A stretch of 64,000 nucleotides of DNA from an uncultured delta proteobacterium. Its GTDB lineage: Bacteria; Desulfobacterota; Binatia; Binatales; Binataceae. Position numbers and translations under genes: made by a program. The notes under the pieces are model-generated. The model was not told the origin of the DNA. It did no database searches and saw only the letters and a program-made list of their open reading frames with translations. Location: contig CAWILO010000004.1 of NCBI GenBank assembly GCA_963836955.1, positions 152,916 through 216,915 of the forward strand, written 5' to 3'. Positions 1-64,000 of this stretch are shown here, in pieces (within the stretch, counting starts at the first letter, position 1; the number at the start of each line of letters is the position of its first letter).

Positions 1-758
1 ATGAACCCGTCGCTGGTCGGGAACGCGCCCCACACTCCGCGTAGAAACTGATGCCCGCGGCCGGCGCGCTCGGGCTCGACGCCGGTGATAGACGTGTAAT
101 TGATCTCCATCCCCTGCATCGCGATCATCGTGCCGTAGATCGACGCGTCGACTTTCTGCCCCTTGCCGGTGCGCTCGCGCGCGAACAGCGCCGCCAGCAC
201 TCCACTGGCCAGGCTGAGCGCTCCCGAATGATCGGCGATGAACATCCCTGCGGCCAGCGGCGGATCGGCCGGCATGCCCGTCTTTGCCATCACGCCGCTT
301 GCCGCTTGCGCCAGAGTGTCGCGGCTGGGACGCGTCACCCACGGCCCCTTCGGCCCCCACGAACTGCCCTGCGCGTACACGATCCGCGGATTTATTTTGC
401 GCACCTCGTCGTAGCCAAGTCCGAGCCGGTCCAGCACGCCGGGCCGATAATTGGTGACGAGCACGTCGTACGATTTCACCATCCGGCGCACCATTTCGAT
501 CGCGTCGGGCTTCTTCAAATCGGCAGTGATGCTCCGTTTACCGCGATTCATCGCAATAAAGTAATGCGACACCGTCGCGTTCTTGACGTCCGGCCCGCCA
601 ATCAGCGCGGTCAACATCCAGCGGCTCAAGTCGCCGGTCTCCTTGTTCTCGACCTTGACGACGTCGGCTCCCATGTCGGCCAAAATCAGCGACGCGAATG
701 GCCCCTGGATTTCCTGCGCGATCTCGACGACCTTGATTCCTTCGAGCGGCTTGCTCAT
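1..758 (-). CDS. CoA-transferase family III (CaiB/BaiF-like), C-terminal end runs off window
   Basis: Minus-strand translation from ATG at 758-756 reads MSKPLEGIKVVEIAQEIQGPFASLILADMGADVVKVE..., a typical family III CoA-transferase N-terminus. The listed + ORF 51..773 is its antisense shadow. Confidence 0.8.
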   Translation of the reverse strand, partial: MSKPLEGIKVVEIAQEIQGPFASLILADMGADVVKVENKETGDLSRWMLTALIGGPDVKNATVSHYFIAMNRGKRSITADLKKPDAIEMVRRMVKSYDVLVTNYRPGVLDRLGLGYDEVRKINPRIVYAQGSSWGPKGPWVTRPSRDTLAQAASGVMAKTGMPADPPLAAGMFIADHSGALSLASGVLAALFARERTGKGQKVDASIYGTMIAMQGMEINYTSITGVEPERAGRGHQFLRGVWGAFPTSDGF

Positions 759-895
759 CGTGGTTTCCCCTAAACGGTCGTTCAGGAACTCGGATGCGCG
801 GGCATTATCCCGCCGTTCGCCGCAAAATCTCAAGCGTCGATGCCCGCGCGTTTCGCCATTGGCCGGCGTCCGCGACGCTTGTACGCTCATCGGCG

Positions 896-1684
896 ATGGA
901 ACCGAGCATCTACAAATACCCCGACGTCTTTCGTCGCGCGCACATGGAGCGCCCCGGCGAAATTGCGGCCGAGGTGGTGTTTCTGCAACAGGTCTGGAAG
1001 CGCCATCGCAAGAGTCCGACGCGCCGCATCCTCGACATCGCATGCGGCGACTCGCCTCACGGCCGTTTGTTGGTGGGCAACGACAATGGATTCGAGGTCG
1101 TGGGAATCGATCGTTCGCGCACAATGATCGCGGCGGGCCGCCGCAAGACGGGCGGACTCGCGAATCTTCGCTTCTACCGGCGGCCCATCGAAAAGTTCAC
1201 ACTCCCCGAGCCGAGCTTCGACGCCGCAATCTTCATGTCGGAAACATTTCCGGTGATCGTCGAGAACGCCGAACTGCTCTCGCATCTCAAATCTGTCGGG
1301 CGCGCGCTCAAGCGCGGCGGCTTGTACTGCGTCGATATCGACCGTCAGGATCCGATTCCTCGCGTGGCGAATCGAACGATTTGGCGGGAGCGCGAGGCGC
1401 GCGCGGCCGGCGTCGCGCTCGACATCCGCGAGTTCCATCGTCCGGTCGCATGGCACTCGCCGCTGCATTCGATCTACGAACTCGAATGCACTATCAATTT
1501 CCCCGACGGCGCAGTCACGACTCGCGATTTGATCCCAGTGCGCTACACGATTCCCTCGACCTTGGAACTTGCGGCGCTCGCGTCAGGGATGTTCAAAATG
1601 GTCGCCGCCTACAGCGACCTCTCGTTCACCAAGCCGCTCGACAAATGCCGCTACCGCTGGACCGGAGTGCTGCGCCGCGTGTGA
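896..1684 (+). CDS. class I SAM-dependent methyltransferase
   Basis: ORF 794..1684 contains the motif I-like LDIACGDSPHG. An internal Met (MEPSIYKYP...) is the more plausible start. Start is uncertain. Confidence 0.6.
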   Translation: MEPSIYKYPDVFRRAHMERPGEIAAEVVFLQQVWKRHRKSPTRRILDIACGDSPHGRLLVGNDNGFEVVGIDRSRTMIAAGRRKTGGLANLRFYRRPIEKFTLPEPSFDAAIFMSETFPVIVENAELLSHLKSVGRALKRGGLYCVDIDRQDPIPRVANRTIWREREARAAGVALDIREFHRPVAWHSPLHSIYELECTINFPDGAVTTRDLIPVRYTIPSTLELAALASGMFKMVAAYSDLSFTKPLDKCRYRWTGVLRRV

Positions 1685-1686
1685 GT

Positions 1687-2316
1687 TCAGGAATTCAGGT
1701 GATCGATCAGATCGAGCGCTTCGGCGTGCCAGCCGCCATCGAAGCGCAGAATCTGGATTGATCCCAGCTCGACGATCGGCTCCTCATGCGTGAGCTTTCG
1801 CACGATGGCGCGAATCACGCCGCGATGCGCAACCAGAACCGCGTCGTCGTCGCTCGGCGTCCACAGCGCAAGCGTGCGTTCCAGGCCGCGCTCGACGCGA
1901 TCGGCGAAGGCGGCGCGGCTCTCACCCGCCGGATAGGTGTAGCTCGGCGCGAGTCGATCGGCGTTCCATCGCGCGAACTCGTCGGGATAGCGCTCGCGAA
2001 TCTCATCCGCGGTGAGGCCTTCGAACAATCCGAAATGAACTTCGGCGAATTCGTCTATCGTGACGAGCGGCGCTGAGTCGCCCGCGACAATTCGCGCGCC
2101 TTCGGACGCACGAACGAGCGGACTCGAAAAAGCTCGCGCGAAACTCTTGTCTCCGCGGTGCGTCTCGATCGCGCCGCGCGCCAGGCGCATCTGCGAGCGT
2201 CCCGAATCCGACAGCGCCACGTCGGTTCGGCCATGATACCGGATGCTCGACTCGCCCTCGGTCTCGCCATGCCGAACCAGGAACAATCGCGACCCGTTGC
2301 GTTGCGGCGCGGTCAT
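1687..2316 (-). CDS. histidine phosphatase family protein (phosphoglycerate mutase-like, CobC-like)
   Basis: N-terminal LVRHGETE (RHG catalytic motif). 209 aa. Start abuts the stop of the upstream DUF1015 gene. Confidence 0.75.
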   Translation of the reverse strand: MTAPQRNGSRLFLVRHGETEGESSIRYHGRTDVALSDSGRSQMRLARGAIETHRGDKSFARAFSSPLVRASEGARIVAGDSAPLVTIDEFAEVHFGLFEGLTADEIRERYPDEFARWNADRLAPSYTYPAGESRAAFADRVERGLERTLALWTPSDDDAVLVAHRGVIRAIVRKLTHEEPIVELGSIQILRFDGGWHAEALDLIDHLNS

Positions 2317-3609
2317 CTAATCGTCGAACAGCGGATTCATGACGAGGCCGGTCAGCAGCTTGGGATGAAAGTAAGTCGATTTCTCGGGCATTGTCGCGCC
2401 CGCGTCGCTCACGCGCTCGACATCCTGAATCGACGGCGGATTCATCAGGAAGGCACCATCGGCGCGTCCCTGCGCAACGGCGCCGAGCGCACCGCCGATC
2501 TCGATCGTGTATTCGATATTTCCGCCTTTGCGAATTTCATCTGCGCTCAACCCGAAAATTCGATCGAATACCAGCGCGTGCAGAACCGACACGTCCAGCC
2601 GCCGAACCTCTGACGGCGCGTCGGGCATCGCAGTCTTCATTGCAGTACGGCTGCGCAGCTTCAATATCAGATAGTTGGGACTTCCCTTGAGCGTCACGCC
2701 GATTGCGCCAGTGCCCGAGCTGTTCAGGCGCGCGCGAAATTCGTCGCGATGCGAGATTTCCTCGACGTTGAACACCTCGCGCGCGCGATCCGTGAACGTC
2801 GCGATCGCGCTCGCGGGCAGCGACTTCACCACCCGATGTGTCGGCAATATCACCAGTCCCGGATCGTCGCACGCCACCAGCGTCATCATCGTGTAGTCGT
2901 AGGGCTCTGGCTCGCTCGACGCGTTTTCGTGGCGGCGCGCTCGTCGATAGTTGAGCGCGGTTTCGTAGCGATGATGTCCGTCGGCAATCAGGATGCGCGG
3001 CGATTCCAGCTCGCGCCGAACGATCGCGATTTCGTCGGCAGCCTCGATTGTCCGCAGTTCGTTGCGGATTCCGAGATCATCAACGAGATCGATCAACGGC
3101 TCGCGCGCAGCGACCTTCTCGCGCAATCGCTCGAGCTCAGGATGCGCACCCGAGTACAGCCCGAAGATCGAGCTCGTATTCACCTGCAGCGCGGTAAGCA
3201 GGCGCAGGCGGTCCTCCTTCGCGGCGGGAAAAGTTTTCTCGTGCGGCACGATGCGGCCGCGATCGAATTCCTCGAGCCGGACTCGCGCGATAAATCCCGT
3301 GCGATGCAGCAGGCGTCCTTCGACGTCGAAGGTTTGCGTGTACTGAAAAATCGCAGGACGTTCCGACCGCTCGACGACGCCCGCCGCGAGCCATTCCGCG
3401 AGCGTTTTTTCCGCCGCGCTGTAGCGATCCGACTCGCGCGCGAGCTCGAGCCTCACGACGTTGTATGGACTCCGCTCGTACAATTGATTCTGACGCGCGG
3501 CCCCGATCAAATCGTAAGGGGGCGCTACCACTTGCGACGGTTCGCCGGCAATTTTGCGGCTGTACATCAGCGCGCGAAATGGCTCGATCCGTTTAGTGAG
3601 CCCGCTCAT
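2317..3609 (-). CDS. DUF1015 domain protein (conserved hypothetical)
   Basis: 430-aa ORF with the MSGLTKRIEPFRAL... start expected for DUF1015. The ORF track's N-terminal extension is rejected. ATGA overlap with tsaC stop. Confidence 0.65.
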   Translation of the reverse strand: MSGLTKRIEPFRALMYSRKIAGEPSQVVAPPYDLIGAARQNQLYERSPYNVVRLELARESDRYSAAEKTLAEWLAAGVVERSERPAIFQYTQTFDVEGRLLHRTGFIARVRLEEFDRGRIVPHEKTFPAAKEDRLRLLTALQVNTSSIFGLYSGAHPELERLREKVAAREPLIDLVDDLGIRNELRTIEAADEIAIVRRELESPRILIADGHHRYETALNYRRARRHENASSEPEPYDYTMMTLVACDDPGLVILPTHRVVKSLPASAIATFTDRAREVFNVEEISHRDEFRARLNSSGTGAIGVTLKGSPNYLILKLRSRTAMKTAMPDAPSEVRRLDVSVLHALVFDRIFGLSADEIRKGGNIEYTIEIGGALGAVAQGRADGAFLMNPPSIQDVERVSDAGATMPEKSTYFHPKLLTGLVMNPLFDD

Positions 3610-4211
3610 TTCAATGCGTCTCCCGCCAGCGCCGCCGCGATCTGATCTTCTGAAATCGCTCCCAGTCTCACTATTTTCCACCCGCTTCCGCCGACTGCGA
3701 CGACCGTGCTCGGCGCCGATGCGGCCAATTTTCCACCTTCAAGGTAAACTTTAACTTTTTCGCCCAGCGCCGCGCGCGCCTGTTCAACCGTACTTGCTGG
3801 CGCCGCTCCGCTCAGGTTCGCGCTGGTCGCGGTGATCGGTCTGCCGATTCCCGCGCTGAGCGCGCGTGCGACGGGATTCGGCGACACCCGAACGCCGACA
3901 CCGTCGGGTCCAGCCAACTCGGGTGCGATGTCGTCGCGCGCCGGCAAAACGATCGTCAGCGGTCCGGGCCAGAACGCGTCGGCGAGACGACGAGCGTCGA
4001 TCGGTATTTCGCGCGCGACCGAAAACGCCATCGCGGCGTCCGCCGCGATCAAGCCGACCGGTCGCTCCGGCTCTCGCTTCTTCACTCGAAACAGGCGCCG
4101 GAGTGCCACAGCTGAAAACGCGTCGGCGCCGATCGCATAGAACGTCTCCGTCGGATAAACGACCAACTCGCCGGCTTTCAGCGCCGATATTCCGTCTTCG
4201 AGGCGAAACAT
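3606..4211 (-). CDS. tsaC: L-threonylcarbamoyladenylate synthase (YrdC/TsaC domain)
   Basis: 201 aa. LVVYPTETFYAIGADA and GPLTIVLP motifs are typical of YrdC/Sua5. Confidence 0.8.
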   Translation of the reverse strand: MFRLEDGISALKAGELVVYPTETFYAIGADAFSAVALRRLFRVKKREPERPVGLIAADAAMAFSVAREIPIDARRLADAFWPGPLTIVLPARDDIAPELAGPDGVGVRVSPNPVARALSAGIGRPITATSANLSGAAPASTVEQARAALGEKVKVYLEGGKLAASAPSTVVAVGGSGWKIVRLGAISEDQIAAALAGDALK

Positions 4212-4224
4212 TGCGACTCCCGCG

Positions 4225-5532
4225 CTATCCGAGTGCGCGCCGTGCGATGTCGCGCCGGAACTGACGACCTTCGAACTCGATCATCTCCGCCGCTTGATAA
4301 GCCGCATCGACCGCCGTAGCGAGCTCCGGCGCCATCGATGTCACAGTCAGCACGCGGCCGCCGTCGGTCACCAGCTGTCCGTCGCGCATCGCGGTGCCCG
4401 CATGAAAAACTTTCACGCGAATCTTGCCCATCGCCCATTTGATCTTGATGTCCGACGGGACGTTGCCTTCGAGCCGGTCCAGCCCGCGGATCGCAATTCC
4501 TTTTTTGTACTCGCCGGGATAGCCACCCGACGCAAGCACGACCGCGACCGCGCTGCGCGCCGAGAGCCTGACGGCAGCATCCGCAACCTTGCCTTCGGCG
4601 GCGGCGAGCAGGTTCTCGGCGAGGTCGCTGTCGAGGCGCATCATCAGCGCCTCGCATTCAGGATCACCGAAGCGGACGTTGAACTCGAGCACGTTGATTC
4701 GTTCGCCGTCGATCATCAATCCCACGAACAGCAGCCCGCGAAACGGAATCCCACGCGCGTTCATCGCCGCCAGCGTAGGAGCGACCACCTCGCGCATCAC
4801 TCGCGCTTCGAGCTCGGGCCCGAATTGCGGCACCGGCGAATACGCGCCCATCCCGCCGGTGTTGGGGCCGCGATCGCCGTCGAAGATCGCCTTGTGATCC
4901 TGGAAGGTGCCGAGCGGGATCGCGTTTTCGCCGTCGCACAGCGCGAAGAATGAGACTTCCCAGCCGGTCAGGAATTCCTCGACGATCACGCGATTGCCTG
5001 CCGCTCCAAAGCGCTTGCGTTCCATCGCGTCCGCGACTGTTTCCAGAGCCGTCTTCGCGTCGTGGCAGATCACGACGCCTTTTCCAAGCGCGAGTCCGTC
5101 CGCCTTAACGACCATCGATCCCTTGCGCGATTTCACGTAGCGCATCGCGGAGGCCGCGTCGTCGAATGCCTCGAAGTCGGCGGTTGGCACGCCGCCCTCG
5201 CGCATGATTGCCTTCGCGAACGACTTGCTGGTTTCGAGTTGGGCAGCGGCCGCGGTAGGCCCGAAGATTTTCAGCCCGGCGCGTGTGAAATGATCGACGA
5301 TTCCGGTGGCAAGTATGTCCTCGGGACCGACGATCGTGAGATCGACGGACTTTGATTTCGCGAACTCAGCCAGCGCCGCGGTATCGGTTGGCGCGATCGG
5401 TACGGGCTCCGCGATCTGATCGATTCCCGGGTTTCCGCTCGCGCAGAAAATCTTCCACACGGTCTCGCTCTGATGGAGCCGCCAGACCAGCGCGTGCTCG
5501 CGGCCGCCCGTGCCTATGACAAGTACTTTCAT
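4225..5532 (-). CDS. purD: phosphoribosylamine--glycine ligase
   Basis: 435 aa. MKVLVIGTGGREHAL start and ATP-grasp core. Lies next to purH. Confidence 0.95.
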   Translation of the reverse strand: MKVLVIGTGGREHALVWRLHQSETVWKIFCASGNPGIDQIAEPVPIAPTDTAALAEFAKSKSVDLTIVGPEDILATGIVDHFTRAGLKIFGPTAAAAQLETSKSFAKAIMREGGVPTADFEAFDDAASAMRYVKSRKGSMVVKADGLALGKGVVICHDAKTALETVADAMERKRFGAAGNRVIVEEFLTGWEVSFFALCDGENAIPLGTFQDHKAIFDGDRGPNTGGMGAYSPVPQFGPELEARVMREVVAPTLAAMNARGIPFRGLLFVGLMIDGERINVLEFNVRFGDPECEALMMRLDSDLAENLLAAAEGKVADAAVRLSARSAVAVVLASGGYPGEYKKGIAIRGLDRLEGNVPSDIKIKWAMGKIRVKVFHAGTAMRDGQLVTDGGRVLTVTSMAPELATAVDAAYQAAEMIEFEGRQFRRDIARRALG

Positions 5533-5544
5533 CGGGCGACGCGC

Positions 5545-7119
5545 CTAATGCCTGAAATGGCGCACCCCCGTGAAGACCATCGCGAGCCCATACTTGTCGG
5601 CGGCGGCGATCACTTCGTCGTCGCGCACGGCGCCGCCGGGTTGCGCGATTGCTGTCGAGCCCGCCTCGGCCGCAAGCGTAGGACCGTCGGGAAATGGAAA
5701 CAACGCTTCGGACACGAGCACCGAACCCTCGAGCGAAACCTTGAGCCGGGCCGCTTTCTCGCGCGCTGCGTATACAGGATCGATCCGCGACGTCGCGCCG
5801 CCACCAACAGCGAGCGTGCGATCTTCGGCGACGAATGCGATCGCGTTGGACTTGATATGCTTGCAGACTTTGATCCCAAAGGTCATCGCGCGCAGTTCGG
5901 CGTCGGTGGGCTGCCGCTGAGTCACGACTTTTCCTTTGCGCGGATCTTCGATTGCCAGGTCGGGTGTCTGCACCAGTAATCCGCCGAGCACTTTCTTGAC
6001 GTCGAGTTCGTTGCGATCCACCGCCTTGGAATTGAAAGTCATCACGCGCCGATTTTTCTTCTTGCGCAGGAACGCAATCACGTCGTCCGGATACGCGGGA
6101 CCGATCAGCACCTCGGTGAATAGTTCATCGACCGCGCGCGCGAACGCCATATCCCACGGCCGGTTCGCGATTATGATACCGCCGAATGGCGAGTCGGGAT
6201 CGGTTGCGAACGCCTTGTCCCACGCGCCCTTGAGCGTATCCGCGACGCCTACGCCGCACGGCGTGTTGTGCTTCAGGATCGCCACCACCGCGCGGCGTTC
6301 GTCCTCGAACTCGAGCATCAGGTTCATCGCGGAGCTGATATCGACGACGTTGTTGAACGACAGCTCCTTGCCGTGAAGCTGATGCGCGATCTCGAGGAAG
6401 CGGCCGTACAGCGCGCCGGTCTGATGCGGATTTTCGCCGTAGCGCAGCGTCTGTTCTCGTCCGAGCGCAAGATTGAAGGTCTCACCGAGCGCGGATTCGT
6501 CGCCGTCTCCGGCGTGCGTGCCGAGGTAGTTCGAGATTGCCGCGTCATACGCAGTCACGCGTGCGAACGCCTTGCGCGCGAGACGCCATCGTGTGTCGGT
6601 GGTTAGAGCGCCCTGGTTTGCGTCGAGTTCCGCCGCGATCGCGTCGTAGTCCGCTGCGTCAACGACGACTGCGACGTCGCCATGATTTTTCGCCGCCGCG
6701 CGCACCATCGTGGGTCCGCCGATGTCGATATTTTCGATCGCTTCGTCGAGACTCACTCCTGACTTCGCAACGGTCTTTTCAAATGGATAAAAGTTCACGA
6801 CCACCAGGTCGATCGGCTCGATTCCATGCTCCTGCATCTGGCGCTGATGACTCGCGTCGCCGCGCCTGGCAAGGATTCCGCCGTGAATCTTTGGATGCAG
6901 CGTCTTCACGCGTCCGTCGAGCATCTCGGGCGAGCCGGTGAAGCTCTCGACCGACCTGACCTTGACGCCGGCCGCTTCCAGAGCCGCCATGGTGCCACCG
7001 GTCGACACGATCTCGACTCCGTGCCGTGCGAGCGCCTTGGCAAAATCCGCGACCCCCGCCTTGTCCGCGACGCCGATCAGCGCGCGCCTGATCGCGATCC
7101 TGTCGTTGCTCATCGCCAT
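5545..7119 (-). CDS. purH: bifunctional AICAR transformylase / IMP cyclohydrolase
   Basis: 524 aa. N-terminal MGS-like domain (ALISVSDK-like VADKAG) and AICARFT domain. Stop of alr abuts its start. Confidence 0.95.
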   Translation of the reverse strand: MAMSNDRIAIRRALIGVADKAGVADFAKALARHGVEIVSTGGTMAALEAAGVKVRSVESFTGSPEMLDGRVKTLHPKIHGGILARRGDASHQRQMQEHGIEPIDLVVVNFYPFEKTVAKSGVSLDEAIENIDIGGPTMVRAAAKNHGDVAVVVDAADYDAIAAELDANQGALTTDTRWRLARKAFARVTAYDAAISNYLGTHAGDGDESALGETFNLALGREQTLRYGENPHQTGALYGRFLEIAHQLHGKELSFNNVVDISSAMNLMLEFEDERRAVVAILKHNTPCGVGVADTLKGAWDKAFATDPDSPFGGIIIANRPWDMAFARAVDELFTEVLIGPAYPDDVIAFLRKKKNRRVMTFNSKAVDRNELDVKKVLGGLLVQTPDLAIEDPRKGKVVTQRQPTDAELRAMTFGIKVCKHIKSNAIAFVAEDRTLAVGGGATSRIDPVYAAREKAARLKVSLEGSVLVSEALFPFPDGPTLAAEAGSTAIAQPGGAVRDDEVIAAADKYGLAMVFTGVRHFRH

Positions 7120-8265
7120 CTAGCTCCGAACCACTCGCGGCACTCGTTTGCCGACCGTGCAAAGCATCTCGTACGAAATTGTCTGCGCCAGCCGCGCGAC
7201 GTCGTTCACGCTGATCACCTCGCCGCCCGATTCACCCCACAAGGTTACCTCATCGCCGACCGATGCGCTCGCTACGTCGCTAAGGTCGATCGTCGTCAAG
7301 TCCATCGAGACAGCGCCGACCACCGGTGCACGCATGCCGCGCACGATCACTTCGCCGCCGTGTTGCAGCCCTCGCCGATAACCGTCGGCGTAGCCAACCG
7401 GCAGCACGCCAATCAGGCTTTCGCGCGGCGCCACGAACGTATGCCCATATCCAACGCCGCTTCCGGCCGGTGCGCGCTTGATTTGCATCAGCCGGGTCTT
7501 AAACGTCATCACCGGACACAGCTCGACACGCTCGCGCACGGCGGCCACCGGAGGGAGGCCGTAGATCGCAAGCCCCGGCCGCGCGAGGTTGAAGTGCGAA
7601 TCATACCGCAGTACGAGCGCGGCAGAATTTGCGACGTGAATGACCGAGGGCCGCATGCCGGCCGCCTTCATCGTCTCGATCGCATTGTTGAAAACACGGA
7701 GCTGCGTGTCGGTGATCGGGCTCTTCGGATCGCCCGCGTTCGCGAGCAGCGTGCAAACGCCCTCCAGCCGGACCGCCGATGCGTGACGGACCGCCTCGAT
7801 GACGTCGGGAATATCGGCAGGCATCACGCCAAGCCGCGTCGCGCCGCTGTCGATCTTGATGTGAATCGGAAAATCGGTGCGGTGCGCCGATGCGGCCGCG
7901 CGATCGAGCAATCCGATCATCGCGGCCTCGAACACGAACGGAGTCAAGTCGAGCGCGACGATCTCAGCTGCCTGCTCGGCGAAGAAACCGGCCTGCAAGT
8001 ATATTCGCGTACGAACGCCCGCTTCGCGCAGCTCGCGCGCCTCGTCGAGCGTGGCGACCCCGAAATGACGGCATCCTTCGTCGATCAACGTGCGCGCAAC
8101 CGTTACTGCGCCATGCCCATAGGCGTCGGCCTTGACCACCACCATCAGCTCGCCGTGCGACGCCACGGCCCGCAGCGCGCGGAAGTTCGAGCGCAGCGCG
8201 CCAAGATCGATCTCGGCGACAGTAGGGCGTTGCGTTTCAATTCCCATCGAAGGCTGAATTTCCAT
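7120..8265 (-). CDS. alr: alanine racemase
   Basis: PLP-site region VVKADAYGHG and C-terminal racemase domain. Start is chosen at MEIQPS; the alternative MGIETQ start lies 18 nt downstream. The ORF track's longer N-terminal extension is unlikely. Confidence 0.85.
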   Translation of the reverse strand: MEIQPSMGIETQRPTVAEIDLGALRSNFRALRAVASHGELMVVVKADAYGHGAVTVARTLIDEGCRHFGVATLDEARELREAGVRTRIYLQAGFFAEQAAEIVALDLTPFVFEAAMIGLLDRAAASAHRTDFPIHIKIDSGATRLGVMPADIPDVIEAVRHASAVRLEGVCTLLANAGDPKSPITDTQLRVFNNAIETMKAAGMRPSVIHVANSAALVLRYDSHFNLARPGLAIYGLPPVAAVRERVELCPVMTFKTRLMQIKRAPAGSGVGYGHTFVAPRESLIGVLPVGYADGYRRGLQHGGEVIVRGMRAPVVGAVSMDLTTIDLSDVASASVGDEVTLWGESGGEVISVNDVARLAQTISYEMLCTVGKRVPRVVRS

Positions 8266-8364
8266 CTTAGCGCGCGAGGACGCAAGCCGCAGGCTTTTCT
8301 CCCTGTGGATGAGCCGGCCCAGGCCACTCCCCTCAACTTTGCTAGAATGCAATTATCGTCCCAC

Positions 8365-9351
8365 ATGAACACTGCGATCGTGACGGGCGCCAACGCCGGT
8401 TTGGGCTTCGAGTGTGCCCGGGCGCTCGCGGACACTAACGACTGGCACGTGGTCATTGCCTGTCGGAGTCCGGAAAAAGGGCGCGAGGCGGTCAAGCGGC
8501 TCTTCGCGCAAACCTGGTACAAAGGCATCGAAGCGATGACGCTCGATCTCGCCTCGCTCGAGTCGGTGCGAAACTTCGCGCGCGACTACGCCGCCGAACG
8601 CCGGCCTCCCCTGCGAGCCATCGTATGCAATGCGGCGACGCAAATCGTGACCGGCAGAACCTACACGGCGGACGGCTTCGAAACCACTTTCGCAGTCAAC
8701 CATCTGGCGCATTTCCTGTTGGTCAACCTGATGCTCGCGCAGATGACGCCGCCCGCGCGCATCGTCGTCGTGAGCAGCGGTACCCACGATCCGAAACAGA
8801 CGACGGGGATGCCCCCGCCGGTGTACAAATCGGCGAGATTGCTCGCGCTGCCTGACGAAGATCCCCAACCGCTCGATGACCCGCGCGGGACCGCGGGCCG
8901 GCGCGCATACACGACCTCGAAGCTGTGCAACGTCTTGTTCACCTACGAACTCGACCGCAGGTTGCGCGCCGAAAGGAGCGTTGGTACGAGCGGACAGTCG
9001 ATTACCGTCAATGCATTCGATCCCGGCCTGATGCCGGGGACCGGGCTTGCGCGCGACTACGGCAGGCTCGCGAGATTTGCATGGCGCTTCGTGTTGCCGA
9101 TCCTTCGTCCGTTCGTGCCCAACGTGAACAGCGTCGCGCGTTCAGGCAGATCGCTCGCGAACATGGTGATCGAACCGAGATTCGAGCGCATCTCGGGGAA
9201 ATATTTCCAGGGCACGCGCGACATACCGTCGTCAAAGGATTCGTACGATCCCGTCATGGCGTCGGGCTTATGGGAGGCGAGCGCCGCGATGGTCAAGCTG
9301 ACGCCGTCGGAGACGATTCTGAAGCTCAGATCAGCTCCCTCGGCAGCATAA
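8365..9351 (+). CDS. SDR family oxidoreductase, light-dependent protochlorophyllide reductase (LPOR)-like
   Basis: MNTAIVTGANAGLG Rossmann motif. WHVVIACR, LRAIVCNAA, VNHLAHFLLVNLML and YTTSKLCNVLFTYELDRR blocks match LPOR-type SDRs, including an LPOR-length insertion loop. This is the real part of the chimeric + ORF 6826..9351. Confidence 0.75.
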   Translation: MNTAIVTGANAGLGFECARALADTNDWHVVIACRSPEKGREAVKRLFAQTWYKGIEAMTLDLASLESVRNFARDYAAERRPPLRAIVCNAATQIVTGRTYTADGFETTFAVNHLAHFLLVNLMLAQMTPPARIVVVSSGTHDPKQTTGMPPPVYKSARLLALPDEDPQPLDDPRGTAGRRAYTTSKLCNVLFTYELDRRLRAERSVGTSGQSITVNAFDPGLMPGTGLARDYGRLARFAWRFVLPILRPFVPNVNSVARSGRSLANMVIEPRFERISGKYFQGTRDIPSSKDSYDPVMASGLWEASAAMVKLTPSETILKLRSAPSAA

Positions 9352-9571
9352 TTGGTATCGCGGAATACATATCTAATAGTATTTCTCAGTTGATTATACT
9401 TAACTCGCATTGACATTAGTAAATTACTAGCTCAAACTATAGAAAGTCAGTATCGATATAAGAGTCGAGTCCCGACTTGATCCAGCCCGACAGTGGCCCT
9501 TCCGCTCGCCTTTGACCACGTTCTGCTAGACCAACGCCCTTAGTACGATCGCAAGGCTTGAGGAAGCCCGC

Positions 9572-10054
9572 ATGGCACCACCTCGCCAGACTTTTCGCAC
9601 CAATCGCGATCGCATCACGACAAATGCAAGCGATGATTCCAGGTTTGCGGGCGTCGACTGGATGCGAATGATCAATCGAACGCCGGATCTGTCCGCCGGT
9701 GCGGATAAATTGAGCCTTCTCGTCGGATTGACCGCGGGCCTCGCGTATTCCACCTTTGCGAGCTTTGTCGCCAACGCGCTCACTCCCGTCAGCGGCTACC
9801 TCCTCGAAACTGCACCGTTCAGCCGTGCGGTATCCGGCCGCTACCAGGAAGTCTTCAGTCTCGACGGCGCCATCCCGACCGTGGTCGGGTCGCTGATCGT
9901 CTTCGTCCTCGTTTGGTGGATGATGCGAGTGATACTCGACAGTTGGCAGCGCGAAGATTGGGGGCGCATCGGTGCATTGGACCGCAGCTTATCAGACGGA
10001 CCGTTGCTCGTACCTGTGATAGGAGAGCCGATTGCCTCGGTATTGAATAAATAA
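9572..10054 (+). CDS. hypothetical membrane protein
   Basis: 160-aa ORF with two hydrophobic segments. It follows a 130-bp AT-rich segment. No recognisable family. Confidence 0.35.
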   Translation: MAPPRQTFRTNRDRITTNASDDSRFAGVDWMRMINRTPDLSAGADKLSLLVGLTAGLAYSTFASFVANALTPVSGYLLETAPFSRAVSGRYQEVFSLDGAIPTVVGSLIVFVLVWWMMRVILDSWQREDWGRIGALDRSLSDGPLLVPVIGEPIASVLNK

Positions 10055-10102
10055 ACTTGTCGCATCTCGAAATCTTCAGTTAACTAGTAGGAGTAATGAC
10101 TA

Positions 10103-10282
10103 ATGAATGGAACAACAGATAAAATTAAGGGGCGCGTCGAAGAAGCGGTTGGCGTATTGACTAATGATCGCAAGTTGAAAAATCGTGGGAAGATGGATCA
10201 GGCTGCCGGCAACGTCAAAGATGTTATCGGGAGCACAATCGACAAGGCGATTTCGGCTGTCAAAAAGAGCGACAAGCGGTAG
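10103..10282 (+). CDS. CsbD-family stress response protein (small ORF not in six-frame track)
   Basis: 59-aa ORF MNGTTDKIKGRVEEAVGVLTNDRKLKNRGKMDQAAGNVKDVIGSTIDKAISAVKKSDKR. Preceded by AGGAG 8 nt upstream. DKxKG...G.LT.D repeat pattern is typical of CsbD/YjbJ. Confidence 0.65.
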   Translation: MNGTTDKIKGRVEEAVGVLTNDRKLKNRGKMDQAAGNVKDVIGSTIDKAISAVKKSDKR

Positions 10283-10371
10283 TCTAGAAGCTCTTTCGGC
10301 GCACTGTTTTAGAGGGAGAACGCGGGAGCGTGGCGCAACCGAGCAGGCTATCGAGCACCGCAATCGGCCTG

Positions 10372-10950
10372 ATGGCGTTTCTGCCGTGGCTCGTCTTTGG
10401 CTTCGCTTCCGGCTTCAATCACTGGCGCGTCGCAGCCGGCGGCGGCTTGATTCTGTGCCTCATATGTCTCGCCGTGACGATACGCCGTGGCAGCTCGATC
10501 AAGCTGATGGACGCGACCACGCTCGCCTTCTTCGTGATCGTGTCAATCCTTACGATAGGCCTGCGCTCGACCGAGTTCCCTCGATATAACGCCGTGGTGG
10601 TCTGGTCGTGCTTCGCGATTGCCTCGTGGAGTCCGGTCGCGATCGGCCGTCCGTTCACCGTCGCGTATGCTCGCGAGAACGCGCCGCCTGAATTCTGGGA
10701 ACATCCGGTATTCCTGCGGCTCAACCTCGTGATGACTCTTTTCTGGTGCGGATTGATGACCGTCAACGTTGGCATCGCATCGATCGGCGTGATCGTCGGC
10801 GGAATCTTCGGCAGGGTGGTGCTGGGGTTCGCGGTCCCGATGGCGTTGCTGATGTCCGGCTTCGTTTTCAACAAGCGGTTCCCCGCCCGCTACCTGGCGC
10901 GTTCGGGATTCCAACCTCCTGCGCCCAGCCCGAAGGCTTCCACCGCTTAG
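10372..10950 (+). CDS. hypothetical integral membrane protein
   Basis: About 5 predicted TM segments. Start chosen at MAFLPWLVFG. No family assignment. Confidence 0.45.
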   Translation: MAFLPWLVFGFASGFNHWRVAAGGGLILCLICLAVTIRRGSSIKLMDATTLAFFVIVSILTIGLRSTEFPRYNAVVVWSCFAIASWSPVAIGRPFTVAYARENAPPEFWEHPVFLRLNLVMTLFWCGLMTVNVGIASIGVIVGGIFGRVVLGFAVPMALLMSGFVFNKRFPARYLARSGFQPPAPSPKASTA

Positions 10951-11113
10951 CTGTCACAAAAATTACTCCCCGCATTCGCGCACTTGGGGCGGCCGCGCAG
11001 GTGGACGTTGACCTGCGGTTGCGTGCACAATCGGAACCGCCAAAATGCGTGATGCTAGATCGGGATATGCGTCGAGTAACTGGAACAGTGACAAGTTGAG
11101 GCGTCGAAACTAG

Positions 11114-13372
11114 GTGTGGTCTTCCAGGAAGCTTATTGTCTCGCTCGCGACCGTGGTCCTTCTTTGCATCAGCACCGCCTTCGGCGCGCCTGCGCTAGAC
11201 GAGGCCGCACTCGAACGCAACTTCGACGCGCTCATTCAGCCGTCCGAAATGCGCGACTGGATGAAGCTGCTAGCCTCCCAGCCGAATCATGTAAGCTCGC
11301 CGCACGACAAGGCCAACGCCGACCAGATCCTCGCCTGGTTTAAGGACTGGGGCTGGGACGCGCACATCGAGACGTTCTGGGTGCTCTATCCTAAGCCCGT
11401 AAGCGAGACCTTGGAGTTAGTCGCTCCGCAAAAGTTTACCGCCACCTTGCAGGAGCCGCCGATCCCCGGCGATTCCAGCGCGACCGCCACCGATCCCGCG
11501 CTGCCCGCTTACGTCGCTTACCAGGGCGACGGCGACGTCACCGCCGGCCTCGTTTACGTCAATTATGGGATGCTCGACGACTACAAGATGCTCCAGCGCC
11601 TGGGCGTCAGCGTAAAGGGCAAGATCGTGATTGCGCGCTATGGTTCCGGATGGCGCGGGTTGAAGCCCAAGCTCGCCTACGATCACGGCGCGATCGGATG
11701 CCTCATCTATTCCGACCCTGCGCAGGACGGCTATTCGATCGATGAGACCTATCCTAACGGTCCTATGCGTCCACCGCACGGTGTGCAGCGCGGCTCGGTG
11801 CTCGATATGGGTCTCTATCCAGGCGATCCTCTAACGCCTGGCATAGGTGCCACCAAGGACGCCAAACGCCTGAACAGGTCCGACGCACCGACTATCATGA
11901 AGATTCCGACGCTTCCCATCTCGTATGCCGACGCGCAGGTCTTTCTCGCGGCGCTCGGAGGTCCTGTCGCACCACAAAATTGGCGCGGCGCGCTACCAAT
12001 CACCTACCATGTTGGACCCGGGCCTGCGCTGGTACATCTGGCGGTTAAGTCTGATTGGCAGCTACAGCCGATCTATGACGTCATCGCGATGCTGAAGGGC
12101 TCGACCTGGCCCGACCAGTGGGTTGTGCGCGGTAATCATCACGACGGCTGGGTCTTCGGCGCCACGGATCCGCTGTCGGGACAAGTTGCGCTGCTGGCGG
12201 AGGCCAAGGCTTTCGGCGGTCTCGCCAGGCAGGGATGGCAGCCCAAGCGCACGATCGTCTATACGAGTTGGGACGCCGAAGAGCCGATGCTCGTGGGTTC
12301 GACCGAATGGGCGGAGGAGCACGCGGCCGAACTCAAGAAGAAAGCAGTCCTATACATAAACTCCGACTCCAACGAACGGGGCTTTCTAGGTGTCGGTGGC
12401 AGCCACGACTTCCAGCATCTCGTGAACCAGGTTGCCGCCGACGTAATCGATCCTGAGTCCGGCGTTTCCATAGGTCAGCGTCTGCGCGCGAAAATGCGCA
12501 TAGCCGCCCTCGCACCCACTGCCAACGAGCACGCCAGGGCCGAAGCTAAGATCGCCGCAGATGCGGACAAGGACCTCCCCATCGAAGCGCTCGGGTCGGG
12601 CTCCGACTTTTCAACGTTTCTCGATCACTTAGGAGTGCCGGTGCTCGATGTCGGCTTCTACGAGGAGGGCCATTCCGGCGGCGTCTATCATTCTCGCTAT
12701 GACACCTTCGAGCATCACAGCCGCTTCGTCGATCCGGGTTTCGTGTATGACGCGATGCTGGCGAAAACGGTCGGCCGCATAGTGCTGCGCGTCGCCGACG
12801 CCGGCCTTCCCGTCCAAAACGCGAGTGCCTTCGCCAACGCGGTCTCGGACTATCTCGATCAGGTGAAGAAGCTCGCCGATGACGAGCGCGACGAGGCCGA
12901 GTCTCAAGCCAAACTATTGCACGACCGCGCGTTCCAGCTCGCCGCCGATCCTACCAAGTCGAGCGGCCTTCCCACCACGCTCGACCGCGTCCCGCACCTC
13001 GAGTTCGCGAGCCTTGAGGATGCCGTCGATCGTCTCAAGCGCAGCGCCAAGGCCTATGACGATGCGCTGGCGAAGAACGGCTCACACCTGTCCGGCTCTC
13101 AGATCGCGCAAGTGCAAGCACTTATATTGAACATCGATCAGACTCTGGCCCCCGAGAACGTCGGCCTGCCCGGACGGACCTGGTACAAGAATTTGATCTA
13201 CGCACCCGGCCGCTACACCGGCTACGAAGCCAAGACACTCCCCGGAGTTCGCGAAGCGATCGAGGATCGCCGATGGTCCGACGCCAACCGCTACGCCAAA
13301 CTAACCGCCGACGCGCTAAACGCCTACAGCGACCGCCTGAGCCAGGCCACAACCGTCCTCAACGGCAGCTAG
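11114..13372 (+). CDS. M28-family peptidase, glutamate carboxypeptidase II / transferrin-receptor-like, secreted
   Basis: 752 aa with GTG start and a signal peptide (LLCISTAFGAPA). It has a PA domain, the M28 zinc-site region (GNHHDGW..., SWDAEE) and a TFR-like dimerisation C-terminus. Confidence 0.85.
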   Translation: MWSSRKLIVSLATVVLLCISTAFGAPALDEAALERNFDALIQPSEMRDWMKLLASQPNHVSSPHDKANADQILAWFKDWGWDAHIETFWVLYPKPVSETLELVAPQKFTATLQEPPIPGDSSATATDPALPAYVAYQGDGDVTAGLVYVNYGMLDDYKMLQRLGVSVKGKIVIARYGSGWRGLKPKLAYDHGAIGCLIYSDPAQDGYSIDETYPNGPMRPPHGVQRGSVLDMGLYPGDPLTPGIGATKDAKRLNRSDAPTIMKIPTLPISYADAQVFLAALGGPVAPQNWRGALPITYHVGPGPALVHLAVKSDWQLQPIYDVIAMLKGSTWPDQWVVRGNHHDGWVFGATDPLSGQVALLAEAKAFGGLARQGWQPKRTIVYTSWDAEEPMLVGSTEWAEEHAAELKKKAVLYINSDSNERGFLGVGGSHDFQHLVNQVAADVIDPESGVSIGQRLRAKMRIAALAPTANEHARAEAKIAADADKDLPIEALGSGSDFSTFLDHLGVPVLDVGFYEEGHSGGVYHSRYDTFEHHSRFVDPGFVYDAMLAKTVGRIVLRVADAGLPVQNASAFANAVSDYLDQVKKLADDERDEAESQAKLLHDRAFQLAADPTKSSGLPTTLDRVPHLEFASLEDAVDRLKRSAKAYDDALAKNGSHLSGSQIAQVQALILNIDQTLAPENVGLPGRTWYKNLIYAPGRYTGYEAKTLPGVREAIEDRRWSDANRYAKLTADALNAYSDRLSQATTVLNGS

Positions 13373-13473
13373 CTCTTGCTATCGAACTTTGACGGCAAGT
13401 GACAAGAGTGCGCCTGTTAAGTGGGGTATCGGGGAAACTTAAGAGGGATTCTGATCTATCCGGGAGGAGAATC

Positions 13474-13737
13474 ATGCTGCGAAAAGTACGCAATACTCGT
13501 TGGATCGCAAGCGCATCGGGACTGCTCGTCATGGCCGCAGGGATTTCCGCATGCTCGATGTTCTCGGCGTCGAATGTACCAATCGATTGCGACGTCGTGA
13601 AAACGCAATTGCAGGCGGGGCAGACCGACGATCAGATCGCTTCTAACTTGAGTACCACGCCGGACAAGGTCGCCGCCTGCCACGGTCCGGCGACCGAGGG
13701 TAACAAAACTACGATCGTCCCTGAAAAGGGATACTGA
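13474..13737 (+). CDS. small putative lipoprotein
   Basis: GGGAGGAG RBS upstream of ATG. Signal with lipobox-like LVMAAGISAC. 87 aa. Confidence 0.4.
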   Translation: MLRKVRNTRWIASASGLLVMAAGISACSMFSASNVPIDCDVVKTQLQAGQTDDQIASNLSTTPDKVAACHGPATEGNKTTIVPEKGY

Positions 13738-13770
13738 TCGGCAACGGAATCACGACCGACCGGCACTTGC

Positions 13771-14226
13771 CTATTTGTGTTCGCCTTCGGGCAGGTTGAC
13801 GGTCGATTTGGATCCGTGGTCCAGGACAAAGAGAACAAGTATCGTCGCCGGCTTGCTCGTGCTCGCGTTCCTGCAGATCACGTGATGCTCGTATGGTTGC
13901 TCGACCCACGACTGACCGGCTCGATAAGTCTTTTTCGATTGCCCATCGAGCTGCGAGACCATTTCGCCATCCGTCACATACACAAACGTATAACCGGGAT
14001 GGATGTGCGGAGGATCGCCGACTCCCGGCGCATATTCGACAGTCATCAGCACGATGTCTTTAGGAGGCTTGCTGTCCGAAGTCTTCTGAAACAGGATCGT
14101 TTCCTTCTCTCCCTCCGGAGTAGCCTCCGACGCCGCAGTCTCCGCGTATCCAGCCACCGAGATTGCGAGGAGTAAAAGGCCCACGAGCACGAGATGAACG
14201 GACCTGATCAGCCGCGGAACGCGCAT
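13771..14226 (-). CDS. secreted cupin-domain protein
   Basis: Start at MRVPRLIRS with a signal peptide. Cupin core HIHPGYTFVYVTDGE. Stop of the upstream AraC gene is 1 nt away. Confidence 0.65.
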   Translation of the reverse strand: MRVPRLIRSVHLVLVGLLLLAISVAGYAETAASEATPEGEKETILFQKTSDSKPPKDIVLMTVEYAPGVGDPPHIHPGYTFVYVTDGEMVSQLDGQSKKTYRAGQSWVEQPYEHHVICRNASTSKPATILVLFVLDHGSKSTVNLPEGEHK

Positions 14227-14227
14227 A

Positions 14228-15202
14228 TCAACCCGCGACTGGTTCGAGCCGATCGGCGCGGGCAGCTTCACCCTCGCTATGCGATAGAGAAGCCGGGCTC
14301 CTGCCCCTGCTATATTGCCGCGGCGAACAGCCCATCACCCTCTTGAAGGCTGTGCTGAAGGCGCTTTCGGATTCGTAGCCGAGCGAGAGCGCAATCACGG
14401 AAATGGGATCCTTGGAATTCACCAGCCTGTCCCCGGCCAACAGCATTCTCCAGCGCGTCAGGTATTCCATGGGTGACGTGCCAACCGTCTCTTTGAATTT
14501 CAGGGCAAAGGTCGATCGCGACATGCCCGCCCGCGTCGCCAGCTCCTCTACTGTCCAGCGATGCGCCGGATCGTCATGCATTGAACTGATTGCCGCGCTC
14601 ATCTGTTTATCCGCCAGGGCGAAGAGCCACCCAACTCCTCCTCTCAACCCTTCCGCCAGATGCAGCCGCAGGGCCTGCACCAGCATCATGTAGGCTATCT
14701 GTTGTGCGACCAGAAAGCTGCCCGGCTGCCGCTCGCGCAGCTCCTCCATCATCCGCTCCAGCGACCAGCGCATCGCCGCCTTGTCCGATTCTTTCCGGAT
14801 ATGCACGATCGGCGGCAGCATCCCCAACAGGATGCCGGCATGCTTGCCGGTAAGAGCGAAGTGTCCGCCGACAATAAAGCAATCCCCGCCTCCATTGAAC
14901 GTGGCGACGCCACTATCTCGCCTGGCCGATAAAATCGTTTGGTAGTCGATAGGAGTCAGACTTAGATCGGTTGCAAGGCGAAATGGCGACCCACTCGCGA
15001 GGATAAAGCAGTCTCCCGCCTCCAGCCGTACCGCGTCGGGAACGCCCTCCACCGACAGCCAGCCCTGGCCAGAAACCAGCGCGTAGCATTTGATGCCTTC
15101 ATGCTGGGGGAACTGGACGGACAACTGCCCTCCCACATCAAAGCCACCCGACGAATAACTGCGCGGCTTCAGCAGCGACAGCACATCTGAAAGTGGATCC
15201 AT
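14228..15202 (-). CDS. AraC-family transcriptional regulator with N-terminal cupin-like sensor domain
   Basis: C-terminal double HTH (RWTVEELATRAGMSRSTFALKFKETVGTSPMEYLTRWR). 324 aa. Confidence 0.85.
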   Translation of the reverse strand: MDPLSDVLSLLKPRSYSSGGFDVGGQLSVQFPQHEGIKCYALVSGQGWLSVEGVPDAVRLEAGDCFILASGSPFRLATDLSLTPIDYQTILSARRDSGVATFNGGGDCFIVGGHFALTGKHAGILLGMLPPIVHIRKESDKAAMRWSLERMMEELRERQPGSFLVAQQIAYMMLVQALRLHLAEGLRGGVGWLFALADKQMSAAISSMHDDPAHRWTVEELATRAGMSRSTFALKFKETVGTSPMEYLTRWRMLLAGDRLVNSKDPISVIALSLGYESESAFSTAFKRVMGCSPRQYSRGRSPASLSHSEGEAARADRLEPVAG

Positions 15203-15216
15203 GGCTCTCTTTCCAA

Positions 15217-16200
15217 CTATGAGTTCACGTGCTCAGCGAGGGATGCAAGCCGCGCTATCAGCCCTACCGCATTGTCCCGGTAAATGCGCTCGCGATCCTT
15301 CTCGCTGAAAAACTCGCTCGATTCGAGCTGCTGATTGGTACCTAGGACTACCGAGTCAGGGGCCCAGGGCCAATCGCTCCCATAGACAATATGCGAAGTG
15401 TCGGAAATCTGTAGCAACGATGAGAGCGTGTGCTTCGATCCGGCTAAAGCTGTGTCGTAATACAGCCTGCGCAGGTAAGACATCGCGTCTCCTTTAATCG
15501 CAGGCTCTCGCGCGATTGCGCCGCCAACCCTCGTGATCCTTTCGGCCAAGATTGGCAGCGCGCCACCATTGTGCGGAACGATAATTCGAATGTCCGGGCA
15601 CCTCTCGAGCGTTCCGCTGAAAATCAGGTTCGTCACCGCACGCGTAGTATCGAATGGGAACTCGATCATCGGCCGCGCATAGCCCATTGCACAGTCCTTC
15701 CAGCAACTAGGCGAGGTGGGATGAATGAAGATCACCGTTTTGCGGCGATTCAGCTCATCGAAGATCGGATCGAACTTCTTATCACCTGGATAGGTGCCTC
15801 CAGCATTTGTCTTGAGTGCTATTCCGTCCGCGTGAAGGACATCGATCGCATAGGCTAGCTCTTCGAGCGATCCCTCAACGTCAGGCATCGGTAGTTCAGC
15901 GAAGAGTCCGAAACGTGTCGGAAATTTCGCGACGGTGTCAGCCCCCGACTCATTGACCCTCCGAGCAAGTCGTCTGCCGGCTGCGTCGTCGCCGTAATGC
16001 ACCCCCGGCGACGAAATCGATAGCACTCCGGTAGCGATTCCAAGCTTGTCGTAGGTCTCCAACGCTCTTTCAGGACTCCATTCCGGGTAACCTCGCATAC
16101 CGTCAGGATGGACAATCCCCGCTCCACGCAGTTCATCCGCGTAGCCGGGAGGCAGGTAGTGTGCATGTACATCAATCTTGCCAGTAAGGTCTGATTTCAT
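15217..16200 (-). CDS. amidohydrolase-2 family (ACMSD-like decarboxylase/hydratase)
   Basis: Start at MKSDLTGKIDVHAHYLPP (metal-binding HxH). Conserved HPTSP and DxD blocks. The ORF track's N-terminal extension is rejected. Confidence 0.8.
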   Translation of the reverse strand: MKSDLTGKIDVHAHYLPPGYADELRGAGIVHPDGMRGYPEWSPERALETYDKLGIATGVLSISSPGVHYGDDAAGRRLARRVNESGADTVAKFPTRFGLFAELPMPDVEGSLEELAYAIDVLHADGIALKTNAGGTYPGDKKFDPIFDELNRRKTVIFIHPTSPSCWKDCAMGYARPMIEFPFDTTRAVTNLIFSGTLERCPDIRIIVPHNGGALPILAERITRVGGAIAREPAIKGDAMSYLRRLYYDTALAGSKHTLSSLLQISDTSHIVYGSDWPWAPDSVVLGTNQQLESSEFFSEKDRERIYRDNAVGLIARLASLAEHVNS

Positions 16201-16220
16201 AGTCACTAATCCAATTAATC

Positions 16221-16286
16221 CAGTGGGGCGGGCCGCCGTGCCCAGTGGGGCGGGCCGCCGTGCCCAGTGGGGCGGGCCGCCGTGCC
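16221..16286. repeat. perfect 3 x 22-bp direct tandem repeat (CAGTGGGGCGGGCCGCCGTGCC) in divergent promoter region
   Basis: Read directly. Three identical head-to-tail copies lie between the amidohydrolase start (16200, -) and the epimerase start (16425, +). Confidence 0.9.
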
Positions 16287-16424
16287 CGCCGAATGTGCGA
16301 GCATCATCCCGGACGATCACGAAGATAATACGGACTCTACAGCATAGATTGTATTGCCTCCAGCGCTTATCTTGACAATAACGCGGCCGCACACGCGGTC
16401 ATGAAACGAAGTTAAGGAGAAATC

Positions 16425-17309
16425 GTGATGCGTGTCTTCGTCACTGGTGCCACAGGATTTATCGGCGCTGCCCTTGTCCACGAGCTAATCAACGCCGGCC
16501 ATCAGGTGCTCGGTCTTGCGCGCTCAGATGCGGGCGCCAAATCGCTGGTCGCCGCGGGCGCGCAAGTGCATCGCGGCGATCTTGATGACCTCGAAAGCCT
16601 GCGCAGTGGAGCAGCCATATCGGATGGCGTGATTCACCTCGCCTTCAATCACGACTTCTCGAAGTACGTCGAGAACTGTCAGGCAGACAGGCATGCTATC
16701 GAGGCGCTCGGCTCGGTGCTCGTTGGATCAGACCGGCCGCTGGTCGTTACCTCGGGCACCGCGGTGGCCTTCGTTCCGGGCCGCGTCGCAACCGAAGACG
16801 ATCCGCCCGTGCCCAGCTCGATGATGCCGCGCAGCGCTTCGGAAGAAGCTGCTACCGAGATGGTATCGCGGGGCGTGCGCGCGACGGCGATGCGCCTGCC
16901 GCAGGTCCACAACCGGCTCAAGCATGGCCTCATCACTCCCCTGATCGAGATAGCCCGCGCGAAGGGCGTCTCGGCGTACGTCGGCGACGGGCGCAACCGA
17001 TGGCCCGCGGCTCACTTGCTCGATACCGCGCGGCTATACCGGCTGGCGCTCGAAAAGGGCCTTGCAGGAGAACGCTTTAACGCGGTCGCCGAAGAAGGCG
17101 TGCCGCTGCGGGAAATCGCTGAAGCAGTAGGCCGGCGCATCAACGTGCCGGTCGTCTCAAAAACCCCCGAAGAGGCCTCCGAACATTTCGGCTGGCTCGC
17201 GTTCTTCGTGGGTAACGACGCTCCTGCCTCAAGCGCGAGAACGCAGGAACGCCTGGGATGGCGCCCAACGCAAACCGGCCTCATCGCCGACCTCGAGCAT
17301 CCAGAGTAA
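16425..17309 (+). CDS. NAD(P)-dependent epimerase/dehydratase family (atypical SDR, NmrA-like)
   Basis: RBS AAGGAGA upstream. VFVTGATGFIGAALV Rossmann motif. 294 aa. Confidence 0.8.
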   Translation: MMRVFVTGATGFIGAALVHELINAGHQVLGLARSDAGAKSLVAAGAQVHRGDLDDLESLRSGAAISDGVIHLAFNHDFSKYVENCQADRHAIEALGSVLVGSDRPLVVTSGTAVAFVPGRVATEDDPPVPSSMMPRSASEEAATEMVSRGVRATAMRLPQVHNRLKHGLITPLIEIARAKGVSAYVGDGRNRWPAAHLLDTARLYRLALEKGLAGERFNAVAEEGVPLREIAEAVGRRINVPVVSKTPEEASEHFGWLAFFVGNDAPASSARTQERLGWRPTQTGLIADLEHPE

Positions 17310-17401
17310 TTCGAAGGCCACAACAGATACGATACAAGGCCTGAACGGACAGCGACCCACGGCGACCGCGCAACGCTCCAGCGGTCGTTAAGAATCAGGC
17401 T

Positions 17402-17911
17402 TCACACACCTGCCCGCCGCCGGCTTGAGGCTTCTGTCTTATGCAAATAGCTCGTAAACCCATCGCCCGGCGGCGCGATCGAGTTTTGCATCATGATCAA
17501 ACTGATTTGCCCCCGATGGTATTCGCCATGAACTGTCACGTGCGTCAGCATTTCTTCCCGTGACATGCGGCCCGGCAAGCCATCGGTAAATGTAAAGTCG
17601 ATACGCTCGCCCAACCGTGCTTCATCCAGAAGCGATACATAGTTGATATACCACTGATCGTTGGTCTTGATCGCCGCCGACAATTCTTCCAGCGATGGCG
17701 CCTGGCCTGCGTTGGGCGAGGTGTATCCGTGCTCAGTTCCCGTCAAGTTCGCAGCGAAGATCCGGTCGACAGCATAAGTGTGGTTGAGGACTCTGACGGC
17801 GATCTCCTTTGCAGCAGAGGCATCGTCAAATTGTCGCATTGCCGTAAGAATCTCTTCGTTGGCCTTTGCCTTGTAGCTGAAGACCCGTTCTAGCGTGCTG
17901 ACTTGATCCAT
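17402..17911 (-). CDS. DinB/YfiT-like damage-inducible family protein
   Basis: HGEYHRGQ metal-binding motif near the C-terminus. 169 aa. Confidence 0.8.
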   Translation of the reverse strand: MDQVSTLERVFSYKAKANEEILTAMRQFDDASAAKEIAVRVLNHTYAVDRIFAANLTGTEHGYTSPNAGQAPSLEELSAAIKTNDQWYINYVSLLDEARLGERIDFTFTDGLPGRMSREEMLTHVTVHGEYHRGQISLIMMQNSIAPPGDGFTSYLHKTEASSRRRAGV

Positions 17912-17954
17912 CTTCTTTCTCCCGATTGAGATAATAGCGAACTCGCCCTCTTAG

Positions 17955-18105
17955 GAGGCTCTGCGTAACCGGCCCGGCCGTCTGTCTCCTCGCCTGTTAG
18001 GGCGAGAATGAAGGTGCGGGTCCTTGTGCAGCGCGCTCTTTTCCGCGCGATTCAGGATTCTGCCTCCGCTCTGAACACGCACGCCCGGGTTACCCAAAGC
18101 TCTGC
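17955..18105 (+). repeat. copy A of ~175-bp structured intergenic repeat (MITE/REP-like)
   Basis: About 85% identical to the reverse complement of 37936..38112. Shares the internal hairpin CTCGCC(C)TGTTAGGGCGAG and the GAAGGTG(C/A)GGGTCCTTGT block. Confidence 0.6.
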
Positions 18106-18123
18106 TCTAAGGGATCATTTCCA

Positions 18124-18906
18124 TCACACTGATTGCGAAGGCTTCCTCGCGGTCACGGTGCGCGCAGGAGGAAACGTCCAGAAACTGAGACCGGAGATTT
18201 CCACATCGATCATATCCGACTTGCGCAACTCGTCGGCGTAGAGGTCGGCGCCATGGAGGTCGGAAATCGCCACCTGGCCGCCTTGCTTGAGGGTGCGCAC
18301 GATTTCACGGATGGCTTCGCGGCGTCCTTCGCCGCTGGTAATGTTGTGGATGGCGAAGTGTGCGACGGTGGCGTCGAAACTGCCGTCGGCGAAGGGCATT
18401 TTGCGCATGTCGCCGTCATCAACGCTGACTCGCTGCGCGACTCCCTCCAGCGCGGCATTTCTTAGCGTGGCTTCACGCGAATTGTCCGACTGCTGCCACT
18501 GCGACCACAGATCGATGCCTACCGCGCGACCTCGCGGCACCAGCTTTGCCGCGGCGATGAGCAGGAGCCCGTGCCCACAACCGACATCGAGCACGGTTTC
18601 GTCTCCGCGGAGCTTCAAGCGCGCCAGGATACGGTCGCGTGCGTGGAGTTTACCGAAGCGACTGCTGGCGAACATGAGAGTCGCGAGGATCAAAAAGCAA
18701 AAGCCAGAAATTTGAAGCGTGTAAGCCAGGCCGAGGTGCCGGCTCGAAGTCCATACGAGAACGAAACCAATGATCGCTCCCGCGAGGCCGAGGACGAACA
18801 TCGCGTAAACGGCTGCACCCGCATCGAGACCATAGTCCGGCGCTTGTCTGCTCATGACCCTGCTACCTGCTTGTGTGGACATCGTCGTGACTTGCGTTTT
18901 CATCAT
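18124..18906 (-). CDS. membrane-anchored class I SAM-dependent methyltransferase
   Basis: Two N-terminal TM helices, then VLDVGCGHGLL motif I and a DxHG-containing fold. 260 aa. Confidence 0.7.
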   Translation of the reverse strand: MMKTQVTTMSTQAGSRVMSRQAPDYGLDAGAAVYAMFVLGLAGAIIGFVLVWTSSRHLGLAYTLQISGFCFLILATLMFASSRFGKLHARDRILARLKLRGDETVLDVGCGHGLLLIAAAKLVPRGRAVGIDLWSQWQQSDNSREATLRNAALEGVAQRVSVDDGDMRKMPFADGSFDATVAHFAIHNITSGEGRREAIREIVRTLKQGGQVAISDLHGADLYADELRKSDMIDVEISGLSFWTFPPARTVTARKPSQSV

Positions 18907-18962
18907 CGATAAAATACAAGTGATCGCTCACAATTGTAAACTCGCATTCCGAGGCTCGTGCG

Positions 18963-19589
18963 ATGGCGCAAAAACCGCAAACAAACCCCAGAAAATCCGC
19001 CTCTCAAGAGCGATCGCGTCTAACCGTCGATGCCCTTCTCGAAGCGACTGCTCGCATTCTGATGAAAGAAGGTTATGACCGGACGAGCACCAACCGGATC
19101 GCCGAGCTGGCCGGCGTCAGTATCGGCTCGCTCTACCAGTACTTCCCGAGCAAGGAGGCGCTGGTAGCGGCTGTTATTGACCGTCATACACAAGAAATTT
19201 CCGGGGTGACGCGCAAGGCCCTGCTCAAGGCGGCTGCGCTCCCGCTCGAGGCCGCGGCGCGCGAATTCGTTTCAGTTGCAATCGACGCTCACCGCGTCAA
19301 TCCCAAGCTGCATGGCGTCCTTGCGGAACAGATCCCGCGCGTCGGGCGGCTCGAAAACATCGAGGCAAATATCCGAGACGGTTATGCACTGGTCCGGGGC
19401 TATCTCGAGGCGCATCGCGATGAGATCGACGTCGCCGACCTCGATCTCGCGGCCTTCGTCCTGGTGACTGTCGTGGAGGCGCTGACCCACGCAGCAGTCC
19501 TGCGCCGCCCAGACATCCTCACCGGCGACAAAGCAAGACACTTTGTGGACGACGTAACCCGCCTGGTAGTCCGCTACCTGAAAGCCTAG
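18963..19589 (+). CDS. TetR/AcrR family transcriptional regulator
   Basis: N-terminal HTH (GYDRTSTNRIAELAGVSIGSLYQYFPSKEAL). Divergent from the methyltransferase gene. Confidence 0.85.
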   Translation: MAQKPQTNPRKSASQERSRLTVDALLEATARILMKEGYDRTSTNRIAELAGVSIGSLYQYFPSKEALVAAVIDRHTQEISGVTRKALLKAAALPLEAAAREFVSVAIDAHRVNPKLHGVLAEQIPRVGRLENIEANIRDGYALVRGYLEAHRDEIDVADLDLAAFVLVTVVEALTHAAVLRRPDILTGDKARHFVDDVTRLVVRYLKA

Positions 19590-19724
19590 GTCCCGCCAAC
19601 GCCCCTTCAGCAAAGGCCAACAATTCGCCCGCTCGCGCTGACCGTTTGTGTCCGCCATTTGTCGGTCGCCGTTGCTCTGGTAAACCCATTTCGACGATTG
19701 AGTTTTGAATAAAACGGAAATCGC

Positions 19725-20159
19725 TTGGCTCCCTTAAATCCGCCGATAAAGTTGCTCGAACGCACCCGCTGGAAAGATCGGGACACGTTCGCGAGTCTCA
19801 TCAAGGCCAATCTCGGCAAAATAAAAGCTCGCCAACTAATCATTTCTGCCGAGCACGTTCCGGGGTTGATCGACAAGATAGCAGATCACCTTGACGACAC
19901 TATGGAACCCGGAGCGGAGTTTCAGTTGGATGCATACCAACCACCGCGCGAAACAACGAAGAGGAAGCGCAAACCTTCATCTAGGGTCCCTAGGGGGACA
20001 GCAAAGTTATGGAAACAACTTGTTGCCAGCGAGGAACAAGCGCGCATTGAAATACGCGTTTTCACAAAAGGGAAGGCCTTCACACTCTTTTTCGAGCCGA
20101 TCAAAGCGGACGATGAACTCGAAAACGCGTTCTGGAAGGACGAGTTCGGAGACGGATGA
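19725..20159 (+). CDS. hypothetical protein (first gene of low-GC islet operon)
   Basis: 144-aa ORF in a ~50% GC stretch, tightly followed by the paralog array. No family recognised and no obvious SD. Confidence 0.4.
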   Translation: MAPLNPPIKLLERTRWKDRDTFASLIKANLGKIKARQLIISAEHVPGLIDKIADHLDDTMEPGAEFQLDAYQPPRETTKRKRKPSSRVPRGTAKLWKQLVASEEQARIEIRVFTKGKAFTLFFEPIKADDELENAFWKDEFGDG

Positions 20160-20170
20160 ATCGTAGGTCG

Positions 20171-20536
20171 ATGAATCTTAGCCACGCAGCCGCGCTCGCG
20201 CTTGTGGGCTGGTACTTGATGGTGCCGCCGATGGCGCATAAAGAAGACTGGCAACTAGGCGGTCCTCGTGGGCCGGAAAGAGCCCCGTTGAGCAAATGGT
20301 TTACCTACGATTGGTTTGACACCGCTGACGCATGTACGAAGGCGCGCGATTCGCTCATGGCGAGGGCGTCATCCAATGCCCTCAATGACTATCATCGATG
20401 GCTGGCTGGTCGTGCCCCATCGGACGACCTACTTGGCGAATGGGACAGTACATACAGCACCGTCCTTGCGCTCAATGACGCCTACGGCCGGTCGCTGCGC
20501 ATTGCGACCGACGATCCTAGGCTCAAGGGAAAGTAG
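20171..20536 (+). CDS. small secreted protein, paralog 1 of tandem array
   Basis: MNLSHAAALALVGWYLMVPP hydrophobic leader. C-terminal ...IATDDPRLKGK shared with paralogs 2 and 3. Stop TAG lies 1 nt before the next ATG (AAGTAGGATGAA junction, repeated at each gene boundary). Confidence 0.5.
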   Translation: MNLSHAAALALVGWYLMVPPMAHKEDWQLGGPRGPERAPLSKWFTYDWFDTADACTKARDSLMARASSNALNDYHRWLAGRAPSDDLLGEWDSTYSTVLALNDAYGRSLRIATDDPRLKGK

Positions 20537-20537
20537 G

Positions 20538-20909
20538 ATGAATCTCCGCCACGCCGCCGCGCTCGCGCTCGCAGGCTGGTATCTTGTCACTCCCCATGCT
20601 TTGCCGTCCTCACGTGAACCAAATCTCTCTTTACCGCTATCACAATGGTCGCGGTTCGGACCCGTGCCGTCGAAAAGTGATTGCGAAGCCAGACTTTCGG
20701 CGTCGATGCAAAAGAACGATGATCCGACGATTCGCGAGAAGCTCTTTAAGGAGCAGCTGCCAAGCGTACGTGCTGAATTGCGGAGTATGTCGCCGAACCA
20801 GAAAATGCCCGACAGTTACTACGACAAAGCATACTTTGATGATTTACATCGTTACTTAAAACTTTCGCAGTGCATCGCAAGCGACGATCCGCGCCTCAAG
20901 GAAAAGTAG
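20538..20909 (+). CDS. small secreted protein, paralog 2 of tandem array
   Basis: MNLRHAAALALAGWYLV leader. Two Cys (SKSDCEAR, SQCIASDDPRLKEK). The same junction sequence leads into paralog 3. Confidence 0.5.
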   Translation: MNLRHAAALALAGWYLVTPHALPSSREPNLSLPLSQWSRFGPVPSKSDCEARLSASMQKNDDPTIREKLFKEQLPSVRAELRSMSPNQKMPDSYYDKAYFDDLHRYLKLSQCIASDDPRLKEK

Positions 20910-20968
20910 GATGAACCTACGCGCTGCCGCGCTCGCGCTCGTGGGCTGGTATCTGATGTCGCCCCTAG

Positions 20969-22143
20969 GGAAGCTCTGCACAGGTCTTAACTGGGCCGCT
21001 ATTTGAGATGTAAGTGAGCACTTTCAGGAAGGAGAGGCGACAGTGCGGTAGGTTGTTGGCCGCTCGGAGCGGCCAGCCACATTGCTATTCTCGCCGGTCC
21101 GGGTCACAGGGAACACCTCGCTCCGGCCGGGAGCAGTTGGCGGCGCAGTTGGTAGAGATTAGCCAGTGCGAACATGGTCTGCGCCCGCGCCAGATTCTTG
21201 GCCAAGCCGCGATATCTCACTTTGGTGAAGCCCCACAACTGCTTGACCACGCGGAAGGCATGCTCGCCGCAGGCGCGAGTGCGCGAACGCGCCCGATTGA
21301 TCATGCGCCAGCGTTCGCTCAACGGCCGCCAGGCAGTGGGACGGCGATTGATTCGATAATGTATCCCCCAGCTTTCAAGGAACTCTCGGTCGTCTTCTTT
21401 CCAGTACGCCTGATCGCCGAACACCGCGCGCTCCTCTCCATGCAAAAGCTCCGGCAGCTGAGTGACATCGGCGACCGCGGCATCGGTCGCTTTTACGGTG
21501 TGAACGATACCGCGCCGGTCGGCGCCGATGTGCAACTTCATCCCGAAATGCCAGTTCTTGCCCTTGCGCGTCTGCTTCATCTCGGGGTCGCGCTTCGCGC
21601 TGGCGTTTTTGGTGGAACTGGGCGCCGCGATGATGGTCGCATCCACGATGGTCCCCGAGCGCAGCAAAAGGCCGCGCGCTTCGAGCAAGCCGCCAATCGC
21701 GTCGAAGATTGCACTGGTCAAACCGTGCTGCTCCAGCAGATGGCGAAAGCGCAGGATGGTCGTCTCATCCGGCACCACGTCGTCGCCCAACTCCACTCGC
21801 GCGAAGCGCCGCATCGACTCGCTGTCGTAGATCGCGTCTTCCGCCTGCGGGTCGGAGAGATTGAACCATTGCTGCAGAAAGTAGATGCGCAGCATCTTCT
21901 CAAGCCCCAGCGGCTGGCGGCCGTTGCCGGCTTTGGGATAATGAGGCTCGATCAGCCTAAGCAGCCGCGCCCACGAGATTACCGCATCCATCTCGGCCAG
22001 AAACCGCTCGCGCCGGGTGACCTTGCCCTTCGCGCTCCAGGCCATCGAAGCAAACGTCCGCTGACTACCCATCACCACACCTCCCCATCCACCGATTCGA
22101 CCTTTCCTTTCTACACGAATCGACAAACTTGTGCAGAGCTTCC
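20969..22143 (-). mobile_element. IS5-family (IS5 subgroup) insertion sequence, 1175 bp, apparently intact
   Basis: Imperfect terminal inverted repeats GGAAGCTCTGCACAGG (left) and GGAAGCTCTGCACAAG (right, revcomp). Flanked by 4-bp direct duplication CTAG (20965-20968 and 22144-22147). Single transposase gene inside. Confidence 0.85.
21104..22072 (-). CDS. IS5-family DDE transposase (InsH-like)
   Basis: 322 aa from MGSQRTFASMAWSAKGKVTRRERFLAEMDAVISW... The blocks EPHYPKAGNGRQP, HLLEQHGL, DATIIAAPSSTKN, RDPEMKQTRKGKNWHFGMKLHIG and LANLY are near-identical to E. coli IS5 InsH. Confidence 0.9.
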   Translation of the reverse strand: MGSQRTFASMAWSAKGKVTRRERFLAEMDAVISWARLLRLIEPHYPKAGNGRQPLGLEKMLRIYFLQQWFNLSDPQAEDAIYDSESMRRFARVELGDDVVPDETTILRFRHLLEQHGLTSAIFDAIGGLLEARGLLLRSGTIVDATIIAAPSSTKNASAKRDPEMKQTRKGKNWHFGMKLHIGADRRGIVHTVKATDAAVADVTQLPELLHGEERAVFGDQAYWKEDDREFLESWGIHYRINRRPTAWRPLSERWRMINRARSRTRACGEHAFRVVKQLWGFTKVRYRGLAKNLARAQTMFALANLYQLRRQLLPAGARCSL

Positions 22144-22390
22144 CTAGTTGATCACAATGCGAACAAAATAGTCTACGAAGCGCCGCTAACATATTGGGAA
22201 CACGAGGGGAGTTTCGATACAGCGACCGAATGCGAGCGCAAGCGGAAGGATGATGTTCGCGTGATGAGTAACCTCAGAACGAATAGCACGGATCGCAGTC
22301 CAGGCTCTGACCTCGGCCTCAACTCGGCTCTGGCGGCTAAATGCGTCGCGTCTGACGATCCCCGGCTGAAGGAAAAATAACTACAAAGCT

Positions 22391-23152
22391 ATGGCGAAGT
22401 TCGAAGAACGATTCGGTCTTGTGGTTGGAGTGGATGAAGCGCGGGAGCGCTTCGTGAATCGCGCCCACTACGTGATCTTTACGAAGTTTGTCCTCACAGA
22501 TCAGCACTCCAGATACGTTGACGCCGTAACGTTTGGTCTGGGCAGACCCGTACAGTTCGATGCGTCACTCAGAGAAATCGTCGGGCGAGATTTTCACGAC
22601 AATCTGAAGGCAATCGAGTACGTTCGTCGGGCAGCAAACAATAAAGCCGCCCTTGATCAGATCGTCGCTCAGATTCTGCGGGAATCAGAAGTCGATCTAG
22701 GTGTTCGGTGGGAAGACGGGGTGTTCGTAAAAGCGGGAGCGCCTCTGCTCGACGACAAGCTGGTAAGAGATGTGCTCGGATGGGCGCGCGAGAAAGAATA
22801 TGAAATCGTGCTCGCCCCCTTTGAGAAGGGTCTGCGGCACTTCCTTGAATCCACAAAACGTCCTGAAGTTCTTTCAGATGTTGTTACCGATATGTACGAA
22901 GCGCTTGAAGCCGTCGCGAAAATCGTCACAGAGCGAAATGACGATCTGTCCAGCAACCGTGAGCGATTCATCAAGGCCGTTCGCGCGCCCGACGCGTACA
23001 AAAAAATCCTGAAAGAATACATCGATTACGGATGCGAGTTTCGTCATGCTGCCGACGCTGCGGGACAAAAGCCCGCGCTCTCACCTGAAGAAGTTGAATC
23101 GTTCATCTATCTGACTGGCGTTTTTGTGCGCTTTGCGATGAGGACGCGCTGA
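22391..23152 (+). CDS. hypothetical protein (last gene of low-GC islet)
   Basis: 253-aa ORF starting 10 nt after the paralog 3 stop. Low-GC codon usage. No family confidently recognised. Confidence 0.5.
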   Translation: MAKFEERFGLVVGVDEARERFVNRAHYVIFTKFVLTDQHSRYVDAVTFGLGRPVQFDASLREIVGRDFHDNLKAIEYVRRAANNKAALDQIVAQILRESEVDLGVRWEDGVFVKAGAPLLDDKLVRDVLGWAREKEYEIVLAPFEKGLRHFLESTKRPEVLSDVVTDMYEALEAVAKIVTERNDDLSSNRERFIKAVRAPDAYKKILKEYIDYGCEFRHAADAAGQKPALSPEEVESFIYLTGVFVRFAMRTR

Positions 23153-23322
23153 AGTTCTGTTCCCTCTCCAGGGCTGCCGCTGTTTGCGACCAACATTTCG
23201 GGCGCGGCGTCAAAGCCGCACGCGCAGAGGGAGTTGCACCTGATCGGAGACGATTCGCTGCCACCATGTTCGATGGGTGTCCTGACGACACTGCGGCCGT
23301 GAACAGCGTGTGTCCGCGTTTT

Positions 23323-23351
23323 TTGACACCTCGCGGGCTCGGTTGTATAGT
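23323..23351 (+). promoter_or_regulatory. near-consensus sigma70 promoter (TTGACA-17 bp-TATAGT) for thiamine operon
   Basis: Read directly. TTGACA at 23323-23328, 17-nt spacer, TATAGT at 23346-23351. Sits immediately upstream of the TPP riboswitch. Confidence 0.55.
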
Positions 23352-23354
23352 CGG

Positions 23355-23450
23355 ATCAGGCTGGGGGTGTGCTTTATACGCACTGAGAGCTCCCTCGGGA
23401 GAACCCCTCGAACCTGATCCGGGTAATGCCGGCGTAGGGAAGCCAACGGC
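23355..23450 (+). promoter_or_regulatory. TPP (thiamine pyrophosphate) riboswitch / THI element
   Basis: GGCUGGGGGUG...CUGAGAG...ACCC..GAACCUGAUCCGGGUAAUGCCGGCGUAGGGAAG matches the THI-box consensus. It is followed by the hairpin CCGCTTCCCC-ACACCA-GGGAAGCGG overlapping the thiS RBS region. Confidence 0.85.
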
Positions 23451-23506
23451 GCAACGTTCGCGGCTGCGCCTGGGCCGCTTCCCCACACCAGGGAAGCGGC
23501 TCAATA

Positions 23507-23725
23507 ATGCCCGACTCCATCGCAACCTCAATCACTCTCAACGGCGACCCGTACCCGCTCCACGCCGACACTCCCCTGACCGCCCTGCTGGAGCGCCTCA
23601 ACATGCGCCGCGGCCGCGTGGCGGTCGAAATCAACCGCGAGATCGTGCCCAAGGCCAGTTACGATGCGACCATCGTAAGGGCGGGCGACCAGGTCGAAAT
23701 AATCAACTTCGTCGGCGGCGGATGA
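23507..23725 (+). CDS. thiS: sulfur carrier protein ThiS
   Basis: 72 aa ending in GG. Sits between the TPP riboswitch and thiG. Confidence 0.85.
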   Translation: MPDSIATSITLNGDPYPLHADTPLTALLERLNMRRGRVAVEINREIVPKASYDATIVRAGDQVEIINFVGGG

Positions 23726-23767
23726 TTCTTTTAGCGCCGCTGCCGCGGGAATGGACACCGAAAAAAA

Positions 23768-24544
23768 ATGCAAGACACTCCTTTTGAATTGGGCGGAAAG
23801 AAATTCAAGTCGCGGCTGATCGTCGGCACCGGCAAGTACCGCGACTTCGCCGAAACCAGGGCCGCGGTCGAAGAAAGCGGCGCCGAAATCGTGACCGTCG
23901 CGGTGCGCCGCGTGAATATCACCGATCGCGGCAAGGAAAATCTGCTCGACTACCTCGACCCCAGGCGCTACCAGATTCTCCCCAACACCGCCGGATGCTT
24001 CACCGCCGAGGAGGCGATTCGCACCTGCCGCCTCGCGCGCGAGGTCGGCGTCGGCGATCTCGTGAAGCTCGAGGTCATCGGCGACAAGCAGACTCTGTTC
24101 CCCGATGTCGCCGCGACCCTCGAAGCGGCGCGCGTGCTGGTCAAGGAAGGTTTCAAGGTGATGCCGTATATCACCGACGATCCCGTTACTTGTCTCCGGC
24201 TCCAGGAGCTGGGATGCGTAGCCGTGATGCCGCTGGCGGCGCCGATCGGCTCCGGCCTCGGAATCCGCAATCCATTCAACCTCGCGATCATCATCGAGCA
24301 GGCGAAAGTACCGGTGATCGTCGATGCGGGCGTCGGCACCGCCTCAGACGCCGCCGAGGCGATGGAGCTGGGATGCGACGGCGTTCTGATGAACACCGCG
24401 ATCGCTGGCGCGAAGGATCCAATCGCGATGGCGCGAGCGATGAAGCTCGCGGTCGAAGCCGGCCGGCTCGCATATCGCGCCGGCCGAATCGAGCGCAAGC
24501 TCTACGCCACCGCGTCGAGCCCGCTCACGGGCTTGATCGGGTAG
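23768..24544 (+). CDS. thiG: thiazole synthase
   Basis: 258 aa. [24 protein letters not shown] start and conserved ThiG barrel blocks ([14 protein letters not shown]). Confidence 0.95.
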
Positions 24545-24552
24545 GGCGCGCC

Positions 24553-25230
24553 TTGTCGTCGCGCCCACGCGTCAGCTTCCGCCTCTACCTGATAACCGAT
24601 CGCCACGTCGTGAAGAACGGCAACCTCGTCTCCGCTTGCGAGGCGGCGCTGTCAGCCGCGCCGCCCGGAACCGTCGCGTTGCAGCTCCGCGAAAAAGACT
24701 TACCCGCGCGCGAACTCTACGAGCTGGCGCTCCGCCTTCGTGATACTTGCACGCGCACCGGCGCGCCGCTGATCGTGAACGAACGCGTCGACGTCGCAAT
24801 CGCAGCAGGCGCCGACGGCGTTCATCTTCCGTTCAACTCGATTGGCGTCAGCATGGCGCGCAAGCTGCTCGGCCCCGACAGACTTGTCGGAGTGTCGAGC
24901 CACTCGCCGCCCGACGTCGCGGGTCAATCGCGCGAGGGCGCCGACTTCGCCGTATTCGGTCCGATCTTCGATCCGCTGTCGAAGCCCGCCACCGGGCCCG
25001 CGTGGGGTCCAAGCGGACTCAGCGCAGCGTGCGCCGCGGGCGCGATTCCAGTCTTCGCGCTCGGCGGAATCACGGCGGATCGCACGCGCGACATGTTCGC
25101 GTCTCCCGAGCTGGCTGCGCGACCCGCAGGAGTCGCGTCGATCGGCGCGATCTTTGCCGCCGACTCGCCCGCTCTCGCTACTGCTGCGATGCTGTCGGCG
25201 CTGAACGCGTCGCGGACTCGGCAGCAATGA
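24553..25230 (+). CDS. thiE: thiamine-phosphate synthase
   Basis: TTG start giving LSSRPRVSFRLYLITDR, the typical ThiE N-terminus. The upstream part of ORF 23995..25230 overlaps thiG and is rejected. Confidence 0.8.
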   Translation: MSSRPRVSFRLYLITDRHVVKNGNLVSACEAALSAAPPGTVALQLREKDLPARELYELALRLRDTCTRTGAPLIVNERVDVAIAAGADGVHLPFNSIGVSMARKLLGPDRLVGVSSHSPPDVAGQSREGADFAVFGPIFDPLSKPATGPAWGPSGLSAACAAGAIPVFALGGITADRTRDMFASPELAARPAGVASIGAIFAADSPALATAAMLSALNASRTRQQ

Positions 25231-26089
25231 CCGACTGCGCGGCGTCGAGAAGAGTCTCCGGACGCGGCAGCTCCCGATAATAGGGTGACGTAAAAGTCCA
25301 TCGCACGACGCCATCGCGATCGAGCCCAAAAAACGCGGGAATCGCGTTGTCGGGCTCTCCATTGCGATGGTGCTGTACGAGACCGAGCGGCCCCAGGATC
25401 GATTCGTTGTTGTCGCTCAGCAGCGGGATCTTCGTGCGGAGAAATCCAGCGAGCATCTTCGATCGTTCGACCGGATCCGCGCTGATCGCGATGATATCAA
25501 CACCAGCTCGGCGAAAATCGTCCGCATGCGCGGTCAGCTCGGCAAGCTCGAACCGCGAGAATGGGTCGAAGTCCCCGCGATATATGAAAACCAAAGTTGC
25601 TCGAGCGTCGGATGGCACCGGTCCGCGATGGATCGAGTCGTTTTGATCGGTGAGCGCGAAGCTCGGGAAGCGTTGTCCCACCGCGAGCTTCAAAGTGAAC
25701 GGTGGATTCCGCGTCACGCGCATCGTGTAGCTGACGAATCGCCCGCCGCCTGCTCCTACGACGATGCATGCCAGGAATGCGAACAAGCCGAACCCGAGTT
25801 TGGCGTGGGGTGACGCGAGTCCGAGTGCGAGTCGCAATCCCGCGATCGAAAGCAAGATTGCGGCGGCCGCGATCGCGAACGCGGGCCACGGAATTCGTTC
25901 GTGGATACCCATCCACGGCACCGACCAGAACGACACCAGTACGTATTCGTAGAGTCCGAAGCCGGATGCTATCAGGATGACGGCGCCGATTGCCCGGATT
26001 GGTTGAAAGGGCGGGGTAACCCAGGGCTCGTCGTAAACCTCCAGCGCGACCTCGTCCGGGCGCGGCTCCTCCGGTTCCGATGTGGCCAT
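25178..26089 (-). CDS. membrane-anchored redoxin/AhpC-TSA-like domain protein
   Basis: N-terminal TM helices and a C-terminal thioredoxin-like fold (TLVFIYRGDFDPFSRFELAEL). The peroxidatic Cys position reads Ser, so it may be non-catalytic. Confidence 0.55.
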   Translation of the reverse strand: MATSEPEEPRPDEVALEVYDEPWVTPPFQPIRAIGAVILIASGFGLYEYVLVSFWSVPWMGIHERIPWPAFAIAAAAILLSIAGLRLALGLASPHAKLGFGLFAFLACIVVGAGGGRFVSYTMRVTRNPPFTLKLAVGQRFPSFALTDQNDSIHRGPVPSDARATLVFIYRGDFDPFSRFELAELTAHADDFRRAGVDIIAISADPVERSKMLAGFLRTKIPLLSDNNESILGPLGLVQHHRNGEPDNAIPAFFGLDRDGVVRWTFTSPYYRELPRPETLLDAAQSVIAAESATRSAPTASQQ

Positions 26090-26724
26090 CAGTTGAGCAT
26101 CTTCACTTTCAACTCGTCGAAGGAAAGGAGGTCGACTCCCTCCTGCTGCAATTTTTCATTGAAGGTTGGTGATTCTTCTCCGACAACAGCGACAGCGTCC
26201 CTGACCAAATGGAGTTTCGGGCCGACGCCGGTGAGCGCACTGATCTCGCGCTCGACGCATGCCTCGGTGTACACGCCGTACATCACGATGTGCTCGAACG
26301 GTCGGAGTACGAGCCGCAGGATGGCGCTAAGGTGTTCGTTGTTGGCGAGCTTCTCGAACTGCTGGCGGCGAAAGATGATTTCTCCGTCATGCTCGAGGAC
26401 CTTCTTAATCTCGTCAGGAGTGTATTCGCGACTTTCCAGAGTCAGCGGATTGAGCGGTTTGGTTTCGTCGATTTTTTCCTGGCCGGGGGTGCCGGCCATG
26501 CAATGATCGGGGTACGGTCCGCCCCAACTCTTCAACTGCGGATCGCCCGGAACGTGGCAATCGACCGAGCAGACTATGCGCACCTTCTGATCGCGGGCGA
26601 GATCGGTAATTGCCTTCCACACCGGCACGATCTTCTCCGCGCCCTCGATGTGGAATTTGCCGTCGTGCAGGATGAAGTCGCGCTGCGTGTTGATGTCGTA
26701 GAAGATTGTGGTTTCGGCTTTCAT
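26089..26724 (-). CDS. isochorismatase-family cysteine hydrolase
   Basis: 211 aa. Conserved RIVCSVDCH... and the Cys-containing catalytic region. ATGA overlap with the downstream gene. Confidence 0.8.
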   Translation of the reverse strand: MKAETTIFYDINTQRDFILHDGKFHIEGAEKIVPVWKAITDLARDQKVRIVCSVDCHVPGDPQLKSWGGPYPDHCMAGTPGQEKIDETKPLNPLTLESREYTPDEIKKVLEHDGEIIFRRQQFEKLANNEHLSAILRLVLRPFEHIVMYGVYTEACVEREISALTGVGPKLHLVRDAVAVVGEESPTFNEKLQQEGVDLLSFDELKVKMLN

Positions 26725-26731
26725 AGTTTCA

Positions 26732-27646
26732 TCAGAAGTGTTCCGGCTCGTGTTGGCGGCGATTGTCGCATTCGAGCTGCAAGGTCAGGTGGTGGATATC
26801 GAACTTGGTCTGCAGCAGATGGCACATGTCGGCGAGCACTCGATCGCGATCCGCGTCCGCCGCGACTACCGCATGCGCGGAAAGCGCGATCTGCCGGGTG
26901 GTCAAGCACCAGACGTGCAGGTCGTGAACTTCCTGGGTGCCGCTAACGGCCAGCAGGTCGGTGCGCATTTCGTCGAGATCAATGTGTCGCGGCACCGATT
27001 CCATCAGGATGTCCACGCCCTCGCGCACCAGGCCCCATGAACCGTACAGCACCAGCCCTCCGATCAATATGCTCACGGCGGCGTCGGCCTGCATCCATCC
27101 GGTGAAATAATTCAGCGCCCCGGAAGCGAGCACGCCGATCGAACCAACTAGATCGGAAACCACGTGCACGAACACCGAGCGGACCGCCATTCCTTGCTTG
27201 TGACTGTGCGAGTCGGTCGAGGTCATCCACGCGGAAAAGGTGTTGACGCAGATTCCGACAATCGCGATAGCCATCACGGGCAGCCCTGAAACCGGCCGCG
27301 GATGTCGCAACCGTTCGGCAGCTTCGATCCAGATGAAGACCACCAGCACCCACAGAAACAGGCCGTTGAGCAACGCGCCCAGGATTTCCGCGCGAAGGTA
27401 GCCATAGGTTTTCCCCGAGGATGCGGGCCGCGTCGATACCCACAGGGTCAGCATCCCGAGGCACAAAGCCGCGATGTCGGTGAGCATGTGGACTGCGTCG
27501 GACAGCAGCGCCAGGCTGCCAGTGAGGTAGCCTCCGACCAGCTCGGTCAGGAGATAAACCGAGGTGACGCCGAGGACGATAAGGAGGCGGCGCTGATCCG
27601 AACCCGCGGTTGCATGGGGTTCGTGATTGTCCATCGAGGTCCGCAT
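26732..27646 (-). CDS. cation diffusion facilitator family transporter (CzcD-like)
   Basis: Six TM helices. HxxxD motifs (SDAVHMLTD, HVVSDLVGS). C-terminal cytoplasmic domain. Confidence 0.9.
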   Translation of the reverse strand: MRTSMDNHEPHATAGSDQRRLLIVLGVTSVYLLTELVGGYLTGSLALLSDAVHMLTDIAALCLGMLTLWVSTRPASSGKTYGYLRAEILGALLNGLFLWVLVVFIWIEAAERLRHPRPVSGLPVMAIAIVGICVNTFSAWMTSTDSHSHKQGMAVRSVFVHVVSDLVGSIGVLASGALNYFTGWMQADAAVSILIGGLVLYGSWGLVREGVDILMESVPRHIDLDEMRTDLLAVSGTQEVHDLHVWCLTTRQIALSAHAVVAADADRDRVLADMCHLLQTKFDIHHLTLQLECDNRRQHEPEHF

Positions 27647-27649
27647 TGC

Positions 27650-28171
27650 TTAATCATAGTGTATTAGCGAGAAGCAGTTGACCGGCGCGAGGCGCTCGCG
27701 GCCCTTGAGCGCGTCGAGCTCGACCACGAACGCGCATCCGATCACGTTGCCACCGATCTTTTTGACCAGCTGCAGCGCGGCGGCCGCGGTCCCCCCGGTC
27801 GCGAGCAGATCGTCAACCAGCAGCACGCGACCTTTGCCGGCAAGCGCGTCCTGATGCATCTGCAAGGACGCGCTGCCGTATTCGAGATCGTACGCCTGAT
27901 CCACATATTGGTAAGGGAGCTTGCCGGGTTTGCGTGCAATCGCAAGTCCCACGCCCAACCGATACGCGACGGGAGCGCCGACGATGAAGCCGCGCGACTC
28001 GATTCCGACCACGGCATCAACTTTACCGAGGTAAGGCTGCGCCAACTGATCGACCACCGCGGCGAAACCGCGCGCGTCGGCAATCAGAGGCGTGAAGTCT
28101 CTGAACATTATTCCGGGCTTGGGGAAGTCGGGAACGTTACGAATAAGTTTTTTGATTTCTTCGGCAGTCAT
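27650..28171 (-). CDS. apt: adenine phosphoribosyltransferase
   Basis: Start at MTAEEIKKLIRNVPDFPKPGIMFRD. PRPP-binding motif VLLVDDLLATGGT. Confidence 0.9.
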   Translation of the reverse strand: MTAEEIKKLIRNVPDFPKPGIMFRDFTPLIADARGFAAVVDQLAQPYLGKVDAVVGIESRGFIVGAPVAYRLGVGLAIARKPGKLPYQYVDQAYDLEYGSASLQMHQDALAGKGRVLLVDDLLATGGTAAAALQLVKKIGGNVIGCAFVVELDALKGRERLAPVNCFSLIHYD

Positions 28172-28228
28172 CCTTGAATTCCATCGCACCGGCGTCTCAT
28201 GCAGTCTCGCGTGCGGTGGTCAAAGATA

Positions 28229-28981
28229 CTAGCTGCCGCCAGCCGCGGCAAAGCTGATTCCATCCGACTGCGTCGGTTCAGGCAGGTAGGCAAGCGGGTC
28301 TTGCGCCAGGTTGTCGCGGCGTACTTCGAAGTGAAGATTCGCGCCAGTGGTACGTCCGGAGCGTCCGATCGCGCCGATCTGACGGCCGCGCTCGACTCGA
28401 TCGCCTTCGTTGACCAGGTTGCGCTCGTTATGGCCGTAAACCGTCACGTAACCATCGTCATGACGAATGATCACGGTGTTGCCATAGCCGTGAAGCGTGC
28501 CCGAAAAAATGACGACACCGCTATCGGCCGCGAGAACGGGAGTGCCGACTGGGGCCGAGATATCGACACCGTCGTGCATCGCGCCGTTGCGAATCCCAAA
28601 TCCAGACGAAACCACTCCTTGCGACACCGGCCACAGGAACTGGCGAGACGACCGCTCGCCGAGGTACCGATGCACTCCGCTCGACGCAGTTCCGATTGAT
28701 ACGGCGCGATACGAACCGGGAATCGTCAGCGTCTGGCCGACGCGCAGCTCGCGTGGATCGCTGAGCCCGTTCGCCGTCATCAGGCGTCCTACGCTGACTC
28801 CGTATTCGTTCGCGATGTGGTAAACGGTCTCGCCTGCAACGACGACGTGCGTGACGGGGCGTTGCGAAATGGCGGGAGAGTAGGTCGCAGGCGGCGAGCT
28901 GTCGCCGCATCCTGCAAGCGCGATCAACCCTGCGAGCGCGACTACCACGCTCGCGCGGGAAATCCAACGCGTCCCTGTCAT
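28229..28981 (-). CDS. LysM-domain M23 family metallopeptidase lipoprotein (NlpD-like)
   Basis: Lipobox LIALAGC. LysM (YHIANEYGVSVGRLMTANGL). M23 motifs HDGVDI and GNTVIIRHDDGYVTVYGH. Confidence 0.85.
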   Translation of the reverse strand: MTGTRWISRASVVVALAGLIALAGCGDSSPPATYSPAISQRPVTHVVVAGETVYHIANEYGVSVGRLMTANGLSDPRELRVGQTLTIPGSYRAVSIGTASSGVHRYLGERSSRQFLWPVSQGVVSSGFGIRNGAMHDGVDISAPVGTPVLAADSGVVIFSGTLHGYGNTVIIRHDDGYVTVYGHNERNLVNEGDRVERGRQIGAIGRSGRTTGANLHFEVRRDNLAQDPLAYLPEPTQSDGISFAAAGGS

Positions 28982-29042
28982 CCACTCCTCACGTCGTCCT
29001 GTCCCCACCGCCCCACATCCGGGCCGCGCGAAAGTCTGCGCG

Positions 29043-29702
29043 CTAATCCTGGAAGCCGTGCTTGCCCGTCATCTTCACAAATCGACACTCACCGAAATAT
29101 TCTTCGCTCCAGTGGCCGGTCTTGCGGCTGATACGCACGAGGGTCTGGAGTTCGTCTTCGCCAATCGGTGCAATCAGCCGCCCATTCGGCGTCAACTGAT
29201 TCAGCAGCGGGAGAGCAATTCCGGGCATCGCCGCCGTCACCATCACGACGTCGAAGAGCGCCTCTTCCGGCCATCCATCCGACCCGTCGGCGCATCGAAG
29301 ATAGACGTTGTTGAAGCCCATCGAGTTGAGAATTACGCGGGCGCGATCGTGAAGATGCGGGTTGAGCTCGACCGAATAAACAGTGCGCGCGAGTCGCGAC
29401 AGCACCGCGGTCTGATAGCCCGAGCCGGTGCCGACTTCGAGAACTTTCTCGGTGCCGGTGAGTTCGGCGACCTCGCTCATCAAAGCGACCATGTACGGTT
29501 GCGAAATGGTCTGCGAGTCGCCGATGGGCAGCGGGCCGTCGTCGTAGGCGTGCTCGTGAAGCTCGGCGGGGAGGAATCGATGACGGGCGACCGTGCGCAT
29601 CGCGGCCAGCACGCGCGGATCTTTTATTCCGCGGCGTTCGAGTTGCTCGAGCACCATCCGCTCGCGCGCACTTTCGAGGTCGTTCGCCATCGCCATGGCC
29701 AT
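29043..29702 (-). CDS. pcm: protein-L-isoaspartate O-methyltransferase
   Basis: VLEVGTGSGYQTAVL motif I. Classic pcm/nlpD neighbourhood. Start chosen at MAMAND. Confidence 0.85.
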   Translation of the reverse strand: MAMAMANDLESARERMVLEQLERRGIKDPRVLAAMRTVARHRFLPAELHEHAYDDGPLPIGDSQTISQPYMVALMSEVAELTGTEKVLEVGTGSGYQTAVLSRLARTVYSVELNPHLHDRARVILNSMGFNNVYLRCADGSDGWPEEALFDVVMVTAAMPGIALPLLNQLTPNGRLIAPIGEDELQTLVRISRKTGHWSEEYFGECRFVKMTGKHGFQD

Positions 29703-29784
29703 TATACAGATACGCCGGCCAACGAATAAGGTATCAGAGGCAGCGGGCTGAGGGGGCAACTTTTAGGTTCGGAGAAACAGCAGA

Positions 29785-30540
29785 ATGCCGTTTTTCGATT
29801 CGGCAGGAATCAGGATTAACTACGAGGACGTCGGCTCCGGCGAGCCCGTGATTTTGGTACACGGCTTTGCCTCCACGGCGGAGCACAACTGGGGCGGCAC
29901 CGGTTGGATTTCGGCGCTGTCGGCGAAATATCGGGTGATTGCGCCCGACGTTCGCGGGCATGGACTCAGCGACAAGCCGCAAATGCCCGAAGCGTACGGC
30001 TACGCAGGCATGGGTGCGGACGTTACGCGCCTGATGGACCATCTTGGGCTAGAGCGCGCGCTTCTGATGGGTTACTCGATGGGTTCGAGCATCGCGATCG
30101 AGCTGATGCTGTCCCATCCTGAACGTTTTCGGACGATCGTCTTGGGCGGAATCGCTTACGACGACGGCCTGGAGGACAAGGCGGATCGCGATGCGATTGC
30201 GGAAGCTTACCGTGCCGACGATCCCGCTACGATAAAAAGTACGGTGGCGAAAGCGTACAGGCGATTCGCCGAGTCGATGCCCAACGACTTGAAGGCGCTG
30301 GCAGCGCTGATCGACGCCGAGCGATCGTTGTTCGAAGCAGACAAGCTCGCGGCGGTGCGGATGCCGGTGCTGATCGTCGTCGGAACCGACGACGAGGCGA
30401 TCGGCGATCCCAAACCGCTGGCGACGATGATTCCGAGTGCACGGCTGGTGATGCTCGAAGGTCGCGACCATATGACAGCGCCAGCAGATCAGCGATTCAA
30501 GGATGTGGTGCTCGAGTTCTTCGACGGCGCGTCGCGCTAA
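29785..30540 (+). CDS. alpha/beta hydrolase
   Basis: HGFAS oxyanion region and GYSMGS nucleophile elbow. 251 aa. Confidence 0.8.
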   Translation: MPFFDSAGIRINYEDVGSGEPVILVHGFASTAEHNWGGTGWISALSAKYRVIAPDVRGHGLSDKPQMPEAYGYAGMGADVTRLMDHLGLERALLMGYSMGSSIAIELMLSHPERFRTIVLGGIAYDDGLEDKADRDAIAEAYRADDPATIKSTVAKAYRRFAESMPNDLKALAALIDAERSLFEADKLAAVRMPVLIVVGTDDEAIGDPKPLATMIPSARLVMLEGRDHMTAPADQRFKDVVLEFFDGASR

Positions 30541-30600
30541 GCCCGTGATCGCGGCGTTTACCGGACTACGTGCAGCCTGAGCCGCGCATTACGCGGCTCG

Positions 30601-31647
30601 CTACTGGGCCTCCGCCGCACCGGAGAGCGCGGCGCTGATACGCTGGCCGAAGTCGGCCGGCGTTCCGGGCCGATAGATTACCTGCATCATCTCGGCCAGT
30701 TTCAGAATTCCGCGATTGCCTTTCAATACATCGCCGATTTCTTCGAGGTAGGCGGAAAGTCCGGTGGACGAATGGTCCGCCGCAAACTCCAGCGGCGCGC
30801 GCTGCGTAATGAACATCAGTCGTTTGAGATCTTCGGCAGCTTGGGGATGGAGCGTACAGAGCTCCTGATACCTTTGTGGATCTCGAAAGTAATTCCAGAT
30901 GTTTTTATCGGGAATCCCGAACTGGAGATTAGCGGTGAAGGCCATGTCGAGGCATGGAATGCCGCGCGCTGCACAGACCCCGGCGACTTTTGTGGGCGGA
31001 TCGTCGATCGCGACTGCGGGCGTATTGCTATGCGCCGCGTCGGCGGAGTTGCTGCCGTAGCGCGCGCGAAAGTCCTGGAAGCTGAGCGGGACTTTGCTGA
31101 GATGATAGAGGATGCAAATGCCGTCGTCGGCGAGGACGTTTTGCGCGACGTCGTCGATCATCCGCTCGGCGCTTCCCGGACTCTCGCAGTGATACAAAAC
31201 GTGCGAGGCAAAGACGATTTGAAACTCGCGGGCGCGGGCCGGCGAGTTTCGCGATCCCCGCAGTTCGAGCAAGTGCCCTGCGAAGGAGTCGCCGGCGTGG
31301 GTAGAAAAATCGACGAGCTTGAGCGTGCCTGCTGATTGCGCCGCCGCTAGAGTCGCGAGCGCCTCACCAGTGCGTTCGTCAGCGTACGCGGCGCTGTAGT
31401 CCGTTGCGCGAATCCTGAAGCCTGCGTCGAACTTCACGCCGGTCAGATATTTGACCAGGGTGTCGCACGGACCGCATCCGATGTCGGCGATTAGGATGGG
31501 ATCGTTTCCTGTAAGCACGACCTGATCGTCGTCGAGACGATTCAAAAACGCCGAATTGATGCGCGCGGTTTTTTCTTTTTCGTCAGTGGCCGCCTTGAAC
31601 GCCGGATAGATCTCTTCGTAGCGGTATTGGTCGATCGTAATGCTCAT
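30601..31647 (-). CDS. SAM-dependent methyltransferase-like protein
   Basis: Start at MSITIDQYRYEE. ILIADIGCGPCD motif I. The ORF track extends it across tRNA-Pro, which is rejected. Confidence 0.6.
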   Translation of the reverse strand: MSITIDQYRYEEIYPAFKAATDEKEKTARINSAFLNRLDDDQVVLTGNDPILIADIGCGPCDTLVKYLTGVKFDAGFRIRATDYSAAYADERTGEALATLAAAQSAGTLKLVDFSTHAGDSFAGHLLELRGSRNSPARAREFQIVFASHVLYHCESPGSAERMIDDVAQNVLADDGICILYHLSKVPLSFQDFRARYGSNSADAAHSNTPAVAIDDPPTKVAGVCAARGIPCLDMAFTANLQFGIPDKNIWNYFRDPQRYQELCTLHPQAAEDLKRLMFITQRAPLEFAADHSSTGLSAYLEEIGDVLKGNRGILKLAEMMQVIYRPGTPADFGQRISAALSGAAEAQ

Positions 31648-31670
31648 TTTTACCGTCGCGTAGTCTGAGT

Positions 31671-31747
31671 TGGTCGGGGTGGCCGGATTTGAACCGGCGA
31701 CCACTCGCACCCCAAGCGAGTGCGCTACCAGTCTGCGCCACACCCCG
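31671..31747 (-). tRNA. tRNA-Pro (anticodon GGG)
   Basis: Minus-strand sequence CGGGGTGTGGCGCAGACTGGTAGCGCACTCGCTTGGGGTGCGAGTGGTCGCCGGTTCAAATCCGGCCACCCCGACCA. It has a 7-bp acceptor stem and an anticodon loop UUGGGGU (G37 typical of Pro). GTTCAAATCC T-loop and encoded CCA. Confidence 0.85.
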
Positions 31748-31832
31748 ACGCGACGAACATTATATATTCGCTTCCGGCAAGACCACACCTGCCGCCCAAG
31801 CGGCGACTAAATGCTCGCCCGGCCTTTCCTGA

Positions 31833-32576
31833 TCAAGGCTTTTTCTTCGGCGCGACGCGCGGACGCCATTGCACGAATGCTCGCATATCGACCTGGAAGG
31901 TCCACGCGCTTTTCGACTGGTTGATCAGGTGCACGATCTCGTCGCATATCGCCGCCGGCGGAACGAAATGCGACGGATCGACGTCGGGCATCGACTCGCG
32001 CACCCGCGCACTGTCCACCGCGCCGTCGACGTCGATCGTCGCGGCGTGCACGCCGAGATGCATGAATTCGTAGGCGACGGACTCCGCGATCGCGCGCTGC
32101 GCCAGCTTCGACGCGTTGTAGGCGGAATATTGCGCGGGGCCGCTGCGCGACTCCGATCCCAGCACGAAAATCACGCTGCCCGACTTGCGCTCGGCCATCT
32201 TGCCGATCACGGCTTGCGTGCAGAAAAACGGTCCGTAGGCATTCACCTTGAGCTGGAAGTCGAAATCTTCCTCGGTGATTTCGGTGAAGCGTTTGCGCAG
32301 ATACGCGCCGGCGTTGTTGATCAACACGGAGATCGGCCCCAGCTCGCGCTCGACGGTCTCGACCGCGGCGACGACCTGATCGCGGCGCGCGACGTCGGTC
32401 GGCGTGACGACGGCCTTGCCACCCTGCGCGCGAATCAACTCGGCGGTTTCGTCGAGCTGCGACTTGGTGCGGGCGATCAACCCGACCGCGTACCCTTCTT
32501 TTGCCATTCGAAGCGCGATGTCGCGGCCGATGCCGCGGCCAGCGCCGGTTACCAATGCGACTTTTGCTTCCGACAT
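31833..32576 (-). CDS. SDR family oxidoreductase
   Basis: Start at MSEAKVALVTGAGRGIG. YxxxK active site (YNASK). Confidence 0.8.
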   Translation of the reverse strand: MSEAKVALVTGAGRGIGRDIALRMAKEGYAVGLIARTKSQLDETAELIRAQGGKAVVTPTDVARRDQVVAAVETVERELGPISVLINNAGAYLRKRFTEITEEDFDFQLKVNAYGPFFCTQAVIGKMAERKSGSVIFVLGSESRSGPAQYSAYNASKLAQRAIAESVAYEFMHLGVHAATIDVDGAVDSARVRESMPDVDPSHFVPPAAICDEIVHLINQSKSAWTFQVDMRAFVQWRPRVAPKKKP

Positions 32577-32679
32577 AGCGCGGAATCTTAGCCGCTGGCG
32601 GCGAGCGTGCAAACCTCTAATAAGGGCGCACTATTGATTTCACCTTGGCGCTTCTCGGATCTGGTGGTAGATTTGGACC

Positions 32680-33303
32680 ATGAGGTCGTCGCGATTCATC
32701 GTCGCAGTGTTCGCGGCCCTGGCGATGAGCGTCTTTCTGAATGCGCGCAGCGTGTTTGCGCAGGACGCGATCGACTCCGGCTCCGGCACGGACGCCGATT
32801 GGGAGCGCACCGGCCCGTCCATCGATGAAGATGCGGCTGCGGCCGACAAGGTTCTCGAGATCCCGCAGGTTTCGTGCCCCAAAGACGGCGGATCCGCCGC
32901 GTGCGATAGCACCGACGAGGATGGCAACGAAGGCAGCCAGGCAATAAACGCACCGTCGCCGGGCGCGCCGCCAACCCTAGACGACGACACCGCTAACGCA
33001 TCCGAGCCCAACCAGGATTGGGGCACGCTCGACGATTACCAGAACGAGCCGGCGTACGGGATTCCGTACGGCATGTCTCCCTACGGGATGACGGTGGCGG
33101 TGGGAACGATGAACGGGAACATCGCGCCAATTCCGTCGTCAGCTTACGCGCCGATGAGCAGCCCGCTGACTCAGGCCGCGCGCCCCCCGTTGAACGCCGG
33201 CCCCTGGATGACTCATCCCTCGATGTCCGCGTTCAGCCATCCGGCGGGCAATCCGATGATGGGGATGTCGATGGCGCATCCGGCGTTCGGATTTCATCAC
33301 TAA
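32680..33303 (+). CDS. secreted acidic low-complexity protein with Met/His-rich C-terminus
   Basis: Signal peptide FAALAMSVFLNARSVFAQ. A D/E-rich centre. C-terminal MSPYGM...HPAGNPMMGMSMAHPAFGFHH. Confidence 0.5.
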   Translation: MRSSRFIVAVFAALAMSVFLNARSVFAQDAIDSGSGTDADWERTGPSIDEDAAAADKVLEIPQVSCPKDGGSAACDSTDEDGNEGSQAINAPSPGAPPTLDDDTANASEPNQDWGTLDDYQNEPAYGIPYGMSPYGMTVAVGTMNGNIAPIPSSAYAPMSSPLTQAARPPLNAGPWMTHPSMSAFSHPAGNPMMGMSMAHPAFGFHH

Positions 33304-33399
33304 TCAGGCTTCGCGCGCCGTTTCGTTTCCGCTCAGTTCGCGCGCTATTATCGGGGCCCGATCGCACGCCTGTCGGCGCCGATCGGACGGGGATTTGCG

Positions 33400-34170
33400 A
33401 TGCTGATAACGGTTGACGTTGGCAACAGCCATACCGTGATTGGAATCTACGAAGGCGAGCGCCTGCGCAATCACTGGCGCATCTCGACCATTCCCGATCG
33501 CACCACAGACGAGCATGGCGCTCTTTTCAACACGCTCCTGTCGGCGGCGGGTCTTGAGGGGAACATGAAGCCGGAGGGCGTCGCGATCGCGTGCGTCGTT
33601 CCGCCGCTCAACCAGGTGATGGAGCAGCTGGCCGAGCGCTATTTCCATTGCGCACCACTGATGGTGGGTCCGGGAATTAAAACCGGCATGCCGATCCTCT
33701 ACGAGAATCCCAAGGAGGTCGGTGCCGACCGGATCGTCAATGCGGTCGCCGCTTACGAGCGCTACGCGTGCGCGACTATCGTCGTCGATTTCGGCACCGC
33801 GACCACGTTCGACTACGTGACCGGCAAGGGCGAGTATGCCGGCGGCGCGATAGCTCCCGGGCTGGGAGTCTCGATGAACGCATTGATCGAGCACGCCGCC
33901 AAGCTTTATCGCGTCGAGCTGGTTCGCCCGCGCGAGGCTGTCGGCCGCACCACGATCGGCTCGATTCAGTCGGGTCTGATCTTCGGCTACACCGCGCTGG
34001 TGGACGGGCTGGTCGCGCGCATCCTGAAGGAGCGCGGGGAAAAAGCGCGCATCATCGCGACCGGCGGTCTGGCCGACCTGATCGCGCCCGAGAGTGAGAC
34101 GATTGAAGAAGTCGATGAGTTTTTGACACTGAAGGGGTTAAGGCTGATATTTGAGCGCAACCGGCGCTAG
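33400..34170 (+). CDS. coaX: type III pantothenate kinase
   Basis: MLITVDVGNSHTVIGI and DFGTATTFD motifs. Confidence 0.9.
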   Translation: MLITVDVGNSHTVIGIYEGERLRNHWRISTIPDRTTDEHGALFNTLLSAAGLEGNMKPEGVAIACVVPPLNQVMEQLAERYFHCAPLMVGPGIKTGMPILYENPKEVGADRIVNAVAAYERYACATIVVDFGTATTFDYVTGKGEYAGGAIAPGLGVSMNALIEHAAKLYRVELVRPREAVGRTTIGSIQSGLIFGYTALVDGLVARILKERGEKARIIATGGLADLIAPESETIEEVDEFLTLKGLRLIFERNRR

Positions 34171-34173
34171 GTT

Positions 34174-35064
34174 TTGAGGGATTTGATGAGCAAGCAGGGT
34201 CGAGTCGTGACCGATTCGATGATCGGTCTCAAGATGCCGGATTACTCGCGGATCTCGCCGCGCGTCGCGACCGTGCTTGGTCAAAATCCAAGTCCGTTTA
34301 CGGGACCAGGCACCAACACCTACATCGTGGGCACCTCGAAGCGGCCGATCCTTCTCGACACGGGTCAGGGCGTTGCGATTTATGCCGACCTGCTCGAGGC
34401 CGGGCTCAAGGAACTCTCCGGCAGCACCGAACTCGAGCGAATCGTTCTGACGCATGCGCACGTCGATCACTTGGGAGGCGTGCGCCAGGTCACTGAAAGA
34501 TTCGGCGAGATGGAAGTGCTGAAGATGCCATGGGAGGGTCACGACGCGCCCGCCGGCGAGATTTCAGCAATCGGTCACGACGCCGTCGTCCATACAGAAG
34601 GCGCCACGCTGCGCGCGGTTTTTACTCCTGGCCATGCACCGGATCACCTATGCTACTATCTCGAAGAAGAGCGCGCAGTGTTCACGGGGGACGTCGTGCT
34701 GGGGGCAGGGACTACAGTCATTCCTGACGATACTGGCGACCTGGGCGAGTACATGGATTCGCTTAGGCGCTTGCTCGCGCTCGATCTCGAGACGATCTAT
34801 CCAGCGCACGGCCCGGTCATCCGCAACCCCAAAGAGAAGATCGGCGAATACATTGCTCATCGCGAACTGCGCGAGTGCCAGGTGCTCGAGGCGCTCTCTG
34901 ACGGTGCGGGACCGCTGGAAGCGATGGCGATCGTGAAGAAGATTTACGTGGACGTTCCTGAGTATCTGCATCCTGCCGCTGCAAGCTCGGTCCGCTCTCA
35001 CTTGCGAAAGCTCGAGCGAGAGGGCCGCGTGGTGGAGCATGAAAAGCGCTGGAGTGTTAACTAG
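34174..35064 (+). CDS. MBL-fold metallo-hydrolase
   Basis: THAHVDHLGG motif and downstream His/Asp ligands. 296 aa. Confidence 0.85.
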   Translation: MRDLMSKQGRVVTDSMIGLKMPDYSRISPRVATVLGQNPSPFTGPGTNTYIVGTSKRPILLDTGQGVAIYADLLEAGLKELSGSTELERIVLTHAHVDHLGGVRQVTERFGEMEVLKMPWEGHDAPAGEISAIGHDAVVHTEGATLRAVFTPGHAPDHLCYYLEEERAVFTGDVVLGAGTTVIPDDTGDLGEYMDSLRRLLALDLETIYPAHGPVIRNPKEKIGEYIAHRELRECQVLEALSDGAGPLEAMAIVKKIYVDVPEYLHPAAASSVRSHLRKLEREGRVVEHEKRWSVN

Positions 35065-35917
35065 CAAGGCGTGGGAGGATCGCGTTTTTGGCGCATCGCT
35101 CGCCGCGATGCTGCTGGTCCTGTCCTGTAGCGCGCTCGCGCTTGCGCAGTCTGCCGAAACCGCGGCGTCCGAGACCTGGAAGACAGCGGCCGCATCCGCA
35201 GCCGCGTCCGCTTCGAGCACGCGATCCGGCGCTGTCGTGCCCGTCGCGGAGGCCGCGCCTGTCACTGTTCCGGCGAACATGGTTCCGACTCCGCACGACA
35301 TGGACGCCTCTCAGCCAGGCGCCGCCGAGATTCAGCCACCCAATCCTGCCGATGCCTCGCAACAGCAGCCTCCCGGCACTGCCCCCGACGCGCAGCCGTC
35401 CGCGGACGGCAGCGAGGTCGCGCGTTATCAGGCGGAGCAGAGCGGGATGCCTCCTGAGCAGCTCAAGAGCCTCCAGCAGTTCGACAGCGAGGGCGAGCTT
35501 TCGACGCCCTTTGGAATGCAATTGCGCGAGGCGCGGCGCACGCTCAAGTCCGGCGAAGAGGCTGACGGCCTGCTGATCACGGCTGTCGAAAAAGGCAGTC
35601 CTGCCGCCAATGTGGGCCTGCACCCCTACACTCACGGTGTGCATGACGCGCTTACTGCGGCCGCGATGGTGGGTGCGGTCTTTTCCGGCGGGTTGGCAGT
35701 GGTGGTGATTCCGGCGATCGACTACATGCAGGTCGGCGAGAGCTACGACATGATCATCGGCGTCGACGGCTCGCGCGTAACCAACTTTCTCGACTACCAG
35801 GACCGCATGCGCGACCTCCAGCCGGGCGAGGTCATCTATCTAAGCGTCGTGCGCAACGGCAAGCGCATCCAGGTGACGATGCCAGTGCCGGCCAACGTCC
35901 TGCAAGCCACCAACTGA
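35039..35917 (+). CDS. secreted PDZ-domain protein
   Basis: Signal peptide. An Ala/Pro/Gln-rich linker. A C-terminal PDZ-like block (GLLITAVEKGSPAANVGL...IIGVDGSRV). Start overlaps the MBL gene end by 26 nt. Confidence 0.55.
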   Translation: MKSAGVLTSKAWEDRVFGASLAAMLLVLSCSALALAQSAETAASETWKTAAASAAASASSTRSGAVVPVAEAAPVTVPANMVPTPHDMDASQPGAAEIQPPNPADASQQQPPGTAPDAQPSADGSEVARYQAEQSGMPPEQLKSLQQFDSEGELSTPFGMQLREARRTLKSGEEADGLLITAVEKGSPAANVGLHPYTHGVHDALTAAAMVGAVFSGGLAVVVIPAIDYMQVGESYDMIIGVDGSRVTNFLDYQDRMRDLQPGEVIYLSVVRNGKRIQVTMPVPANVLQATN

Positions 35918-36233
35918 TCCATTCCTATTCCTCGCCCATTAGTTCACGGGATCGGTTAGGTGAGGGTTCTGCGGCATCCACCGCGATTTTCTCCTTTACG
36001 CGCTCGCCGACTTTCTCTATAAGTTGATTCGTCCGTCGAGGAAGACACTTCCCGGCGAGACGGTGTTGAGAGGACATTTGGTTTCGTTGTCTGCTCGCGC
36101 CTGGATCCGACAAGGACCGGGACTCCGAGTGATTCGAGCGCTCGTTCATTCGAGGATGCTCTGATGCGGGGTTGCCGGTAAGCGGCAGCCCCGATTTTTT
36201 TGGTGCGAGCAACTGAAGCGAGTGAGTGAGAAA

Positions 36234-37073
36234 ATGACGCAAGAAAAAGTTCGCGTGCCCGATCTCGCGCGCATGAAGGCCGCGCGGCAGCCAATCACGA
36301 TGCTGACCGCGTACGATTTCCCCTTCGCGAGGATCTTCGACATCTCCGGCGTCGACGTGCTCCTGGTCGGCGATAGTCTCGCGATGGCGGTGCGCGGCGA
36401 GGACAACACCCTAGCCGTCACAATCGACGAGGTCATCTACCACACCCGGATGGTCGCGCGGGCGCGCCGCCGTGCGATCCTCGTCGCCGATATGCCGTTC
36501 CTGTCGTACCAGGTGAGTCCCGAAGACGCGCTGCGCAACGCCGGCCGTCTCGTCAAGGAAGGCGGCGCCGAAGCGGTGAAGCTCGAAGGCGGCGTCGCGA
36601 TCGCAGACACAGTCGCGAGAATCTCGGCTGTCGATATTCCCGTGATGGGACACATCGGCTTGACGCCACAGTCGATTCATCGAATGGGCGGGCATCGCGT
36701 GCAAGGCCGAAAATCCGGCCGCGCCGCCGGATGCCGTGAGCGCCTGCTCGAAGATGCTGTCGCACTCGAAGCCGCAGGCGCATTCGCAATCGTCGTCGAG
36801 GGCGTGCCGCCGTCGTTGGCGCACGAGATAACTTCGCGTGTCGCGATTCCGACTATCGGCATCGGCGCCGGCCCCGGATGCGACGGGCAAGTGCTCGTGA
36901 TGCACGACATGCTCGGCCTCAACGAGTCGTTCGCGCCGCGCTTCGCGAAGCCGTTCGCGCATCTGTGGAGCGAGGCCGCGGCGGCAGCCACAGCCTACGT
37001 GCGCGAAGTGAAAGAGTGCGCGTTTCCCGCGCCGGAACACTGTTACGCCGAATCCGGGAGGGCCTCGCGATGA
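36234..37073 (+). CDS. panB: 3-methyl-2-oxobutanoate hydroxymethyltransferase
   Basis: ITMLTAYDF and LLVGDSLAM motifs. ATG at 36234 is preceded by the GAGTGAG SD. The GTG at 36222 is a less likely start. Confidence 0.9.
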   Translation: MTQEKVRVPDLARMKAARQPITMLTAYDFPFARIFDISGVDVLLVGDSLAMAVRGEDNTLAVTIDEVIYHTRMVARARRRAILVADMPFLSYQVSPEDALRNAGRLVKEGGAEAVKLEGGVAIADTVARISAVDIPVMGHIGLTPQSIHRMGGHRVQGRKSGRAAGCRERLLEDAVALEAAGAFAIVVEGVPPSLAHEITSRVAIPTIGIGAGPGCDGQVLVMHDMLGLNESFAPRFAKPFAHLWSEAAAAATAYVREVKECAFPAPEHCYAESGRASR

Positions 37074-37915
37074 TCGTAATTACCTCGCCGGACGAGATGA
37101 CTCGCTACTCCGAGTGCGCTCGCCTGAGCCGCGAGCGAATCGCGCTGGTGCCCACGATGGGCTATCTGCACGACGGACATCTGACGCTGATGCGCGAAGG
37201 CCGGCGTCAATCGTCAACCTTAGTAGCGTCCATCTTCGTCAATCCCACCCAGTTCGGCCCCGGCGAGGACTTCGCGAGCTATCCGCGCAACTTCGAGCGC
37301 GACTGCGCGATGCTCGAGACGGTGTCGGTGGACGTGGTCTTCGCGCCCGAGCCGACTGCGATGTACTCGCCCGACGCGCAGAGCTGGGTCGACGCCGGCG
37401 ACATCACGAGCGGACTCTGCGGAGCGCATCGCCCGGGACATTTCCGCGGCGTCACGACGGTCGTCGCCAAGCTGTTCAATATCGTCAAACCGCATCTGGC
37501 GGTTTTCGGCGAGAAGGATTTTCAGCAGTTGCGCGCGATCCAGAAGATGGTCCGTGATCTGAACTTCGACGTTGAAATTATGCCGGTGCCGATCGTGCGC
37601 GAGAAAGACGGTCTCGCGATGAGTTCGCGCAACGCTTACCTGTCGCCAACGGAGCGTGAAGACGCACTCGCGCTGAGCCTCGCAATCCGCGCGGCCCGCG
37701 AGAAACATCGCGCGGACCCATGCTGCGCCGAAGAAATAGTGTTCGCCGCAAGCCGAGTGCTCAAGCGGATGAAAGGCATCGAGATCGAATACGTAGAAGC
37801 GGTGGACGCCGAAACGCTAGCGCGTCATCCGTCGCTCGACCGCCCAATCCTGATCGCAATCGCAGCCCGCGTCGGCAAGACGCGACTTATCGATAATGTA
37901 GTGCTCAACCCGTAG
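37070..37915 (+). CDS. panC: pantoate--beta-alanine ligase
   Basis: VPTMGYLHDGHLTLM HIGH-type motif. Start overlaps the panB stop (ATGA). Confidence 0.9.
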   Translation: MIVITSPDEMTRYSECARLSRERIALVPTMGYLHDGHLTLMREGRRQSSTLVASIFVNPTQFGPGEDFASYPRNFERDCAMLETVSVDVVFAPEPTAMYSPDAQSWVDAGDITSGLCGAHRPGHFRGVTTVVAKLFNIVKPHLAVFGEKDFQQLRAIQKMVRDLNFDVEIMPVPIVREKDGLAMSSRNAYLSPTEREDALALSLAIRAAREKHRADPCCAEEIVFAASRVLKRMKGIEIEYVEAVDAETLARHPSLDRPILIAIAARVGKTRLIDNVVLNP

Positions 37916-37935
37916 CCGAGACGTCCGATCCTAGC

Positions 37936-38112
37936 CTCTCCCTGATAGAGAGTTTTGCGTAACATCCGCGCAGGCGTTCGGAGCAGAGGCAGAATCCTAA
38001 ATCTCGCGCAGAATAGCGCGCTGTACAAGGACCCTCACCTTCATCCTCGCCCTAACAGGGCGAGGAGACAGACAGCCGAGCCGATTACGCAAAACGCTCC
38101 TGATAGAGAGAA
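37936..38112 (-). repeat. copy B of ~175-bp structured intergenic repeat (inverted relative to copy A)
   Basis: Ends carry TGATAGAGAG direct flanks and the 10-bp inverted repeat TTTTGCGTAA / TTACGCAAAA. Internal perfect hairpin CTCGCCC-TAACA-GGGCGAG. About 85% identical to copy A over ~150 bp. Confidence 0.6.
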
Positions 38113-38124
38113 GCCAGGAAAGAG

Positions 38125-38439
38125 CTAGGTCATCAGCAGAATCAAGAGGCCGCCGGTCACTATGAAGCCGCCGCCGAGCAGGATTCTGTCGTCGGGGACC
38201 TGCTTGAAGATAATCAGCGAAATCGTCTGCGACACTACGAAGAAGATCGCGATGTAGATTCCCATCAGGCGATTGAAATCGACGCCGCTTTGGTTGACCA
38301 GGATTCCGTAAGCGAACAGCGCGAACGCACCGGCTGCGAGCGAGTATCCGTAGCTGTGAAGTCCTATCCGGACGAGCGCATCGCCGCCGACCTCGAGCAG
38401 CGCGGCCAGCACCAGCACGGCGAGCGTCTTTAAGATCAA
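38125..38439 (-). CDS. small 4-TM membrane protein (SMR/EamA-like, ArnE/ArnF-like)
   Basis: 104 aa with four hydrophobic helices. Size and topology resemble the small multidrug resistance fold. Confidence 0.45.
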   Translation of the reverse strand: MILKTLAVLVLAALLEVGGDALVRIGLHSYGYSLAAGAFALFAYGILVNQSGVDFNRLMGIYIAIFFVVSQTISLIIFKQVPDDRILLGGGFIVTGGLLILLMT

Positions 38440-38458
38440 CGGCGGAGTCGCTTACGAC

Positions 38459-39790
38459 CTAATAGTAATCGACCGGATCGATCTGCCGCTTTGCGCCCCA
38501 GTAGAAGAGCATGTTCTCGGTCAGCCCCTGCCAGGTGAACTTACCCGGCGGCATCAGCAGCCGCTTGAACATCGACTTCAGCGAGTAGAACTCCTTCGTG
38601 CAACGCCACACGCCTTCCTCGACTTCCTGCGGCGACATATTCTTGGGCACGAACATGCAGCGGAAGTTGTTGGTATAGAGGTCGGCGTCGGGGATTATCA
38701 CGCGGCCCTCGTTCTCGAGTTGCGTGCGCATCGGCGTGCCGACGCGCGGCGTCACCGTGTTGAAGAAAGCCTCAGGCGCCTTGACCTCGTGCAGGAACTT
38801 CAGGGTGTCGTCGAAAATGCCCGGATGATCCTCTTCCAGCCCGAACAGGAAGTTGAGCGAGTAGTAAATCCCATATTTTTCGAGCTTCTTGAGCAGCTTC
38901 TTGTACTGCCCCGCGTGATTCTGAATCTTGTTCATCGACAGAAGGCTTTCCTGGCTGATCGATTCCACTCCGATATTGACGTGGAAAATTCCCGCCTTCG
39001 CCGCCAGCTCCAGCAAATCGTCGTCGTGATTCGAGTTGATCGTCCAGAGGCACGAGAAGCGGATGTTGAGCGGCTCCAGCGCCTTGAACAGCTCACGCGC
39101 AAACTTGTGCTTGCCGGTGATCTGATCGTCGATGAATTGAAAGCGCCTGAAGCCGGTAATCTTGACGACCTGTTTTATCTCCTCGACGATGTCCTCGATC
39201 GGGCGCGTCCGATACGCGCCGTCATAGAAGACCGGGATCTCGCAGAAGGAGCATCGATAAGGGCATCCGCGGCTCGCCTGCACCGGCACCGCCTTGAACA
39301 GGTAGCGATTGAGCTTGAGCAGCTCGTGGCGAGGGCGCGGCAGGTTCTTCAGGTCGTGCATCTTGTCGGCTTTGTAGATTTGCTTGAGCTTGCCGTCGCG
39401 CCAGTCCTGCAGCAGTTCGGGCCACACCAGGTCAGCCTCGCCCTGCACGACCGCATCGCAATGATGGAGAGCTTCTTCGGTCTGCAGCGTCGCATGGAAT
39501 CCGCCGAACACAACCGGGATACCGCGCTTGCGGAACTCGTCGCCGAGCTGGTACGCGCGCAGCGACGCGCCAATGGTGGTCGTCATGCCGACCAGGTCCC
39601 ATCCGCCGTCGAAATTGATTTCCTCGAGGCGCTCGTCACATAGCGTTACGTCGTAATCGTCCGGCGTCAGTCCTGCCATCAATGGAATCATCAGACCCAT
39701 GATCAGCCGCCAGCGCGTTTTATGCGGTGTGCCGTCGAGATGGACGGTGGTGGGTTGCACCAACAGGATACGTGGCTTCTTACCGTTCAT
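38459..39790 (-). CDS. B12-binding domain radical SAM protein (class B)
   Basis: N-terminal cobalamin-binding Rossmann-like region (ILLVQP...). Radical SAM cluster motif SRGCPYRCSFCE. 443 aa. Confidence 0.85.
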   Translation of the reverse strand: MNGKKPRILLVQPTTVHLDGTPHKTRWRLIMGLMIPLMAGLTPDDYDVTLCDERLEEINFDGGWDLVGMTTTIGASLRAYQLGDEFRKRGIPVVFGGFHATLQTEEALHHCDAVVQGEADLVWPELLQDWRDGKLKQIYKADKMHDLKNLPRPRHELLKLNRYLFKAVPVQASRGCPYRCSFCEIPVFYDGAYRTRPIEDIVEEIKQVVKITGFRRFQFIDDQITGKHKFARELFKALEPLNIRFSCLWTINSNHDDDLLELAAKAGIFHVNIGVESISQESLLSMNKIQNHAGQYKKLLKKLEKYGIYYSLNFLFGLEEDHPGIFDDTLKFLHEVKAPEAFFNTVTPRVGTPMRTQLENEGRVIIPDADLYTNNFRCMFVPKNMSPQEVEEGVWRCTKEFYSLKSMFKRLLMPPGKFTWQGLTENMLFYWGAKRQIDPVDYY

Positions 39791-39822
39791 ACTTCCTCCG
39801 CCTGCAGGCCTCGGTTCCCTTC

Positions 39823-41040
39823 CTACAGGCTTTCAGGTTCCATGGACGATTGGGTCCGGCCGGTAATCCAGATCAGGAGCAGCGCAAACACATAAGTACC
39901 GAACGCCGTCCCCCAAGCGAAGTACTCTAGCCGATTAATTAGAGCTAATACCACGAGTAAGTATGCGAAATCGCGGCCACTCCATCGATCGACCTTGTCC
40001 AGCCATGCGGCAGCCTGCGCGCCTTTCATTTTGAACGCCCGCCATGTGGCGTATGCACACATTGTGAATCCGCCGAGCAGGACAGGAATCAGGTACAGGT
40101 AGGCGCGGCTGTGATCGACCCGGTAGCATCCAACCAGCAGGCCGACGAACACTGCGGCGTGGACGATATTGTCAGTGAGCACGTCGAGCGCCCCACCGAA
40201 ATCGCTCTCGATCATTTTGAGCCGCGCGAGTTCGCCGTCGACGCCGTCGATCGTGATCGAGGTCAAAAAGAAAATCGCCGCGAACAGGCGCATCCAGTAG
40301 TTAGGCACAGCGAACATCCAGGCGCACGCCAGCCCGAATATCGTGTTGGCGACCGTGACCATGTTGGGTGTGACCCCGGTATGTGTGGCGAGCCAGTAGC
40401 TGATTCGCCACGAAATCCGCCGGTCGACCCATCGCGCCATCGGCGCATCTTTGTGCGCTGATTCCTCGCGAATTGTCTTCGCCAGCCGCAGTTCCGCTTC
40501 CTCGCGATCCTCGGGCCGTCCGTTCAGCGCGAAGGGCAGCAGGCTGGCGGAGGGCGCCGCAACGGTGGTCGAAATTCCCCCACGCTTGAGAATCTCGCCG
40601 ACGGGTCCGGTCGCGATTTCACCGCCACGGTCGCGATCGGTGCTGACGACCCGGTGTACTGACTGCGGGTTAGACGCGTGCGCGTCGAGGACCCGCGCCA
40701 GCTGCGATTTCGCGAATACCAGGTTCCCGGAGAAGGACACGCAAGGCGACGACGGGTCGATGCCTATTTCCTGCGCATTCCGATGATTCAGAATCTCACT
40801 GAACGATTCGACCATCGAAACCGTGTCGTAATTTTTGAACCGGCCCATCGCGCGAGCGACGTCCGGATATTGCTCGCGCGGCGCAGCCACGACAAACCGT
40901 TTGATCCCGGCGCGCTCGCAATTAATCATCAGCCGCTCTAACAGCGGGCGGCCGAAGACCGCATTATCCGCGCGGTCAGGTGCAGCGATTAGAGCAGTTT
41001 CAATCACCAACGTCTTCGTTAAACCTAGTCTTCCCCCCAA
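39823..41040 (-). CDS. fusion protein: N-terminal nucleotidyltransferase-like domain + C-terminal CDP-alcohol phosphatidyltransferase
   Basis: C-terminal half has a perfect CDP-OH transferase signature DGELAR-x8-G-x3-D-x3-D (DGELARLKMIESDFGGALDVLTD) in a multi-TM region. The N-terminal ~200 aa is a soluble NTP-transferase-like fold lacking a clean GxGxR motif. Confidence 0.75.
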   Translation of the reverse strand: MGGRLGLTKTLVIETALIAAPDRADNAVFGRPLLERLMINCERAGIKRFVVAAPREQYPDVARAMGRFKNYDTVSMVESFSEILNHRNAQEIGIDPSSPCVSFSGNLVFAKSQLARVLDAHASNPQSVHRVVSTDRDRGGEIATGPVGEILKRGGISTTVAAPSASLLPFALNGRPEDREEAELRLAKTIREESAHKDAPMARWVDRRISWRISYWLATHTGVTPNMVTVANTIFGLACAWMFAVPNYWMRLFAAIFFLTSITIDGVDGELARLKMIESDFGGALDVLTDNIVHAAVFVGLLVGCYRVDHSRAYLYLIPVLLGGFTMCAYATWRAFKMKGAQAAAWLDKVDRWSGRDFAYLLVVLALINRLEYFAWGTAFGTYVFALLLIWITGRTQSSMEPESL

Positions 41041-41285
41041 GCTCTCGTAGTCGGCGCCACGGTAACACAGCGGTAACGCCGATGGAAGTAGCCCTGCTAC
41101 TAGCTTCCAGCTCTAATTATGAGTTCGGCTTTCATCTGATGCCAGCCCTTGTCGAGTGGATCGTAAGGCGGAAAATCGGGTTCTCCAAGGTACATTGCCA
41201 AACAGCTCGCGCTATTTCCAATCGCCCACCTTAGTTGCAGCCGAAACTAGAGGATACCTATCGCGGCTGGTAAACTGACCATTTC

Positions 41286-42026
41286 ATGGGCACCATTACC
41301 GCCTTGCTATTCGATTTCGGCGGCACGCTCGACGGGCCGGCGCATTGGCTCGACCGTTTCCTCTTGAGCTACCGCGCTGCCGGGGTCGAAATATCACGCG
41401 CCGAACTCGACCCGGCGTTCGATCATGCGACCCGTATCGGCTACGGCGCGACGCGGGTCGTGGCGCGGTTCGGGATGACGGACCTGGTGCGATTCCTCGT
41501 CGGCCATCAATTCGAATATCTCCAAAAAAGCGGGCCGGAGGCGCTCCGCAAGGTACTCGAGGATTCCGGCGCCGCCGGACGCCATCGCTTCGTCGAAGAC
41601 GTGACAAAATCGTTCGTCCGTGAGACATCGGCTGGCCTGGCGCATAGCCGCGACGTCATCGGCTCTCTCAAGAGCCGCTTCAAGCTGGGAATCGTTTCGA
41701 ACTTTTATGGAAATCTGGACCGGATCCTCGAAGAGGCGAGGCTGGATCGATTCTTCGCGGCAGTTGCTGATTCATCGCGCGTCGGAATCTTCAAACCCGA
41801 GCTGGGCATCTTCGCAGCCGCTTTAAGAAAACTTAATTGTGCACCCGAATCGGCTGCGATGATTGGAGACTCTCTCGCGAAGGATTGCGTGCCCGCACAT
41901 GAGCTCGGGATGCGGACCGTTTGGCTGCGCACCGAGTCGCAACGCGGCGACGATGCTTCCGGGGCGCACGCCGCCGCCGATATCACGATCCGAACGATCG
42001 ACGAAGTTGCGCAAATTCAATGGTGA
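41286..42026 (+). CDS. HAD-superfamily hydrolase (subfamily IA-like phosphatase)
   Basis: LLFDFGGTL motif I at the N-terminus and downstream HAD motifs (GIVSN, GD). 246 aa. Confidence 0.8.
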   Translation: MGTITALLFDFGGTLDGPAHWLDRFLLSYRAAGVEISRAELDPAFDHATRIGYGATRVVARFGMTDLVRFLVGHQFEYLQKSGPEALRKVLEDSGAAGRHRFVEDVTKSFVRETSAGLAHSRDVIGSLKSRFKLGIVSNFYGNLDRILEEARLDRFFAAVADSSRVGIFKPELGIFAAALRKLNCAPESAAMIGDSLAKDCVPAHELGMRTVWLRTESQRGDDASGAHAAADITIRTIDEVAQIQW

Positions 42027-42751
42027 CGAGATTGCAAGGAGCAATTATTGCCGCGGGCCGTGGCGACCGGCTGCGCGTCTCGACGCGCGACGACATTCCC
42101 AAGCCGCTCGTCATGCTCGGCGGTGAGGCGATGCTCTCGCGGCAGGCGCGCGCACTGATCGACGCGGGCGCGTCGTCAGTTGTCGCGGTGATCAACTCCG
42201 AGACGGCGCGCGTCGCGAGTGAGAACCAAATTGCGCTCGAGGTTCCGTCGTCGGTCCGGCTCGTGGTTCGCGACACCGCCAACTCGATGGAAACGATGCT
42301 GGCGCTTGGTGACGAGTTAGCATCAGGATGGTTTATAGCGTCGACGGTCGACGCTGTAATTCCACAGGCGGAATTGGCGCGTTTTGTTAATGAGTCGCGA
42401 CGGAAAATCGAGGATTGTGGCGACAAAAAACTAGTCGGTGTGCTGGCTGTCACAAAATGGCGCGGTGAAGCCAAGCCGCTTTTCGCCGATGTAACAGAGA
42501 ACGGGTTGATCCTGCGCCTCGGCAACCGTCAGACTTCTATGGTGACGGCAGGACTCTATTTCCTGTCGACCCGAATTTTCGACTTCGCCGCCGACGCGCG
42601 CCGCGCGGGACTCGATGCGCTCCGACGCTTTCTTGGACTGATTATCGAACGCGGGATGCGGCTGGATGCGATCGAGGTCGAAGGATCAATTGATGTGGAT
42701 GAGGCGGAGGACCTCGACGCCGCGCGCCTCGCAACACGGAAGATGCCATGA
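42019..42751 (+). CDS. sugar/alcohol-phosphate nucleotidyltransferase (NTP_transferase fold)
   Basis: MVTRLQGAIIAAGRGDRLR...PKPL matches the G-x-G-x-R-L nucleotide-binding signature. Start overlaps the HAD stop by 8 nt. Confidence 0.7.
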
Positions 42752-43569
42752 GCTATAGAGCTTTGGGAATTTATCGGGAACCCGAGTTTTCACCGGGCAA
42801 GGTCGAGGCTGACGCCGCGATTCTCGACGCCACCTTGTCTGAACTCAAGCGCGAGGGTGTCGAGATCCAGACGATCGATGCGGTCAGTTTCGCAGTGGCT
42901 CTGCCCGTTCGCGCCGATCTCGTGCTGCCGATGTGCCAAGGGCCGCGCGCGCTCAAGCGGCTGGCTGAAATCGAGCAGGCGGGGGCTATAGCGATGAACT
43001 CCGCGCTCTCGATTCGCAATTGCTACCGCGATTTGCTCGCGCCCGGTCTCGAGCGCGCCGGAGTGCCCACACCGCCGGGCGTGCTGGTCGCGACAGACGT
43101 GCCGCTCGATACGCGCAAGCTTGCCGCGCTGGATTTATCGGCGGGTGTGTTCGTCAAGCGCGGCGACTTGCACGCACTCGCGCCTGAAGACGTTCAGCGG
43201 GCGGCCGATCGTGCGGAGATCGAGTCGATCCTCGCCGATTTCGCGCGCCGCGGAATCCGCTTCGCCTACATGCAGCAGGAAGTCGTTGGACGGGTCGTGA
43301 AATTTTACGGCGTCAGCGGCGGTACGCATTTCAGCGTGCATCCGGAGGACGAGGAAGTCGCCGAAGCCGCTGTGCGCGCGCTGTCGGAGGCGGCAACCGC
43401 TGCGGCCGGTGCGCTCGGCCTCGAGGCGTGGGGCGGAGACGCGGTCTTGAGTGGCGATCGTTTTGCGATTATCGATTTTAACGACTGGCCCAGTTACAGC
43501 CGGGTGCGCGGACCTGCCGCGCGTGCGATCGCACGCCGCGCGATGAGTCTGCTTGGCCGCCCGCGCTAG
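42748..43569 (+). CDS. ATP-grasp domain protein
   Basis: C-terminal GGDAVLSGDRFAIIDFNDWP resembles the ATP-grasp Mg/ATP site (E/D-x-N). 273 aa. Translationally coupled to neighbours. Confidence 0.55.
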   Translation: MSYRALGIYREPEFSPGKVEADAAILDATLSELKREGVEIQTIDAVSFAVALPVRADLVLPMCQGPRALKRLAEIEQAGAIAMNSALSIRNCYRDLLAPGLERAGVPTPPGVLVATDVPLDTRKLAALDLSAGVFVKRGDLHALAPEDVQRAADRAEIESILADFARRGIRFAYMQQEVVGRVVKFYGVSGGTHFSVHPEDEEVAEAAVRALSEAATAAAGALGLEAWGGDAVLSGDRFAIIDFNDWPSYSRVRGPAARAIARRAMSLLGRPR

Positions 43570-44977
43570 AATCGCGCCGGAAATTCAAATAAGGATTCGG
43601 ACCGCCAATCAATTGAAGACAACTACCAACGGAAAACTTCCGGCAATCAGGACCGCCGTTCCTGGACCCAAGTCGAAGGAGATCTTCGACCTCGAACAAA
43701 AATATATCGCCCCGGGCCGTCAGCGAATCTCGCTGCTCGCCGGCCTCGCGTTCGATCACGGCGAAGGCGCGACTCTTACCGACGCCGACGGCAACACTTA
43801 CGTAGATTTTTTCGCGGGCGTCGCAGTCGCAAGCCTCGGTCATGCGCATCCTGGCATGGCGCAGGCGCTGTCGAACCAGGCGTCGCGGCTGATGGTCGGC
43901 ACCTTCGCCACCAAAGAGCGCGCGGCCGCGTTCAAGGCGCTGGCTGAAGTCGCGCCCGCCGGCCTGACTCGGGCACATCTATATAGCGGCGGTGCGGAGG
44001 CAGTCGAAGCTGCCTTGCGGCTCGCGCGCTCTGCTACTGGAAAGCATGAGGCCGTGAGCTTCTGGGGCGGCTTCCACGGCAAGACCGGTGGCGTTCTAGG
44101 ACTGATCGGCGACGAATCGAAGCAAGGCTACGGACCGTTGCAGGGCGGACAGTACACAGTTCCATACGCGGACTGCTACCGATGCCCGTTCAAGTTGAAG
44201 TATCCCGACTGCGGGCTGTACTGCGTCGATTTCGCGCGCCAGCAAATCAAGATGAGCTCCAGCGGCGCGCTCGCTGCGATTGTCGCCGAGCCGATGCAAG
44301 GCACGGCCGGCAACGTGATCCCGCCCGACGACTGGCTGCCCGCGGTTAAATCCGTCGCCAAGGATTTCGGCGCGATGCTGATAGCCGACGAAATGATCAC
44401 CGGCTTCGGACGGACCGGAAAATGGTGGGGCGTCGAGCATAGCGGCGTCCGTCCCGATATCGTCACCGTCGGCAAGGGGATGGGCTCCGGATTTCCTGTT
44501 TCGGGGGTGCTGCTAAGCGACGAACTGGGCAAAGCGGAGCCGTTCTCGAAGCCGAGTGCGTCGTCGTCGAGCTACGGCGGAAATCCGCTGGCGGCGGTGG
44601 CGGTGGCGGAAACGATCGGCGCGATTCAGCGACAGCACCTGGTCGAAAACTCGCGCAAGGTCGGCGCAAGGATGCTGTCGAAGCTGACTCAGCTCAAAGA
44701 AAAATACGAGTTTATCGGCGACGTCCGCGGCAAAGGGTTGCTGATTGGCGTCGAGCTCGTACGCGATCTCGAAACCAAGGAACTGCTCGGCAAGAAAGTC
44801 ACCGAGCTGATCTTCGCCGAATGCCTCAAGCGCGGACTCGTCATCATGGGCTACTTCCCCAAGATTCGAATCAACCCCGCGCTGGTTATCACCGAAGCGC
44901 AGGCCGAGGCCGGCGTCGAGATAATGGACGAAGTGTTCGCGCATGTCCGCGACCACGTTGACTGGCAGCACGCGTAA
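43553..44977 (+). CDS. class III pyridoxal-phosphate-dependent aminotransferase
   Basis: Fold I AT-III blocks (YSGGAEAVEAALRLAR, ADEMITGFGRTGKWWG, VTVGKGMGSGFP with PLP-Lys). Start uncertain: TTG at 43553 or later. Confidence 0.85.
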   Translation: MAARARIAPEIQIRIRTANQLKTTTNGKLPAIRTAVPGPKSKEIFDLEQKYIAPGRQRISLLAGLAFDHGEGATLTDADGNTYVDFFAGVAVASLGHAHPGMAQALSNQASRLMVGTFATKERAAAFKALAEVAPAGLTRAHLYSGGAEAVEAALRLARSATGKHEAVSFWGGFHGKTGGVLGLIGDESKQGYGPLQGGQYTVPYADCYRCPFKLKYPDCGLYCVDFARQQIKMSSSGALAAIVAEPMQGTAGNVIPPDDWLPAVKSVAKDFGAMLIADEMITGFGRTGKWWGVEHSGVRPDIVTVGKGMGSGFPVSGVLLSDELGKAEPFSKPSASSSSYGGNPLAAVAVAETIGAIQRQHLVENSRKVGARMLSKLTQLKEKYEFIGDVRGKGLLIGVELVRDLETKELLGKKVTELIFAECLKRGLVIMGYFPKIRINPALVITEAQAEAGVEIMDEVFAHVRDHVDWQHA

Positions 44978-44992
44978 GCGAAATCTTTTTCG

Positions 44993-45469
44993 ATGGCCAA
45001 CCCGAACGGCAACGCGGCGCTGTTCTTCGATTTGGGCGGTACCCTCGTCAAACTCAACGACGAGCGCGAGATTCCGCTCGACGCAAACGGCAACATTGTA
45101 GTCGAACTGCTTCCGGGCGTGACGGAAAAGCTTCGCCCCCTGCATAACCATCTGATGTTCGTCGTGACCAACCAGGCGGGGATCACGCGCGGACGGCTGA
45201 CGGCGGAAAAAGTCGAGGCGGCTCTTCGGCAGCTCGACCATCAGCTCGGCGACATCCTCACCGCGTGGCAAGTCTGCCCGCATACCGACGACGACAAATG
45301 CGAATGCCGCAAACCCAAGGGCGGAATGATCGCAGAGCTAGCCGACCAGTACGGAGTGGACCTGGCATCGTCAACGATGGTCGGCGATCAGGAAGTCGAC
45401 AGGCTCGCAGGCGAAGCTGCAGGCGTCGCGAAGTTCGTCGCAGCCGAGGACTTCTTCGGCTGGAAGTAG
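44993..45469 (+). CDS. HAD-IIIA phosphatase, GmhB / histidinol-phosphatase-like
   Basis: FFDLGGTL motif I. Zinc-finger-like CPHTDDDKCECRKPK insert characteristic of GmhB-type D,D-heptose bisphosphate phosphatases. Confidence 0.75.
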   Translation: MANPNGNAALFFDLGGTLVKLNDEREIPLDANGNIVVELLPGVTEKLRPLHNHLMFVVTNQAGITRGRLTAEKVEAALRQLDHQLGDILTAWQVCPHTDDDKCECRKPKGGMIAELADQYGVDLASSTMVGDQEVDRLAGEAAGVAKFVAAEDFFGWK

Positions 45470-45480
45470 GGGACGGGTAG

Positions 45481-45690
45481 ATCACACTTAATGTGAAACC
45501 CGCGGTGGGTTTCACACTTCCTTGGGCAGGGGTGACCCCTGCACCCAATGACAAAAGAAAAGATGCGGGACTTCGTCCCTGTTAGAACTTTTTTGGGGCG
45601 GAGGCTTGGGTGAGGATCCGAAACTTACCTCGCCCGTTATTTTCACGAGAGAGGCGGCCGACCGCATCGCGGTCGGTAGGTGAGGGTTCC
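45481..45690 (+). other. cluster of strong hairpins / structured RNA candidate between gmhB-like and LLM genes
   Basis: Perfect 10-bp stem TGTGAAACCC-GCGG-GGGTTTCACA. Then GCAGGGG-TGA-CCCCTGC and GGGAC-TTC-GTCCC followed by a T6 tract. Then GGGTGAGG..CCTCGCCC..GGTGAGGG, which offers alternative pairings. Confidence 0.4.
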
Positions 45691-45806
45691 GAGGCTCCAG
45701 ATGCAAGTGTGCAACGTGCGTCGTCTTTTCGTTTCGTCCTTCCTTTGTCTGTCGTCTTTTTTTTGTGTCATTCTGAGCGCAGCGAATGAGCGAGGAGAAA
45801 ACAAAA

Positions 45807-46658
45807 ATGAAAATCGGATTGCTTACCCCCTTCACTGGCAAAAATGCGCATCCCGGAGAATTTGCTCGAGTCGCCGAGTCTCTCGGCTTCGAATCCATTT
45901 GGGTGCCCGAGCATCCCGCGATGCCCGCCAATCCCAAGCAGCAGTTTCCCACCGGCGGTCCGATTCCGCCCGCGTACTTCACGATGGCCGATCAGATGAT
46001 CGCGCTCGCGATGGCCGCCGCCACTACCAAGAATCTCAAACTCGCCACCGGCATCTGCCTCGTCCCGGAGCATGAGCCGCTCACTCTCGCCAAACAGTTC
46101 GCGACTCTGGACGCATACTCGGGCGGCCGTGTGCTGTTCGGGATTGGCGCGGGATGGTTGCGCGAGGAGAGCGATCTGTTCGGCGTCGATTTTCCCCATC
46201 GATGGACCGAGACTGCCGAGATAGTCTCCGCGATGCGCAAGCTGTGGACCGAGGACCAGGCATCGTTCGAGGGCAAGTACGTAAAGTTCCCGCCAGTGAA
46301 ATCGCTGCCGAAACCCGCGCAGAAATCGGGACCGCCCGTGCTGATCGGCAGCCTCGACAAGAACGCGCTCAAGCGCGTGGCGAAGTGGGCCGACGGATGG
46401 TGTCCTATCGCACTCAACGCCTCGCAGTTGAAGACGCGGGTCGATGAGCTCAAGCGCGAGTGCCAGGCGGTCGGCAGGAACTTCTCGGAATTGGACATCA
46501 CGATCATGGGCGGAATCCGCGGCGATCGCGCAACTGTGCAGGCCGGGCTCAAGGAATTTGCGGAAGCAGGAGCGGGTCGATTCGTCGCAGGGCTGGGAGA
46601 TCTAACGTTCGAGAGCTCAGAGGGAACGCTGAAGAAGATCGCCGCGCTGTACGTTTAG
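45807..46658 (+). CDS. LLM-class (luciferase-like) flavin/F420-dependent oxidoreductase
   Basis: GAGGAG SD 9 nt upstream of ATG (MKIGLLTPF...). Conserved TIM-barrel LLM blocks (ESIWVPEH, LGIGAGW). Confidence 0.8.
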   Translation: MKIGLLTPFTGKNAHPGEFARVAESLGFESIWVPEHPAMPANPKQQFPTGGPIPPAYFTMADQMIALAMAAATTKNLKLATGICLVPEHEPLTLAKQFATLDAYSGGRVLFGIGAGWLREESDLFGVDFPHRWTETAEIVSAMRKLWTEDQASFEGKYVKFPPVKSLPKPAQKSGPPVLIGSLDKNALKRVAKWADGWCPIALNASQLKTRVDELKRECQAVGRNFSELDITIMGGIRGDRATVQAGLKEFAEAGAGRFVAGLGDLTFESSEGTLKKIAALYV

Positions 46659-46665
46659 GGGAAAT

Positions 46666-46728
46666 CACCTCTCCCCTCGGGAGAGGTCGCGCCTCCGGCG
46701 CGGCCCCTCCCGATTGGAGAGGTGAAGA
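46666..46728. terminator. bidirectional hairpin cluster between convergent genes
   Basis: ACCTCTCC-CCTCG-GGAGAGGT, then CGCGCC-TCC-GGCGCG, with an outer CACCTCTCC...GGAGAGGTG repeat. GC-rich with no clear U-tract. Confidence 0.35.
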
Positions 46729-46733
46729 GTTTC

Positions 46734-46973
46734 TCAAATTTCGTCGCGCAGGATTCTTGTCGCTATTACCAGTGCGGTCGCCCCTGCCGTGGACATCAGA
46801 ATCGCGCCGATGAAGTTATGCGCTTGTACACCTAACACCGCGAAGATCATTCCTCCGATCACTCCGCCGAGCAGGCCGAGCACTATGTCCGCCATCATGC
46901 CGTAGCCGTTGCCGTTGAGGATTTTGCCTGCCAGCCATCCCGAGATAAGTCCGATTAGAATCCATGCGAACAT
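46734..46973 (-). CDS. GlsB/YeaQ/YmgE family stress response membrane protein
   Basis: Start at MFAWILIGLISGWLAGKI. Glycine-zipper-rich 80-aa membrane protein. The ORF track's N-terminal extension is rejected. Confidence 0.7.
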   Translation of the reverse strand: MFAWILIGLISGWLAGKILNGNGYGMMADIVLGLLGGVIGGMIFAVLGVQAHNFIGAILMSTAGATALVIATRILRDEI

Positions 46974-47198
46974 GATTTCGCCTGCCTCCCTGATGTTTCG
47001 GCCGCTAAGCCGGAAAATCCGGCGTCGCTGCCTTAATTGGGCAGAGAGCAAGAGCGTTGCCATCGGGGATTAGAGCGAATCTGCTGATCAATTCCTTCGA
47101 AACGCGGCGTAGTCGATGCCGTGTTTCGACTGCACCGCCGCGTTGCGGCTGCGGCGGGTTGCTCGCGCTGTTGGTTTAGCTGAAACTCATCGGCGCGG

Positions 47199-48230
47199 AT
47201 GGCTGGTCGAACGAAACTACGAGGCACTATTTCCGGGTTTGGCGAGGTTGCTGCCCGGGCCCATCTGCCCGGATGGCGCACGCGCGACGGCGTTGCCATC
47301 GGCGCTATCCACGATCCTGTTTCTGAGCGGCGTCACGAAGCTATTCGGTTGATCAAGAATGTTCGCGTCTATGACGACCTCGAGTTGATGCTTGACGGTG
47401 AGGCTCCCGATTTTGTGGATGTAGCGAGTCCGCCGGGGTTCCATCATGAGGCCGCACGCCTGGCGCTTGAAGCGGGCGCGCACGTCTTGGTCGAGAAGCC
47501 GCTCGCGCTTTCGCTTGGCGAGTTCGATAGGCTTGCAGGCTTGGCCGCCGAGAAACGACGGGTCTTGATGTGCGTGCACAATTGGAAGTACGCACCGGCG
47601 TACGCGGCTACGCGCAAGGCGATCGAGGCCGGCAGGCTCGGCCCAATTCGCTTCATGTCGATCGACCGGTTGCGGACAGAGCCTGCGGGCGCTGGAGGAA
47701 GCGGTGGCAAGTGGCGCGCATCAGCGGCGTCGGGTGGCGGGATTCTGATCGATCACGGATGGCACGTTTTCTACCTGATGAACTGGCTGCTTGGAGGTGA
47801 TTCGCCGGTGTCGATATCGGCACGGCTCGAGTCGCCGGCCGGCGTCGACGTCGACGACGTGGCCGAGGTGCGAATCAGGTTCGCGAACGGATCGCTCTCT
47901 CGGGCACATCTTTCGTGGCGGGCGCCGGTGCGCAGAACTTCGGCGCTCATCTATGGAGAGCGGGCGTGTATCGAAATTGAAGGTGATCGGATGACGATTA
48001 CGGATCGCGCCGGGAAGGTTGAGGACCTGTCGCTCGCGGATGCAGCCGACGATTCATACCATTCGACATGGTTCGCCGGCGTTGCGGAAGAGTTCGAGCG
48101 AGCGGTCACCGAAGGAACCGATTCGCCCGTTGCAAGGCGCAATCTGGCCGAGGCGCGGGTCGCGCTCATGCTAATCGACGCAGCACGGAAATCGTCTATC
48201 AACAACGGCGTAGAGATATATCTCCCGTAA
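47199..48230 (+). CDS. Gfo/Idh/MocA family oxidoreductase
   Basis: N-terminal Rossmann fold (GFGEVA), EKPLA motif and C-terminal alpha/beta domain. Confidence 0.8.
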   Translation: MAGRTKLRGTISGFGEVAARAHLPGWRTRDGVAIGAIHDPVSERRHEAIRLIKNVRVYDDLELMLDGEAPDFVDVASPPGFHHEAARLALEAGAHVLVEKPLALSLGEFDRLAGLAAEKRRVLMCVHNWKYAPAYAATRKAIEAGRLGPIRFMSIDRLRTEPAGAGGSGGKWRASAASGGGILIDHGWHVFYLMNWLLGGDSPVSISARLESPAGVDVDDVAEVRIRFANGSLSRAHLSWRAPVRRTSALIYGERACIEIEGDRMTITDRAGKVEDLSLADAADDSYHSTWFAGVAEEFERAVTEGTDSPVARRNLAEARVALMLIDAARKSSINNGVEIYLP

Positions 48231-48439
48231 AATCAAATAGTTAGGCTCAAATTCAGACCTTTGCCGGTTTTAGATCGCGCTGACCGCCTGACCGCTCGGA
48301 CGGTCGCTCTTGACTTTCGGGATTGTGACGGTAAAGTTTCCATTGACCGAAAGGTTAGCCGCAATATTGAGACAAGAAGATGATGGCGGCTCGGATTATC
48401 GAACGATAGCTTACGGTCGCTACGATATCGGTTTTTCTC

Positions 48440-49150
48440 GTGGCTACGACTGACGACAGGAGAAGGGCGGGGAATCAGCCCCCGACTATGGGCGCATCGC
48501 AGATCAAAGTGGGGACATCGGAGCCGGGCAGCCAGTCGCAGGATTCGCGAGACGAGATCCTGAAGGCCGCCATGCAGCTATTTGCCAATCGCGGGTTTCA
48601 TGAGACTTCGATGTCGGAAGTGGCGCGCGAGGCGCGAGTCAGCAAGGCGCTGATTTTCTGGCATTTCAAGACCAAGGAAGACCTGTTCGTCGCCGTGCTG
48701 AACCGGCTGCTGGAGCCGTACTTTATCGATTTTACCGAAGAAGCGGCGGCGATGGACGAGCGCGCGCAGATCGAGAAGCTGGTCGAGTCTTACCTGTCGT
48801 TCGTGCGCGACAACGCCAGCTCGGTGCGATTTTTCCTCGCGCAGATGCTGCACGACCAGAAGCTGTCCGAGAGTCTCAACGAGCAGGTGCTCAGGCTGTA
48901 CAGCGGATATCGCGCGATGCTGGTCGAGCTGATCAAGAGCGCGCAGGAGAAGGGAATCTGTGCGCGGCGGTCGGCACCGGAATCGGCGGCGGCGTTTCTG
49001 CTGTCGGCGCTTAATGGATTGCTGATCGAGTATTTGTTCATGGGTGCCAACGCGATCGACCCGGAAGGGGCGGTAGCAATGGTAGGGGAATGGCTGTTCG
49101 GCCCGTCGGTCTCATCTTCATCGTCGGAAGGCGGCGCGCCAGCCGCCTGA
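48440..49150 (+). CDS. TetR/AcrR family transcriptional regulator
   Basis: HTH block FANRGFHETSMSEVAREARVSKALIFWHFKTKEDL. Directly upstream of hpnH. Confidence 0.8.
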   Translation: MATTDDRRRAGNQPPTMGASQIKVGTSEPGSQSQDSRDEILKAAMQLFANRGFHETSMSEVAREARVSKALIFWHFKTKEDLFVAVLNRLLEPYFIDFTEEAAAMDERAQIEKLVESYLSFVRDNASSVRFFLAQMLHDQKLSESLNEQVLRLYSGYRAMLVELIKSAQEKGICARRSAPESAAAFLLSALNGLLIEYLFMGANAIDPEGAVAMVGEWLFGPSVSSSSSEGGAPAA

Positions 49151-49184
49151 TTTTCTTCAACATATCCAGGAGAACGCACCAGTT

Positions 49185-50189
49185 ATGCGCATTCCATTGA
49201 GACAAATGATCGATCTCGGCCGCTACATGCGCGCGAAGAAACGAGCGGGCGAGAAATACTTTCCACTAGTGCTGATGCTCGAGCCGCTGCACGCGTGCAA
49301 CCTCGCGTGTATCGGATGCGGGCGAATCGTCGAGTACAAGGACACCATCCGCGACATGATGCCGCTTGACGAGGCGCTGCATTCGGCGGAGGAAGCAGGC
49401 GCGCCGATCGTGTCGATCTGCGGCGGCGAGCCGCTGATGTACAAGCATATCGCGGCACTGACGCGCGGGCTGATCGAGGATCAGAAACGTCACGTGATGA
49501 TCTGCACGAATGCGATCCTGCTCGAGCGATTCGTCAAGCAGGTTCCGCCGAGCACATATTTGAGCTTCAACCTGCACCTGGACGGTATGCGCGAGACCAA
49601 CGATCGCGTAACGGACAGGGTGGGGCATTTCGACATCGTCGTGAAGATGATCAAGATGCTGAAGGAAAAGGGCTACCGCGTGCAGACCAACACGACGGTG
49701 TTCCGCGAGACCAGCGGCCGGGAGCTCGAGGACATGGTCAAGTTTCTGACGAGCCTCGGCGTCGATGGGATGTTGCTGAGTCCCGGCTATCACTACCAGG
49801 TGCTGAACAACGACCAAGAGTATCTCAAGAAGGAAGAGATGCCGGCGAAGTTTATCAAGGTTCGCGACATGGCGAACGATTATAAAATCATCAACACGCC
49901 GATTTACCTGGACTACCTGGTCGGCAAGCGCGACATGCAATGCAGTCCGTGGACGACGGTGACGCGCAATCCGCAAGGATGGAAGGGGCCGTGCTACCTG
50001 ATAACGAACGGTCACTACAAGACGTTCGACGAGATGCATGCGGCGACCGACTGGGAATACTATCGAACCAAGCAGGATTTCCGCTGTCGCGACTGCAAGC
50101 TGCATTCGGGATTCGAAGGCACCGTGGCGCTCGAGTTCGGGAAGAATCTCAAGGACTCGTGGCGGATGGTGCGGCACTACGTTGCGTGA
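49185..50189 (+). CDS. hpnH: adenosyl-hopene transferase (hopanoid-associated radical SAM)
   Basis: CNLACIGCG radical SAM motif. Full-length similarity to the HpnH architecture (PLVLMLEPLHACN..., C-terminal CRDCKLHSGFE). Hopanoid gene neighbourhood. Confidence 0.85.
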   Translation: MRIPLRQMIDLGRYMRAKKRAGEKYFPLVLMLEPLHACNLACIGCGRIVEYKDTIRDMMPLDEALHSAEEAGAPIVSICGGEPLMYKHIAALTRGLIEDQKRHVMICTNAILLERFVKQVPPSTYLSFNLHLDGMRETNDRVTDRVGHFDIVVKMIKMLKEKGYRVQTNTTVFRETSGRELEDMVKFLTSLGVDGMLLSPGYHYQVLNNDQEYLKKEEMPAKFIKVRDMANDYKIINTPIYLDYLVGKRDMQCSPWTTVTRNPQGWKGPCYLITNGHYKTFDEMHAATDWEYYRTKQDFRCRDCKLHSGFEGTVALEFGKNLKDSWRMVRHYVA

Positions 50190-50238
50190 TGAATCGCAAG
50201 CGCGGTCGAAGCGGAGCGCGCTCGCGCGCGGCTAGCCC

Positions 50239-51180
50239 GTGACCCTTCCGATGTGGGACGAAGAGATTTCCCGAAAAGAGAAACGAGACGTGTTCGACTT
50301 GCACAGCTATTTGAAGGAGCGCGCGCAGTTAATCGAGCGCGCCCTCGCGCGCAGCGTCGAGGAACCCGCGGGCGCGGCGGCGCGCCTGCATGAGGCGATG
50401 CGCTACTCGCTGCTGGCAGGCGGCAAACGGCTGCGGCCAGTGCTCGTGCTCGCGTCGTGCGAGGCGGTCGGCGGGAAGATCGACGCGGCGATGGGTCTCG
50501 CGTGCGCGGTCGAGATGATTCACACCTACTCGCTGATTCACGACGACCTGCCGTGCATGGACGACGACGACATGCGCCGTGGACGCCCGACCAATCACAA
50601 AGTCTACGGCGAGGCGATCGCGACGCTTGCGGGTGACGCTCTCCTGACGGACGCATTCAAGGTGCTCGCGCTCTCGGCCGACCGGAGCGCGTCGCCATCG
50701 CTCGTGCTCGAGACTGTCGCGGAGCTTGCCACGGCGGCGGGATCCAGCGGGATGGTCGCGGGCCAGGTTATCGATCTGCTCGGCGAGGGCAAGTCGAAGA
50801 CGGTCGAGGAGCTCGAAGAACTGCACGGCAAGAAGACCGGCGCGCTGTTCCTGGCGTCGGTGCGCGGTGGTGCGCGGCTCGGCGGTGCGAGCGCGGCGCA
50901 AATCGAGTCGCTCGACGCTTACGCGCGTGCGCTCGGACTCGCGTTCCAGGTCGTCGATGACCTGCTCGACGTTCAAGGCACGACCGAGCAGATGGGCAAG
51001 CGCACACACAAGGACTTCGATCGCGGCAAAGCGACGTATCCCGCGATATTGGGAGTCGAGCGCTCGATGGATTTGGCGCGCGAGCTGGAAACGCGGGCGC
51101 ATCGCGCAATCGTGGGCTTAGGCGATCGCGCAGAACCGCTGCGGCATATCGCGACCTTCGTCGTGGAGCGCAAGCTGTGA
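50239..51180 (+). CDS. polyprenyl diphosphate synthase (FPP/GGPP synthase family)
   Basis: First and second Asp-rich motifs (IHDDLPCMDDDDMRRG and FQVVDDLLD). Confidence 0.9.
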   Translation: MTLPMWDEEISRKEKRDVFDLHSYLKERAQLIERALARSVEEPAGAAARLHEAMRYSLLAGGKRLRPVLVLASCEAVGGKIDAAMGLACAVEMIHTYSLIHDDLPCMDDDDMRRGRPTNHKVYGEAIATLAGDALLTDAFKVLALSADRSASPSLVLETVAELATAAGSSGMVAGQVIDLLGEGKSKTVEELEELHGKKTGALFLASVRGGARLGGASAAQIESLDAYARALGLAFQVVDDLLDVQGTTEQMGKRTHKDFDRGKATYPAILGVERSMDLARELETRAHRAIVGLGDRAEPLRHIATFVVERKL

Positions 51181-52244
51181 GCGCGGCCGAAGCTGCGGTG
51201 AGAGTTGCCGCGCCACATTCGCGCCAGGCCGTGCTGGTCGAACCGGGACGCCTCGAGCTGCGCGAATACGTCGCGCCGCATTCGGGACCGGGCGAGTTGC
51301 TGATTCAAATTCGGTGCGCGCTCAGTTGCGGCACCGATCTGAAGACGTTTCGGCGCGGACATCCGCTGTGGAAGCTTCCTGTAGCCTTCGGGCACGAGTT
51401 TTCCGGCGTGGTGGCGGAAGCCGGCGATGGTGTGACGGCGTTCAAAGTCGGCGACGAGATCATGGCGGCGCCGACCGCGCCATGCGGAATCTGTTTCTTC
51501 TGCCAGCATGGGCAGGAAAATCTTTGCGACGATGCGGTCGGGCGCATGGTGCTCGGTGCGTATGCGGACATGCTGCTCCTGCCGGCCCATGTCGTCGCGC
51601 GCAACACGTTTATCAAGCCTGCGGATTTGCCATTTGAAGAAGCCGCGCTGCTCGAGCCGCTCTCGTGCGTGGTTCACGCGAACGAAATGGCGCGTCCGCA
51701 AAAAAACGAGACCGTGGTGATCATCGGTGCCGGCGCGTTCGGCTTGTTGCACATGCTCGTACTGAAGGCCGCGGGCGTGCGCGAGGTCGTAGTCATCGGA
51801 CGCGGCGCCGAGCGCTTGAAATGGGCGGCCGAGATGGGCGCGGACAAGGTCGTTGACGCGCGCAACGCCGACGCTGCCGCGGAAATCGCACGGCTCAACA
51901 GCGGCTTCGGTCCAGACCTGGTGATCGAGTGCACGGGACAGGTCGAAGGCTGGCAGGATGCGGTGGCGCGAGTACGGCGTGGCGGACGCGTGGTTTTTTT
52001 CGGCGGATGTCCGCAAGGAACCGCGCTGAATGTCGATACGCGGCTGATGCATTACGACAATCTCACGTTGATGGCGCCGTTTCATTTTCGGCCGCGCGAC
52101 GTGCGGCGCGCCTATGAATTGTTGACGACGCGCGCATTGAATCCGGGGGCAATAGTCAACGCGCGAATGCCGCTCAGCGATTTGTCCAAAGTATTTGCGA
52201 TGCTCGAGCGCGGCGTGGTTTTGAAATGCGCCATTATTCCTTAG
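51177..52244 (+). CDS. zinc-dependent medium-chain alcohol dehydrogenase
   Basis: GHEFSGVV catalytic zinc region and structural-zinc Cys cluster CGICFFCQHGQENLC. GAGAFGLL Rossmann motif. Confidence 0.85.
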   Translation: MSAAEAAVRVAAPHSRQAVLVEPGRLELREYVAPHSGPGELLIQIRCALSCGTDLKTFRRGHPLWKLPVAFGHEFSGVVAEAGDGVTAFKVGDEIMAAPTAPCGICFFCQHGQENLCDDAVGRMVLGAYADMLLLPAHVVARNTFIKPADLPFEEAALLEPLSCVVHANEMARPQKNETVVIIGAGAFGLLHMLVLKAAGVREVVVIGRGAERLKWAAEMGADKVVDARNADAAAEIARLNSGFGPDLVIECTGQVEGWQDAVARVRRGGRVVFFGGCPQGTALNVDTRLMHYDNLTLMAPFHFRPRDVRRAYELLTTRALNPGAIVNARMPLSDLSKVFAMLERGVVLKCAIIP

Positions 52245-52309
52245 TCAGGTTGCGGCGAAGTTGTGGCGGTTCCCGCGGGATGCGGGCTGAGTCGAGACAG
52301 GGGTGAAAT

Positions 52310-54268
52310 ATGAGCCAGGCGATTGATATTGGAAACACGGCGATGGCGATGTCGCCGCATGACGAGTTCGTCGCGAAAGTTGACTACACAATCGAACTTG
52401 CACAGCGTTCGATGCTCGCGCTGCAGAAGCCCGAGGGCTACTGGCATGCGCCGCTCGAAGCGAACGCCGAGATGAACGCCGAGTTCATTATCTTCAACCA
52501 TTTCATGGACACGGTTGACGTCGAGCTCGAAGCGCGGCTGAAGAAGCATCTGCTCGACATTCAGAGCTCGGATGGGAGCTGGGCGCTTTACAAAGGTGGC
52601 GAAGGGTATCTTTCGCTTACAATCGAAGCGTACTTCGCGCTGAAACTCACAGGCATGCGTGCGGGTGATGAGCCGATGGCGGCGGCGCGTCGGTGGATCC
52701 TGTCGAAGGGCGGCATCGTGAATTGCGGTACGCTCGCGCGCTTTTACCTGGCGGCGATGGGACAGATTACGTGGGACGCGACTGCGGCGCTGCCGGTCGA
52801 GCTCTCACTTTTCCCGAACTGGTTCCAATTTAACATTTACGAGCTCAGTTCATGGGCGCGCGGAACGTTGATGGGATTGATGATGCTGCAGGCGGCGCGT
52901 CCCGAGAAAAAAATCGACTACCAGCGCGGAGTGCTCGAGCTGTTTATAGAGCCGCCGCACTTTACGAAGTTCAAACAGCCGCGCGGCAAGAAGACGCTGT
53001 CGCTTCGCAATGCGCTCAACTTCGCGGACAAGGCACTGCGCTTCTACGATCGGCACAAAATAAAATCTTTGCGCGCACGTGCGCTGCGTCATACCGAAAA
53101 CTGGCTGCTCGAGCATCAAGAAGCCAACGGTTCGTGGGGCGGTATCGAGCCGTGCTACCTGCTGAGCGCGATGGCTCTGAAAGCCAACGGCTACCGTAAC
53201 GACCATCCGGTGCTGAAGAAGGCGCTCGAGGCGTCGCACGAGTTGATCTGGCATTTCAACGACTACGACATGTACATGCCGTGCGTGTCGGTCAACTGGG
53301 ACACGGCGCTCGCCGGGCGCGCGCTGCTGGACTCGGGGATGCCGGGCGACCATCCGGCGGTCAAGCAGACCTCGCAGTGGCTTATCGATCATCAGATCTT
53401 CAAGAAGGGCGATTGGTCGATCAAACGGCCTGACCTCGAACCGGGTGGATGGGCATTCGAGTTTTACAACGATTGGTATCCCGATGTGGACGACTCGGCG
53501 GTGATCCTTTCAGTTTTGGCCGATTCGACTGTAGACGATGCCGCGGCTCGGGAACGGGCGATTCGGGTTGGCGCGAATTGGGTGATGGGAATGCAGTCGA
53601 GCGACGGCGGCTTCGCGGCGTTCGACACCGACAACAATTCGAGCTGGCTAAATCATCTGCCGCTGGCGGACGTCGAGGCGGTGACCGATCCGTCATGTCC
53701 CGATCTCACGGGGCATGTGCTCGAGATGATGGCGTCGGTCGGCTATCGGGCCGACCATCCGGTGGCGAAGCGCGCGATTGACTGGCTCAAGAAAAATCAA
53801 TCGGCGGCTGGCGGATGGTGGGGACGGTGGGGCATCAACTATATCTACGGCACGCACTGCGTGCTGGCGGGTCTGCGTGCGATCGGCGTCGATATGAACG
53901 AGCCGTGGATCAAGCGGTCGGTCAAGTGGCTCAAGTCGAAGCAGAATCCGGACGGCGGCTGGGGCGAGAGCCCGCTTTCGGACAAAGATCCTGCGTGGCA
54001 CGGACGCGGAGTCACCACCGCGTCACAGACGGCGTGGGCGCTGATCGGGTTGGTCGCGGGCGAGTCGGAAATCAGCGAATCCGCAATGCGCGGCGCGCAA
54101 TGGCTCTCAGAGCGGCAGAACGAAGAGGGCACGTGGGACGAGCTGGAATCGACCGGCAGCGGATTTCCGAACCATTTCTATCTTCGCTACTACATGTACG
54201 CGCATTACTTTCCGCTGATGGCGCTCGGGCGATTCCGAAAGCGGTTGGCGGAGACGGCACTGCATTGA
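52310..54268 (+). CDS. shc: squalene-hopene cyclase
   Basis: 652 aa. Multiple QW repeats, DVDDSAV (DxDD-type) catalytic motif and GGWG motifs. Confidence 0.95.
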   Translation: MSQAIDIGNTAMAMSPHDEFVAKVDYTIELAQRSMLALQKPEGYWHAPLEANAEMNAEFIIFNHFMDTVDVELEARLKKHLLDIQSSDGSWALYKGGEGYLSLTIEAYFALKLTGMRAGDEPMAAARRWILSKGGIVNCGTLARFYLAAMGQITWDATAALPVELSLFPNWFQFNIYELSSWARGTLMGLMMLQAARPEKKIDYQRGVLELFIEPPHFTKFKQPRGKKTLSLRNALNFADKALRFYDRHKIKSLRARALRHTENWLLEHQEANGSWGGIEPCYLLSAMALKANGYRNDHPVLKKALEASHELIWHFNDYDMYMPCVSVNWDTALAGRALLDSGMPGDHPAVKQTSQWLIDHQIFKKGDWSIKRPDLEPGGWAFEFYNDWYPDVDDSAVILSVLADSTVDDAAARERAIRVGANWVMGMQSSDGGFAAFDTDNNSSWLNHLPLADVEAVTDPSCPDLTGHVLEMMASVGYRADHPVAKRAIDWLKKNQSAAGGWWGRWGINYIYGTHCVLAGLRAIGVDMNEPWIKRSVKWLKSKQNPDGGWGESPLSDKDPAWHGRGVTTASQTAWALIGLVAGESEISESAMRGAQWLSERQNEEGTWDELESTGSGFPNHFYLRYYMYAHYFPLMALGRFRKRLAETALH

Positions 54269-54278
54269 GCAGGTCGCT

Positions 54279-55448
54279 ATGAAAGCGATTTCAATTCTCG
54301 GCTCGACCGGATCGGTCGGCGTTACGACACTGGACGTGGTCGGGCGATTCAGCGATCGATTTCGCGTCGTCGCGATGGCCGCGGGACGCAACCTCGATCT
54401 GCTGACGGAGCAGGTCAAGCGCTTTCAGCCCGAACTCGTCTCGGTGGCGACACCCGAACTCGCACGCGAGCTTGCGACGCGCGTCGGTTCGCAGCGTGTC
54501 ACGATTGTGCATGGACTCGAAGGCGCGATCGCCGTCGCGACGCACCCCGAGGCGAAGCTGGTGATGTCGGCGCTGGTCGGTGCGATGGGATTGCAGCCGA
54601 CGCTGGCCGCAATCAAGGCCGGCAAGGACATCGCGTTCGCAAACAAGGAAGTGCTGGTCATCGCGGGCGAGCTGATTACCGCGGCGGTGCGCGAAAATCG
54701 CGTGCGGCTGCTGCCGGTCGACAGCGAGCACAACGCGGTTTTCCAATGCCTGGAAGGGCGCGGGCGCGAGTCGTTGAAGCGGATCATTCTGACGGCGTCG
54801 GGCGGCCCGTTTCGCGAGCTGCCGGCCGACAGTTTCGAATCGATAACTGTCGAGCAAGCGCTGAAGCATCCGACCTGGGTGATGGGCAGCAAGATTACGA
54901 TCGACTCGGCGACGCTGATGAACAAGGGCCTCGAGGTGATCGAGGCGCGCTGGCTGTTCGACCTCAAGGCCGCCGAAGTATCGGTGGTGATTCATCCGCA
55001 GAGCGTCATTCACTCGATGGTCGAGATGATCGACGGCTCGGTGATTGCAGAGATGGCGATTCCCGACATGGCGATTCCGGTGGCCTACGCGCTGGCATAT
55101 CCGGAACGGTTGCCGATGACGCATCTGAAGCCGTTGTCGCTCGCGGAAAATTCGCGGCTGACGTTTGAGGAACCCGACTTGAGGCGCTTCCCGTGTCTGC
55201 GGCTGGCGTTCGACGCGCTGGCGGCGGGGAACACGATGACCGCGTGCCTCAACGCCGCCAACGAGGAACTAGTGGCGGGGTTTCTGGCGGGGCGCGTGCG
55301 TTTCATGGATATCCCGCGTCATATCGAGACGGTGATGAATCGACATCACAATTCGCCGGCGCGGACGATCGAAGATTTGCTGGAGACCGACGGATGGGCG
55401 CGAGCCGCTGCGCGCGAACTTATCGGAGCGCGGCCGGTCGCAGCCTGA
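54279..55448 (+). CDS. dxr: 1-deoxy-D-xylulose 5-phosphate reductoisomerase
   Basis: ILGSTGSVG N-terminal NADPH motif. The LPVDSEHNA and ANKE blocks. Confidence 0.95.
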   Translation: MKAISILGSTGSVGVTTLDVVGRFSDRFRVVAMAAGRNLDLLTEQVKRFQPELVSVATPELARELATRVGSQRVTIVHGLEGAIAVATHPEAKLVMSALVGAMGLQPTLAAIKAGKDIAFANKEVLVIAGELITAAVRENRVRLLPVDSEHNAVFQCLEGRGRESLKRIILTASGGPFRELPADSFESITVEQALKHPTWVMGSKITIDSATLMNKGLEVIEARWLFDLKAAEVSVVIHPQSVIHSMVEMIDGSVIAEMAIPDMAIPVAYALAYPERLPMTHLKPLSLAENSRLTFEEPDLRRFPCLRLAFDALAAGNTMTACLNAANEELVAGFLAGRVRFMDIPRHIETVMNRHHNSPARTIEDLLETDGWARAAARELIGARPVAA

Positions 55449-55452
55449 GACG

Positions 55453-56379
55453 ATGGCAAGCGCGCGGGCCAACGTGCAAAGCGGGGGAACGTCGTACGCG
55501 GCGAGTGCGGCGCGCGACGCGTCGACGCCGGCGGGAACGTTCGACGTCGCGAGCGCGTACGAATTCTGCTCGCGCCTGGCGAAATCGCACTACGAAAATT
55601 TCACGGTCGCGTCGTGGCTGATGCCGCGCGCGATGCGTCCGCCTATGTACGCGATTTACGCGTACGCGCGGATGGCCGACGATTTTGCCGATGAGCATCA
55701 CGACCGCGGGATGCTCGACGAGTGGGAGCGCGAGCTCGACCTGGCGTACGCCGGCACGCCGCGCCATCCGGTGTTTATCGCGCTCGCGGACACGGTGCGG
55801 CGATTTGAAATTCCGCGCGAGCCTTTCAAGGACCTGCTGACCGCCTTTCGATCCGACGTTGATTTCAAAGGCTTCGACACGATCGACGATCTGCTCGGTT
55901 ACTCGCGCTACTCGGCGAATCCAGTCGGCCGGCTGGTGCTTTACCTGTTCGGCTATCGCGACGCCGAGCGGCAGCATCTGTCGGACCTGGTTTGCAGCGG
56001 ATTGCAGCTCGCCAACTTCTGGCAGGACGTGGCGGTCGACCTCGACAAGGGACGAATTTATTTTCCGCGCCGCGACATGGAAAGATTCGGAGTGACGCCG
56101 GCGGACCTGGCGGCGCATACGTGCTCGCGCGAGTTCACGGATTTGATGCGTCATGAAGTGGGCGTCGCGCGCGCGATGCTGGTGGAGGGAGGGGAATTGC
56201 ACAAGCTGGTGGACAAGCGCCTGCGACGCGACATCGTGATGTTCGCGGGCGGTGGGCTGGCGATTCTACGCGCGATCGAGCGCGTCAAATACGACGTGTT
56301 CCGGATGCGTCCGGAACTTGCGAAACTCGACTACCTGAAACTCGGATGGAGTGCGATTTGTGGCCGGCTTGAAGCTTGA
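55453..56379 (+). CDS. hpnC: squalene synthase HpnC (squalene/phytoene synthase family)
   Basis: ENFTVASWL..., YAYARMADDFADE (first Asp-rich motif) and WQDVAVDLDKGRIYFP (second motif). First of the hpnC/D/E triplet. Confidence 0.85.
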   Translation: MASARANVQSGGTSYAASAARDASTPAGTFDVASAYEFCSRLAKSHYENFTVASWLMPRAMRPPMYAIYAYARMADDFADEHHDRGMLDEWERELDLAYAGTPRHPVFIALADTVRRFEIPREPFKDLLTAFRSDVDFKGFDTIDDLLGYSRYSANPVGRLVLYLFGYRDAERQHLSDLVCSGLQLANFWQDVAVDLDKGRIYFPRRDMERFGVTPADLAAHTCSREFTDLMRHEVGVARAMLVEGGELHKLVDKRLRRDIVMFAGGGLAILRAIERVKYDVFRMRPELAKLDYLKLGWSAICGRLEA

Positions 56380-57283
56380 CGGCAACGACGCCGGCGTCGA
56401 GGAAGTCGCGGGCCGCGAGGACGTGTCGCTCGCCGCCGACTACGAACGCTGCGCGCAAATCACACGGCGCTCGCGCTCCAGTTTTTACTACGCGTTCATT
56501 CTGCTGCCGCCCGAGCGGCGCCGGGCGCTCCACGCAGTTTACGCCTTCTGCCGTTTCATCGACGACATCGCCGACGACGAGGCGATTCGCGAGCCCGCGC
56601 TGTTGCTTCGACGGTGGCGCGAGGAACTTGATCGCGTCTATGAGGGCGCGCCGACCCGCGCACTTTCCCGTGCGCTCGCCGACAGCGCGCGACGATTCAA
56701 GATTCCGCGGGAGTTGTTCGAGGAAATTATCAACGGCGTCGAGATGGATCTTTCGCGCAAGCGCTACCAGAGCTGGGAAGAGCTGCAGCCGTACTGCTAT
56801 CGCGTCGCGTCGGCGTTAGGTCTTATCTGCATCGAGATTTTCGGCTATCGCAATTCGTCGGCGAAGATTTACGCGGAGAACCTCGGACTCGCACTTCAAT
56901 TGACGAATATTTTGCGCGACGTGCGCGAGGACGCCGAACGTGGACGGATTTATCTTCCGCTGGAGGAGCTCGCGCGCTTCAAGGTTGGCGAGGACGAGAT
57001 TCTCGGCGGCGTGTACTCGGCGAATTTCGTCAACCTGATGGACTTCGAAGCCAGGCGCGCGCAGGAGCTTTACGCGAATGCGCAGAACGCGCTCGCGCCG
57101 GAGGATCGCGCAACCCTGCTGACAGCAGAGGCGATGCGGCTCATCTACGCCGCGCTGCTCGGAAGAATTATCAAGTCGAACTATCGCGTGCTTGACCGCC
57201 GCCACAGCCTCTCCGCGCCGCACAAGCTCTACCTGGTCGGCCGCGCGTGGGCGGTGGGACGCCTCGGCGCGCTGCGCGGCTAG
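56351..57283 (+). CDS. hpnD: presqualene diphosphate synthase HpnD
   Basis: YERCAQITRRSRSSFYYAF, FCRFIDDIADD and LRDVREDAERGRIYLP motifs. Start uncertain (overlaps the hpnC end). Confidence 0.85.
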   Translation: MRFVAGLKLDGNDAGVEEVAGREDVSLAADYERCAQITRRSRSSFYYAFILLPPERRRALHAVYAFCRFIDDIADDEAIREPALLLRRWREELDRVYEGAPTRALSRALADSARRFKIPRELFEEIINGVEMDLSRKRYQSWEELQPYCYRVASALGLICIEIFGYRNSSAKIYAENLGLALQLTNILRDVREDAERGRIYLPLEELARFKVGEDEILGGVYSANFVNLMDFEARRAQELYANAQNALAPEDRATLLTAEAMRLIYAALLGRIIKSNYRVLDRRHSLSAPHKLYLVGRAWAVGRLGALRG

Positions 57284-57284
57284 A

Positions 57285-58649
57285 ATGGCATCGGCAAAAA
57301 AAGACGCGGTTGTAATCGGGGCCGGCTTCGCGGGACTCAGCGCCGGGGTCGCGCTCGCGGAGCATGGCGTTCGGGTCACGGTGCTCGAAGGAAAACCAGC
57401 GCCCGGCGGACGTGCGTATTCGTTCGCCGATCCCGAGACCGGCGATTTCGTCGACAACGGGCAACACGTGCTGATGGGTTGCTACGGCGAGACGCTCGAC
57501 TTCCTCAAACGGATCGGCGCGTACGACCAGTTGGTCTTTCACGAAGATTTGGAAATCGAGATGCTCGCGGGTCCCGGACAAAGCGCGATGCTGAAAACGG
57601 CGCGGCTGCCCGGGCCTCTACACATGACGGCAGCGTTGCTCGGCTACCGGCATTTGAGTGTCGCGGAGCGATTGAGCGTGATGCGCGGTGGGTTGCGCAT
57701 GCTCGCGATGCGACGATTCGGCGGCGGCGAGCTGAGTCGTCTAACCGTTGTGCAGTTGATGGATCGCCTCGGGCAATCGGAACACGCGCGCCGATGCTTC
57801 TGGTACCCGATGTCGATCGCGACGCTGAACGACGAGCCGAAATCGTCGTCGGCGCAACTACTGGCCGAGGTTCTCAAGCGGGCATTCTTTTCGCGCCGCC
57901 GCGACTCGGCTTTCGTTTATTCGCGCGTCGGCCTGAGTGACCTTTACTGCACCGGCGCGAGGCGATTGATCGAACGCGCAGGCGGAACGGTAATGCCGCA
58001 TTCGATCGTCGAAATGCTGGAGCCGGGCGCGCGAGGCGATGTCGCCAGTGTGCGGCTACGCACCGGGCGGCGAATCGAAGCGTCGGACTTCATCAGCGCG
58101 GTGCCGGCGCCGCAGTTGCTGCGCTTGTTGCCCGAGAGCGCGGTTGCGGATCCGTTTTTTTCGCGCCTGGCGGATCTTTCGAGCTCACCGATCATCTGCG
58201 TTCACGCCTGGCTCGATCGCGAAGTGACTAATTCACCGTTCATCGGCTTTATCGGCACTACTACTCAATGGCTATTCAACAAACGCCAGATATTTGCACA
58301 GCGCGGCGAAGCGCATCCGGGCTACCTGAGCTTCGTCATCAGCGGCGCGCGAAAGCTGGTCGATCTCAGCAACCAGGAAATTCTCGATATCGTGATTAAC
58401 GATCTGCACGCGATGATTCCTGCGTCGCGCGAGGCCAAAGTCGTGAAGTCGCTGGTGCTGAAGGAGAAAAACGCCACGATGGCGCCGGAGCTGCGTTCGC
58501 ACGAATTGCGTCCGACGGCGAAAACACCGATTGCAAATTTCTTTTTGGCCGGTGACTGGATCCAGACCGGTCTGCCTGCGACGATCGAGAGCGCCGTGAT
58601 TTCGGGACGGACCGCAGCCGCCGCGGTTCTCGCGCGGACGGCTGAATAG
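57285..58649 (+). CDS. hpnE: hydroxysqualene dehydroxylase HpnE (FAD amine-oxidase family)
   Basis: Start at MASAKKDAVVIGAGFAGLSAG (FAD dinucleotide motif). The ORF track's N-terminal extension overlaps hpnD and is rejected. Confidence 0.85.
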   Translation: MASAKKDAVVIGAGFAGLSAGVALAEHGVRVTVLEGKPAPGGRAYSFADPETGDFVDNGQHVLMGCYGETLDFLKRIGAYDQLVFHEDLEIEMLAGPGQSAMLKTARLPGPLHMTAALLGYRHLSVAERLSVMRGGLRMLAMRRFGGGELSRLTVVQLMDRLGQSEHARRCFWYPMSIATLNDEPKSSSAQLLAEVLKRAFFSRRRDSAFVYSRVGLSDLYCTGARRLIERAGGTVMPHSIVEMLEPGARGDVASVRLRTGRRIEASDFISAVPAPQLLRLLPESAVADPFFSRLADLSSSPIICVHAWLDREVTNSPFIGFIGTTTQWLFNKRQIFAQRGEAHPGYLSFVISGARKLVDLSNQEILDIVINDLHAMIPASREAKVVKSLVLKEKNATMAPELRSHELRPTAKTPIANFFLAGDWIQTGLPATIESAVISGRTAAAAVLARTAE

Positions 58650-58664
58650 CTACTTGCTAATCGA

Positions 58665-59669
58665 ATGAGTACCAAGTTAGCGCTGGTAACGGGCGGCAAC
58701 GGATTCGTAGGATGCCACGTCGTGCGCGCACTCATTGCCCGCGGCGATCGCGTGCGCGTGCTGGCACGTGAGAACGCCGACTTGAGCGCGTTGGTTGGAC
58801 TGTCGGTGGAGGTCGTGCGCGGCGATCTGCGGTATTTCGATTCGGTCGAGCGCGCGGTCAACGGATGCAACGAGGTTTATCACGTCGCCGCAGATTACCG
58901 TCTGTGGCTGACCGATCCGGCGCCGATGTATTCGACCAACGTCGACGGCACGCGGCACATTATTCGGGCCGCGGCCAACGCGGGTGTTTCGCGAATCGTT
59001 CATACGAGCACGGTGGGAGCGCTGGGGATTCCGCATCGCGGAGTGGGGCGCGAAGACACGCCGTCGTCGCTGGCCGAGATGACGGGCCACTACAAACGAT
59101 CGAAGTATATGGCCGAGCAGGCGGCGCTGGAGGCTGCGCGCGCGGGCGTGCCGGTCGTGATCGTGAATCCCTCGACGCCGATTGGCGCGCTCGATTTCAA
59201 GCCGACTCCGACGGGCAGGATTATCGTCGATTTCCTGAATCGGCGGATGCCGGCGTATGTGGAGACGGGGCTCAATATTGTCGATGTCGAAAGCGTCGCG
59301 CGCGGCCATCTGCAGGCGGCCGAGCGCGGACGAGTTGGCGAGAAATATATTCTTGGCGGCGAGAATCTAACGCTCAAGGAATTTCTCGGACGGCTCGCGA
59401 CGATTTCCGGACTGCCTGCGCCGAAGATGAGAATTCCGTACGCAGTGGCGCTCGGCTACGCACTCGGCGCTGAAGCGTTTGCGCGTACGGTCACGCGCAG
59501 GGCGCCGCGGGCCAGCCTGACCGAGGTGCGGATGGCGCGAAAGAAGATGTTCTTCGACTCGTCGAAGGCATGCGAAGAGTTAGGTTATTCGCCGGGGCCG
59601 ATCGACGGTGCGATAGCGGCGGCGATAGAATTTTTCCGATCCAAGGGAACGGCGAGGAGCGCCGCGTAG
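58665..59669 (+). CDS. hpnA: hopanoid-associated NAD-dependent sugar epimerase/dehydratase HpnA
   Basis: LVTGGNGFVGCHVVRAL Rossmann motif and YxxSK. Position immediately after hpnE. Confidence 0.8.
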   Translation: MSTKLALVTGGNGFVGCHVVRALIARGDRVRVLARENADLSALVGLSVEVVRGDLRYFDSVERAVNGCNEVYHVAADYRLWLTDPAPMYSTNVDGTRHIIRAAANAGVSRIVHTSTVGALGIPHRGVGREDTPSSLAEMTGHYKRSKYMAEQAALEAARAGVPVVIVNPSTPIGALDFKPTPTGRIIVDFLNRRMPAYVETGLNIVDVESVARGHLQAAERGRVGEKYILGGENLTLKEFLGRLATISGLPAPKMRIPYAVALGYALGAEAFARTVTRRAPRASLTEVRMARKKMFFDSSKACEELGYSPGPIDGAIAAAIEFFRSKGTARSAA

Positions 59670-59676
59670 GCCCGCG

Positions 59677-60576
59677 ATGCATCTGCTACTGTCCACGATC
59701 GCACTGCGACCGTACGTTTTTATCTTCCTCGCGAGTTTTCTGCTGATCGCGATCGTGAACTTCGGTCTGCGCACGACGATTCTATTCACGGTGTTGACCT
59801 ACGCCGTTTCGCTCGCGTGCGAATGGTCGTCGGTACGCAACGGATTCCCGTTCGGGCTGTATCATTATATTGACGCGACGCGCGGGCGCGAGATTTGGGT
59901 GTTCGGCGTTCCGTTCATGGATTCGCTGTCGTTCACGTTTCTGGCGTTTGCCAGCTACACGGTCGCGCTGCTGCTTAGCTCGCCGCTGTATCGGCGCGGT
60001 GCGGACTTTCGGATTCTCGACACTTGGGAAATTCGGCGCGCACCGCGAGTATGGCTGATGGCGGCGCTGTTCATGGTGATGGTGGACATGGTCGTCGATC
60101 CGCTGAGCGTGCTCGGCGACAGATGGTTCCTGGGCAGGATTTTCTGGTACGACCCGCCGGGGCCGCATTTTGGCGTGCCCATCAGCAACTACCTGGGATG
60201 GTATTTCGTCGCCGCGATCACGATTGCGATTTTCCAGTGGCTGGACGCGACGCTCAATCGCGGTGCGGCGAGACCGGCGGGCTCGGTTCCCGCGATCCCG
60301 TCGCGTGCGCTGCTCGGACCGGCGCTCTATGCGGGAATCGTGATCTTCGGAATCACAATGCTGTTCCGAATCAACGCGCCTCAAATTGGATGGGCCGCGG
60401 TGTTCATCTACCTGCCCTTCACGGTGCTGGCGATTCATATGATGACCCGCCGCGAATCGTACGGCGACGAAACAGCGATCGAGCGCCATCTCGCAGATTT
60501 TCCCTACGAGCGAGATCTCACTGTCTGGAAGCCAACGAGCGCGCATCCGCGAGAACCGCGCCGCGTCACCGCGTAG
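59677..60576 (+). CDS. integral membrane protein (DUF422/carotenoid-cluster-like) in hopanoid locus
   Basis: About 8 TM helices. No catalytic motif recognised. Confidence 0.5.
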   Translation: MHLLLSTIALRPYVFIFLASFLLIAIVNFGLRTTILFTVLTYAVSLACEWSSVRNGFPFGLYHYIDATRGREIWVFGVPFMDSLSFTFLAFASYTVALLLSSPLYRRGADFRILDTWEIRRAPRVWLMAALFMVMVDMVVDPLSVLGDRWFLGRIFWYDPPGPHFGVPISNYLGWYFVAAITIAIFQWLDATLNRGAARPAGSVPAIPSRALLGPALYAGIVIFGITMLFRINAPQIGWAAVFIYLPFTVLAIHMMTRRESYGDETAIERHLADFPYERDLTVWKPTSAHPREPRRVTA

Positions 60577-60652
60577 CGCCGCTTCCAAAATTTCGCTGAG
60601 TGTGGCAAGCGTCGGTTATCGAAATACGATGAAGCAGGCGAGGTGACCTGGC

Positions 60653-61450
60653 ATGCTACTCAAGGATAAAGTTGCGTTGATCACGGGCGCGGGTTCCGGA
60701 ATCGGGCGCGCGAGTGCGATTCGGTTCGCGAAAGAAGGCGCGAAGGTGATGGTCGCCGACATGCGCTCGGAGACGGCGAGCAATACTGCGGCGGAGATCG
60801 AGCACGCCGGCGGTGTCGCGAAGTCGGTGTCGGTGGACGTGCGCGTCGGCGCCGAAGTCGAGTTGATGGTCAACGAAACGATCCGCGCGTTCGGCCGCCT
60901 CGACATCCTGTTCAACAACGCCGGCGTGTTCGTGCCCAAGACCGCCGTCGATACGAGCGAGGAAGAATGGGACTGGGTCGTTGACGTGTGCCTGAAGGGA
61001 GTTTTCTTCGGCTGCAAGTATGCGATCCCGCAGATGATCAAGCAGGGCGGCGGCGTGATCATCAACACGGCCAGCGGCGCGGGAATCGAGGGCGTGCCGA
61101 ACCTGGGCGCCTACCAGGCCGCGAAGGGCGGCGTCGTGATCATGTCGAAGGGAATCGCGCTCGACTTCGCACGCTACAAGATTCGATGCGTGTCGATTTG
61201 CCCCGGCGTGATCGAAACGCCGATCGCCGAGAACTGCAACGTCGTTCCGGCCGGCGCGTCGCGCTTGGGTTGGGAGCGGACGGGTAGCATGCATCCGCTC
61301 GGGCGCAATGGGAAGCCGGAAGAGATCGGCGCGCTGGCGGCGTTCCTGGCGTCGGACGAGGCGGGATTCATCACAGGCGTCGCGGTGCCGATCGACGGGG
61401 GATTCAGCGCAGGCGCGTTCTTCCCAACGGGTCCCGAGCGCGCTTCGTAA
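60653..61450 (+). CDS. SDR family oxidoreductase
   Basis: ALITGAGSGIGRA, NNAG and YQAAK motifs. Confidence 0.85.
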   Translation: MLLKDKVALITGAGSGIGRASAIRFAKEGAKVMVADMRSETASNTAAEIEHAGGVAKSVSVDVRVGAEVELMVNETIRAFGRLDILFNNAGVFVPKTAVDTSEEEWDWVVDVCLKGVFFGCKYAIPQMIKQGGGVIINTASGAGIEGVPNLGAYQAAKGGVVIMSKGIALDFARYKIRCVSICPGVIETPIAENCNVVPAGASRLGWERTGSMHPLGRNGKPEEIGALAAFLASDEAGFITGVAVPIDGGFSAGAFFPTGPERAS

Positions 61451-62207
61451 CGGCAGGAACCTGGCCCTCGTGCGCGATTGCCGTGAGCGCGTCGGCGATC
61501 GCAGCGGTCGCGCGCGAGAGGTTTCGAATCATCCGCGGCAGCTTGAGCATCGTCGCCGGATTGCGCAGCAGGAAGGACGTCGCGGCGAGCGGCTTGACGT
61601 TGCCATCCTGGTCGGCCATCGCGGCGCCAACTATTTCATCGTCAACTTCGTCGAGCACGGCCCGAATCGCGACGAATGGGAGTCCGCGCACGGTGGCTTC
61701 TGCGGCTATCGCGGCGGTTTCCATGTCCACAGCAATAGCGCCGGTGATTTCCTTGGCGCGTCGTTTCTCGGCGCCGGTCGTGAGTACGCGATGCGACGTC
61801 AGGATCGCGCCTGTCGAATACGGGAGACCCGCGATTGCAAGCGAGCGGCCCACAGCGCGCAGCTGTGCGTCGCCGACGGCCGTCACCTGTTCATCAACGT
61901 GGCCATCGGCATGAATCGTCATCGTGCGATCGGAGAGCACGAGGTCGCCCGGCTTCAGCCCACTCGAAAGCGCGCCGACGACCCCAGTCCCAATCACCAG
62001 GTCGGCGCCGGGAATCAAGTCGAAAGCGCGCCGCGCGGTTTCGGTGGCGCGCTGGTGCCCGATTCCATGGCCAACAACCGCGAACTGTTTGCCCCCGATC
62101 TCCGCGCGGAAGCCATGCAAGCCATCGAGCGCGAGCGGCGTGCGACGAACCACGCGGCGCTTGAAGGGCGCGATCTCTCGCGCGAACGCATAGAAGAGAA
62201 GAATCAA
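61404..62207 (-). CDS. hpnG: hopanoid-associated phosphorylase HpnG (PNP/MTA nucleosidase family)
   Basis: PNP_UDP_1 fold (AVDMETAAIA). Hopanoid context. Convergent 47-nt overlap with the SDR gene. Confidence 0.75.
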   Translation of the reverse strand: MILLFYAFAREIAPFKRRVVRRTPLALDGLHGFRAEIGGKQFAVVGHGIGHQRATETARRAFDLIPGADLVIGTGVVGALSSGLKPGDLVLSDRTMTIHADGHVDEQVTAVGDAQLRAVGRSLAIAGLPYSTGAILTSHRVLTTGAEKRRAKEITGAIAVDMETAAIAAEATVRGLPFVAIRAVLDEVDDEIVGAAMADQDGNVKPLAATSFLLRNPATMLKLPRMIRNLSRATAAIADALTAIAHEGQVPAVTKRARDPLGRTRLR

Positions 62208-62311
62208 TCGCTTGCGCCCATTCTGATTTGTCAGCGACCCCGCTTGAGCGGACTCCCCGATGCTAGCAAAATTGGGCAGGTGTTTCTTTTCAGTGCTCGC
62301 GGTGGCGCAGT

Positions 62312-63172
62312 TTGAAGCGCTTGATCGTCAATGCCGACGACTTTGGGTTGTCGCCCGAGGTCAACGCCGGCATCATGCGCGCGCATCGCGACGGGATTCT
62401 GCGCAGTGCGAGCCTGATGGTCGCGGAGCCTGCAACGCAGGCTGCCGCCGAAATGTCGCGCGACATTCCCGCGCTCGACGTGGGCCTTCACGTAGTGGTC
62501 TGCCGGGGACGCAGTCTGCTCGACGCGTCGCGTCTCGGTGCCGCGGTGCGCGCGTCGGGCGAGTTCGTCGACAGCCCCGTCGCCGCGGGGATGCGGTATT
62601 TCTTCGACCGCTCGATGCGCGCCGCGATGACCGACGAACTGCGTGCGCAAGTCGAGCGCCATCTCGAGCTCGTCGGCTACCTCAACCATATCGACGGTCA
62701 TCTGAACTTCCACGTTCATCCGCTGTTCGCGGATATTCTCGTTGACCTCGCCGTCGAATACAAAGTGCCGTGCATCAGGCTGCCGCGCGAGCGCGTGATG
62801 ACGACGCTGCGCCTGCGCCGCGACCATGCGCCGCGCAAGCTCGTCGAGTCGATTGTCTTTCGCACGCTGTCGCGCCGGACCAGGCGGATGATGACCGCGC
62901 GCGGCCTCGCCTCAACGGACGCGCTGTTCGGGCTTCATCAGACCGGGCATCTGAGCGAGGACTACATCCTCGGCGTGCTCGATCGAATCCGCGATGGCAC
63001 CACCGAACTGTATTTCCATCCGGCGGCTGATATCGGCGCAGTCCCGCCCGCGCTCGCGGCGCAGCTGGAAGTCGAGATTCTCACCAGCCAGCGCGTGCGC
63101 GATGCGATCGGCCGAAATCAGATCGAGCTGATCACGTTTGCCGATATCGCGAAGGGCAAACTGGCCGCTTGA
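62312..63172 (+). CDS. hpnK: hopanoid biosynthesis-associated protein HpnK (YdjC-like carbohydrate deacetylase)
   Basis: TTG start. LIVNADDFGLSPEVN and HVDGHLNFHVHP metal-site motifs of the YdjC family. Confidence 0.8.
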   Translation: MKRLIVNADDFGLSPEVNAGIMRAHRDGILRSASLMVAEPATQAAAEMSRDIPALDVGLHVVVCRGRSLLDASRLGAAVRASGEFVDSPVAAGMRYFFDRSMRAAMTDELRAQVERHLELVGYLNHIDGHLNFHVHPLFADILVDLAVEYKVPCIRLPRERVMTTLRLRRDHAPRKLVESIVFRTLSRRTRRMMTARGLASTDALFGLHQTGHLSEDYILGVLDRIRDGTTELYFHPAADIGAVPPALAAQLEVEILTSQRVRDAIGRNQIELITFADIAKGKLAA

Positions 63173-63235
63173 TTCAACTTTGCATCTGGCGTTGCCTGTG
63201 AATCGACATAACTTCCCAACCAGGAGACCAGCTTC

Positions 63236-63751
63236 ATGGCGGAGGTAAAGATTCGGCCTGCGGTGCGCGACGACCTGCCGCGGCTGACGGAGATTTACAA
63301 CTACTACATCATCAACACGCCAATCACGTTCGACCTGGAACCGTTCGCGGTCGAGGGTCGCGCGCAGTGGTTCGATGCGCACGCGGGCACGGGGCGGCAT
63401 CGCATGTTCGTCGCTGAGGAGGCTGGCGAGGTCGTCGGCTATGCGTACGCGGGGGAGTTTCGCGACAGAGCGGCGTACGATACGAGCGTCGCGACGTCGA
63501 TCTACTGTGCTCACGATGCGAAGGGGCGCGGAATCGGTTCGATGCTGTATCGCGCGCTTTTCGACGCGTTGAAGAATGAGGACATCAATCGCCTTTTTGC
63601 CGGGATCACGATTCCCAACGACGCGTCGATCAAGCTCCATCGAAAGTTCGGCTTCACCGACGTCGGGGTCTTCACCGAATGCGGCCGCAAGTTCCAACGT
63701 TACTGGGACGTCGTGTGGATGGAACGTCCGCTCCGGCTCGCCGGCGAATAA
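63236..63751 (+). CDS. GNAT family N-acetyltransferase
   Basis: 171 aa. Acetyl-CoA motif A region (AKGRGIGSMLYRAL). Confidence 0.8.
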   Translation: MAEVKIRPAVRDDLPRLTEIYNYYIINTPITFDLEPFAVEGRAQWFDAHAGTGRHRMFVAEEAGEVVGYAYAGEFRDRAAYDTSVATSIYCAHDAKGRGIGSMLYRALFDALKNEDINRLFAGITIPNDASIKLHRKFGFTDVGVFTECGRKFQRYWDVVWMERPLRLAGE

Positions 63752-63850
63752 GTTGCTCGCGCATCGAGGCGGTTTGAACTAGGCTGGACAGGTGCGGGGC
63801 GCGCGCTCCGCACAATTTTTCACTCGACTGAATATAAGGAAGAGACCAGA

Positions 63851-64000
63851 TGCTCGATCAGGATGGAGCTCCGCTCGCTGATTCTTCGCAGGACTATCGG
63901 CTGCCGAAAAACGTCACGCCCAAGCGCTACGAAATTCGCCTGACGCCCGATCTCAAGGCGTTCACGTTTCAGGGCGATGTGAATGTCGCCGTCGTCGTAA
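63851..64000 (+). CDS. M1-family aminopeptidase N, N-terminal fragment (continues beyond window)
   Basis: The YRLPKNVTPKRYEIRLTPDLKAFTFQGDV pattern is typical of PepN N-termini. Confidence 0.55.

What the first reader, a model, noticed from the sequence alone, without database searches (positions are those of the whole stretch)
38125..45469. Candidate uncharacterised CDP-alcohol-based biosynthetic cassette (rSAM-B12 + NTase-like/CDP-OH transferase fusion + NTase + 2 HAD phosphatases + ATP-grasp + AT-III)
Two converging translationally coupled blocks sit together. The minus block holds a small SMR-like membrane protein, a class-B radical SAM and a membrane CDP-alcohol phosphotransferase with a perfect DGxxARx8Gx3Dx3D signature fused to an NTP-transferase-like domain. 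The plus block (starts overlapping by 4-17 nt) holds HAD phosphatase, nucleotidyltransferase (GxGxRL), ATP-grasp, class-III aminotransferase and a GmhB-type phosphatase. The NTase/CDP-OH-transferase fusion is the architecture of IPCT/DIPPS (di-myo-inositol-phosphate synthesis), and also of phosphoinositol-lipid head-group pathways. The added aminotransferase, ATP-grasp and radical SAM imply an aminated or otherwise tailored polar head group or solute. The cassette lies ~3.7 kb from a large hopanoid locus, where HpnO-type AT-III and HpnJ-type B12-rSAM enzymes tailor side chains. A role in membrane-lipid head-group or compatible-solute chemistry is therefore plausible, but the product is not predictable.
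Basis: partly seen in the sequence, partly recalled or inferred. Interest (0 to 1): 0.7.

Follow-up and report, generated by a model that had tools for sequence, protein, structure and literature searches.

The report
Hopanoid-linked inositol head-group gene cassette
This Binatus gene cluster is one version of an uncharacterised operon found in at least nine bacterial phyla, which appears to build a CDP-activated, probably aminated, inositol head group; it sits inside or beside hopanoid lipid gene islands, so it may make an unrecognised membrane lipid.

Summary
All eight genes are real and lie at the stated coordinates. Three corrections apply. The two blocks diverge from a shared 245-bp intergenic region; they do not converge. 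The N-terminal domain of the CDP-alcohol transferase is NTase-like but has lost its GxGxR loop. The Gfo/Idh/MocA oxidoreductase at 47199-48230, outside the stated range, belongs to the cassette.

In 57 non-Binatia loci carrying the same transferase family, 33 hold at least three of HAD, NTase, ATP-grasp, AT-III and GFO, usually contiguous. Inositol-3-phosphate synthase lies within 10 kb in 22 loci and an HpnL-like flippase-type gene in 35. Strict hopanoid genes occur in 14. In Pseudolabrys the cassette lies between bona fide hpnN-mlaA-hpnL and hpnA.

The NTase family is closest to inositol-1-phosphate cytidylyltransferase. The transferase is closest to AF2299/DIPPS. ORF6 is a family-less ATP-grasp.

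HAD, NTase, ATP-grasp and MIPS match the unconfirmed "alternative inositol-lipid cluster" of Bacteroidota. GFO plus AT-III is a new extension.

Best reading: a CDP-(amino)inositol head group is transferred as a phosphodiester to a membrane lipid, most likely a hopanoid polyol. The product is unproven, and no MIPS gene lies in this window.

The parts
38125..38439 (-). Small four-segment membrane protein, weakly YnfA/UPF0060-like. It is a peripheral member confined to the genus Binatus.
   Evidence: Pfam UPF0060 scores 22.6 bits, below the cut-off of 24.9. Four hydrophobic segments. A homologue is present in only 8 Binatus loci.
38459..39790 (-). B12-binding-type radical SAM enzyme. It is not HpnJ and its reaction is unknown.
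   Evidence: Radical_SAM scores 68.7 bits, with borderline B12-binding and DUF4070 hits. Its best NCBIfam hits are BchE, ApyD, PhpK and HpnJ, all far below their cut-offs. CxxxCxxC motif at residue 176. It is 89-98% identical across Binatia, where the CDP-AP is only 51-89% identical. Relatives of 38-42% identity lie next to the CDP-AP in L040, L045 and L048.
39823..41040 (-). Degenerate NTase-like domain fused to a six-TM CDP-alcohol phosphotransferase (AF2299/DIPPS-like). The likely true start is 41007 or 41010.
   Evidence: PF01066 scores 51.3 bits. Best NCBIfam model is IPCT/DIPPS. Best solved relative is AF2299 (4o6m), E 2.4e-14. The N-terminal domain matches the NTase profile at 96.4% probability with the GxGxR loop deleted. 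The signature Asp, Gly and Arg residues are invariant. Start codons were examined.
41041..41285 (.). Shared intergenic region between the two divergent operons, presumably holding their promoters.
   Evidence: ORF map and sequence. One weak sigma-70-like match lies on the minus strand, which is no more than the shuffles give.
41286..42026 (+). HAD-IA family hydrolase with the atypical motif I D-F-G-G-T.
   Evidence: Pfam Hydrolase, HAD_2 and Hydrolase_like. Motif I is invariant in 34 homologues from all phyla. It is 31% identical to the HAD of the Prevotella inositol cluster, which carries DYGGT.
42020..42751 (+). Nucleotidyltransferase of the inositol-1-phosphate cytidylyltransferase type.
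   Evidence: NTP_transf_3 and NTP_transferase hits. G13, G15, R17 and K28 are invariant. The family profile's best solved matches are IPCT 2xme (1.5e-23), IPCT/DIPPS 4mnd (5.7e-23) and TmIMPCT 4jd0 (1e-18); sugar-1-phosphate NTases reach at best 1.6e-16.
42748..43569 (+). ATP-grasp enzyme of a family with no Pfam or NCBIfam model. It is either a kinase or a ligase.
43553..44977 (+). Class-III aminotransferase. The start may instead be TTG 43613.
   Evidence: Aminotran_3 scores 315 bits. It is 48-60% identical across phyla, the best-conserved cassette protein between phyla. It is present or absent together with GFO in all but three loci.
44993..45469 (+). HAD-IIIA hydrolase, GmhB/HisB-N-like, with motif I D-L-G-G-T. 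It is an addition confined to Binataceae.
   Evidence: TIGR01656 scores 88.5 against a cut-off of 84.15; the GmhB model scores 87 against 178. It occurs in 16 of 23 Binatia-like loci and in none of the 57 others. Motif read from the sequence.
45786..46658 (+). F420-dependent LLM-class oxidoreductase (Rv2161c family). It is a possible accessory gene specific to Binatia, lying between HAD3 and GFO.
   Evidence: TIGR03619 scores 243 bits against a cut-off of 166.9. It is found at this position in about ten of the Binatia-like loci, L001 included.
47199..48230 (+). Gfo/Idh/MocA oxidoreductase. It is a cassette member that lies outside the finding's coordinates.
   Evidence: Best NCBIfam hit is inositol 2-dehydrogenase IolG, below cut-off. 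A homologous gene lies within 900 nt of the CDP-AP match in 23 of the 33 non-Binatia loci that have it. It is the best window match for the Pseudolabrys cassette GFO. The EKP motif and D185/H189 are invariant.
48440..49150 (+). TetR-family regulator between the cassette and hpnH. It is a possible local regulator.
   Evidence: NCBIfam TetR-family hits. The position is conserved in Binatia loci L002, L008, L010, L013 and L014.
49185..63172 (+). Adjoining hopanoid locus (context): hpnH, FPP synthase, alcohol dehydrogenase, shc, dxr, hpnC, hpnD, hpnE, hpnA, a CruF-like gene, an SDR gene, an unknown gene and hpnK.
   Evidence: HpnH, SHC, Dxr, HpnC, HpnD, HpnE, HpnA and HpnK all score above their NCBIfam cut-offs.

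Best explanation
The cassette makes a CDP-activated cyclitol phosphate derived from inositol. It then transfers that group as a phosphodiester head group onto the hydroxyl of a membrane lipid. The acceptor I think most likely is the polyol side chain of a bacteriohopanepolyol.

Proposed steps:
1. Inositol-3-phosphate arises from MIPS. MIPS is encoded in the operon in relatives but not in this window.
2. The GFO oxidoreductase and the AT-III act as a dehydrogenase/transaminase pair. They turn one ring hydroxyl into an amine, giving an inosamine.
3. The ATP-grasp and the atypical HAD act as an obligatory pair on the cyclitol. Most likely this is a transient phosphorylation followed by dephosphorylation, which sets the phosphate that is then activated.
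4. The IPCT-like NTase makes the CDP-cyclitol.
5. The six-TM CDP-alcohol phosphotransferase uses the CDP-cyclitol as donor. Its dead NTase-like domain probably docks the free NTase.
6. In relatives, HpnL-like flippase-type proteins and HpnN/MlaA/MlaC-type transporters move the product outward.
7. In Binatus, a B12-radical-SAM enzyme, a second HAD and an F420-dependent oxidoreductase add unknown tailoring.

Shown by computation: gene content, family assignments, conserved synteny, the inositol link and the embedding in hopanoid islands.

Inferred: every substrate, the order of steps, amination of the ring, the kinase role of the ATP-grasp and the identity of the acceptor.

I put about 0.65 on 'an inositol-derived head group on a membrane lipid' and about 0.4 on the full statement with a hopanoid acceptor.
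For: Synteny:
- The 57 non-Binatia loci were selected only by the transferase motif. Of these, 33 carry at least 3 of HAD/NTase/ATP-grasp/AT-III/GFO, usually as one contiguous operon.
- The record titles name Desulfobacterota, Elusimicrobiota, Verrucomicrobiota, Acidobacteriota, Methylomirabilota, Nitrospirota, Alphaproteobacteria and Chloroflexota, besides Binatota.

Inositol link:
- MIPS lies within 10 kb in 22 of 57 loci.
- The NTase profile is closest to IPCT.
- The transferase is closest to IPCT/DIPPS, AIPS, PIPS and AF2299.
- Prevotella and Parabacteroides carry NTase, ATP-grasp homologue, CDP-AP and HAD in one cluster; inositol-3-phosphate synthase is adjacent in Prevotella only. This is the cluster proposed to make inositol lipids through CDP-inositol, and its carriers make inositol-phosphoryl-dihydroceramide (PMC9246714).

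Lipid destination:
- An LPG_synthase_TM gene lies in 35 of 57 loci. It is directly adjacent in at least 12 and fused to the transferase in P0244, P0249, P0255, P0298 and P0303.
- MMPL, MlaC, MlaA and OEP genes are neighbours.

Hopanoid link:
- In this window the cassette, counting GFO, abuts TetR and hpnH.
- In Pseudolabrys the order is hpnN (1205 bits, cut-off 1100), mlaA, hpnL (270, cut-off 196), CDP-AP, GFO, AT-III, ATP-grasp, NTase, HAD, MIPS, hpnA (458, cut-off 368).
- In L029 the order is shc, hpnG-like, an unknown gene, CDP-AP, hpnK, then hpnI, mlaC, an hpnN-like gene, OEP and an hpnL-like gene.
- HpnI, HpnJ and HpnK score above their cut-offs next to the cassette in Syntrophobacteraceae and in other Binatia.
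- In all, 14 of 57 loci hold strict hopanoid genes within 10 kb.
- An independent survey lists CDP-alcohol phosphatidyltransferase 1409 times within 20 ORFs of shc, against 1398 for hpnG and 1333 for hpnN, without comment (10.1101/2025.07.29.667474, supplement).

Module logic:
- AT-III and GFO are present or absent together.
- The ATP-grasp travels with HAD and NTase even where AT-III and GFO are missing (L032, L033, L038, L065 and Bacteroidota).
- The ATP-grasp Mg-site motif D...D-x-N-x-x-PSF matches the ITPK kinases and not the E-x-N of RimK and PsnB.
Against: - No MIPS, hpnL-like or hpnN-like gene lies in this 64-kb window. For Binatus itself the inositol origin is therefore extrapolated.
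- No phosphodiester-linked hopanoid has been described (my knowledge). A 63-compound survey of Alphaproteobacteria lists none (PMC12583986).
- In 43 of 57 loci there is no strict hopanoid gene within 10 kb.
- Outside Alphaproteobacteria, the HpnN-, HpnL- and HpnM-like neighbours score below their family cut-offs.
- Six-TM prokaryotic CDP-APs characterised so far take soluble acceptors. AF2299 and DIPPS do not process lipids (PMC4634129).
- The Bacteroidota cluster that shares the head-group module belongs to organisms without hopanoids. Its transferase is not orthologous: 27% identity over 80 residues and no N-terminal domain.
- Both HADs lack the Asp+2 general acid expected of a phosphomonoesterase.
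- AT-III enzymes are not the usual inosose aminotransferases, which are DegT-type (my knowledge).
Confidence: 0.4

Rival explanations
1. The head-group chemistry is the same, but the acceptor is an ordinary glycerolipid or sphingolipid. The product would be an aminated analogue of phosphatidylinositol or inositol-phosphoceramide, a zwitterionic 'phosphatidyl-inosamine'. On this reading the cassette is merely co-located and co-exported with hopanoids as another outer-membrane lipid.
For: - The HAD-NTase-ATP-grasp-MIPS module is shared with the Bacteroidota cluster, whose carriers make inositol-phosphoryl-dihydroceramide and PI.
- Flippase-type, Mla and MMPL neighbours are generic lipid-trafficking genes.
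- DAG-kinase-like lipid kinases lie in L049 and L054.
- Most loci (43 of 57) show no strict hopanoid gene within 10 kb.
Against: - The transferase family found here is not the Bacteroidota one.
- It recurs inside hopanoid operons in three or four unrelated lineages.
- hpnN and hpnL reach equivalog or subfamily cut-offs right next to it in Pseudolabrys.
Confidence: 0.25
2. The cassette makes a soluble phosphodiester, a DIP-like or aminated DIP-like compatible solute. The route would be the DIPPS one: CDP-inositol plus a cyclitol phosphate, followed by HAD dephosphorylation.
For: - MIPS, an IPCT-like NTase, a DIPPS/AF2299-like six-TM transferase and a HAD together make the complete DIP enzyme set.
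- AF2299 and DIPPS use only soluble substrates, and six-TM CDP-APs take soluble acceptors (PMC4634129).
Against: - This reading does not explain the fusion of the transferase to LPG_synthase_TM.
- It does not explain the recurring flippase, Mla, MMPL and OEP neighbours.
- It does not explain the embedding in hopanoid islands.
- The hosts are soil, peat and sediment bacteria by their record titles. They are not the hyperthermophiles in which DIP occurs (my knowledge).
- The Bacteroidota relatives make inositol lipids.
Confidence: 0.1
3. Part of the cassette works directly on the hopanoid side chain and not on the cyclitol. The AT-III would be the HpnO equivalent, converting the ribosylhopane aldehyde to 35-aminotriol. 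GFO would reduce or oxidise C-35. The RimK-like ATP-grasp would N-acylate the amine with an amino acid, as in the N-aminoacyl-aminotriols. The inositol module would be a separate function.
For: - The AT-III is the only class-III aminotransferase next to the window's hopanoid locus.
- Its best models are in the acetylornithine-aminotransferase family.
- The ATP-grasp fold is closest to the amino-acid ligases RimK and LysX.
- N-phenylalanyl-, N-tryptophanyl- and N-ornithinyl-aminotriols exist, and their genes are unknown (PMC12583986).
- The enzyme that makes BHT from ribosylhopane is unknown.
Against: - The ATP-grasp co-occurs with HAD and NTase where AT-III and GFO are absent, including in hopanoid-free Bacteroidota.
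- AT-III and GFO are nearly always contiguous with MIPS, NTase and CDP-AP in one operon.
- HpnO is not known to need a GFO partner (my knowledge).
Confidence: 0.1
4. The cassette is a nucleotide-sugar or heptose pathway for a surface polymer. The NTase would be HddC-like and the second HAD GmhB-like.
For: As a single sequence, the window NTase hits HddC best (5xhw, 2e-5). HAD3 resembles GmhB (87 bits).
Against: - The NTase family profile prefers IPCT by seven orders of magnitude over sugar-1-phosphate NTases.
- HAD3 is below the GmhB cut-off, lacks Asp+2 and is confined to Binataceae.
- No heptose isomerase or kinase, glycosyltransferase or polymerase lies in the cassette.
Confidence: 0.02

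Closest known systems
Putative 'alternative inositol lipid cluster' of Bacteroides vulgatus and Prevotella (Heaver et al. [quoted passage not shown] It was predicted to make PI or inositol-phosphoceramide through CDP-inositol and is functionally unconfirmed.
   Same: - The HAD is homologous (31% identity, same D-x-G-G-T motif).
- The NTase is homologous (26-28%).
- The previously unnamed 'hypothetical protein' is the ATP-grasp (30-32%).
- In Prevotella nigrescens these lie in one cluster with MIPS.
- An LPG-synthase-like neighbour is also reported there.
   Different: - The Bacteroidota transferase is 318 aa, lacks the NTase-like domain and aligns only over the motif (27% over 80 residues).
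- Bacteroidota have no GFO/AT-III pair, no rSAM and no hopanoid genes.
- The window has no MIPS gene.
Bifunctional IPCT/DIPPS (di-myo-inositol-phosphate synthesis; PDB 4mnd, 2xme) and T. maritima IMPCT (4jd0)
   Same: - The domain order is NTase-like domain followed by a six-TM CDP-AP.
- IPCT/DIPPS is the best-scoring NCBIfam model for the transferase.
- The free NTase family is closest to IPCT.
- MIPS is linked in relatives.
   Different: - The fused NTase-like domain has lost the GxGxR...K loop, and a separate NTase is encoded.
- The score of 74 bits is far below the equivalog cut-off of 580.
- The hosts are not known hyperthermophiles.
- Extra GFO, AT-III, ATP-grasp and rSAM genes are present.
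- The neighbours are lipid-trafficking and hopanoid genes.
AF2299 of Archaeoglobus fulgidus (PDB 4o6m): a CDP-alcohol phosphotransferase with a cytidylyltransferase-like cytosolic domain and no established physiological function
   Same: It is the best solved relative (E 2.4e-14). It has the same architecture of a cytidylyltransferase-like domain plus six TM helices (PMC4634129).
   Different: The alignment covers only residues 187-312. AF2299 binds CDP-glycerol and does not process lipids. Its gene context was not examined here.
Hopanoid side-chain and transport genes (hpnG/H/I/J/K/O and hpnL/M/N, plus candidate hpnS)
   Same: These genes are physically interleaved with the cassette in several lineages. 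HpnL (unknown function), HpnN, HpnM and HpnS are its commonest neighbours. A B12-rSAM and an AT-III echo HpnJ and HpnO.
   Different: None of the cassette proteins reaches an Hpn family cut-off (rSAM 79 against 578 for HpnJ). No known hopanoid pathway uses inositol, CTP or a CDP-alcohol transferase.
Aminocyclitol routes from inositol, as in hygromycin A and streptomycin: MIPS, phosphatase, Gfo-type inositol dehydrogenase, aminotransferase, then kinase
   Same: The enzyme logic is the same: MIPS, a HAD, a GFO dehydrogenase and an aminotransferase (PMC10949010 abstract; the streptomycin steps are from my knowledge).
   Different: Those aminotransferases are DegT-type and not class III (my knowledge). 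Their products are soluble antibiotics. They have no NTase/CDP-AP transfer step.
CpgD and the ceramide diphosphoglycerate pathway of Caulobacter (10.1101/2025.01.09.632243)
   Same: An IPCT-like soluble cytidylyltransferase makes a CDP-activated small head group (CDP-glycerate) that is added to a membrane lipid.
   Different: The substrate is different, the transferring enzyme CpgA is not yet defined, and the pathway has no inositol, aminotransferase or ATP-grasp.

Membership tests
IPCT/DIPPS bifunctional DIP synthase | An active N-terminal cytidylyltransferase domain with the GxGxR...K nucleotide-binding loop | tested here: not met
   The domain is NTase-like (hhalign 96.4%), but the loop is deleted. 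The motif is absent in almost all family members and intact (GRGSRL) only in L044, L055 and L072.
IPCT/DIPPS bifunctional DIP synthase | Family-level sequence score at the NCBIfam equivalog cut-off | tested here: not met
   NF041135 scores 74 bits against a cut-off of 580. It is nevertheless the best-scoring model.
IPCT/DIPPS bifunctional DIP synthase | The product is soluble di-myo-inositol phosphate | not testable with these tools
   The lipid-trafficking and hopanoid context argues against it.
CDP-alcohol phosphotransferase superfamily | The signature D-G-x2-A-R-x8-G-x3-D-x3-D within TM2-TM3 | tested here: met
   D268 through D290 are exact and invariant in 17 homologues. PF01066 scores 51.3 bits against a cut-off of 22.
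AF2299-type CDP-AP | A cytidylyltransferase-like but non-catalytic cytosolic domain fused to a six-TM transferase | tested here: met
   the architecture is as described in PMC4634129. That the domain is non-catalytic is inferred from loss of the motif.
PIP synthase (PgsA1/PIPS) and archaetidylinositol-phosphate synthase | Family score at cut-off, with CDP-DAG or CDP-archaeol as donor | tested here: not met
   PIPSynth scores 49.6 against 170, and the AIPS model 53.7 against 180. Donor specificity is not testable here.
PgsA / PssA housekeeping phospholipid synthases | Family score at cut-off and no conserved linkage to the neighbouring genes | tested here: not met
   pgsA scores 28.5 against 109 and pssA 28.9 against 107. 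Linkage is conserved across phyla.
Bacteroidota alternative inositol-lipid cluster (Heaver 2022) | NTP transferase, HAD hydrolase and CDP-alcohol transferase clustered with MIPS | tested here: inconclusive
   The HAD, NTase and ATP-grasp are homologous (E 1.6e-29, 2e-15 and 2e-25). The transferase is not orthologous. MIPS is absent from the window but present in 22 of 57 related loci.
Inositol-1-phosphate cytidylyltransferase (IPCT/IMPCT), for the free NTase | Closest similarity to IPCT, with the catalytic Arg, Lys and Asp retained | tested here: met
   The profile's best solved matches are 2xme, 4mnd and 4jd0. G13, G15, R17, K28 and D111 are invariant. These correspond to R16, K26 and D112 of TmIMPCT as quoted. 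Substrate was not tested.
ATP-grasp superfamily (ORF6) | The three-domain ATP-grasp fold with Lys and Mg-ligand motifs | tested here: met
ITPK-type inositol-phosphate kinases (ORF6) | D-x-N Mg site followed by x-x-P-S-F, and a kinase rather than ligase reaction | tested here: inconclusive
   The motif aligns with AtITPK4 (E 0.004 over 48 residues), whereas RimK and PsnB show E-x-N. The overall fold is nearer to the ligases. Activity is untested.
HpnJ (hopanoid B12 radical SAM) | TIGR03471 equivalog score | tested here: not met
   79.4 bits against a cut-off of 577.6. True HpnJ proteins in related loci score 728.
HpnO (hopanoid aminotransferase) | Orthology to an experimentally verified HpnO | not tested
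   No HpnO model or sequence was available. IPR005814 is not specific for HpnO.
HAD phosphatases, including GmhB | Motif I D-x-D-x-T/V with the Asp+2 general acid/base | tested here: not met
   HAD1 has DFGGT, invariant in 34 homologues. HAD3 has DLGGT. The GmhB model scores 87 against 178. The nucleophile Asp and motifs II-IV are present.

The most novel reading that the evidence does not exclude
The operon makes the first phosphodiester-linked composite hopanoid: bacteriohopanetetrol-35-phospho-inosamine or -inositol. The predicted [M+H]+ values are 788.507 and 789.491. This would be a hopanoid 'phospholipid' whose zwitterionic aminocyclitol head group is built through CDP-inosamine. It would give HpnL its long-missing function as the partner or flippase of the transferase. 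It would also add a new biomarker class, produced in at least nine bacterial phyla of soils, peat and sediments.
Probability: 0.33. Interest if true: 0.9.

Novelty: new variant of a known kind. Interest (0 to 1): 0.74.

Why it matters
Hopanoids are major bacterial membrane lipids and the source of the most abundant molecular fossils. Several genes of their islands, hpnL among them, have had no function for more than 25 years, and surveys still find composite hopanoids of unknown structure.

This cassette links inositol metabolism and CDP-alcohol chemistry to those islands across many phyla. It therefore predicts a specific lipid class that can be searched for, with exact masses, and it names cultured organisms in which to look.

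It also adds two unrecognised parts to the still unconfirmed CDP-inositol route to bacterial inositol lipids in gut Bacteroidota: a family-less ATP-grasp and a HAD with an atypical catalytic motif. It further suggests that many environmental bacteria aminate the inositol head group, which would turn an anionic lipid into a zwitterionic one.

Even if the acceptor proves to be diacylglycerol, the product would be a new phospholipid class.

Tried and rejected
- An exact-sequence look-up of the 405-aa ORF found nothing because the annotated start differs. The 368-aa call P0001 located a near-identical Binatus contig. That contig is not the window itself: the AT-III/HAD3 spacing differs by 16 nt.
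- A single-sequence AlphaFold run on ORF6 failed (pLDDT 35). It worked only with a 49-sequence alignment.
- I first took the rSAM::CDP-AP fusion P0321 as support for the B12-rSAM link. Its rSAM part is unrelated to the window's enzyme, so I dropped that argument.
- Plasmid-borne relatives of the B12-rSAM (31-37% identity, in Citrobacter, Clostridia and Vibrio) lie in unrelated contexts and gave no functional clue.
- The heptose reading (HddC/GmhB) was rejected by the profile search.
- Promoter and terminator scans gave no more sites than shuffled sequence.
- Base composition shows no island.
- Literature searches found nothing for CDP-inositol with aminotransferase and ATP-grasp. A badly chosen five-term query including inosamine, phosphatidylinosamine and aminoinositol returned only irrelevant head-group papers. 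Searches for a CDP-alcohol transferase discussed with hopanoids found nothing in main texts. Only a supplementary table lists the family near shc.
- The afdb50 fold library was unavailable.
- MIPS, hpnL-like and hpnN-like genes were sought in the window and not found.

Full report
**What is in the window**

The window is from a Candidatus Binatus (Binatota) genome. A protein 100% identical to residues 38-405 of the transferase lies on an ENA Binatus-type contig, and the closest named homologues are annotated Candidatus Binatus.

All eight ORFs of the finding exist. They form two operons that diverge from a 245-bp intergenic region at 41041-41285.
- Minus strand: the transferase (39823-41040), a B12-type radical SAM enzyme (38459-39790) and a small membrane protein with four hydrophobic segments (38125-38439).
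- Plus strand: HAD-IA (41286-42026), NTase (42020-42751), ORF6 (42748-43569), AT-III (43553 or 43613 to 44977) and HAD-IIIA (44993-45469).

Junctions and start codons are.

Downstream lie an F420-type LLM oxidoreductase, a Gfo/Idh/MocA oxidoreductase (47199-48230) and a TetR gene. A large hopanoid locus follows: hpnH, FPP synthase, shc, dxr, hpnC, hpnD, hpnE, hpnA and hpnK, all scoring above their NCBIfam cut-offs. Upstream are panB/panC and housekeeping genes. Base composition shows no island.

**The individual proteins**

*Transferase.*
- It carries an exact CDP-alcohol phosphotransferase signature, D268-G-x2-A-R-x8-G-x3-D-x3-D290. The signature residues are invariant in 17 full-length homologues of 27-52% identity.
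- Its best family models are IPCT/DIPPS, archaetidylinositol-phosphate synthase and PIP synthase. PgsA and PssA score much lower.
- Its best solved relative is AF2299. AF2299 is a six-TM enzyme with a cytidylyltransferase-like cytosolic domain (PMC4634129).
- The first ~185 residues have no Pfam hit. Their profile matches the cassette's own NTase family (hhalign 96.4%, E 1.3e-9; controls 2% and 0.1%). About 13 residues covering the GxGxR...K loop are deleted.
- This degenerate form is the rule in the family. A few members keep GRGSRL.
- The "fusion" is therefore real, but its NTase half is probably catalytically dead.

*Free NTase.* It keeps G-x-G-x-R and the Lys. As a family profile it is clearly closest to inositol-1-phosphate cytidylyltransferases: 2xme at 1.5e-23, 4mnd at 5.7e-23 and 4jd0 at 1e-18. 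The best sugar-1-phosphate NTase reaches 1.6e-16.

*ORF6.*
- It has no Pfam or NCBIfam family.
- With a 49-sequence alignment, AlphaFold gave a confident model (pLDDT 93.4). The model is an ATP-grasp fold.
- Its Mg-site motif (GGD...D-x-N-x-WPSF) aligns with the ITPK4 motif "DLNYLPSF". RimK and PsnB have E-x-N at that position.

*Other proteins.*
- The AT-III is a generic class-III enzyme.
- GFO keeps the EKP motif and the D...H catalytic residues but is not specific at family level.
- Both HADs have motif I D-x-G-G-T. The Asp+2 general acid is replaced by Gly, and this is invariant in HAD1 homologues from all phyla.
- The rSAM is not HpnJ (79 bits against a cut-off of 578).

**Conserved neighbourhood**

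One scan of GTDB species genomes with the transferase alignment returned 80 loci. I called ORFs in these loci, clustered them, and mapped the window proteins onto them by tblastn.

Within Binatia-like loci (L002-L024), the arrangement seen in the window is conserved. This includes the rSAM at 89-98% identity and HAD3.

Among the 57 other loci:
- 33 carry at least three of HAD1, NTase, ATP-grasp, AT-III and GFO.
- The typical form is a contiguous operon: (MIPS)-HAD-NTase-ATP-grasp-AT-III-GFO-CDP-AP.
- Record titles name Desulfobacterota/Thermodesulfobacteriota, Elusimicrobiota, Verrucomicrobiota, Acidobacteriota, Methylomirabilota, Nitrospirota, Alphaproteobacteria and Chloroflexota.
- The GFO gene lies within 900 nt of the matched part of the transferase gene in 23 of the 33 loci that have it. 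The window's GFO at 47199-48230 is its counterpart, so the cassette extends beyond the finding's coordinates.

Further neighbours within 10 kb:
- MIPS in 22 of 57 loci.
- An LPG_synthase_TM (HpnL-like) gene in 35 of 57 loci. It is fused to the transferase in at least five representative proteins.
- HpnN-like MMPL transporters in 14 loci, plus MlaC, MlaA and OEP genes.

The modules sort cleanly:
- AT-III and GFO come and go together.
- The ATP-grasp stays with HAD and NTase even where AT-III and GFO are missing (L032, L033, L038, L065).
- Minimal loci hold only NTase, MIPS and transferase (L045 and L074; L048 lacks a detected MIPS), with a relative of the window's rSAM in L045 and L048.

**Link to a published prediction**

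A tblastn search of plasmid records with ORF6 hit Bacteroidota.
- In Prevotella nigrescens the order is NDP-sugar synthase, hypothetical protein (the ATP-grasp homologue, 32% identity), CDP-alcohol phosphatidyltransferase, HAD (motif DYGGT) and inositol-3-phosphate synthase.
- Parabacteroides distasonis shows the same order, without an adjacent MIPS gene.

This is the "alternative inositol lipid cluster" of Heaver et al. 2022. It was predicted to make PI or inositol-phosphoceramide through CDP-inositol. Its carriers do make inositol-phosphoryl-dihydroceramide, but the genes remain unconfirmed (PMC9246714; PMC10191378). The ATP-grasp member was not named there.

Those organisms end with a plain inositol head group. 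The ATP-grasp therefore leaves no stable adduct. That favours a transient, kinase-type role paired with the HAD; this is inference. The Bacteroidota transferase itself is not orthologous to the window's.

**Link to hopanoids**

The transferase family of the window recurs inside hopanoid islands.
- In Pseudolabrys the order is hpnN (1205 bits, cut-off 1100), mlaA, hpnL (270, cut-off 196), transferase, GFO, AT-III, ATP-grasp, NTase, HAD, MIPS and hpnA (458, cut-off 368).
- In a Desulfobacterota MAG (L029) the order is shc, hpnG-like, an unknown gene, transferase, hpnK, then hpnI, mlaC, an hpnN-like gene, OEP and an hpnL-like gene.
- HpnI, HpnJ and HpnK score above their cut-offs beside the cassette in Syntrophobacteraceae and in other Binatia.
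- In all, 14 of 57 loci have strict hopanoid genes within 10 kb. By my estimate, a random 20-kb window would overlap a hopanoid island in about 1% of cases.

A recent survey proposes HpnL, HpnM (MlaC-like) and HpnS (MlaA-like), together with HpnN, as hopanoid-associated. It leaves HpnL without a function (10.1101/2025.07.29.667474). Its supplementary table lists "CDP-alcohol phosphatidyltransferase" 1409 times within 20 ORFs of shc, comparable with hpnG and hpnN, in the unexplained "Other" class. I could not check whether those are the same subfamily.

**Most likely mechanism**

I conclude that the cassette builds a CDP-activated cyclitol phosphate derived from inositol and transfers it as a phosphodiester to a membrane lipid. 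GFO and AT-III probably convert a ring hydroxyl to an amine. This dehydrogenase/transaminase logic is known from aminocyclitol antibiotics (and my knowledge). The ATP-grasp and HAD probably form a phosphorylation/dephosphorylation pair.

- I give about 0.65 to "an inositol-derived head group on a membrane lipid".
- I give about 0.4 to the version in which the acceptor is a bacteriohopanepolyol.

Every substrate is inferred.

The main caveats are these:
- No MIPS, hpnL-like or hpnN-like gene lies in this window.
- Six-TM CDP-APs characterised so far take soluble acceptors.
- No phospho-hopanoid is known.
- The HAD motif is atypical for a phosphatase.
- The ATP-grasp fold is nearer to the ligases.

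The rivals are a glycerolipid or sphingolipid acceptor (0.25), a DIP-like solute (0.1), direct action of AT-III, GFO and ATP-grasp on the hopanoid side chain (0.1), and a heptose or sugar-nucleotide pathway (0.02).

**An unexplained lead**

Roseiarcus fermentans and three other Alphaproteobacteria contain a later-eluting isomer of BHT cyclitol ether of unknown structure (PMC12583986).
- A Roseiarcus MAG carries hpnN, mlaA, hpnL, the transferase and GFO (L058).
- Inosamine is isomeric with the aminocyclitol of that lipid.
- A CDP-alcohol transferase would give a phosphodiester and not an ether, so this is only a lead.

**Novelty and verdict**

The chemistry is of a known kind: CDP-alcohol, Kennedy-type head-group transfer, and inositol lipid or DIP pathways.

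The new elements are:
- the GFO/AT-III extension;
- the family-less ATP-grasp and the atypical HAD as obligatory members;
- the pseudo-NTase transferase family paired with HpnL;
- the systematic embedding in hopanoid islands across phyla;
- the Binatus-specific rSAM, HAD-IIIA and F420 oxidoreductase additions.

I rate it a new variant of a known kind, with interest 0.74.

**Limits of this analysis**
- Loci were selected through the transferase motif, and only the best 80 of 547 were kept.
- ORF calling was a simple longest-ORF procedure.
- Phylum names come from record titles.
- No experiment or whole-genome search of Binatus was possible.

Noticed in passing
window 41286-42026 and 44993-45469; L082 10796-11497: Both HAD-family proteins have motif I D-x-G-G-T, with the Asp+2 general acid/base replaced by Gly. 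In HAD1 this is invariant across all phyla, including Prevotella (DYGGT). It is not the pattern of an ordinary phosphomonoesterase, so the reaction may involve a good leaving group or phosphotransfer.
   Followed up: partly
L082 8998-9786 (Prevotella nigrescens NZ_CP082843.1 53615-54403); L083 8980-9843: The 'hypothetical protein' between the NTase and the CDP-alcohol transferase in the Bacteroidota alternative inositol-lipid cluster is a homologue of the window's ATP-grasp. It was not named as a cluster member in Heaver et al. 2022.
   Followed up: yes
JGI 3300041966 contig (P0244, no DNA held) and L086 2663-6382 (P0249): CDP-AP::LPG_synthase_TM fusion proteins, 44-50% identical to the window transferase, lie directly after a Sulfotransfer_3 gene. 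One also has OEP, an ABC ATPase and MlaC beside it. This hints at a sulfated head-group variant.
   Followed up: no
window 38459-39790: Within Binatia the B12-type radical SAM protein is far more conserved (89-98% identity) than its neighbour the transferase (51-89%). This is unusually strong constraint for a tailoring enzyme.
   Followed up: partly
L026, L027, L039 (cluster c39); L048, L056, L076 (cluster c44); L041, L046 (cluster c67); P0321: Small radical SAM proteins without a B12 domain, some with SPASM domains, recur next to the transferase. One such domain is fused to a transferase (P0321). They are unrelated to the window's B12-rSAM.
   Followed up: partly
L049 14049-15101; L054 8969-10018: A eukaryote-like diacylglycerol/ceramide kinase (DAGK_cat plus DAGK_acc) and sigma-54 response regulators lie inside the Desulfobacterales versions of the locus.
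   Followed up: no
window 59677-60576, 61308-62315, 63236-63751: The hopanoid locus contains a CruF-like carotenoid hydratase homologue and a 335-aa ORF with no family hit. An ArsN1/phosphinothricin-type N-acetyltransferase follows hpnK.
   Followed up: no
window 21104-22192 (-): A DDE transposase (DDE_Tnp_1 with DUF772) lies about 16 kb upstream of the cassette. It overlaps a 377-aa ORF on the other strand.
   Followed up: no
window 51177-52244: A zinc-type alcohol dehydrogenase lies between FPP synthase and shc. Its hits are threonine-3-dehydrogenase-like and scyllo-inosose-3-dehydrogenase (IolM)-like, all below cut-off. The same domain family (L-threonine 3-dehydrogenase/ADH) appears as an unexplained neighbour of shc in the Belin-lab table (family 87, 300 occurrences).
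   Followed up: no
PMC12583986; L058: A later-eluting isomer of BHT cyclitol ether of unknown structure occurs in Roseiarcus fermentans and three other Alphaproteobacteria. A Roseiarcus MAG carries hpnN, mlaA, hpnL, the transferase and GFO, and inosamine is isomeric with the cyclitol-ether aminocyclitol.
   Followed up: no

Follow-up and report, generated by a model that had tools for sequence, protein, structure and literature searches.

A Binataceae version of a widespread CDP-alcohol cassette and its putative inositol-derived head group

The gene cassette described here lies within a 64,000-nucleotide stretch of DNA (the window) from the soil bacterium Candidatus Binatus. It is read, with moderate confidence, as the Binataceae version of a widespread cassette that would convert a CDP-activated cyclitol into a phosphodiester-linked, inositol-derived polar head group, and as belonging to the branch of that cassette in which the ring would also be aminated. 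Judged from sequence, an inosamine-type phospholipid head group is the best candidate for the product, and the locus would represent an undescribed variant of an inositol-lipid pathway that is known from gut Bacteroides and is itself still unproven. From the computed gene content, folds, motifs, linkage, fusions and homology to a cluster of Phocaeicola vulgatus we infer the substrates, the order of reactions and the product. A first-pass annotation of the window had described an uncharacterised CDP-alcohol cassette with a product that could not be predicted. The cassette is indeed uncharacterised and conserved, but it is not an isolated oddity, as homology links its core to the P. vulgatus cluster, and its product appears more predictable than claimed, being probably inositol-derived.

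Gene order and the core module

All eight open reading frames (ORFs) that had been assigned to the cassette were recovered where they had been placed. The two gene blocks, previously taken to converge, are in fact divergent, with minus-strand genes to the left and plus-strand genes to the right of a 245-bp intergenic region (41041-41285). Divergent promoters are presumed to lie in this region, in which a single promoter-like match was found (minus strand, 41145-41116), a count not above chance expectation, and for which an Rfam search gave no match. The HAD and nucleotidyltransferase (NTase) genes overlap by 7 nt and the NTase and ATP-grasp genes by 4 nt; start overlaps of 4 to 17 nt had been reported, and the upper figure applies only if the aminotransferase begins at a TTG at 43553, the called start being 43628. 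The span first proposed (38125-45469) is too short, since a conserved member, a GFO/IDH/MocA oxidoreductase (47199-48230), falls outside it. Synteny of the gene set holds within the genus and throughout Binataceae, and in many phyla the core genes remain linked; the grouping is far beyond chance.

The gene at 39823-41040 (minus strand) encodes a two-domain membrane enzyme, the C-terminal half of which is a six-helix CDP-alcohol phosphotransferase (CDP-OH_P_transf by Pfam and NCBIfam). Its signature is intact (D265x2D268G269x2A272R273x8G282x3D286x3D290) and invariant in 25 homologues. The N-terminal ~200 residues have the NTase fold, as had been suggested, but not the NTase signature, with neither GxGxR(L) nor PKPL present. 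An IPCT/DIPPS-like architecture is borne out by profile, PDB and whole-fold matches: the whole chain best matches the structure of IPCT-DIPPS (4mnd; E 9.4e-10, 452 columns), followed by AF2299, and NCBIfam scores are 74 bits for DIPPS, 50 for PIPS, 29 for PssA and 28.5 for PgsA. Against PDB sequences AF2299 reaches 56 bits (E 2.4e-14) and PssA 12 bits; assignment to PgsA or PssA was rejected on these weaker scores. The transferase is present in 24 of 24 genomes of the genus (65-88% identity), and its public gene call (368 aa) omits a conserved N-terminal strand. AF2299 and DIPP synthase, the closest solved relatives, are non-lipid-processing enzymes, a point against the lipid reading, and soluble acceptors have been associated with their six-helix architecture (PMC4634129).

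On the plus strand, the NTase (42020-42751; 243 aa; PF12804, PF00483) carries the expected GxGxRL...PKPL signature in intact form (GRGDRL...PKPL), which is kept in about 70 cassette homologues, and it is presumed to be a CTP:cyclitol-phosphate cytidylyltransferase. The preceding plus-strand gene (41286-42026) encodes a HAD-IA-type protein (Pfam, NCBIfam) of 246 aa with motif I D-F-G-G-T-L-D and CTE7/REG-2-like NCBIfam matches below the cut-offs. This protein belongs to the core of the cassette in all lineages. Of 86 loci, 80 have D[FY]GGT[LI]D as motif I, and Asp+2 is replaced by Gly in 85 and by Cys in one. A second HAD, the HAD-IIIA protein (44993-45469, plus strand; 158 aa; motif I D-L-G-G-T), scores 88.5 bits against TIGR01656 (cut-off 84.15) and is histidinol-phosphatase/GmhB-like by HMM. 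It is a Binataceae-specific addition, present at every one of the 13 Binataceae loci whose flanks are complete and at none of 38 loci elsewhere. Both proteins had been labelled phosphatases. Their HAD membership stands, but both carry DxGGT and lack the second catalytic Asp (Asp+2), the general acid/base present in canonical phosphatases such as GmhB, so that a simple phosphatase role is uncertain; this too weighs against the main reading.

The ATP-grasp enzyme (42748-43569, plus strand; 273 aa; signature [IV]DxNDWPSF) is encoded by the gene that marks the cassette. A Pfam search of this ORF gave no match, there is no Pfam model for the family, and matches among family members are weak and mixed (ATPgrasp_ST in 19 of 67, Ins134_P3_kin in 13 of 67, RimK in 10 of 67). 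Its identity, proposed earlier, is confirmed by the predicted fold (pLDDT 95.8), and the nearest structures are carboxylate-amine ligases (RimK, Z 22.5; LysX/ArgX, Z 21.9; Ddl, Z about 20), which is an observation against the main reading; ITPK structures are absent among the 50 best structural matches. The C-terminal motif aligns to DLNYLPSF of ITPK4 (profile E 3.7e-7), and profile matches to the ligases PsnB (2.3e-7) and RimK (2.6e-5) are as good. The metal-site motif of ligases is E-x-N, unlike the D-x-N-x-x-P-S-F of this family, which resembles that of ITPK. The enzyme is most likely a kinase, with a carboxylate ligase as the alternative. NTase-ATP-grasp fusions occur in six database proteins (P0136, P0139, P0200, P0223, P0254, P0263) and at locus L066, a HAD-NTase-ATP-grasp fusion in P0161 and an ATP-grasp-CDP-OH transferase fusion in P0239, and a HAD-transferase fusion has been reported (PMC9246714). 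These natural fusions indicate that the NTase, HAD, ATP-grasp enzyme and transferase constitute one module.

Distribution and associated genes

The ATP-grasp family is found in about 495 of 36,145 genera, spread over 27 phyla. Grouped by likeness band, 30 of 75, 168 of 198, 9 of 15 and 9 of 9 carriers have a CDP-OH transferase within 6 kb, compared with fewer than 3 at random places. Linkage to the neighbouring genes is kept across phyla, so that the refutation test set by the first-pass annotation does not overturn its proposal. Two cassette types can be recognized: a Bacteroidia type (NTase, ATP-grasp, transferase and HAD by a gene for myo-inositol-1-phosphate synthase, MIPS) and a type with an aminotransferase and an IolG-like dehydrogenase, the latter in at least seven other phyla, Binatia included. 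The order HAD-NTase-ATP-grasp-aminotransferase-GFO-transferase is colinear in four other Binatia families, Syntrophobacteraceae, Elusimicrobiota, Verrucomicrobiota, Gemmatimonadota and Myxococcota.

The class-III (PLP) aminotransferase (43553-44977, plus strand; 449 aa from the called start) was correctly named (PF00202, 315 bits); its cassette orthologs share 47-63% identity across phyla, and same-genome paralogs 34% or less. The nearest named relative of the NAD-dependent GFO/IDH/MocA oxidoreductase (plus strand; family assigned by Pfam) is IolG, inositol 2-dehydrogenase, at 72 bits, far below the cut-off of 355, which counts against the main reading. UDP-GlcNAc 3-dehydrogenase, levoglucosan dehydrogenase and other GFO enzymes score similarly; IolG is also the best NCBIfam match of the Ignavibacteria and Syntrophobacteraceae orthologs (three phyla). 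In further Binatia families and in other phyla the GFO gene comes immediately after that for the aminotransferase, and a single-copy ortholog is present in 38 of 41 Binataceae genomes. The two genes strictly co-occur (both in 15 loci, one alone in none, neither in 23). With the aminotransferase always accompanied by this dehydrogenase, an aminated head group, as suggested earlier, would be the most economical reading.

A search for MIPS, which the first-pass annotation had recommended, located the gene in the genome, outside the locus. Among 151 sampled Binatia genomes MIPS was detected in 52 of 57 ATP-grasp carriers versus 35 of 94 non-carriers; of the five carriers without it, completeness is only 65% in one genome and 89% in two. 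The distance from MIPS to the ATP-grasp gene is 10 kb or less in 21 of 75 and 90 of 198 carriers of the two lower likeness bands (fewer than 3 at random). As a point against the main reading, it is rarely adjacent in aminotransferase-type loci (2 of 15 outside Binataceae) and never in Binataceae (0 of 15 and 0 of 9). Among aminotransferase-type genomes of other phyla without adjacent MIPS, 8 of 10 have it elsewhere, and the aminotransferase-type cassettes of Ignavibacteria, Bacteroidota, Bdellovibrionota and Binatia families f9 and f13 include it or have it within about 10 kb. Operons of the Ignavibacteria type unite ATP-grasp, aminotransferase, transferase, GFO, flippase-like gene, HAD and MIPS, the last being their sole carbon-skeleton-making enzyme; no other such enzyme is conserved in the cassettes.

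Genes for LPG_synthase_TM (MprF flippase-type) proteins occur inside cassettes of Bacteroidia, Ignavibacteria, Syntrophobacteraceae and Binatia, directly after the transferase in Syntrophobacteraceae (L037) and in f9 and f13 (L104, L105), and MlaEFD lipid-transport genes lie inside one Ignavibacteria cassette. The flippase-like genes in many cassettes point to a lipid product; no such gene was found in the Binataceae loci, an observation on the opposite side.

The radical SAM protein with a B12-binding domain (38459-39790, minus strand; 443 aa; CxxxCxxC at C176/C180/C183; PF04055 68.7 and PF02310 31.1 bits) had been identified correctly, as Pfam and NCBIfam confirm. It reaches no NCBIfam equivalog (BchE 103, PhpK 87, HpnJ 79 bits), and its PDB matches are weak (9ccb, an uncharacterised radical SAM protein, 3.7e-10; AprD4, 1.6e-9; CysS, 2e-5). 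Orthologs with 82-98% identity occur in 17 of 17 sampled Binataceae, the best match outside being 44% or less, and of the 13 Binataceae loci whose flanks are complete, 12 have the gene beside that of the transferase; it is a Binataceae-specific ortholog, probably with a tailoring role. An F420-dependent luciferase-like (LLM) oxidoreductase (45786-46658, plus strand; TIGR03619, 243 bits), a homologue of which follows the HAD-IIIA gene at several Binataceae loci, is a possible accessory gene; the same genome yields 64 tblastn matches to it. The small hydrophobic ORF at 38125-38439 (minus strand; 104 aa), once labelled SMR-like, is instead weakly YnfA/UPF0060-like (PF02694, 22.6 bits, below the 24.9 cut-off). 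Matches by tblastn were found only after the radical SAM gene in two loci of the same genus (L014, L015) and in no other Binataceae locus, and its membership of the cassette is doubtful.

A hopanoid locus does lie 3.7 kb away, with an HpnH-like gene, squalene-hopene cyclase, HpnC/D/E-like genes and others, and its nearness, with the side-chain tailoring by HpnO- and HpnJ-type enzymes, had been cited in favour of a role in membrane-lipid head-group or compatible-solute chemistry. By the same analogy the cassette could tailor hopanoid side chains. The same arrangement recurs in the genus and, beyond it, at L016, L029 and L030, three of about 18 other Binataceae loci, but hpn genes are absent within 10 kb at most other Binataceae loci and at all non-Binataceae cassettes. 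The radical SAM protein is far below the cut-offs for HpnJ (79 versus 577.6 bits) and HpnR (49 versus 650), and the aminotransferase orthologs follow the ATP-grasp/CDP-OH cassette, not hpn genes; a role in hopanoid tailoring is therefore very improbable.

Proposed route and alternative readings

In the proposed route, MIPS encoded elsewhere in the genome would supply inositol phosphate, the IolG-like dehydrogenase would oxidize one ring CHOH to a ketone, which the aminotransferase would turn into an amine, so that an inosamine results. The ATP-grasp enzyme, non-canonical HAD and NTase may act as one module delivering a CDP-cyclitol, with the presumptive kinase taking part in a relay that would shift phosphate from the MIPS-installed position to the activated one. 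A kinase/phosphatase/NTase relay of this kind is known from ADP-heptose synthesis. The phosphodiester would then be made by the DIPPS/AF2299-type transferase, with a membrane lipid as the most likely acceptor, and in Binataceae the B12-radical-SAM protein, the HAD-IIIA protein and perhaps the F420-dependent oxidoreductase may tailor the head group, one possible tailoring being C-methylation, as by GenD1.

Several readings differ from this route at individual steps. The ATP-grasp enzyme could instead be a ligase that couples the amine or hydroxyl of the ring to a carboxylate, for instance an amino acid, to give an acylated or aminoacylated head group, as the structural and profile matches to ligases would allow and as an amine supplied by the aminotransferase would suit. 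This is possible though unlikely: the gene is equally conserved in Bacteroidia cassettes without aminotransferase, the ITPK-like motif departs from that of ligases, and the repeated fusions with the NTase suit a kinase feeding it. Moreover, the plain PI-dihydroceramide reported from bacteria with the Bacteroidia-type cassette (PMC9246714) leaves no room for an added acyl group and fits a mass-neutral phosphorylation/dephosphorylation cycle. Somewhat less likely still is a soluble product, a phosphodiester serving as compatible solute like di-myo-inositol phosphate or diglycerol phosphate with an aminated cyclitol, in which the DIPPS/AF2299-type enzyme would join the CDP-cyclitol made by the NTase to a second soluble alcohol phosphate and a HAD protein would take off the phosphate that is left. 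The set of NTase, CDP-OH transferase and phosphatase matches the logic of DIP synthesis exactly, the Binataceae loci have no flippase-like gene, and the transferase is nearest AF2299 and IPCT-DIPPS in sequence and whole fold, sharing with these non-lipid enzymes a cytidylyltransferase-like N-terminal domain and the six-helix core (PMC4634129). However, the same transferase type is followed by LPG_synthase_TM in L037, L104 and L105, Mla genes accompany the Ignavibacteria cassette, and the cassette is carried by mesophiles of soil and gut rather than by hyperthermophiles. Use of lipid acceptors is, moreover, known for six-helix CDP-OH enzymes such as actinobacterial ClsA.

In the aminotransferase-type cassettes the activated alcohol could also derive from a sugar or polyol other than inositol, acted on by the dehydrogenase, aminotransferase and kinase/NTase module. 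The scarcity of adjacent MIPS, its absence from five Binatia carriers and the comparable scores of other dehydrogenases on the GFO protein fit this idea, which is nevertheless improbable given the enrichment of MIPS among carriers, its place in or near aminotransferase-type cassettes of several lineages, the lack of any other conserved carbon-skeleton enzyme and the NCBIfam proximity of the transferase to inositol-phosphate-using enzymes.

Comparison with known systems

A putative "alternative inositol-lipid cluster" of P. vulgatus has been published, with its role unproven, and an inositol sphingolipid is made by P. vulgatus and P. veroralis, carriers of a related cluster (PMC9246714), which argues against a soluble product. 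The locus found in P. vulgatus ATCC 8482 (L064) comprises NTase, ATP-grasp, CDP-OH transferase, LPG_synthase_TM, HAD, MFS, one minus-strand ORF and MIPS, an order consistent with the published locus tags of that cluster. Its proteins share 28% (NTase), 36% (ATP-grasp) and 29% (HAD; E 6e-24) identity with those of the window. The Bacteroidia cassette lacks an aminotransferase and has MIPS adjacent, whereas the Binataceae cassette has the aminotransferase and GFO genes, with MIPS elsewhere. For this combination with a B12-radical-SAM protein a precedent exists in GenD2, GenS2 and GenD1, a dehydrogenase, a transaminase and a B12-radical-SAM methylase that act on one ring (PMC4340712).

Gene layout of the cassette

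The cassette lies in a genome of 5.6 Mb that is 96% complete (window at C4:152916-216915, C4 being contig CAWILO010000004.1). Public records name Candidatus Binatus or Binataceae for close homologues of the window proteins, and the listed sequencing runs all consist of DNA from soil metagenomes, with none of RNA. The ORF map resolves it into two gene blocks that diverge from a 245-bp gap at 41041-41285, and not into converging blocks as the first-pass annotation had it. The minus strand carries a CDP-alcohol transferase (405-aa ORF, 39823-41040), a radical SAM protein with a putative B12-binding domain (443 aa, 38459-39790) and a 104-aa hydrophobic YnfA-like ORF that is confined to the genus (38125-38439). 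The plus strand carries a HAD protein (41286-42026), a nucleotidyltransferase (NTase, 42020-42751), a 273-aa protein with an ATP-grasp fold (42748-43569), a class-III aminotransferase (43553 or 43628 to 44977) and a HAD-IIIA protein (44993-45469). Gene overlaps of 4 to 17 nt had been claimed for this block; those of 4 nt (NTase and 273-aa protein) and 7 nt (HAD and NTase) are present, whereas the overlap of 17 nt requires a TTG start at 43553. An oxidoreductase of the GFO/IDH/MocA type (GFO, 47199-48230), which is the partner of the aminotransferase in the form of the cassette referred to below as Type B, lies beyond the region originally assigned to the cassette.

Promoter and terminator scans of the cassette gave counts that are not above shuffled expectation, and an Rfam scan found no family in or near it, in particular no cobalamin riboswitch. 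Elsewhere in the window the same database recognizes a TPP riboswitch (RF00059, 77.6 bits, 23353-23457, plus strand) and a tRNA gene (RF00005, 65 bits, 31674-31747, minus strand). An F420-dependent LLM oxidoreductase gene (45786-46658) adjoins the cassette; it has 64 tblastn matches across the genome, so that this family appears to be greatly expanded in the source organism.

Proteins of the cassette

The CDP-alcohol signature of the transferase (Dx2DGx2ARx8Gx3Dx3D, D265 to D290) is complete, as had been noticed from the sequence at the outset, and invariant in 25 homologues. The protein scores 51.3 bits against PF01066 (cut-off 22), and its predicted model consists of a juxtamembrane helix followed by six transmembrane helices. 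Among NCBIfam models the highest score is that for DIPPS, the enzyme of di-myo-inositol-phosphate synthesis (74 bits), ahead of archaetidylinositol-phosphate synthase (54), PIP synthase (50), PssA (29) and PgsA (28.5). The best sequence match among solved structures is AF2299 (56 bits, E 2.4e-14), and the predicted whole chain is best matched by the IPCT-DIPPS structure 4mnd (E 9.4e-10, 452 columns). The first 200 residues adopt an NTase fold, in which the sequence ALI(A/S)AP.R..N.IFGRPLLERL recurs in all homologues; taken alone, this domain matches the structures of IspD, RmlA, KdsB and TarI (E about 5e-4 to 2e-3). The IPCT/DIPPS architecture that had been proposed is thus upheld as regards the N-terminal cytidylyltransferase fold, but the DIPPS equivalog NF041135 is not reached (74 bits against a cut-off of 580, with a match limited to residues 195-384, profile positions 224-407, of the C-terminal half). 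In addition, the fused domain lacks the GxGxR(L) loop and the PKPL lysine, whereas every stand-alone cassette NTase keeps GxGxRL...PKPL, in agreement with the separate nucleotidyltransferase of the first-pass annotation. Because this signature is missing, the N-terminal domain of the transferase is, judged from its sequence, probably not catalytic. The public gene call of the transferase (368 aa, start at M38) drops a conserved N-terminal strand that holds the invariant residues A16, I18, R31, E35 and R36; the called length of most homologues is 394 to 396 aa.

Both HAD proteins (41286-42026 and 44993-45469) have a motif I of the form DxGGT and lack the Asp+2 that serves as general acid/base in canonical HAD phosphatases. 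In the first of these the Asp+2 is replaced in 86 of 86 loci, in every phylum examined (Gly in 85, Cys in 1), and motif I reads D[FY]GGT[LI]D in 80 of the 86, with a conserved Asp at +6. The HAD-IIIA protein has FFDLGGTL and its orthologs DL[GA]GT, in place of the canonical DxDGT. Two HAD phosphatases, one of them of the GmhB type, had been proposed: membership of the HAD family stands, and the HAD-IIIA protein passes the TIGR01656 domain model (88.5 against 84.15), but the GmhB equivalog is missed (87.3 against 178) and, with Asp+2 missing in both proteins, the phosphatase label is provisional. The DxGGT motif suggests a non-canonical HAD activity. The PDB matches of the HAD protein (uncharacterised archaeal HADs) and of the aminotransferase (GABA-AT-like proteins and racemases) give no clue to the substrate. 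The best named relative of the GFO oxidoreductase is IolG (TIGR04380, 72 bits against a cut-off of 355), as it is for the Ignavibacteria and Syntrophobacteraceae orthologs. Its best PDB match is 6nor, which may be GenD2 and is not used as evidence.

The 273-aa protein has no match in Pfam or NCBIfam, and the best E value in a single-sequence PDB search was only about 0.4. Prediction from an alignment with 67 relatives yields a complete ATP-grasp fold (pLDDT 95.8); its three domains and its ATP-grasp structural matches bear out the earlier assignment. Conserved in the family are K137, K185, D243 and N245, in keeping with the Lys and the D/E-x-N metal site of ATP-grasp enzymes. Foldseek places the model nearest to D-Ala-D-Ala ligases and LysX/ArgX (TM 0.7-0.75), and a second structural aligner nearest to RimK (Z 22.5, 251 residues aligned, rmsd 3.1) and LysX/ArgX (Z 21.9); the 50 best structural matches by Z comprise RimK, LysX, CPS, Ddl and PurK/PurT, with no ITPK among these 50. 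The family profile, searched against the PDB, finds the PsnB ligase (2.3e-7), ITPK4 (3.7e-7, across the C-terminal third only), RimK (2.6e-5) and ITPK1 (about 1e-4), and the family signature [IV]DxNDWPSF aligns with the DLNYLPSF motif of ITPK4. Against the ITPK-type Pfam model PF05770 the protein stays below the cut-off (12.1 bits against 23), with weak matches in 13 of the 67 family members; the 67 as a whole match mixed ATP-grasp families weakly, by which a kinase and a ligase are not separable.

We favour a kinase over a ligase on three grounds. The protein is equally conserved in the cassettes termed Type A below, the reported product of which, a plain phosphoinositol ceramide, allows only mass-neutral steps; it is recurrently fused to the NTase and to HAD-NTase; and its metal-site motif resembles that of ITPK. 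The ligase-like structure, close to RimK and LysX, and the odd HAD motif call for caution over a kinase relay.

The radical SAM protein matches PF04055 (68.7 bits, with C176x3C180x2C183) and falls just under the cut-off for PF02310 (31.1 bits against 32.1). It approached no NCBIfam equivalog, and its PDB matches are weak (AprD4 1.6e-9, CysS 2e-5). Orthologs of 82-98% identity are present in 17 of 17 sampled Binataceae, and in the other Binatia families nothing exceeds 44%. Across the fetched Binataceae loci (L016-L033) its mean identity to the window protein is 90.6%, that of its cassette neighbours 48-78%. HpnH, a hopanoid protein, is 79-87% identical in three loci. The constraint on the radical SAM protein is thus unusually strong.

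Distribution and forms of the cassette

The cassette is best recognized by its ATP-grasp protein. Among the representatives of clusters at 50% identity 882 are related to it, and the family is present in about 495 of 36,145 genera and in 27 phyla, the main carriers being Bacteroidia, Ignavibacteria, Binatia, Elusimicrobia, Methylomirabilia and Gemmatimonadetes. Divided by likeness band, 30/75, 168/198, 9/15 and 9/9 carriers have a CDP-alcohol transferase gene within 6 kb of the ATP-grasp gene, and 21/75, 90/198, 0/15 and 0/9 have a gene for myo-inositol-1-phosphate synthase (MIPS) within 10 kb; fewer than 3 are found at random in either case. Natural fusions join the same genes: NTase to ATP-grasp in six database proteins and in one fetched locus (L066), HAD to NTase to ATP-grasp (P0161), ATP-grasp to CDP-alcohol transferase (P0239) and, as reported by Heaver et al. 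(PMC9246714), HAD to transferase. From this recurrent linkage and these fusions it follows that HAD, NTase, ATP-grasp and transferase form one functional module. An apparent fusion of ATP-grasp with aminotransferase in locus L077 was rejected as an open upstream frame, since the two genes do not share a reading frame and a stop lies at 5956.

Eighty loci were fetched with the family profile and set against the window proteins, and a maximum-likelihood tree of the ATP-grasp protein was computed. Two forms of the cassette can be recognized. Type A, found in Bacteroidia (Sphingobacterium, Dyadobacter, Phocaeicola, Prevotellaceae and Muribaculaceae), consists of NTase, ATP-grasp, CDP-alcohol transferase, LPG_synthase_TM (an MprF flippase-type gene) and HAD; MIPS is usually nearby and there is no aminotransferase. 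Type B adds the class-III aminotransferase and the GFO oxidoreductase, which outside Binataceae occur together in 15 loci, singly in none, and are both absent from 23. Here the genes are colinear in the order HAD-NTase-ATP-grasp-aminotransferase-GFO-transferase, often followed by the flippase-like gene, in four other Binatia families, Syntrophobacteraceae (including the cultured Desulfoferrobacter suflitae), Elusimicrobiota, Verrucomicrobiota, Gemmatimonadota and Myxococcota. In the non-Bacteroidota clade of the tree 40 of 44 rows are Type B, and the window cassette is of this type. Conservation of the gene neighbourhood, which the first-pass annotation had put forward as a check, is therefore clear: the linkage of ATP-grasp with transferase recurs far above random, and aminotransferase and GFO are colinear across phyla.

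The Binataceae form departs from this order: its transferase gene is now on the opposite strand, with the B12-radical-SAM gene behind it, and the oxidoreductase is displaced downstream. The HAD-IIIA gene has been added (13 of 13 loci, against 0 of 38 elsewhere), and an F420-type LLM oxidoreductase is often next. Of 41 Binataceae genomes, 38 have a single-copy GFO ortholog, including those in which the gene has moved to another contig. Other lineages have tailoring genes of their own directly upstream in Type B cassettes (L037 6529-8499; L038 7088-8548; L105 5435-6913): a distinct B12-radical-SAM gene of 486-492 aa and about 25% identity occurs in the cassette neighbourhoods of some Syntrophobacteraceae, among them D. 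suflitae, and of another Binatia family (f13), and in one Syntrophobacteraceae MAG its place is taken by genes for a sulfotransferase and an O-methyltransferase. The simplest reading of this variation is lineage-specific tailoring of a common head group.

A search of the genome for MIPS, also called for at the outset, found the gene on contig C2, flanked by Mrp/ParA-type and CoaBC genes and unlinked to the cassette on C4. MIPS is within 10 kb of the cassette in 0 of 24 close relatives, and in Ignavibacteria-type operons it stands in the same gene string. Among 151 sampled Binatia genomes the ATP-grasp gene is present in 57 and MIPS in 87; MIPS accompanies 52 of the 57 carriers and 35 of the 94 non-carriers, a contrast that is indicative and not a statistical test, since the sampled genomes are related. 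Among the five carriers without MIPS, genome completeness is 65% in one and 89% in two. Type B genomes of other phyla in which MIPS is not adjacent have it elsewhere in 8 of 10 cases. Pantothenate and CoA genes lie beside both loci, CoaX, panB and panC just left of the cassette (33400-37915) and CoaBC directly after MIPS (C2:240750-242000), which is probably a coincidence.

Proposed product and known systems

To the right of the cassette is a hopanoid-type (hpn) locus (49185-60576), with a TetR gene at 48440-49150. It encodes an HpnH-like radical SAM protein with DUF3463, a polyprenyl synthase, a Zn-ADH, a squalene-hopene cyclase (52310-54268), Dxr, two SQS_PSY (squalene/phytoene-synthase) proteins, an amine-oxidase-type FAD enzyme, an NAD epimerase and a carotenoid-synthesis-like protein. 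The locus is real, as was first noted, but its adjacency to the cassette is limited to the genus and three other Binataceae loci and never extends outside the family; we see no evidence of the functional tie that had been held plausible. The radical SAM protein scores 79.4 bits against HpnJ (cut-off 577.6) and 49.4 against HpnR (cut-off 650). With these cut-offs missed and the linkage not conserved, a role in hopanoid tailoring was rejected.

As for the product itself, a lipid is considered probable. Cassettes of Bacteroidia, Ignavibacteria, Syntrophobacteraceae and Binatia contain LPG_synthase_TM genes, one Ignavibacteria cassette contains MlaEFD genes, and bacteria with the Type A cluster make inositol sphingolipid (PMC9246714). 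These observations weigh against a soluble product, which is the less likely reading, albeit one with arguments of its own: AF2299 and DIPP synthase, the closest solved relatives of the transferase, process no lipids, and the six-helix architecture has been connected with soluble acceptors (PMC4634129). The Binataceae locus, moreover, has no flippase-like gene. The source genome does encode, on contig C10, an ortholog (45% identity) of the flippase-like protein of the Syntrophobacteraceae cassette, and its gene adjoins a second two-domain CDP-alcohol transferase, a radical SAM gene and lptFG. At this site (C10:12800-16200; L101 3856-7118) LptF, LptG, a 339-aa radical SAM protein and a 424-aa transferase (PF01066 at 236-330) are encoded, with LPG_synthase_TM convergent. 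The Binatia locus L102 has the same transferase/flippase pair, at a distance of 3.5 kb from its cassette.

A pathway can be outlined in which MIPS would supply inositol phosphate, and the IolG-like dehydrogenase and the aminotransferase, by analogy with GenD2/GenS2, would turn one ring CHOH into CH-NH2. The ATP-grasp protein, HAD and NTase may deliver a CDP-activated cyclitol, from which the transferase would form the phosphodiester. Such a kinase/phosphatase/NTase relay would shift the phosphate away from where MIPS places it and onto the position that is activated; in ADP-heptose synthesis the phosphate is moved by a relay of this kind. Taken together, these considerations lead to a tentative proposal, to which as a whole we give somewhat less than even chances. 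It holds that at least seven phyla (Binatia/Desulfobacterota, Thermodesulfobacteriota, Elusimicrobiota, Verrucomicrobiota, Gemmatimonadota, Myxococcota and Ignavibacteriota) may make a new class of membrane phospholipid with an inosamine-phosphate head group by means of HAD, NTase, ATP-grasp, aminotransferase, IolG-like dehydrogenase, CDP-alcohol transferase and flippase; that the ATP-grasp protein may be a new cyclitol-phosphate kinase as well as the missing core enzyme of the alternative pathway of Bacteroides; and that the B12-radical-SAM protein of Binataceae may modify the ring further.

If true, a cationic or zwitterionic inositol-type lipid is predicted in abundant, mostly uncultured lineages of soil and sediment, and a concrete seven-gene target becomes available for lipidomics and heterologous expression. 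An ATP-grasp family that has no Pfam model would likewise be identified as core to the alternative inositol-lipid pathway of gut Bacteroidota (Phocaeicola, Prevotella, Muribaculaceae, Sphingobacterium). Testable hypotheses concern the positioning of the phosphate in a Kennedy-type inositol pathway, the role of the HAD subfamily that lacks Asp+2, and a DIPPS-like enzyme in mesophiles. CDP-alcohol routes to inositol phosphodiesters are already known, and a related Bacteroidetes cluster has been proposed as putative. A literature search found no description of the ATP-grasp family as a core cassette member, of the aminotransferase/dehydrogenase variant over at least seven phyla, or of the Binataceae form with its own radical SAM protein, and nothing relevant on an inosamine-containing phospholipid or in later work on CDP-inositol and the alternative pathway.

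The nearest known system is that cluster, described by Heaver et al. for Phocaeicola vulgatus and Prevotella (PMC9246714). Compared with the locus of P. vulgatus ATCC 8482 (L064), the window proteins are 28% (NTase, E 3e-22), 29% (HAD, 6e-24) and 36% (ATP-grasp, 2e-43) identical, and common to both are the D[FY]GGT HAD motif, a PF01066 transferase and dependence on MIPS; LPG_synthase_TM is a partner in cassettes related to that of the window. The order of genes in L064 is exactly that of Type A and fits the published locus tags (NTase BVU_RS13095, transferase RS13105, HAD RS13115). Only these three genes are named for the cluster in that study, which mentions neither the ATP-grasp gene between them nor any aminotransferase and states that the alternative pathway is unconfirmed (PMC9246714). 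In contrast to the window cassette, the Bacteroidia form has no aminotransferase, GFO dehydrogenase or radical SAM gene, its transferase is of another subtype (about 316 aa, with Dx4D spacing and lacking the N-terminal domain), and MIPS is adjacent to it, not unlinked.

With IPCT/DIPPS and AF2299 of Archaeoglobus fulgidus the window transferase shares a two-domain design, in which a cytosolic domain of cytidylyltransferase fold is joined to a six-helix transferase with an intact signature. It differs from them in that its N-terminal domain lacks the NTase signature and an intact NTase is supplied by a gene of its own nearby. The host is a mesophile; the cassette adds aminotransferase, dehydrogenase, ATP-grasp and radical SAM genes, and related cassettes have flippase-like genes. 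The PIP-synthase route (Mycobacterium PgsA1; B. thetaiotaomicron BT_1523/BT_1525/BT_1526) likewise starts from MIPS, employs a transferase of the inositol-phosphate clade and ends in a dephosphorylation, and an LPG_synthase_TM gene of the BT_1521 type lies nearby, as in the cassettes. However, its substrate is CDP-diacylglycerol and it works without a soluble NTase, ATP-grasp, dehydrogenase or aminotransferase, and its models give the window transferase 50 bits against a cut-off of 170. The donor pocket of PIP synthase is a hydrophobic groove, that of AF2299 is polar.

The relays of HldE-GmhB (ADP-heptose) and LicA/LicC (CDP-choline) combine a phosphotransfer enzyme, a HAD protein and an NTase, clustered and sometimes fused, to provide an activated alcohol for a transferase. 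The putative kinase of the cassette differs from these in its ATP-grasp fold, and the HAD protein in its lack of Asp+2. In gentamicin biosynthesis the NAD oxidoreductase GenD2 and the transaminase GenS2 turn a secondary alcohol of the ring into an amine, after which the cobalamin radical SAM enzyme GenD1 methylates the ring (PMC4340712). The resemblance of the Binataceae cassette to this system would be one of reaction logic alone, the gentamicin substrate being an aminoglycoside and not a phosphodiester head group.
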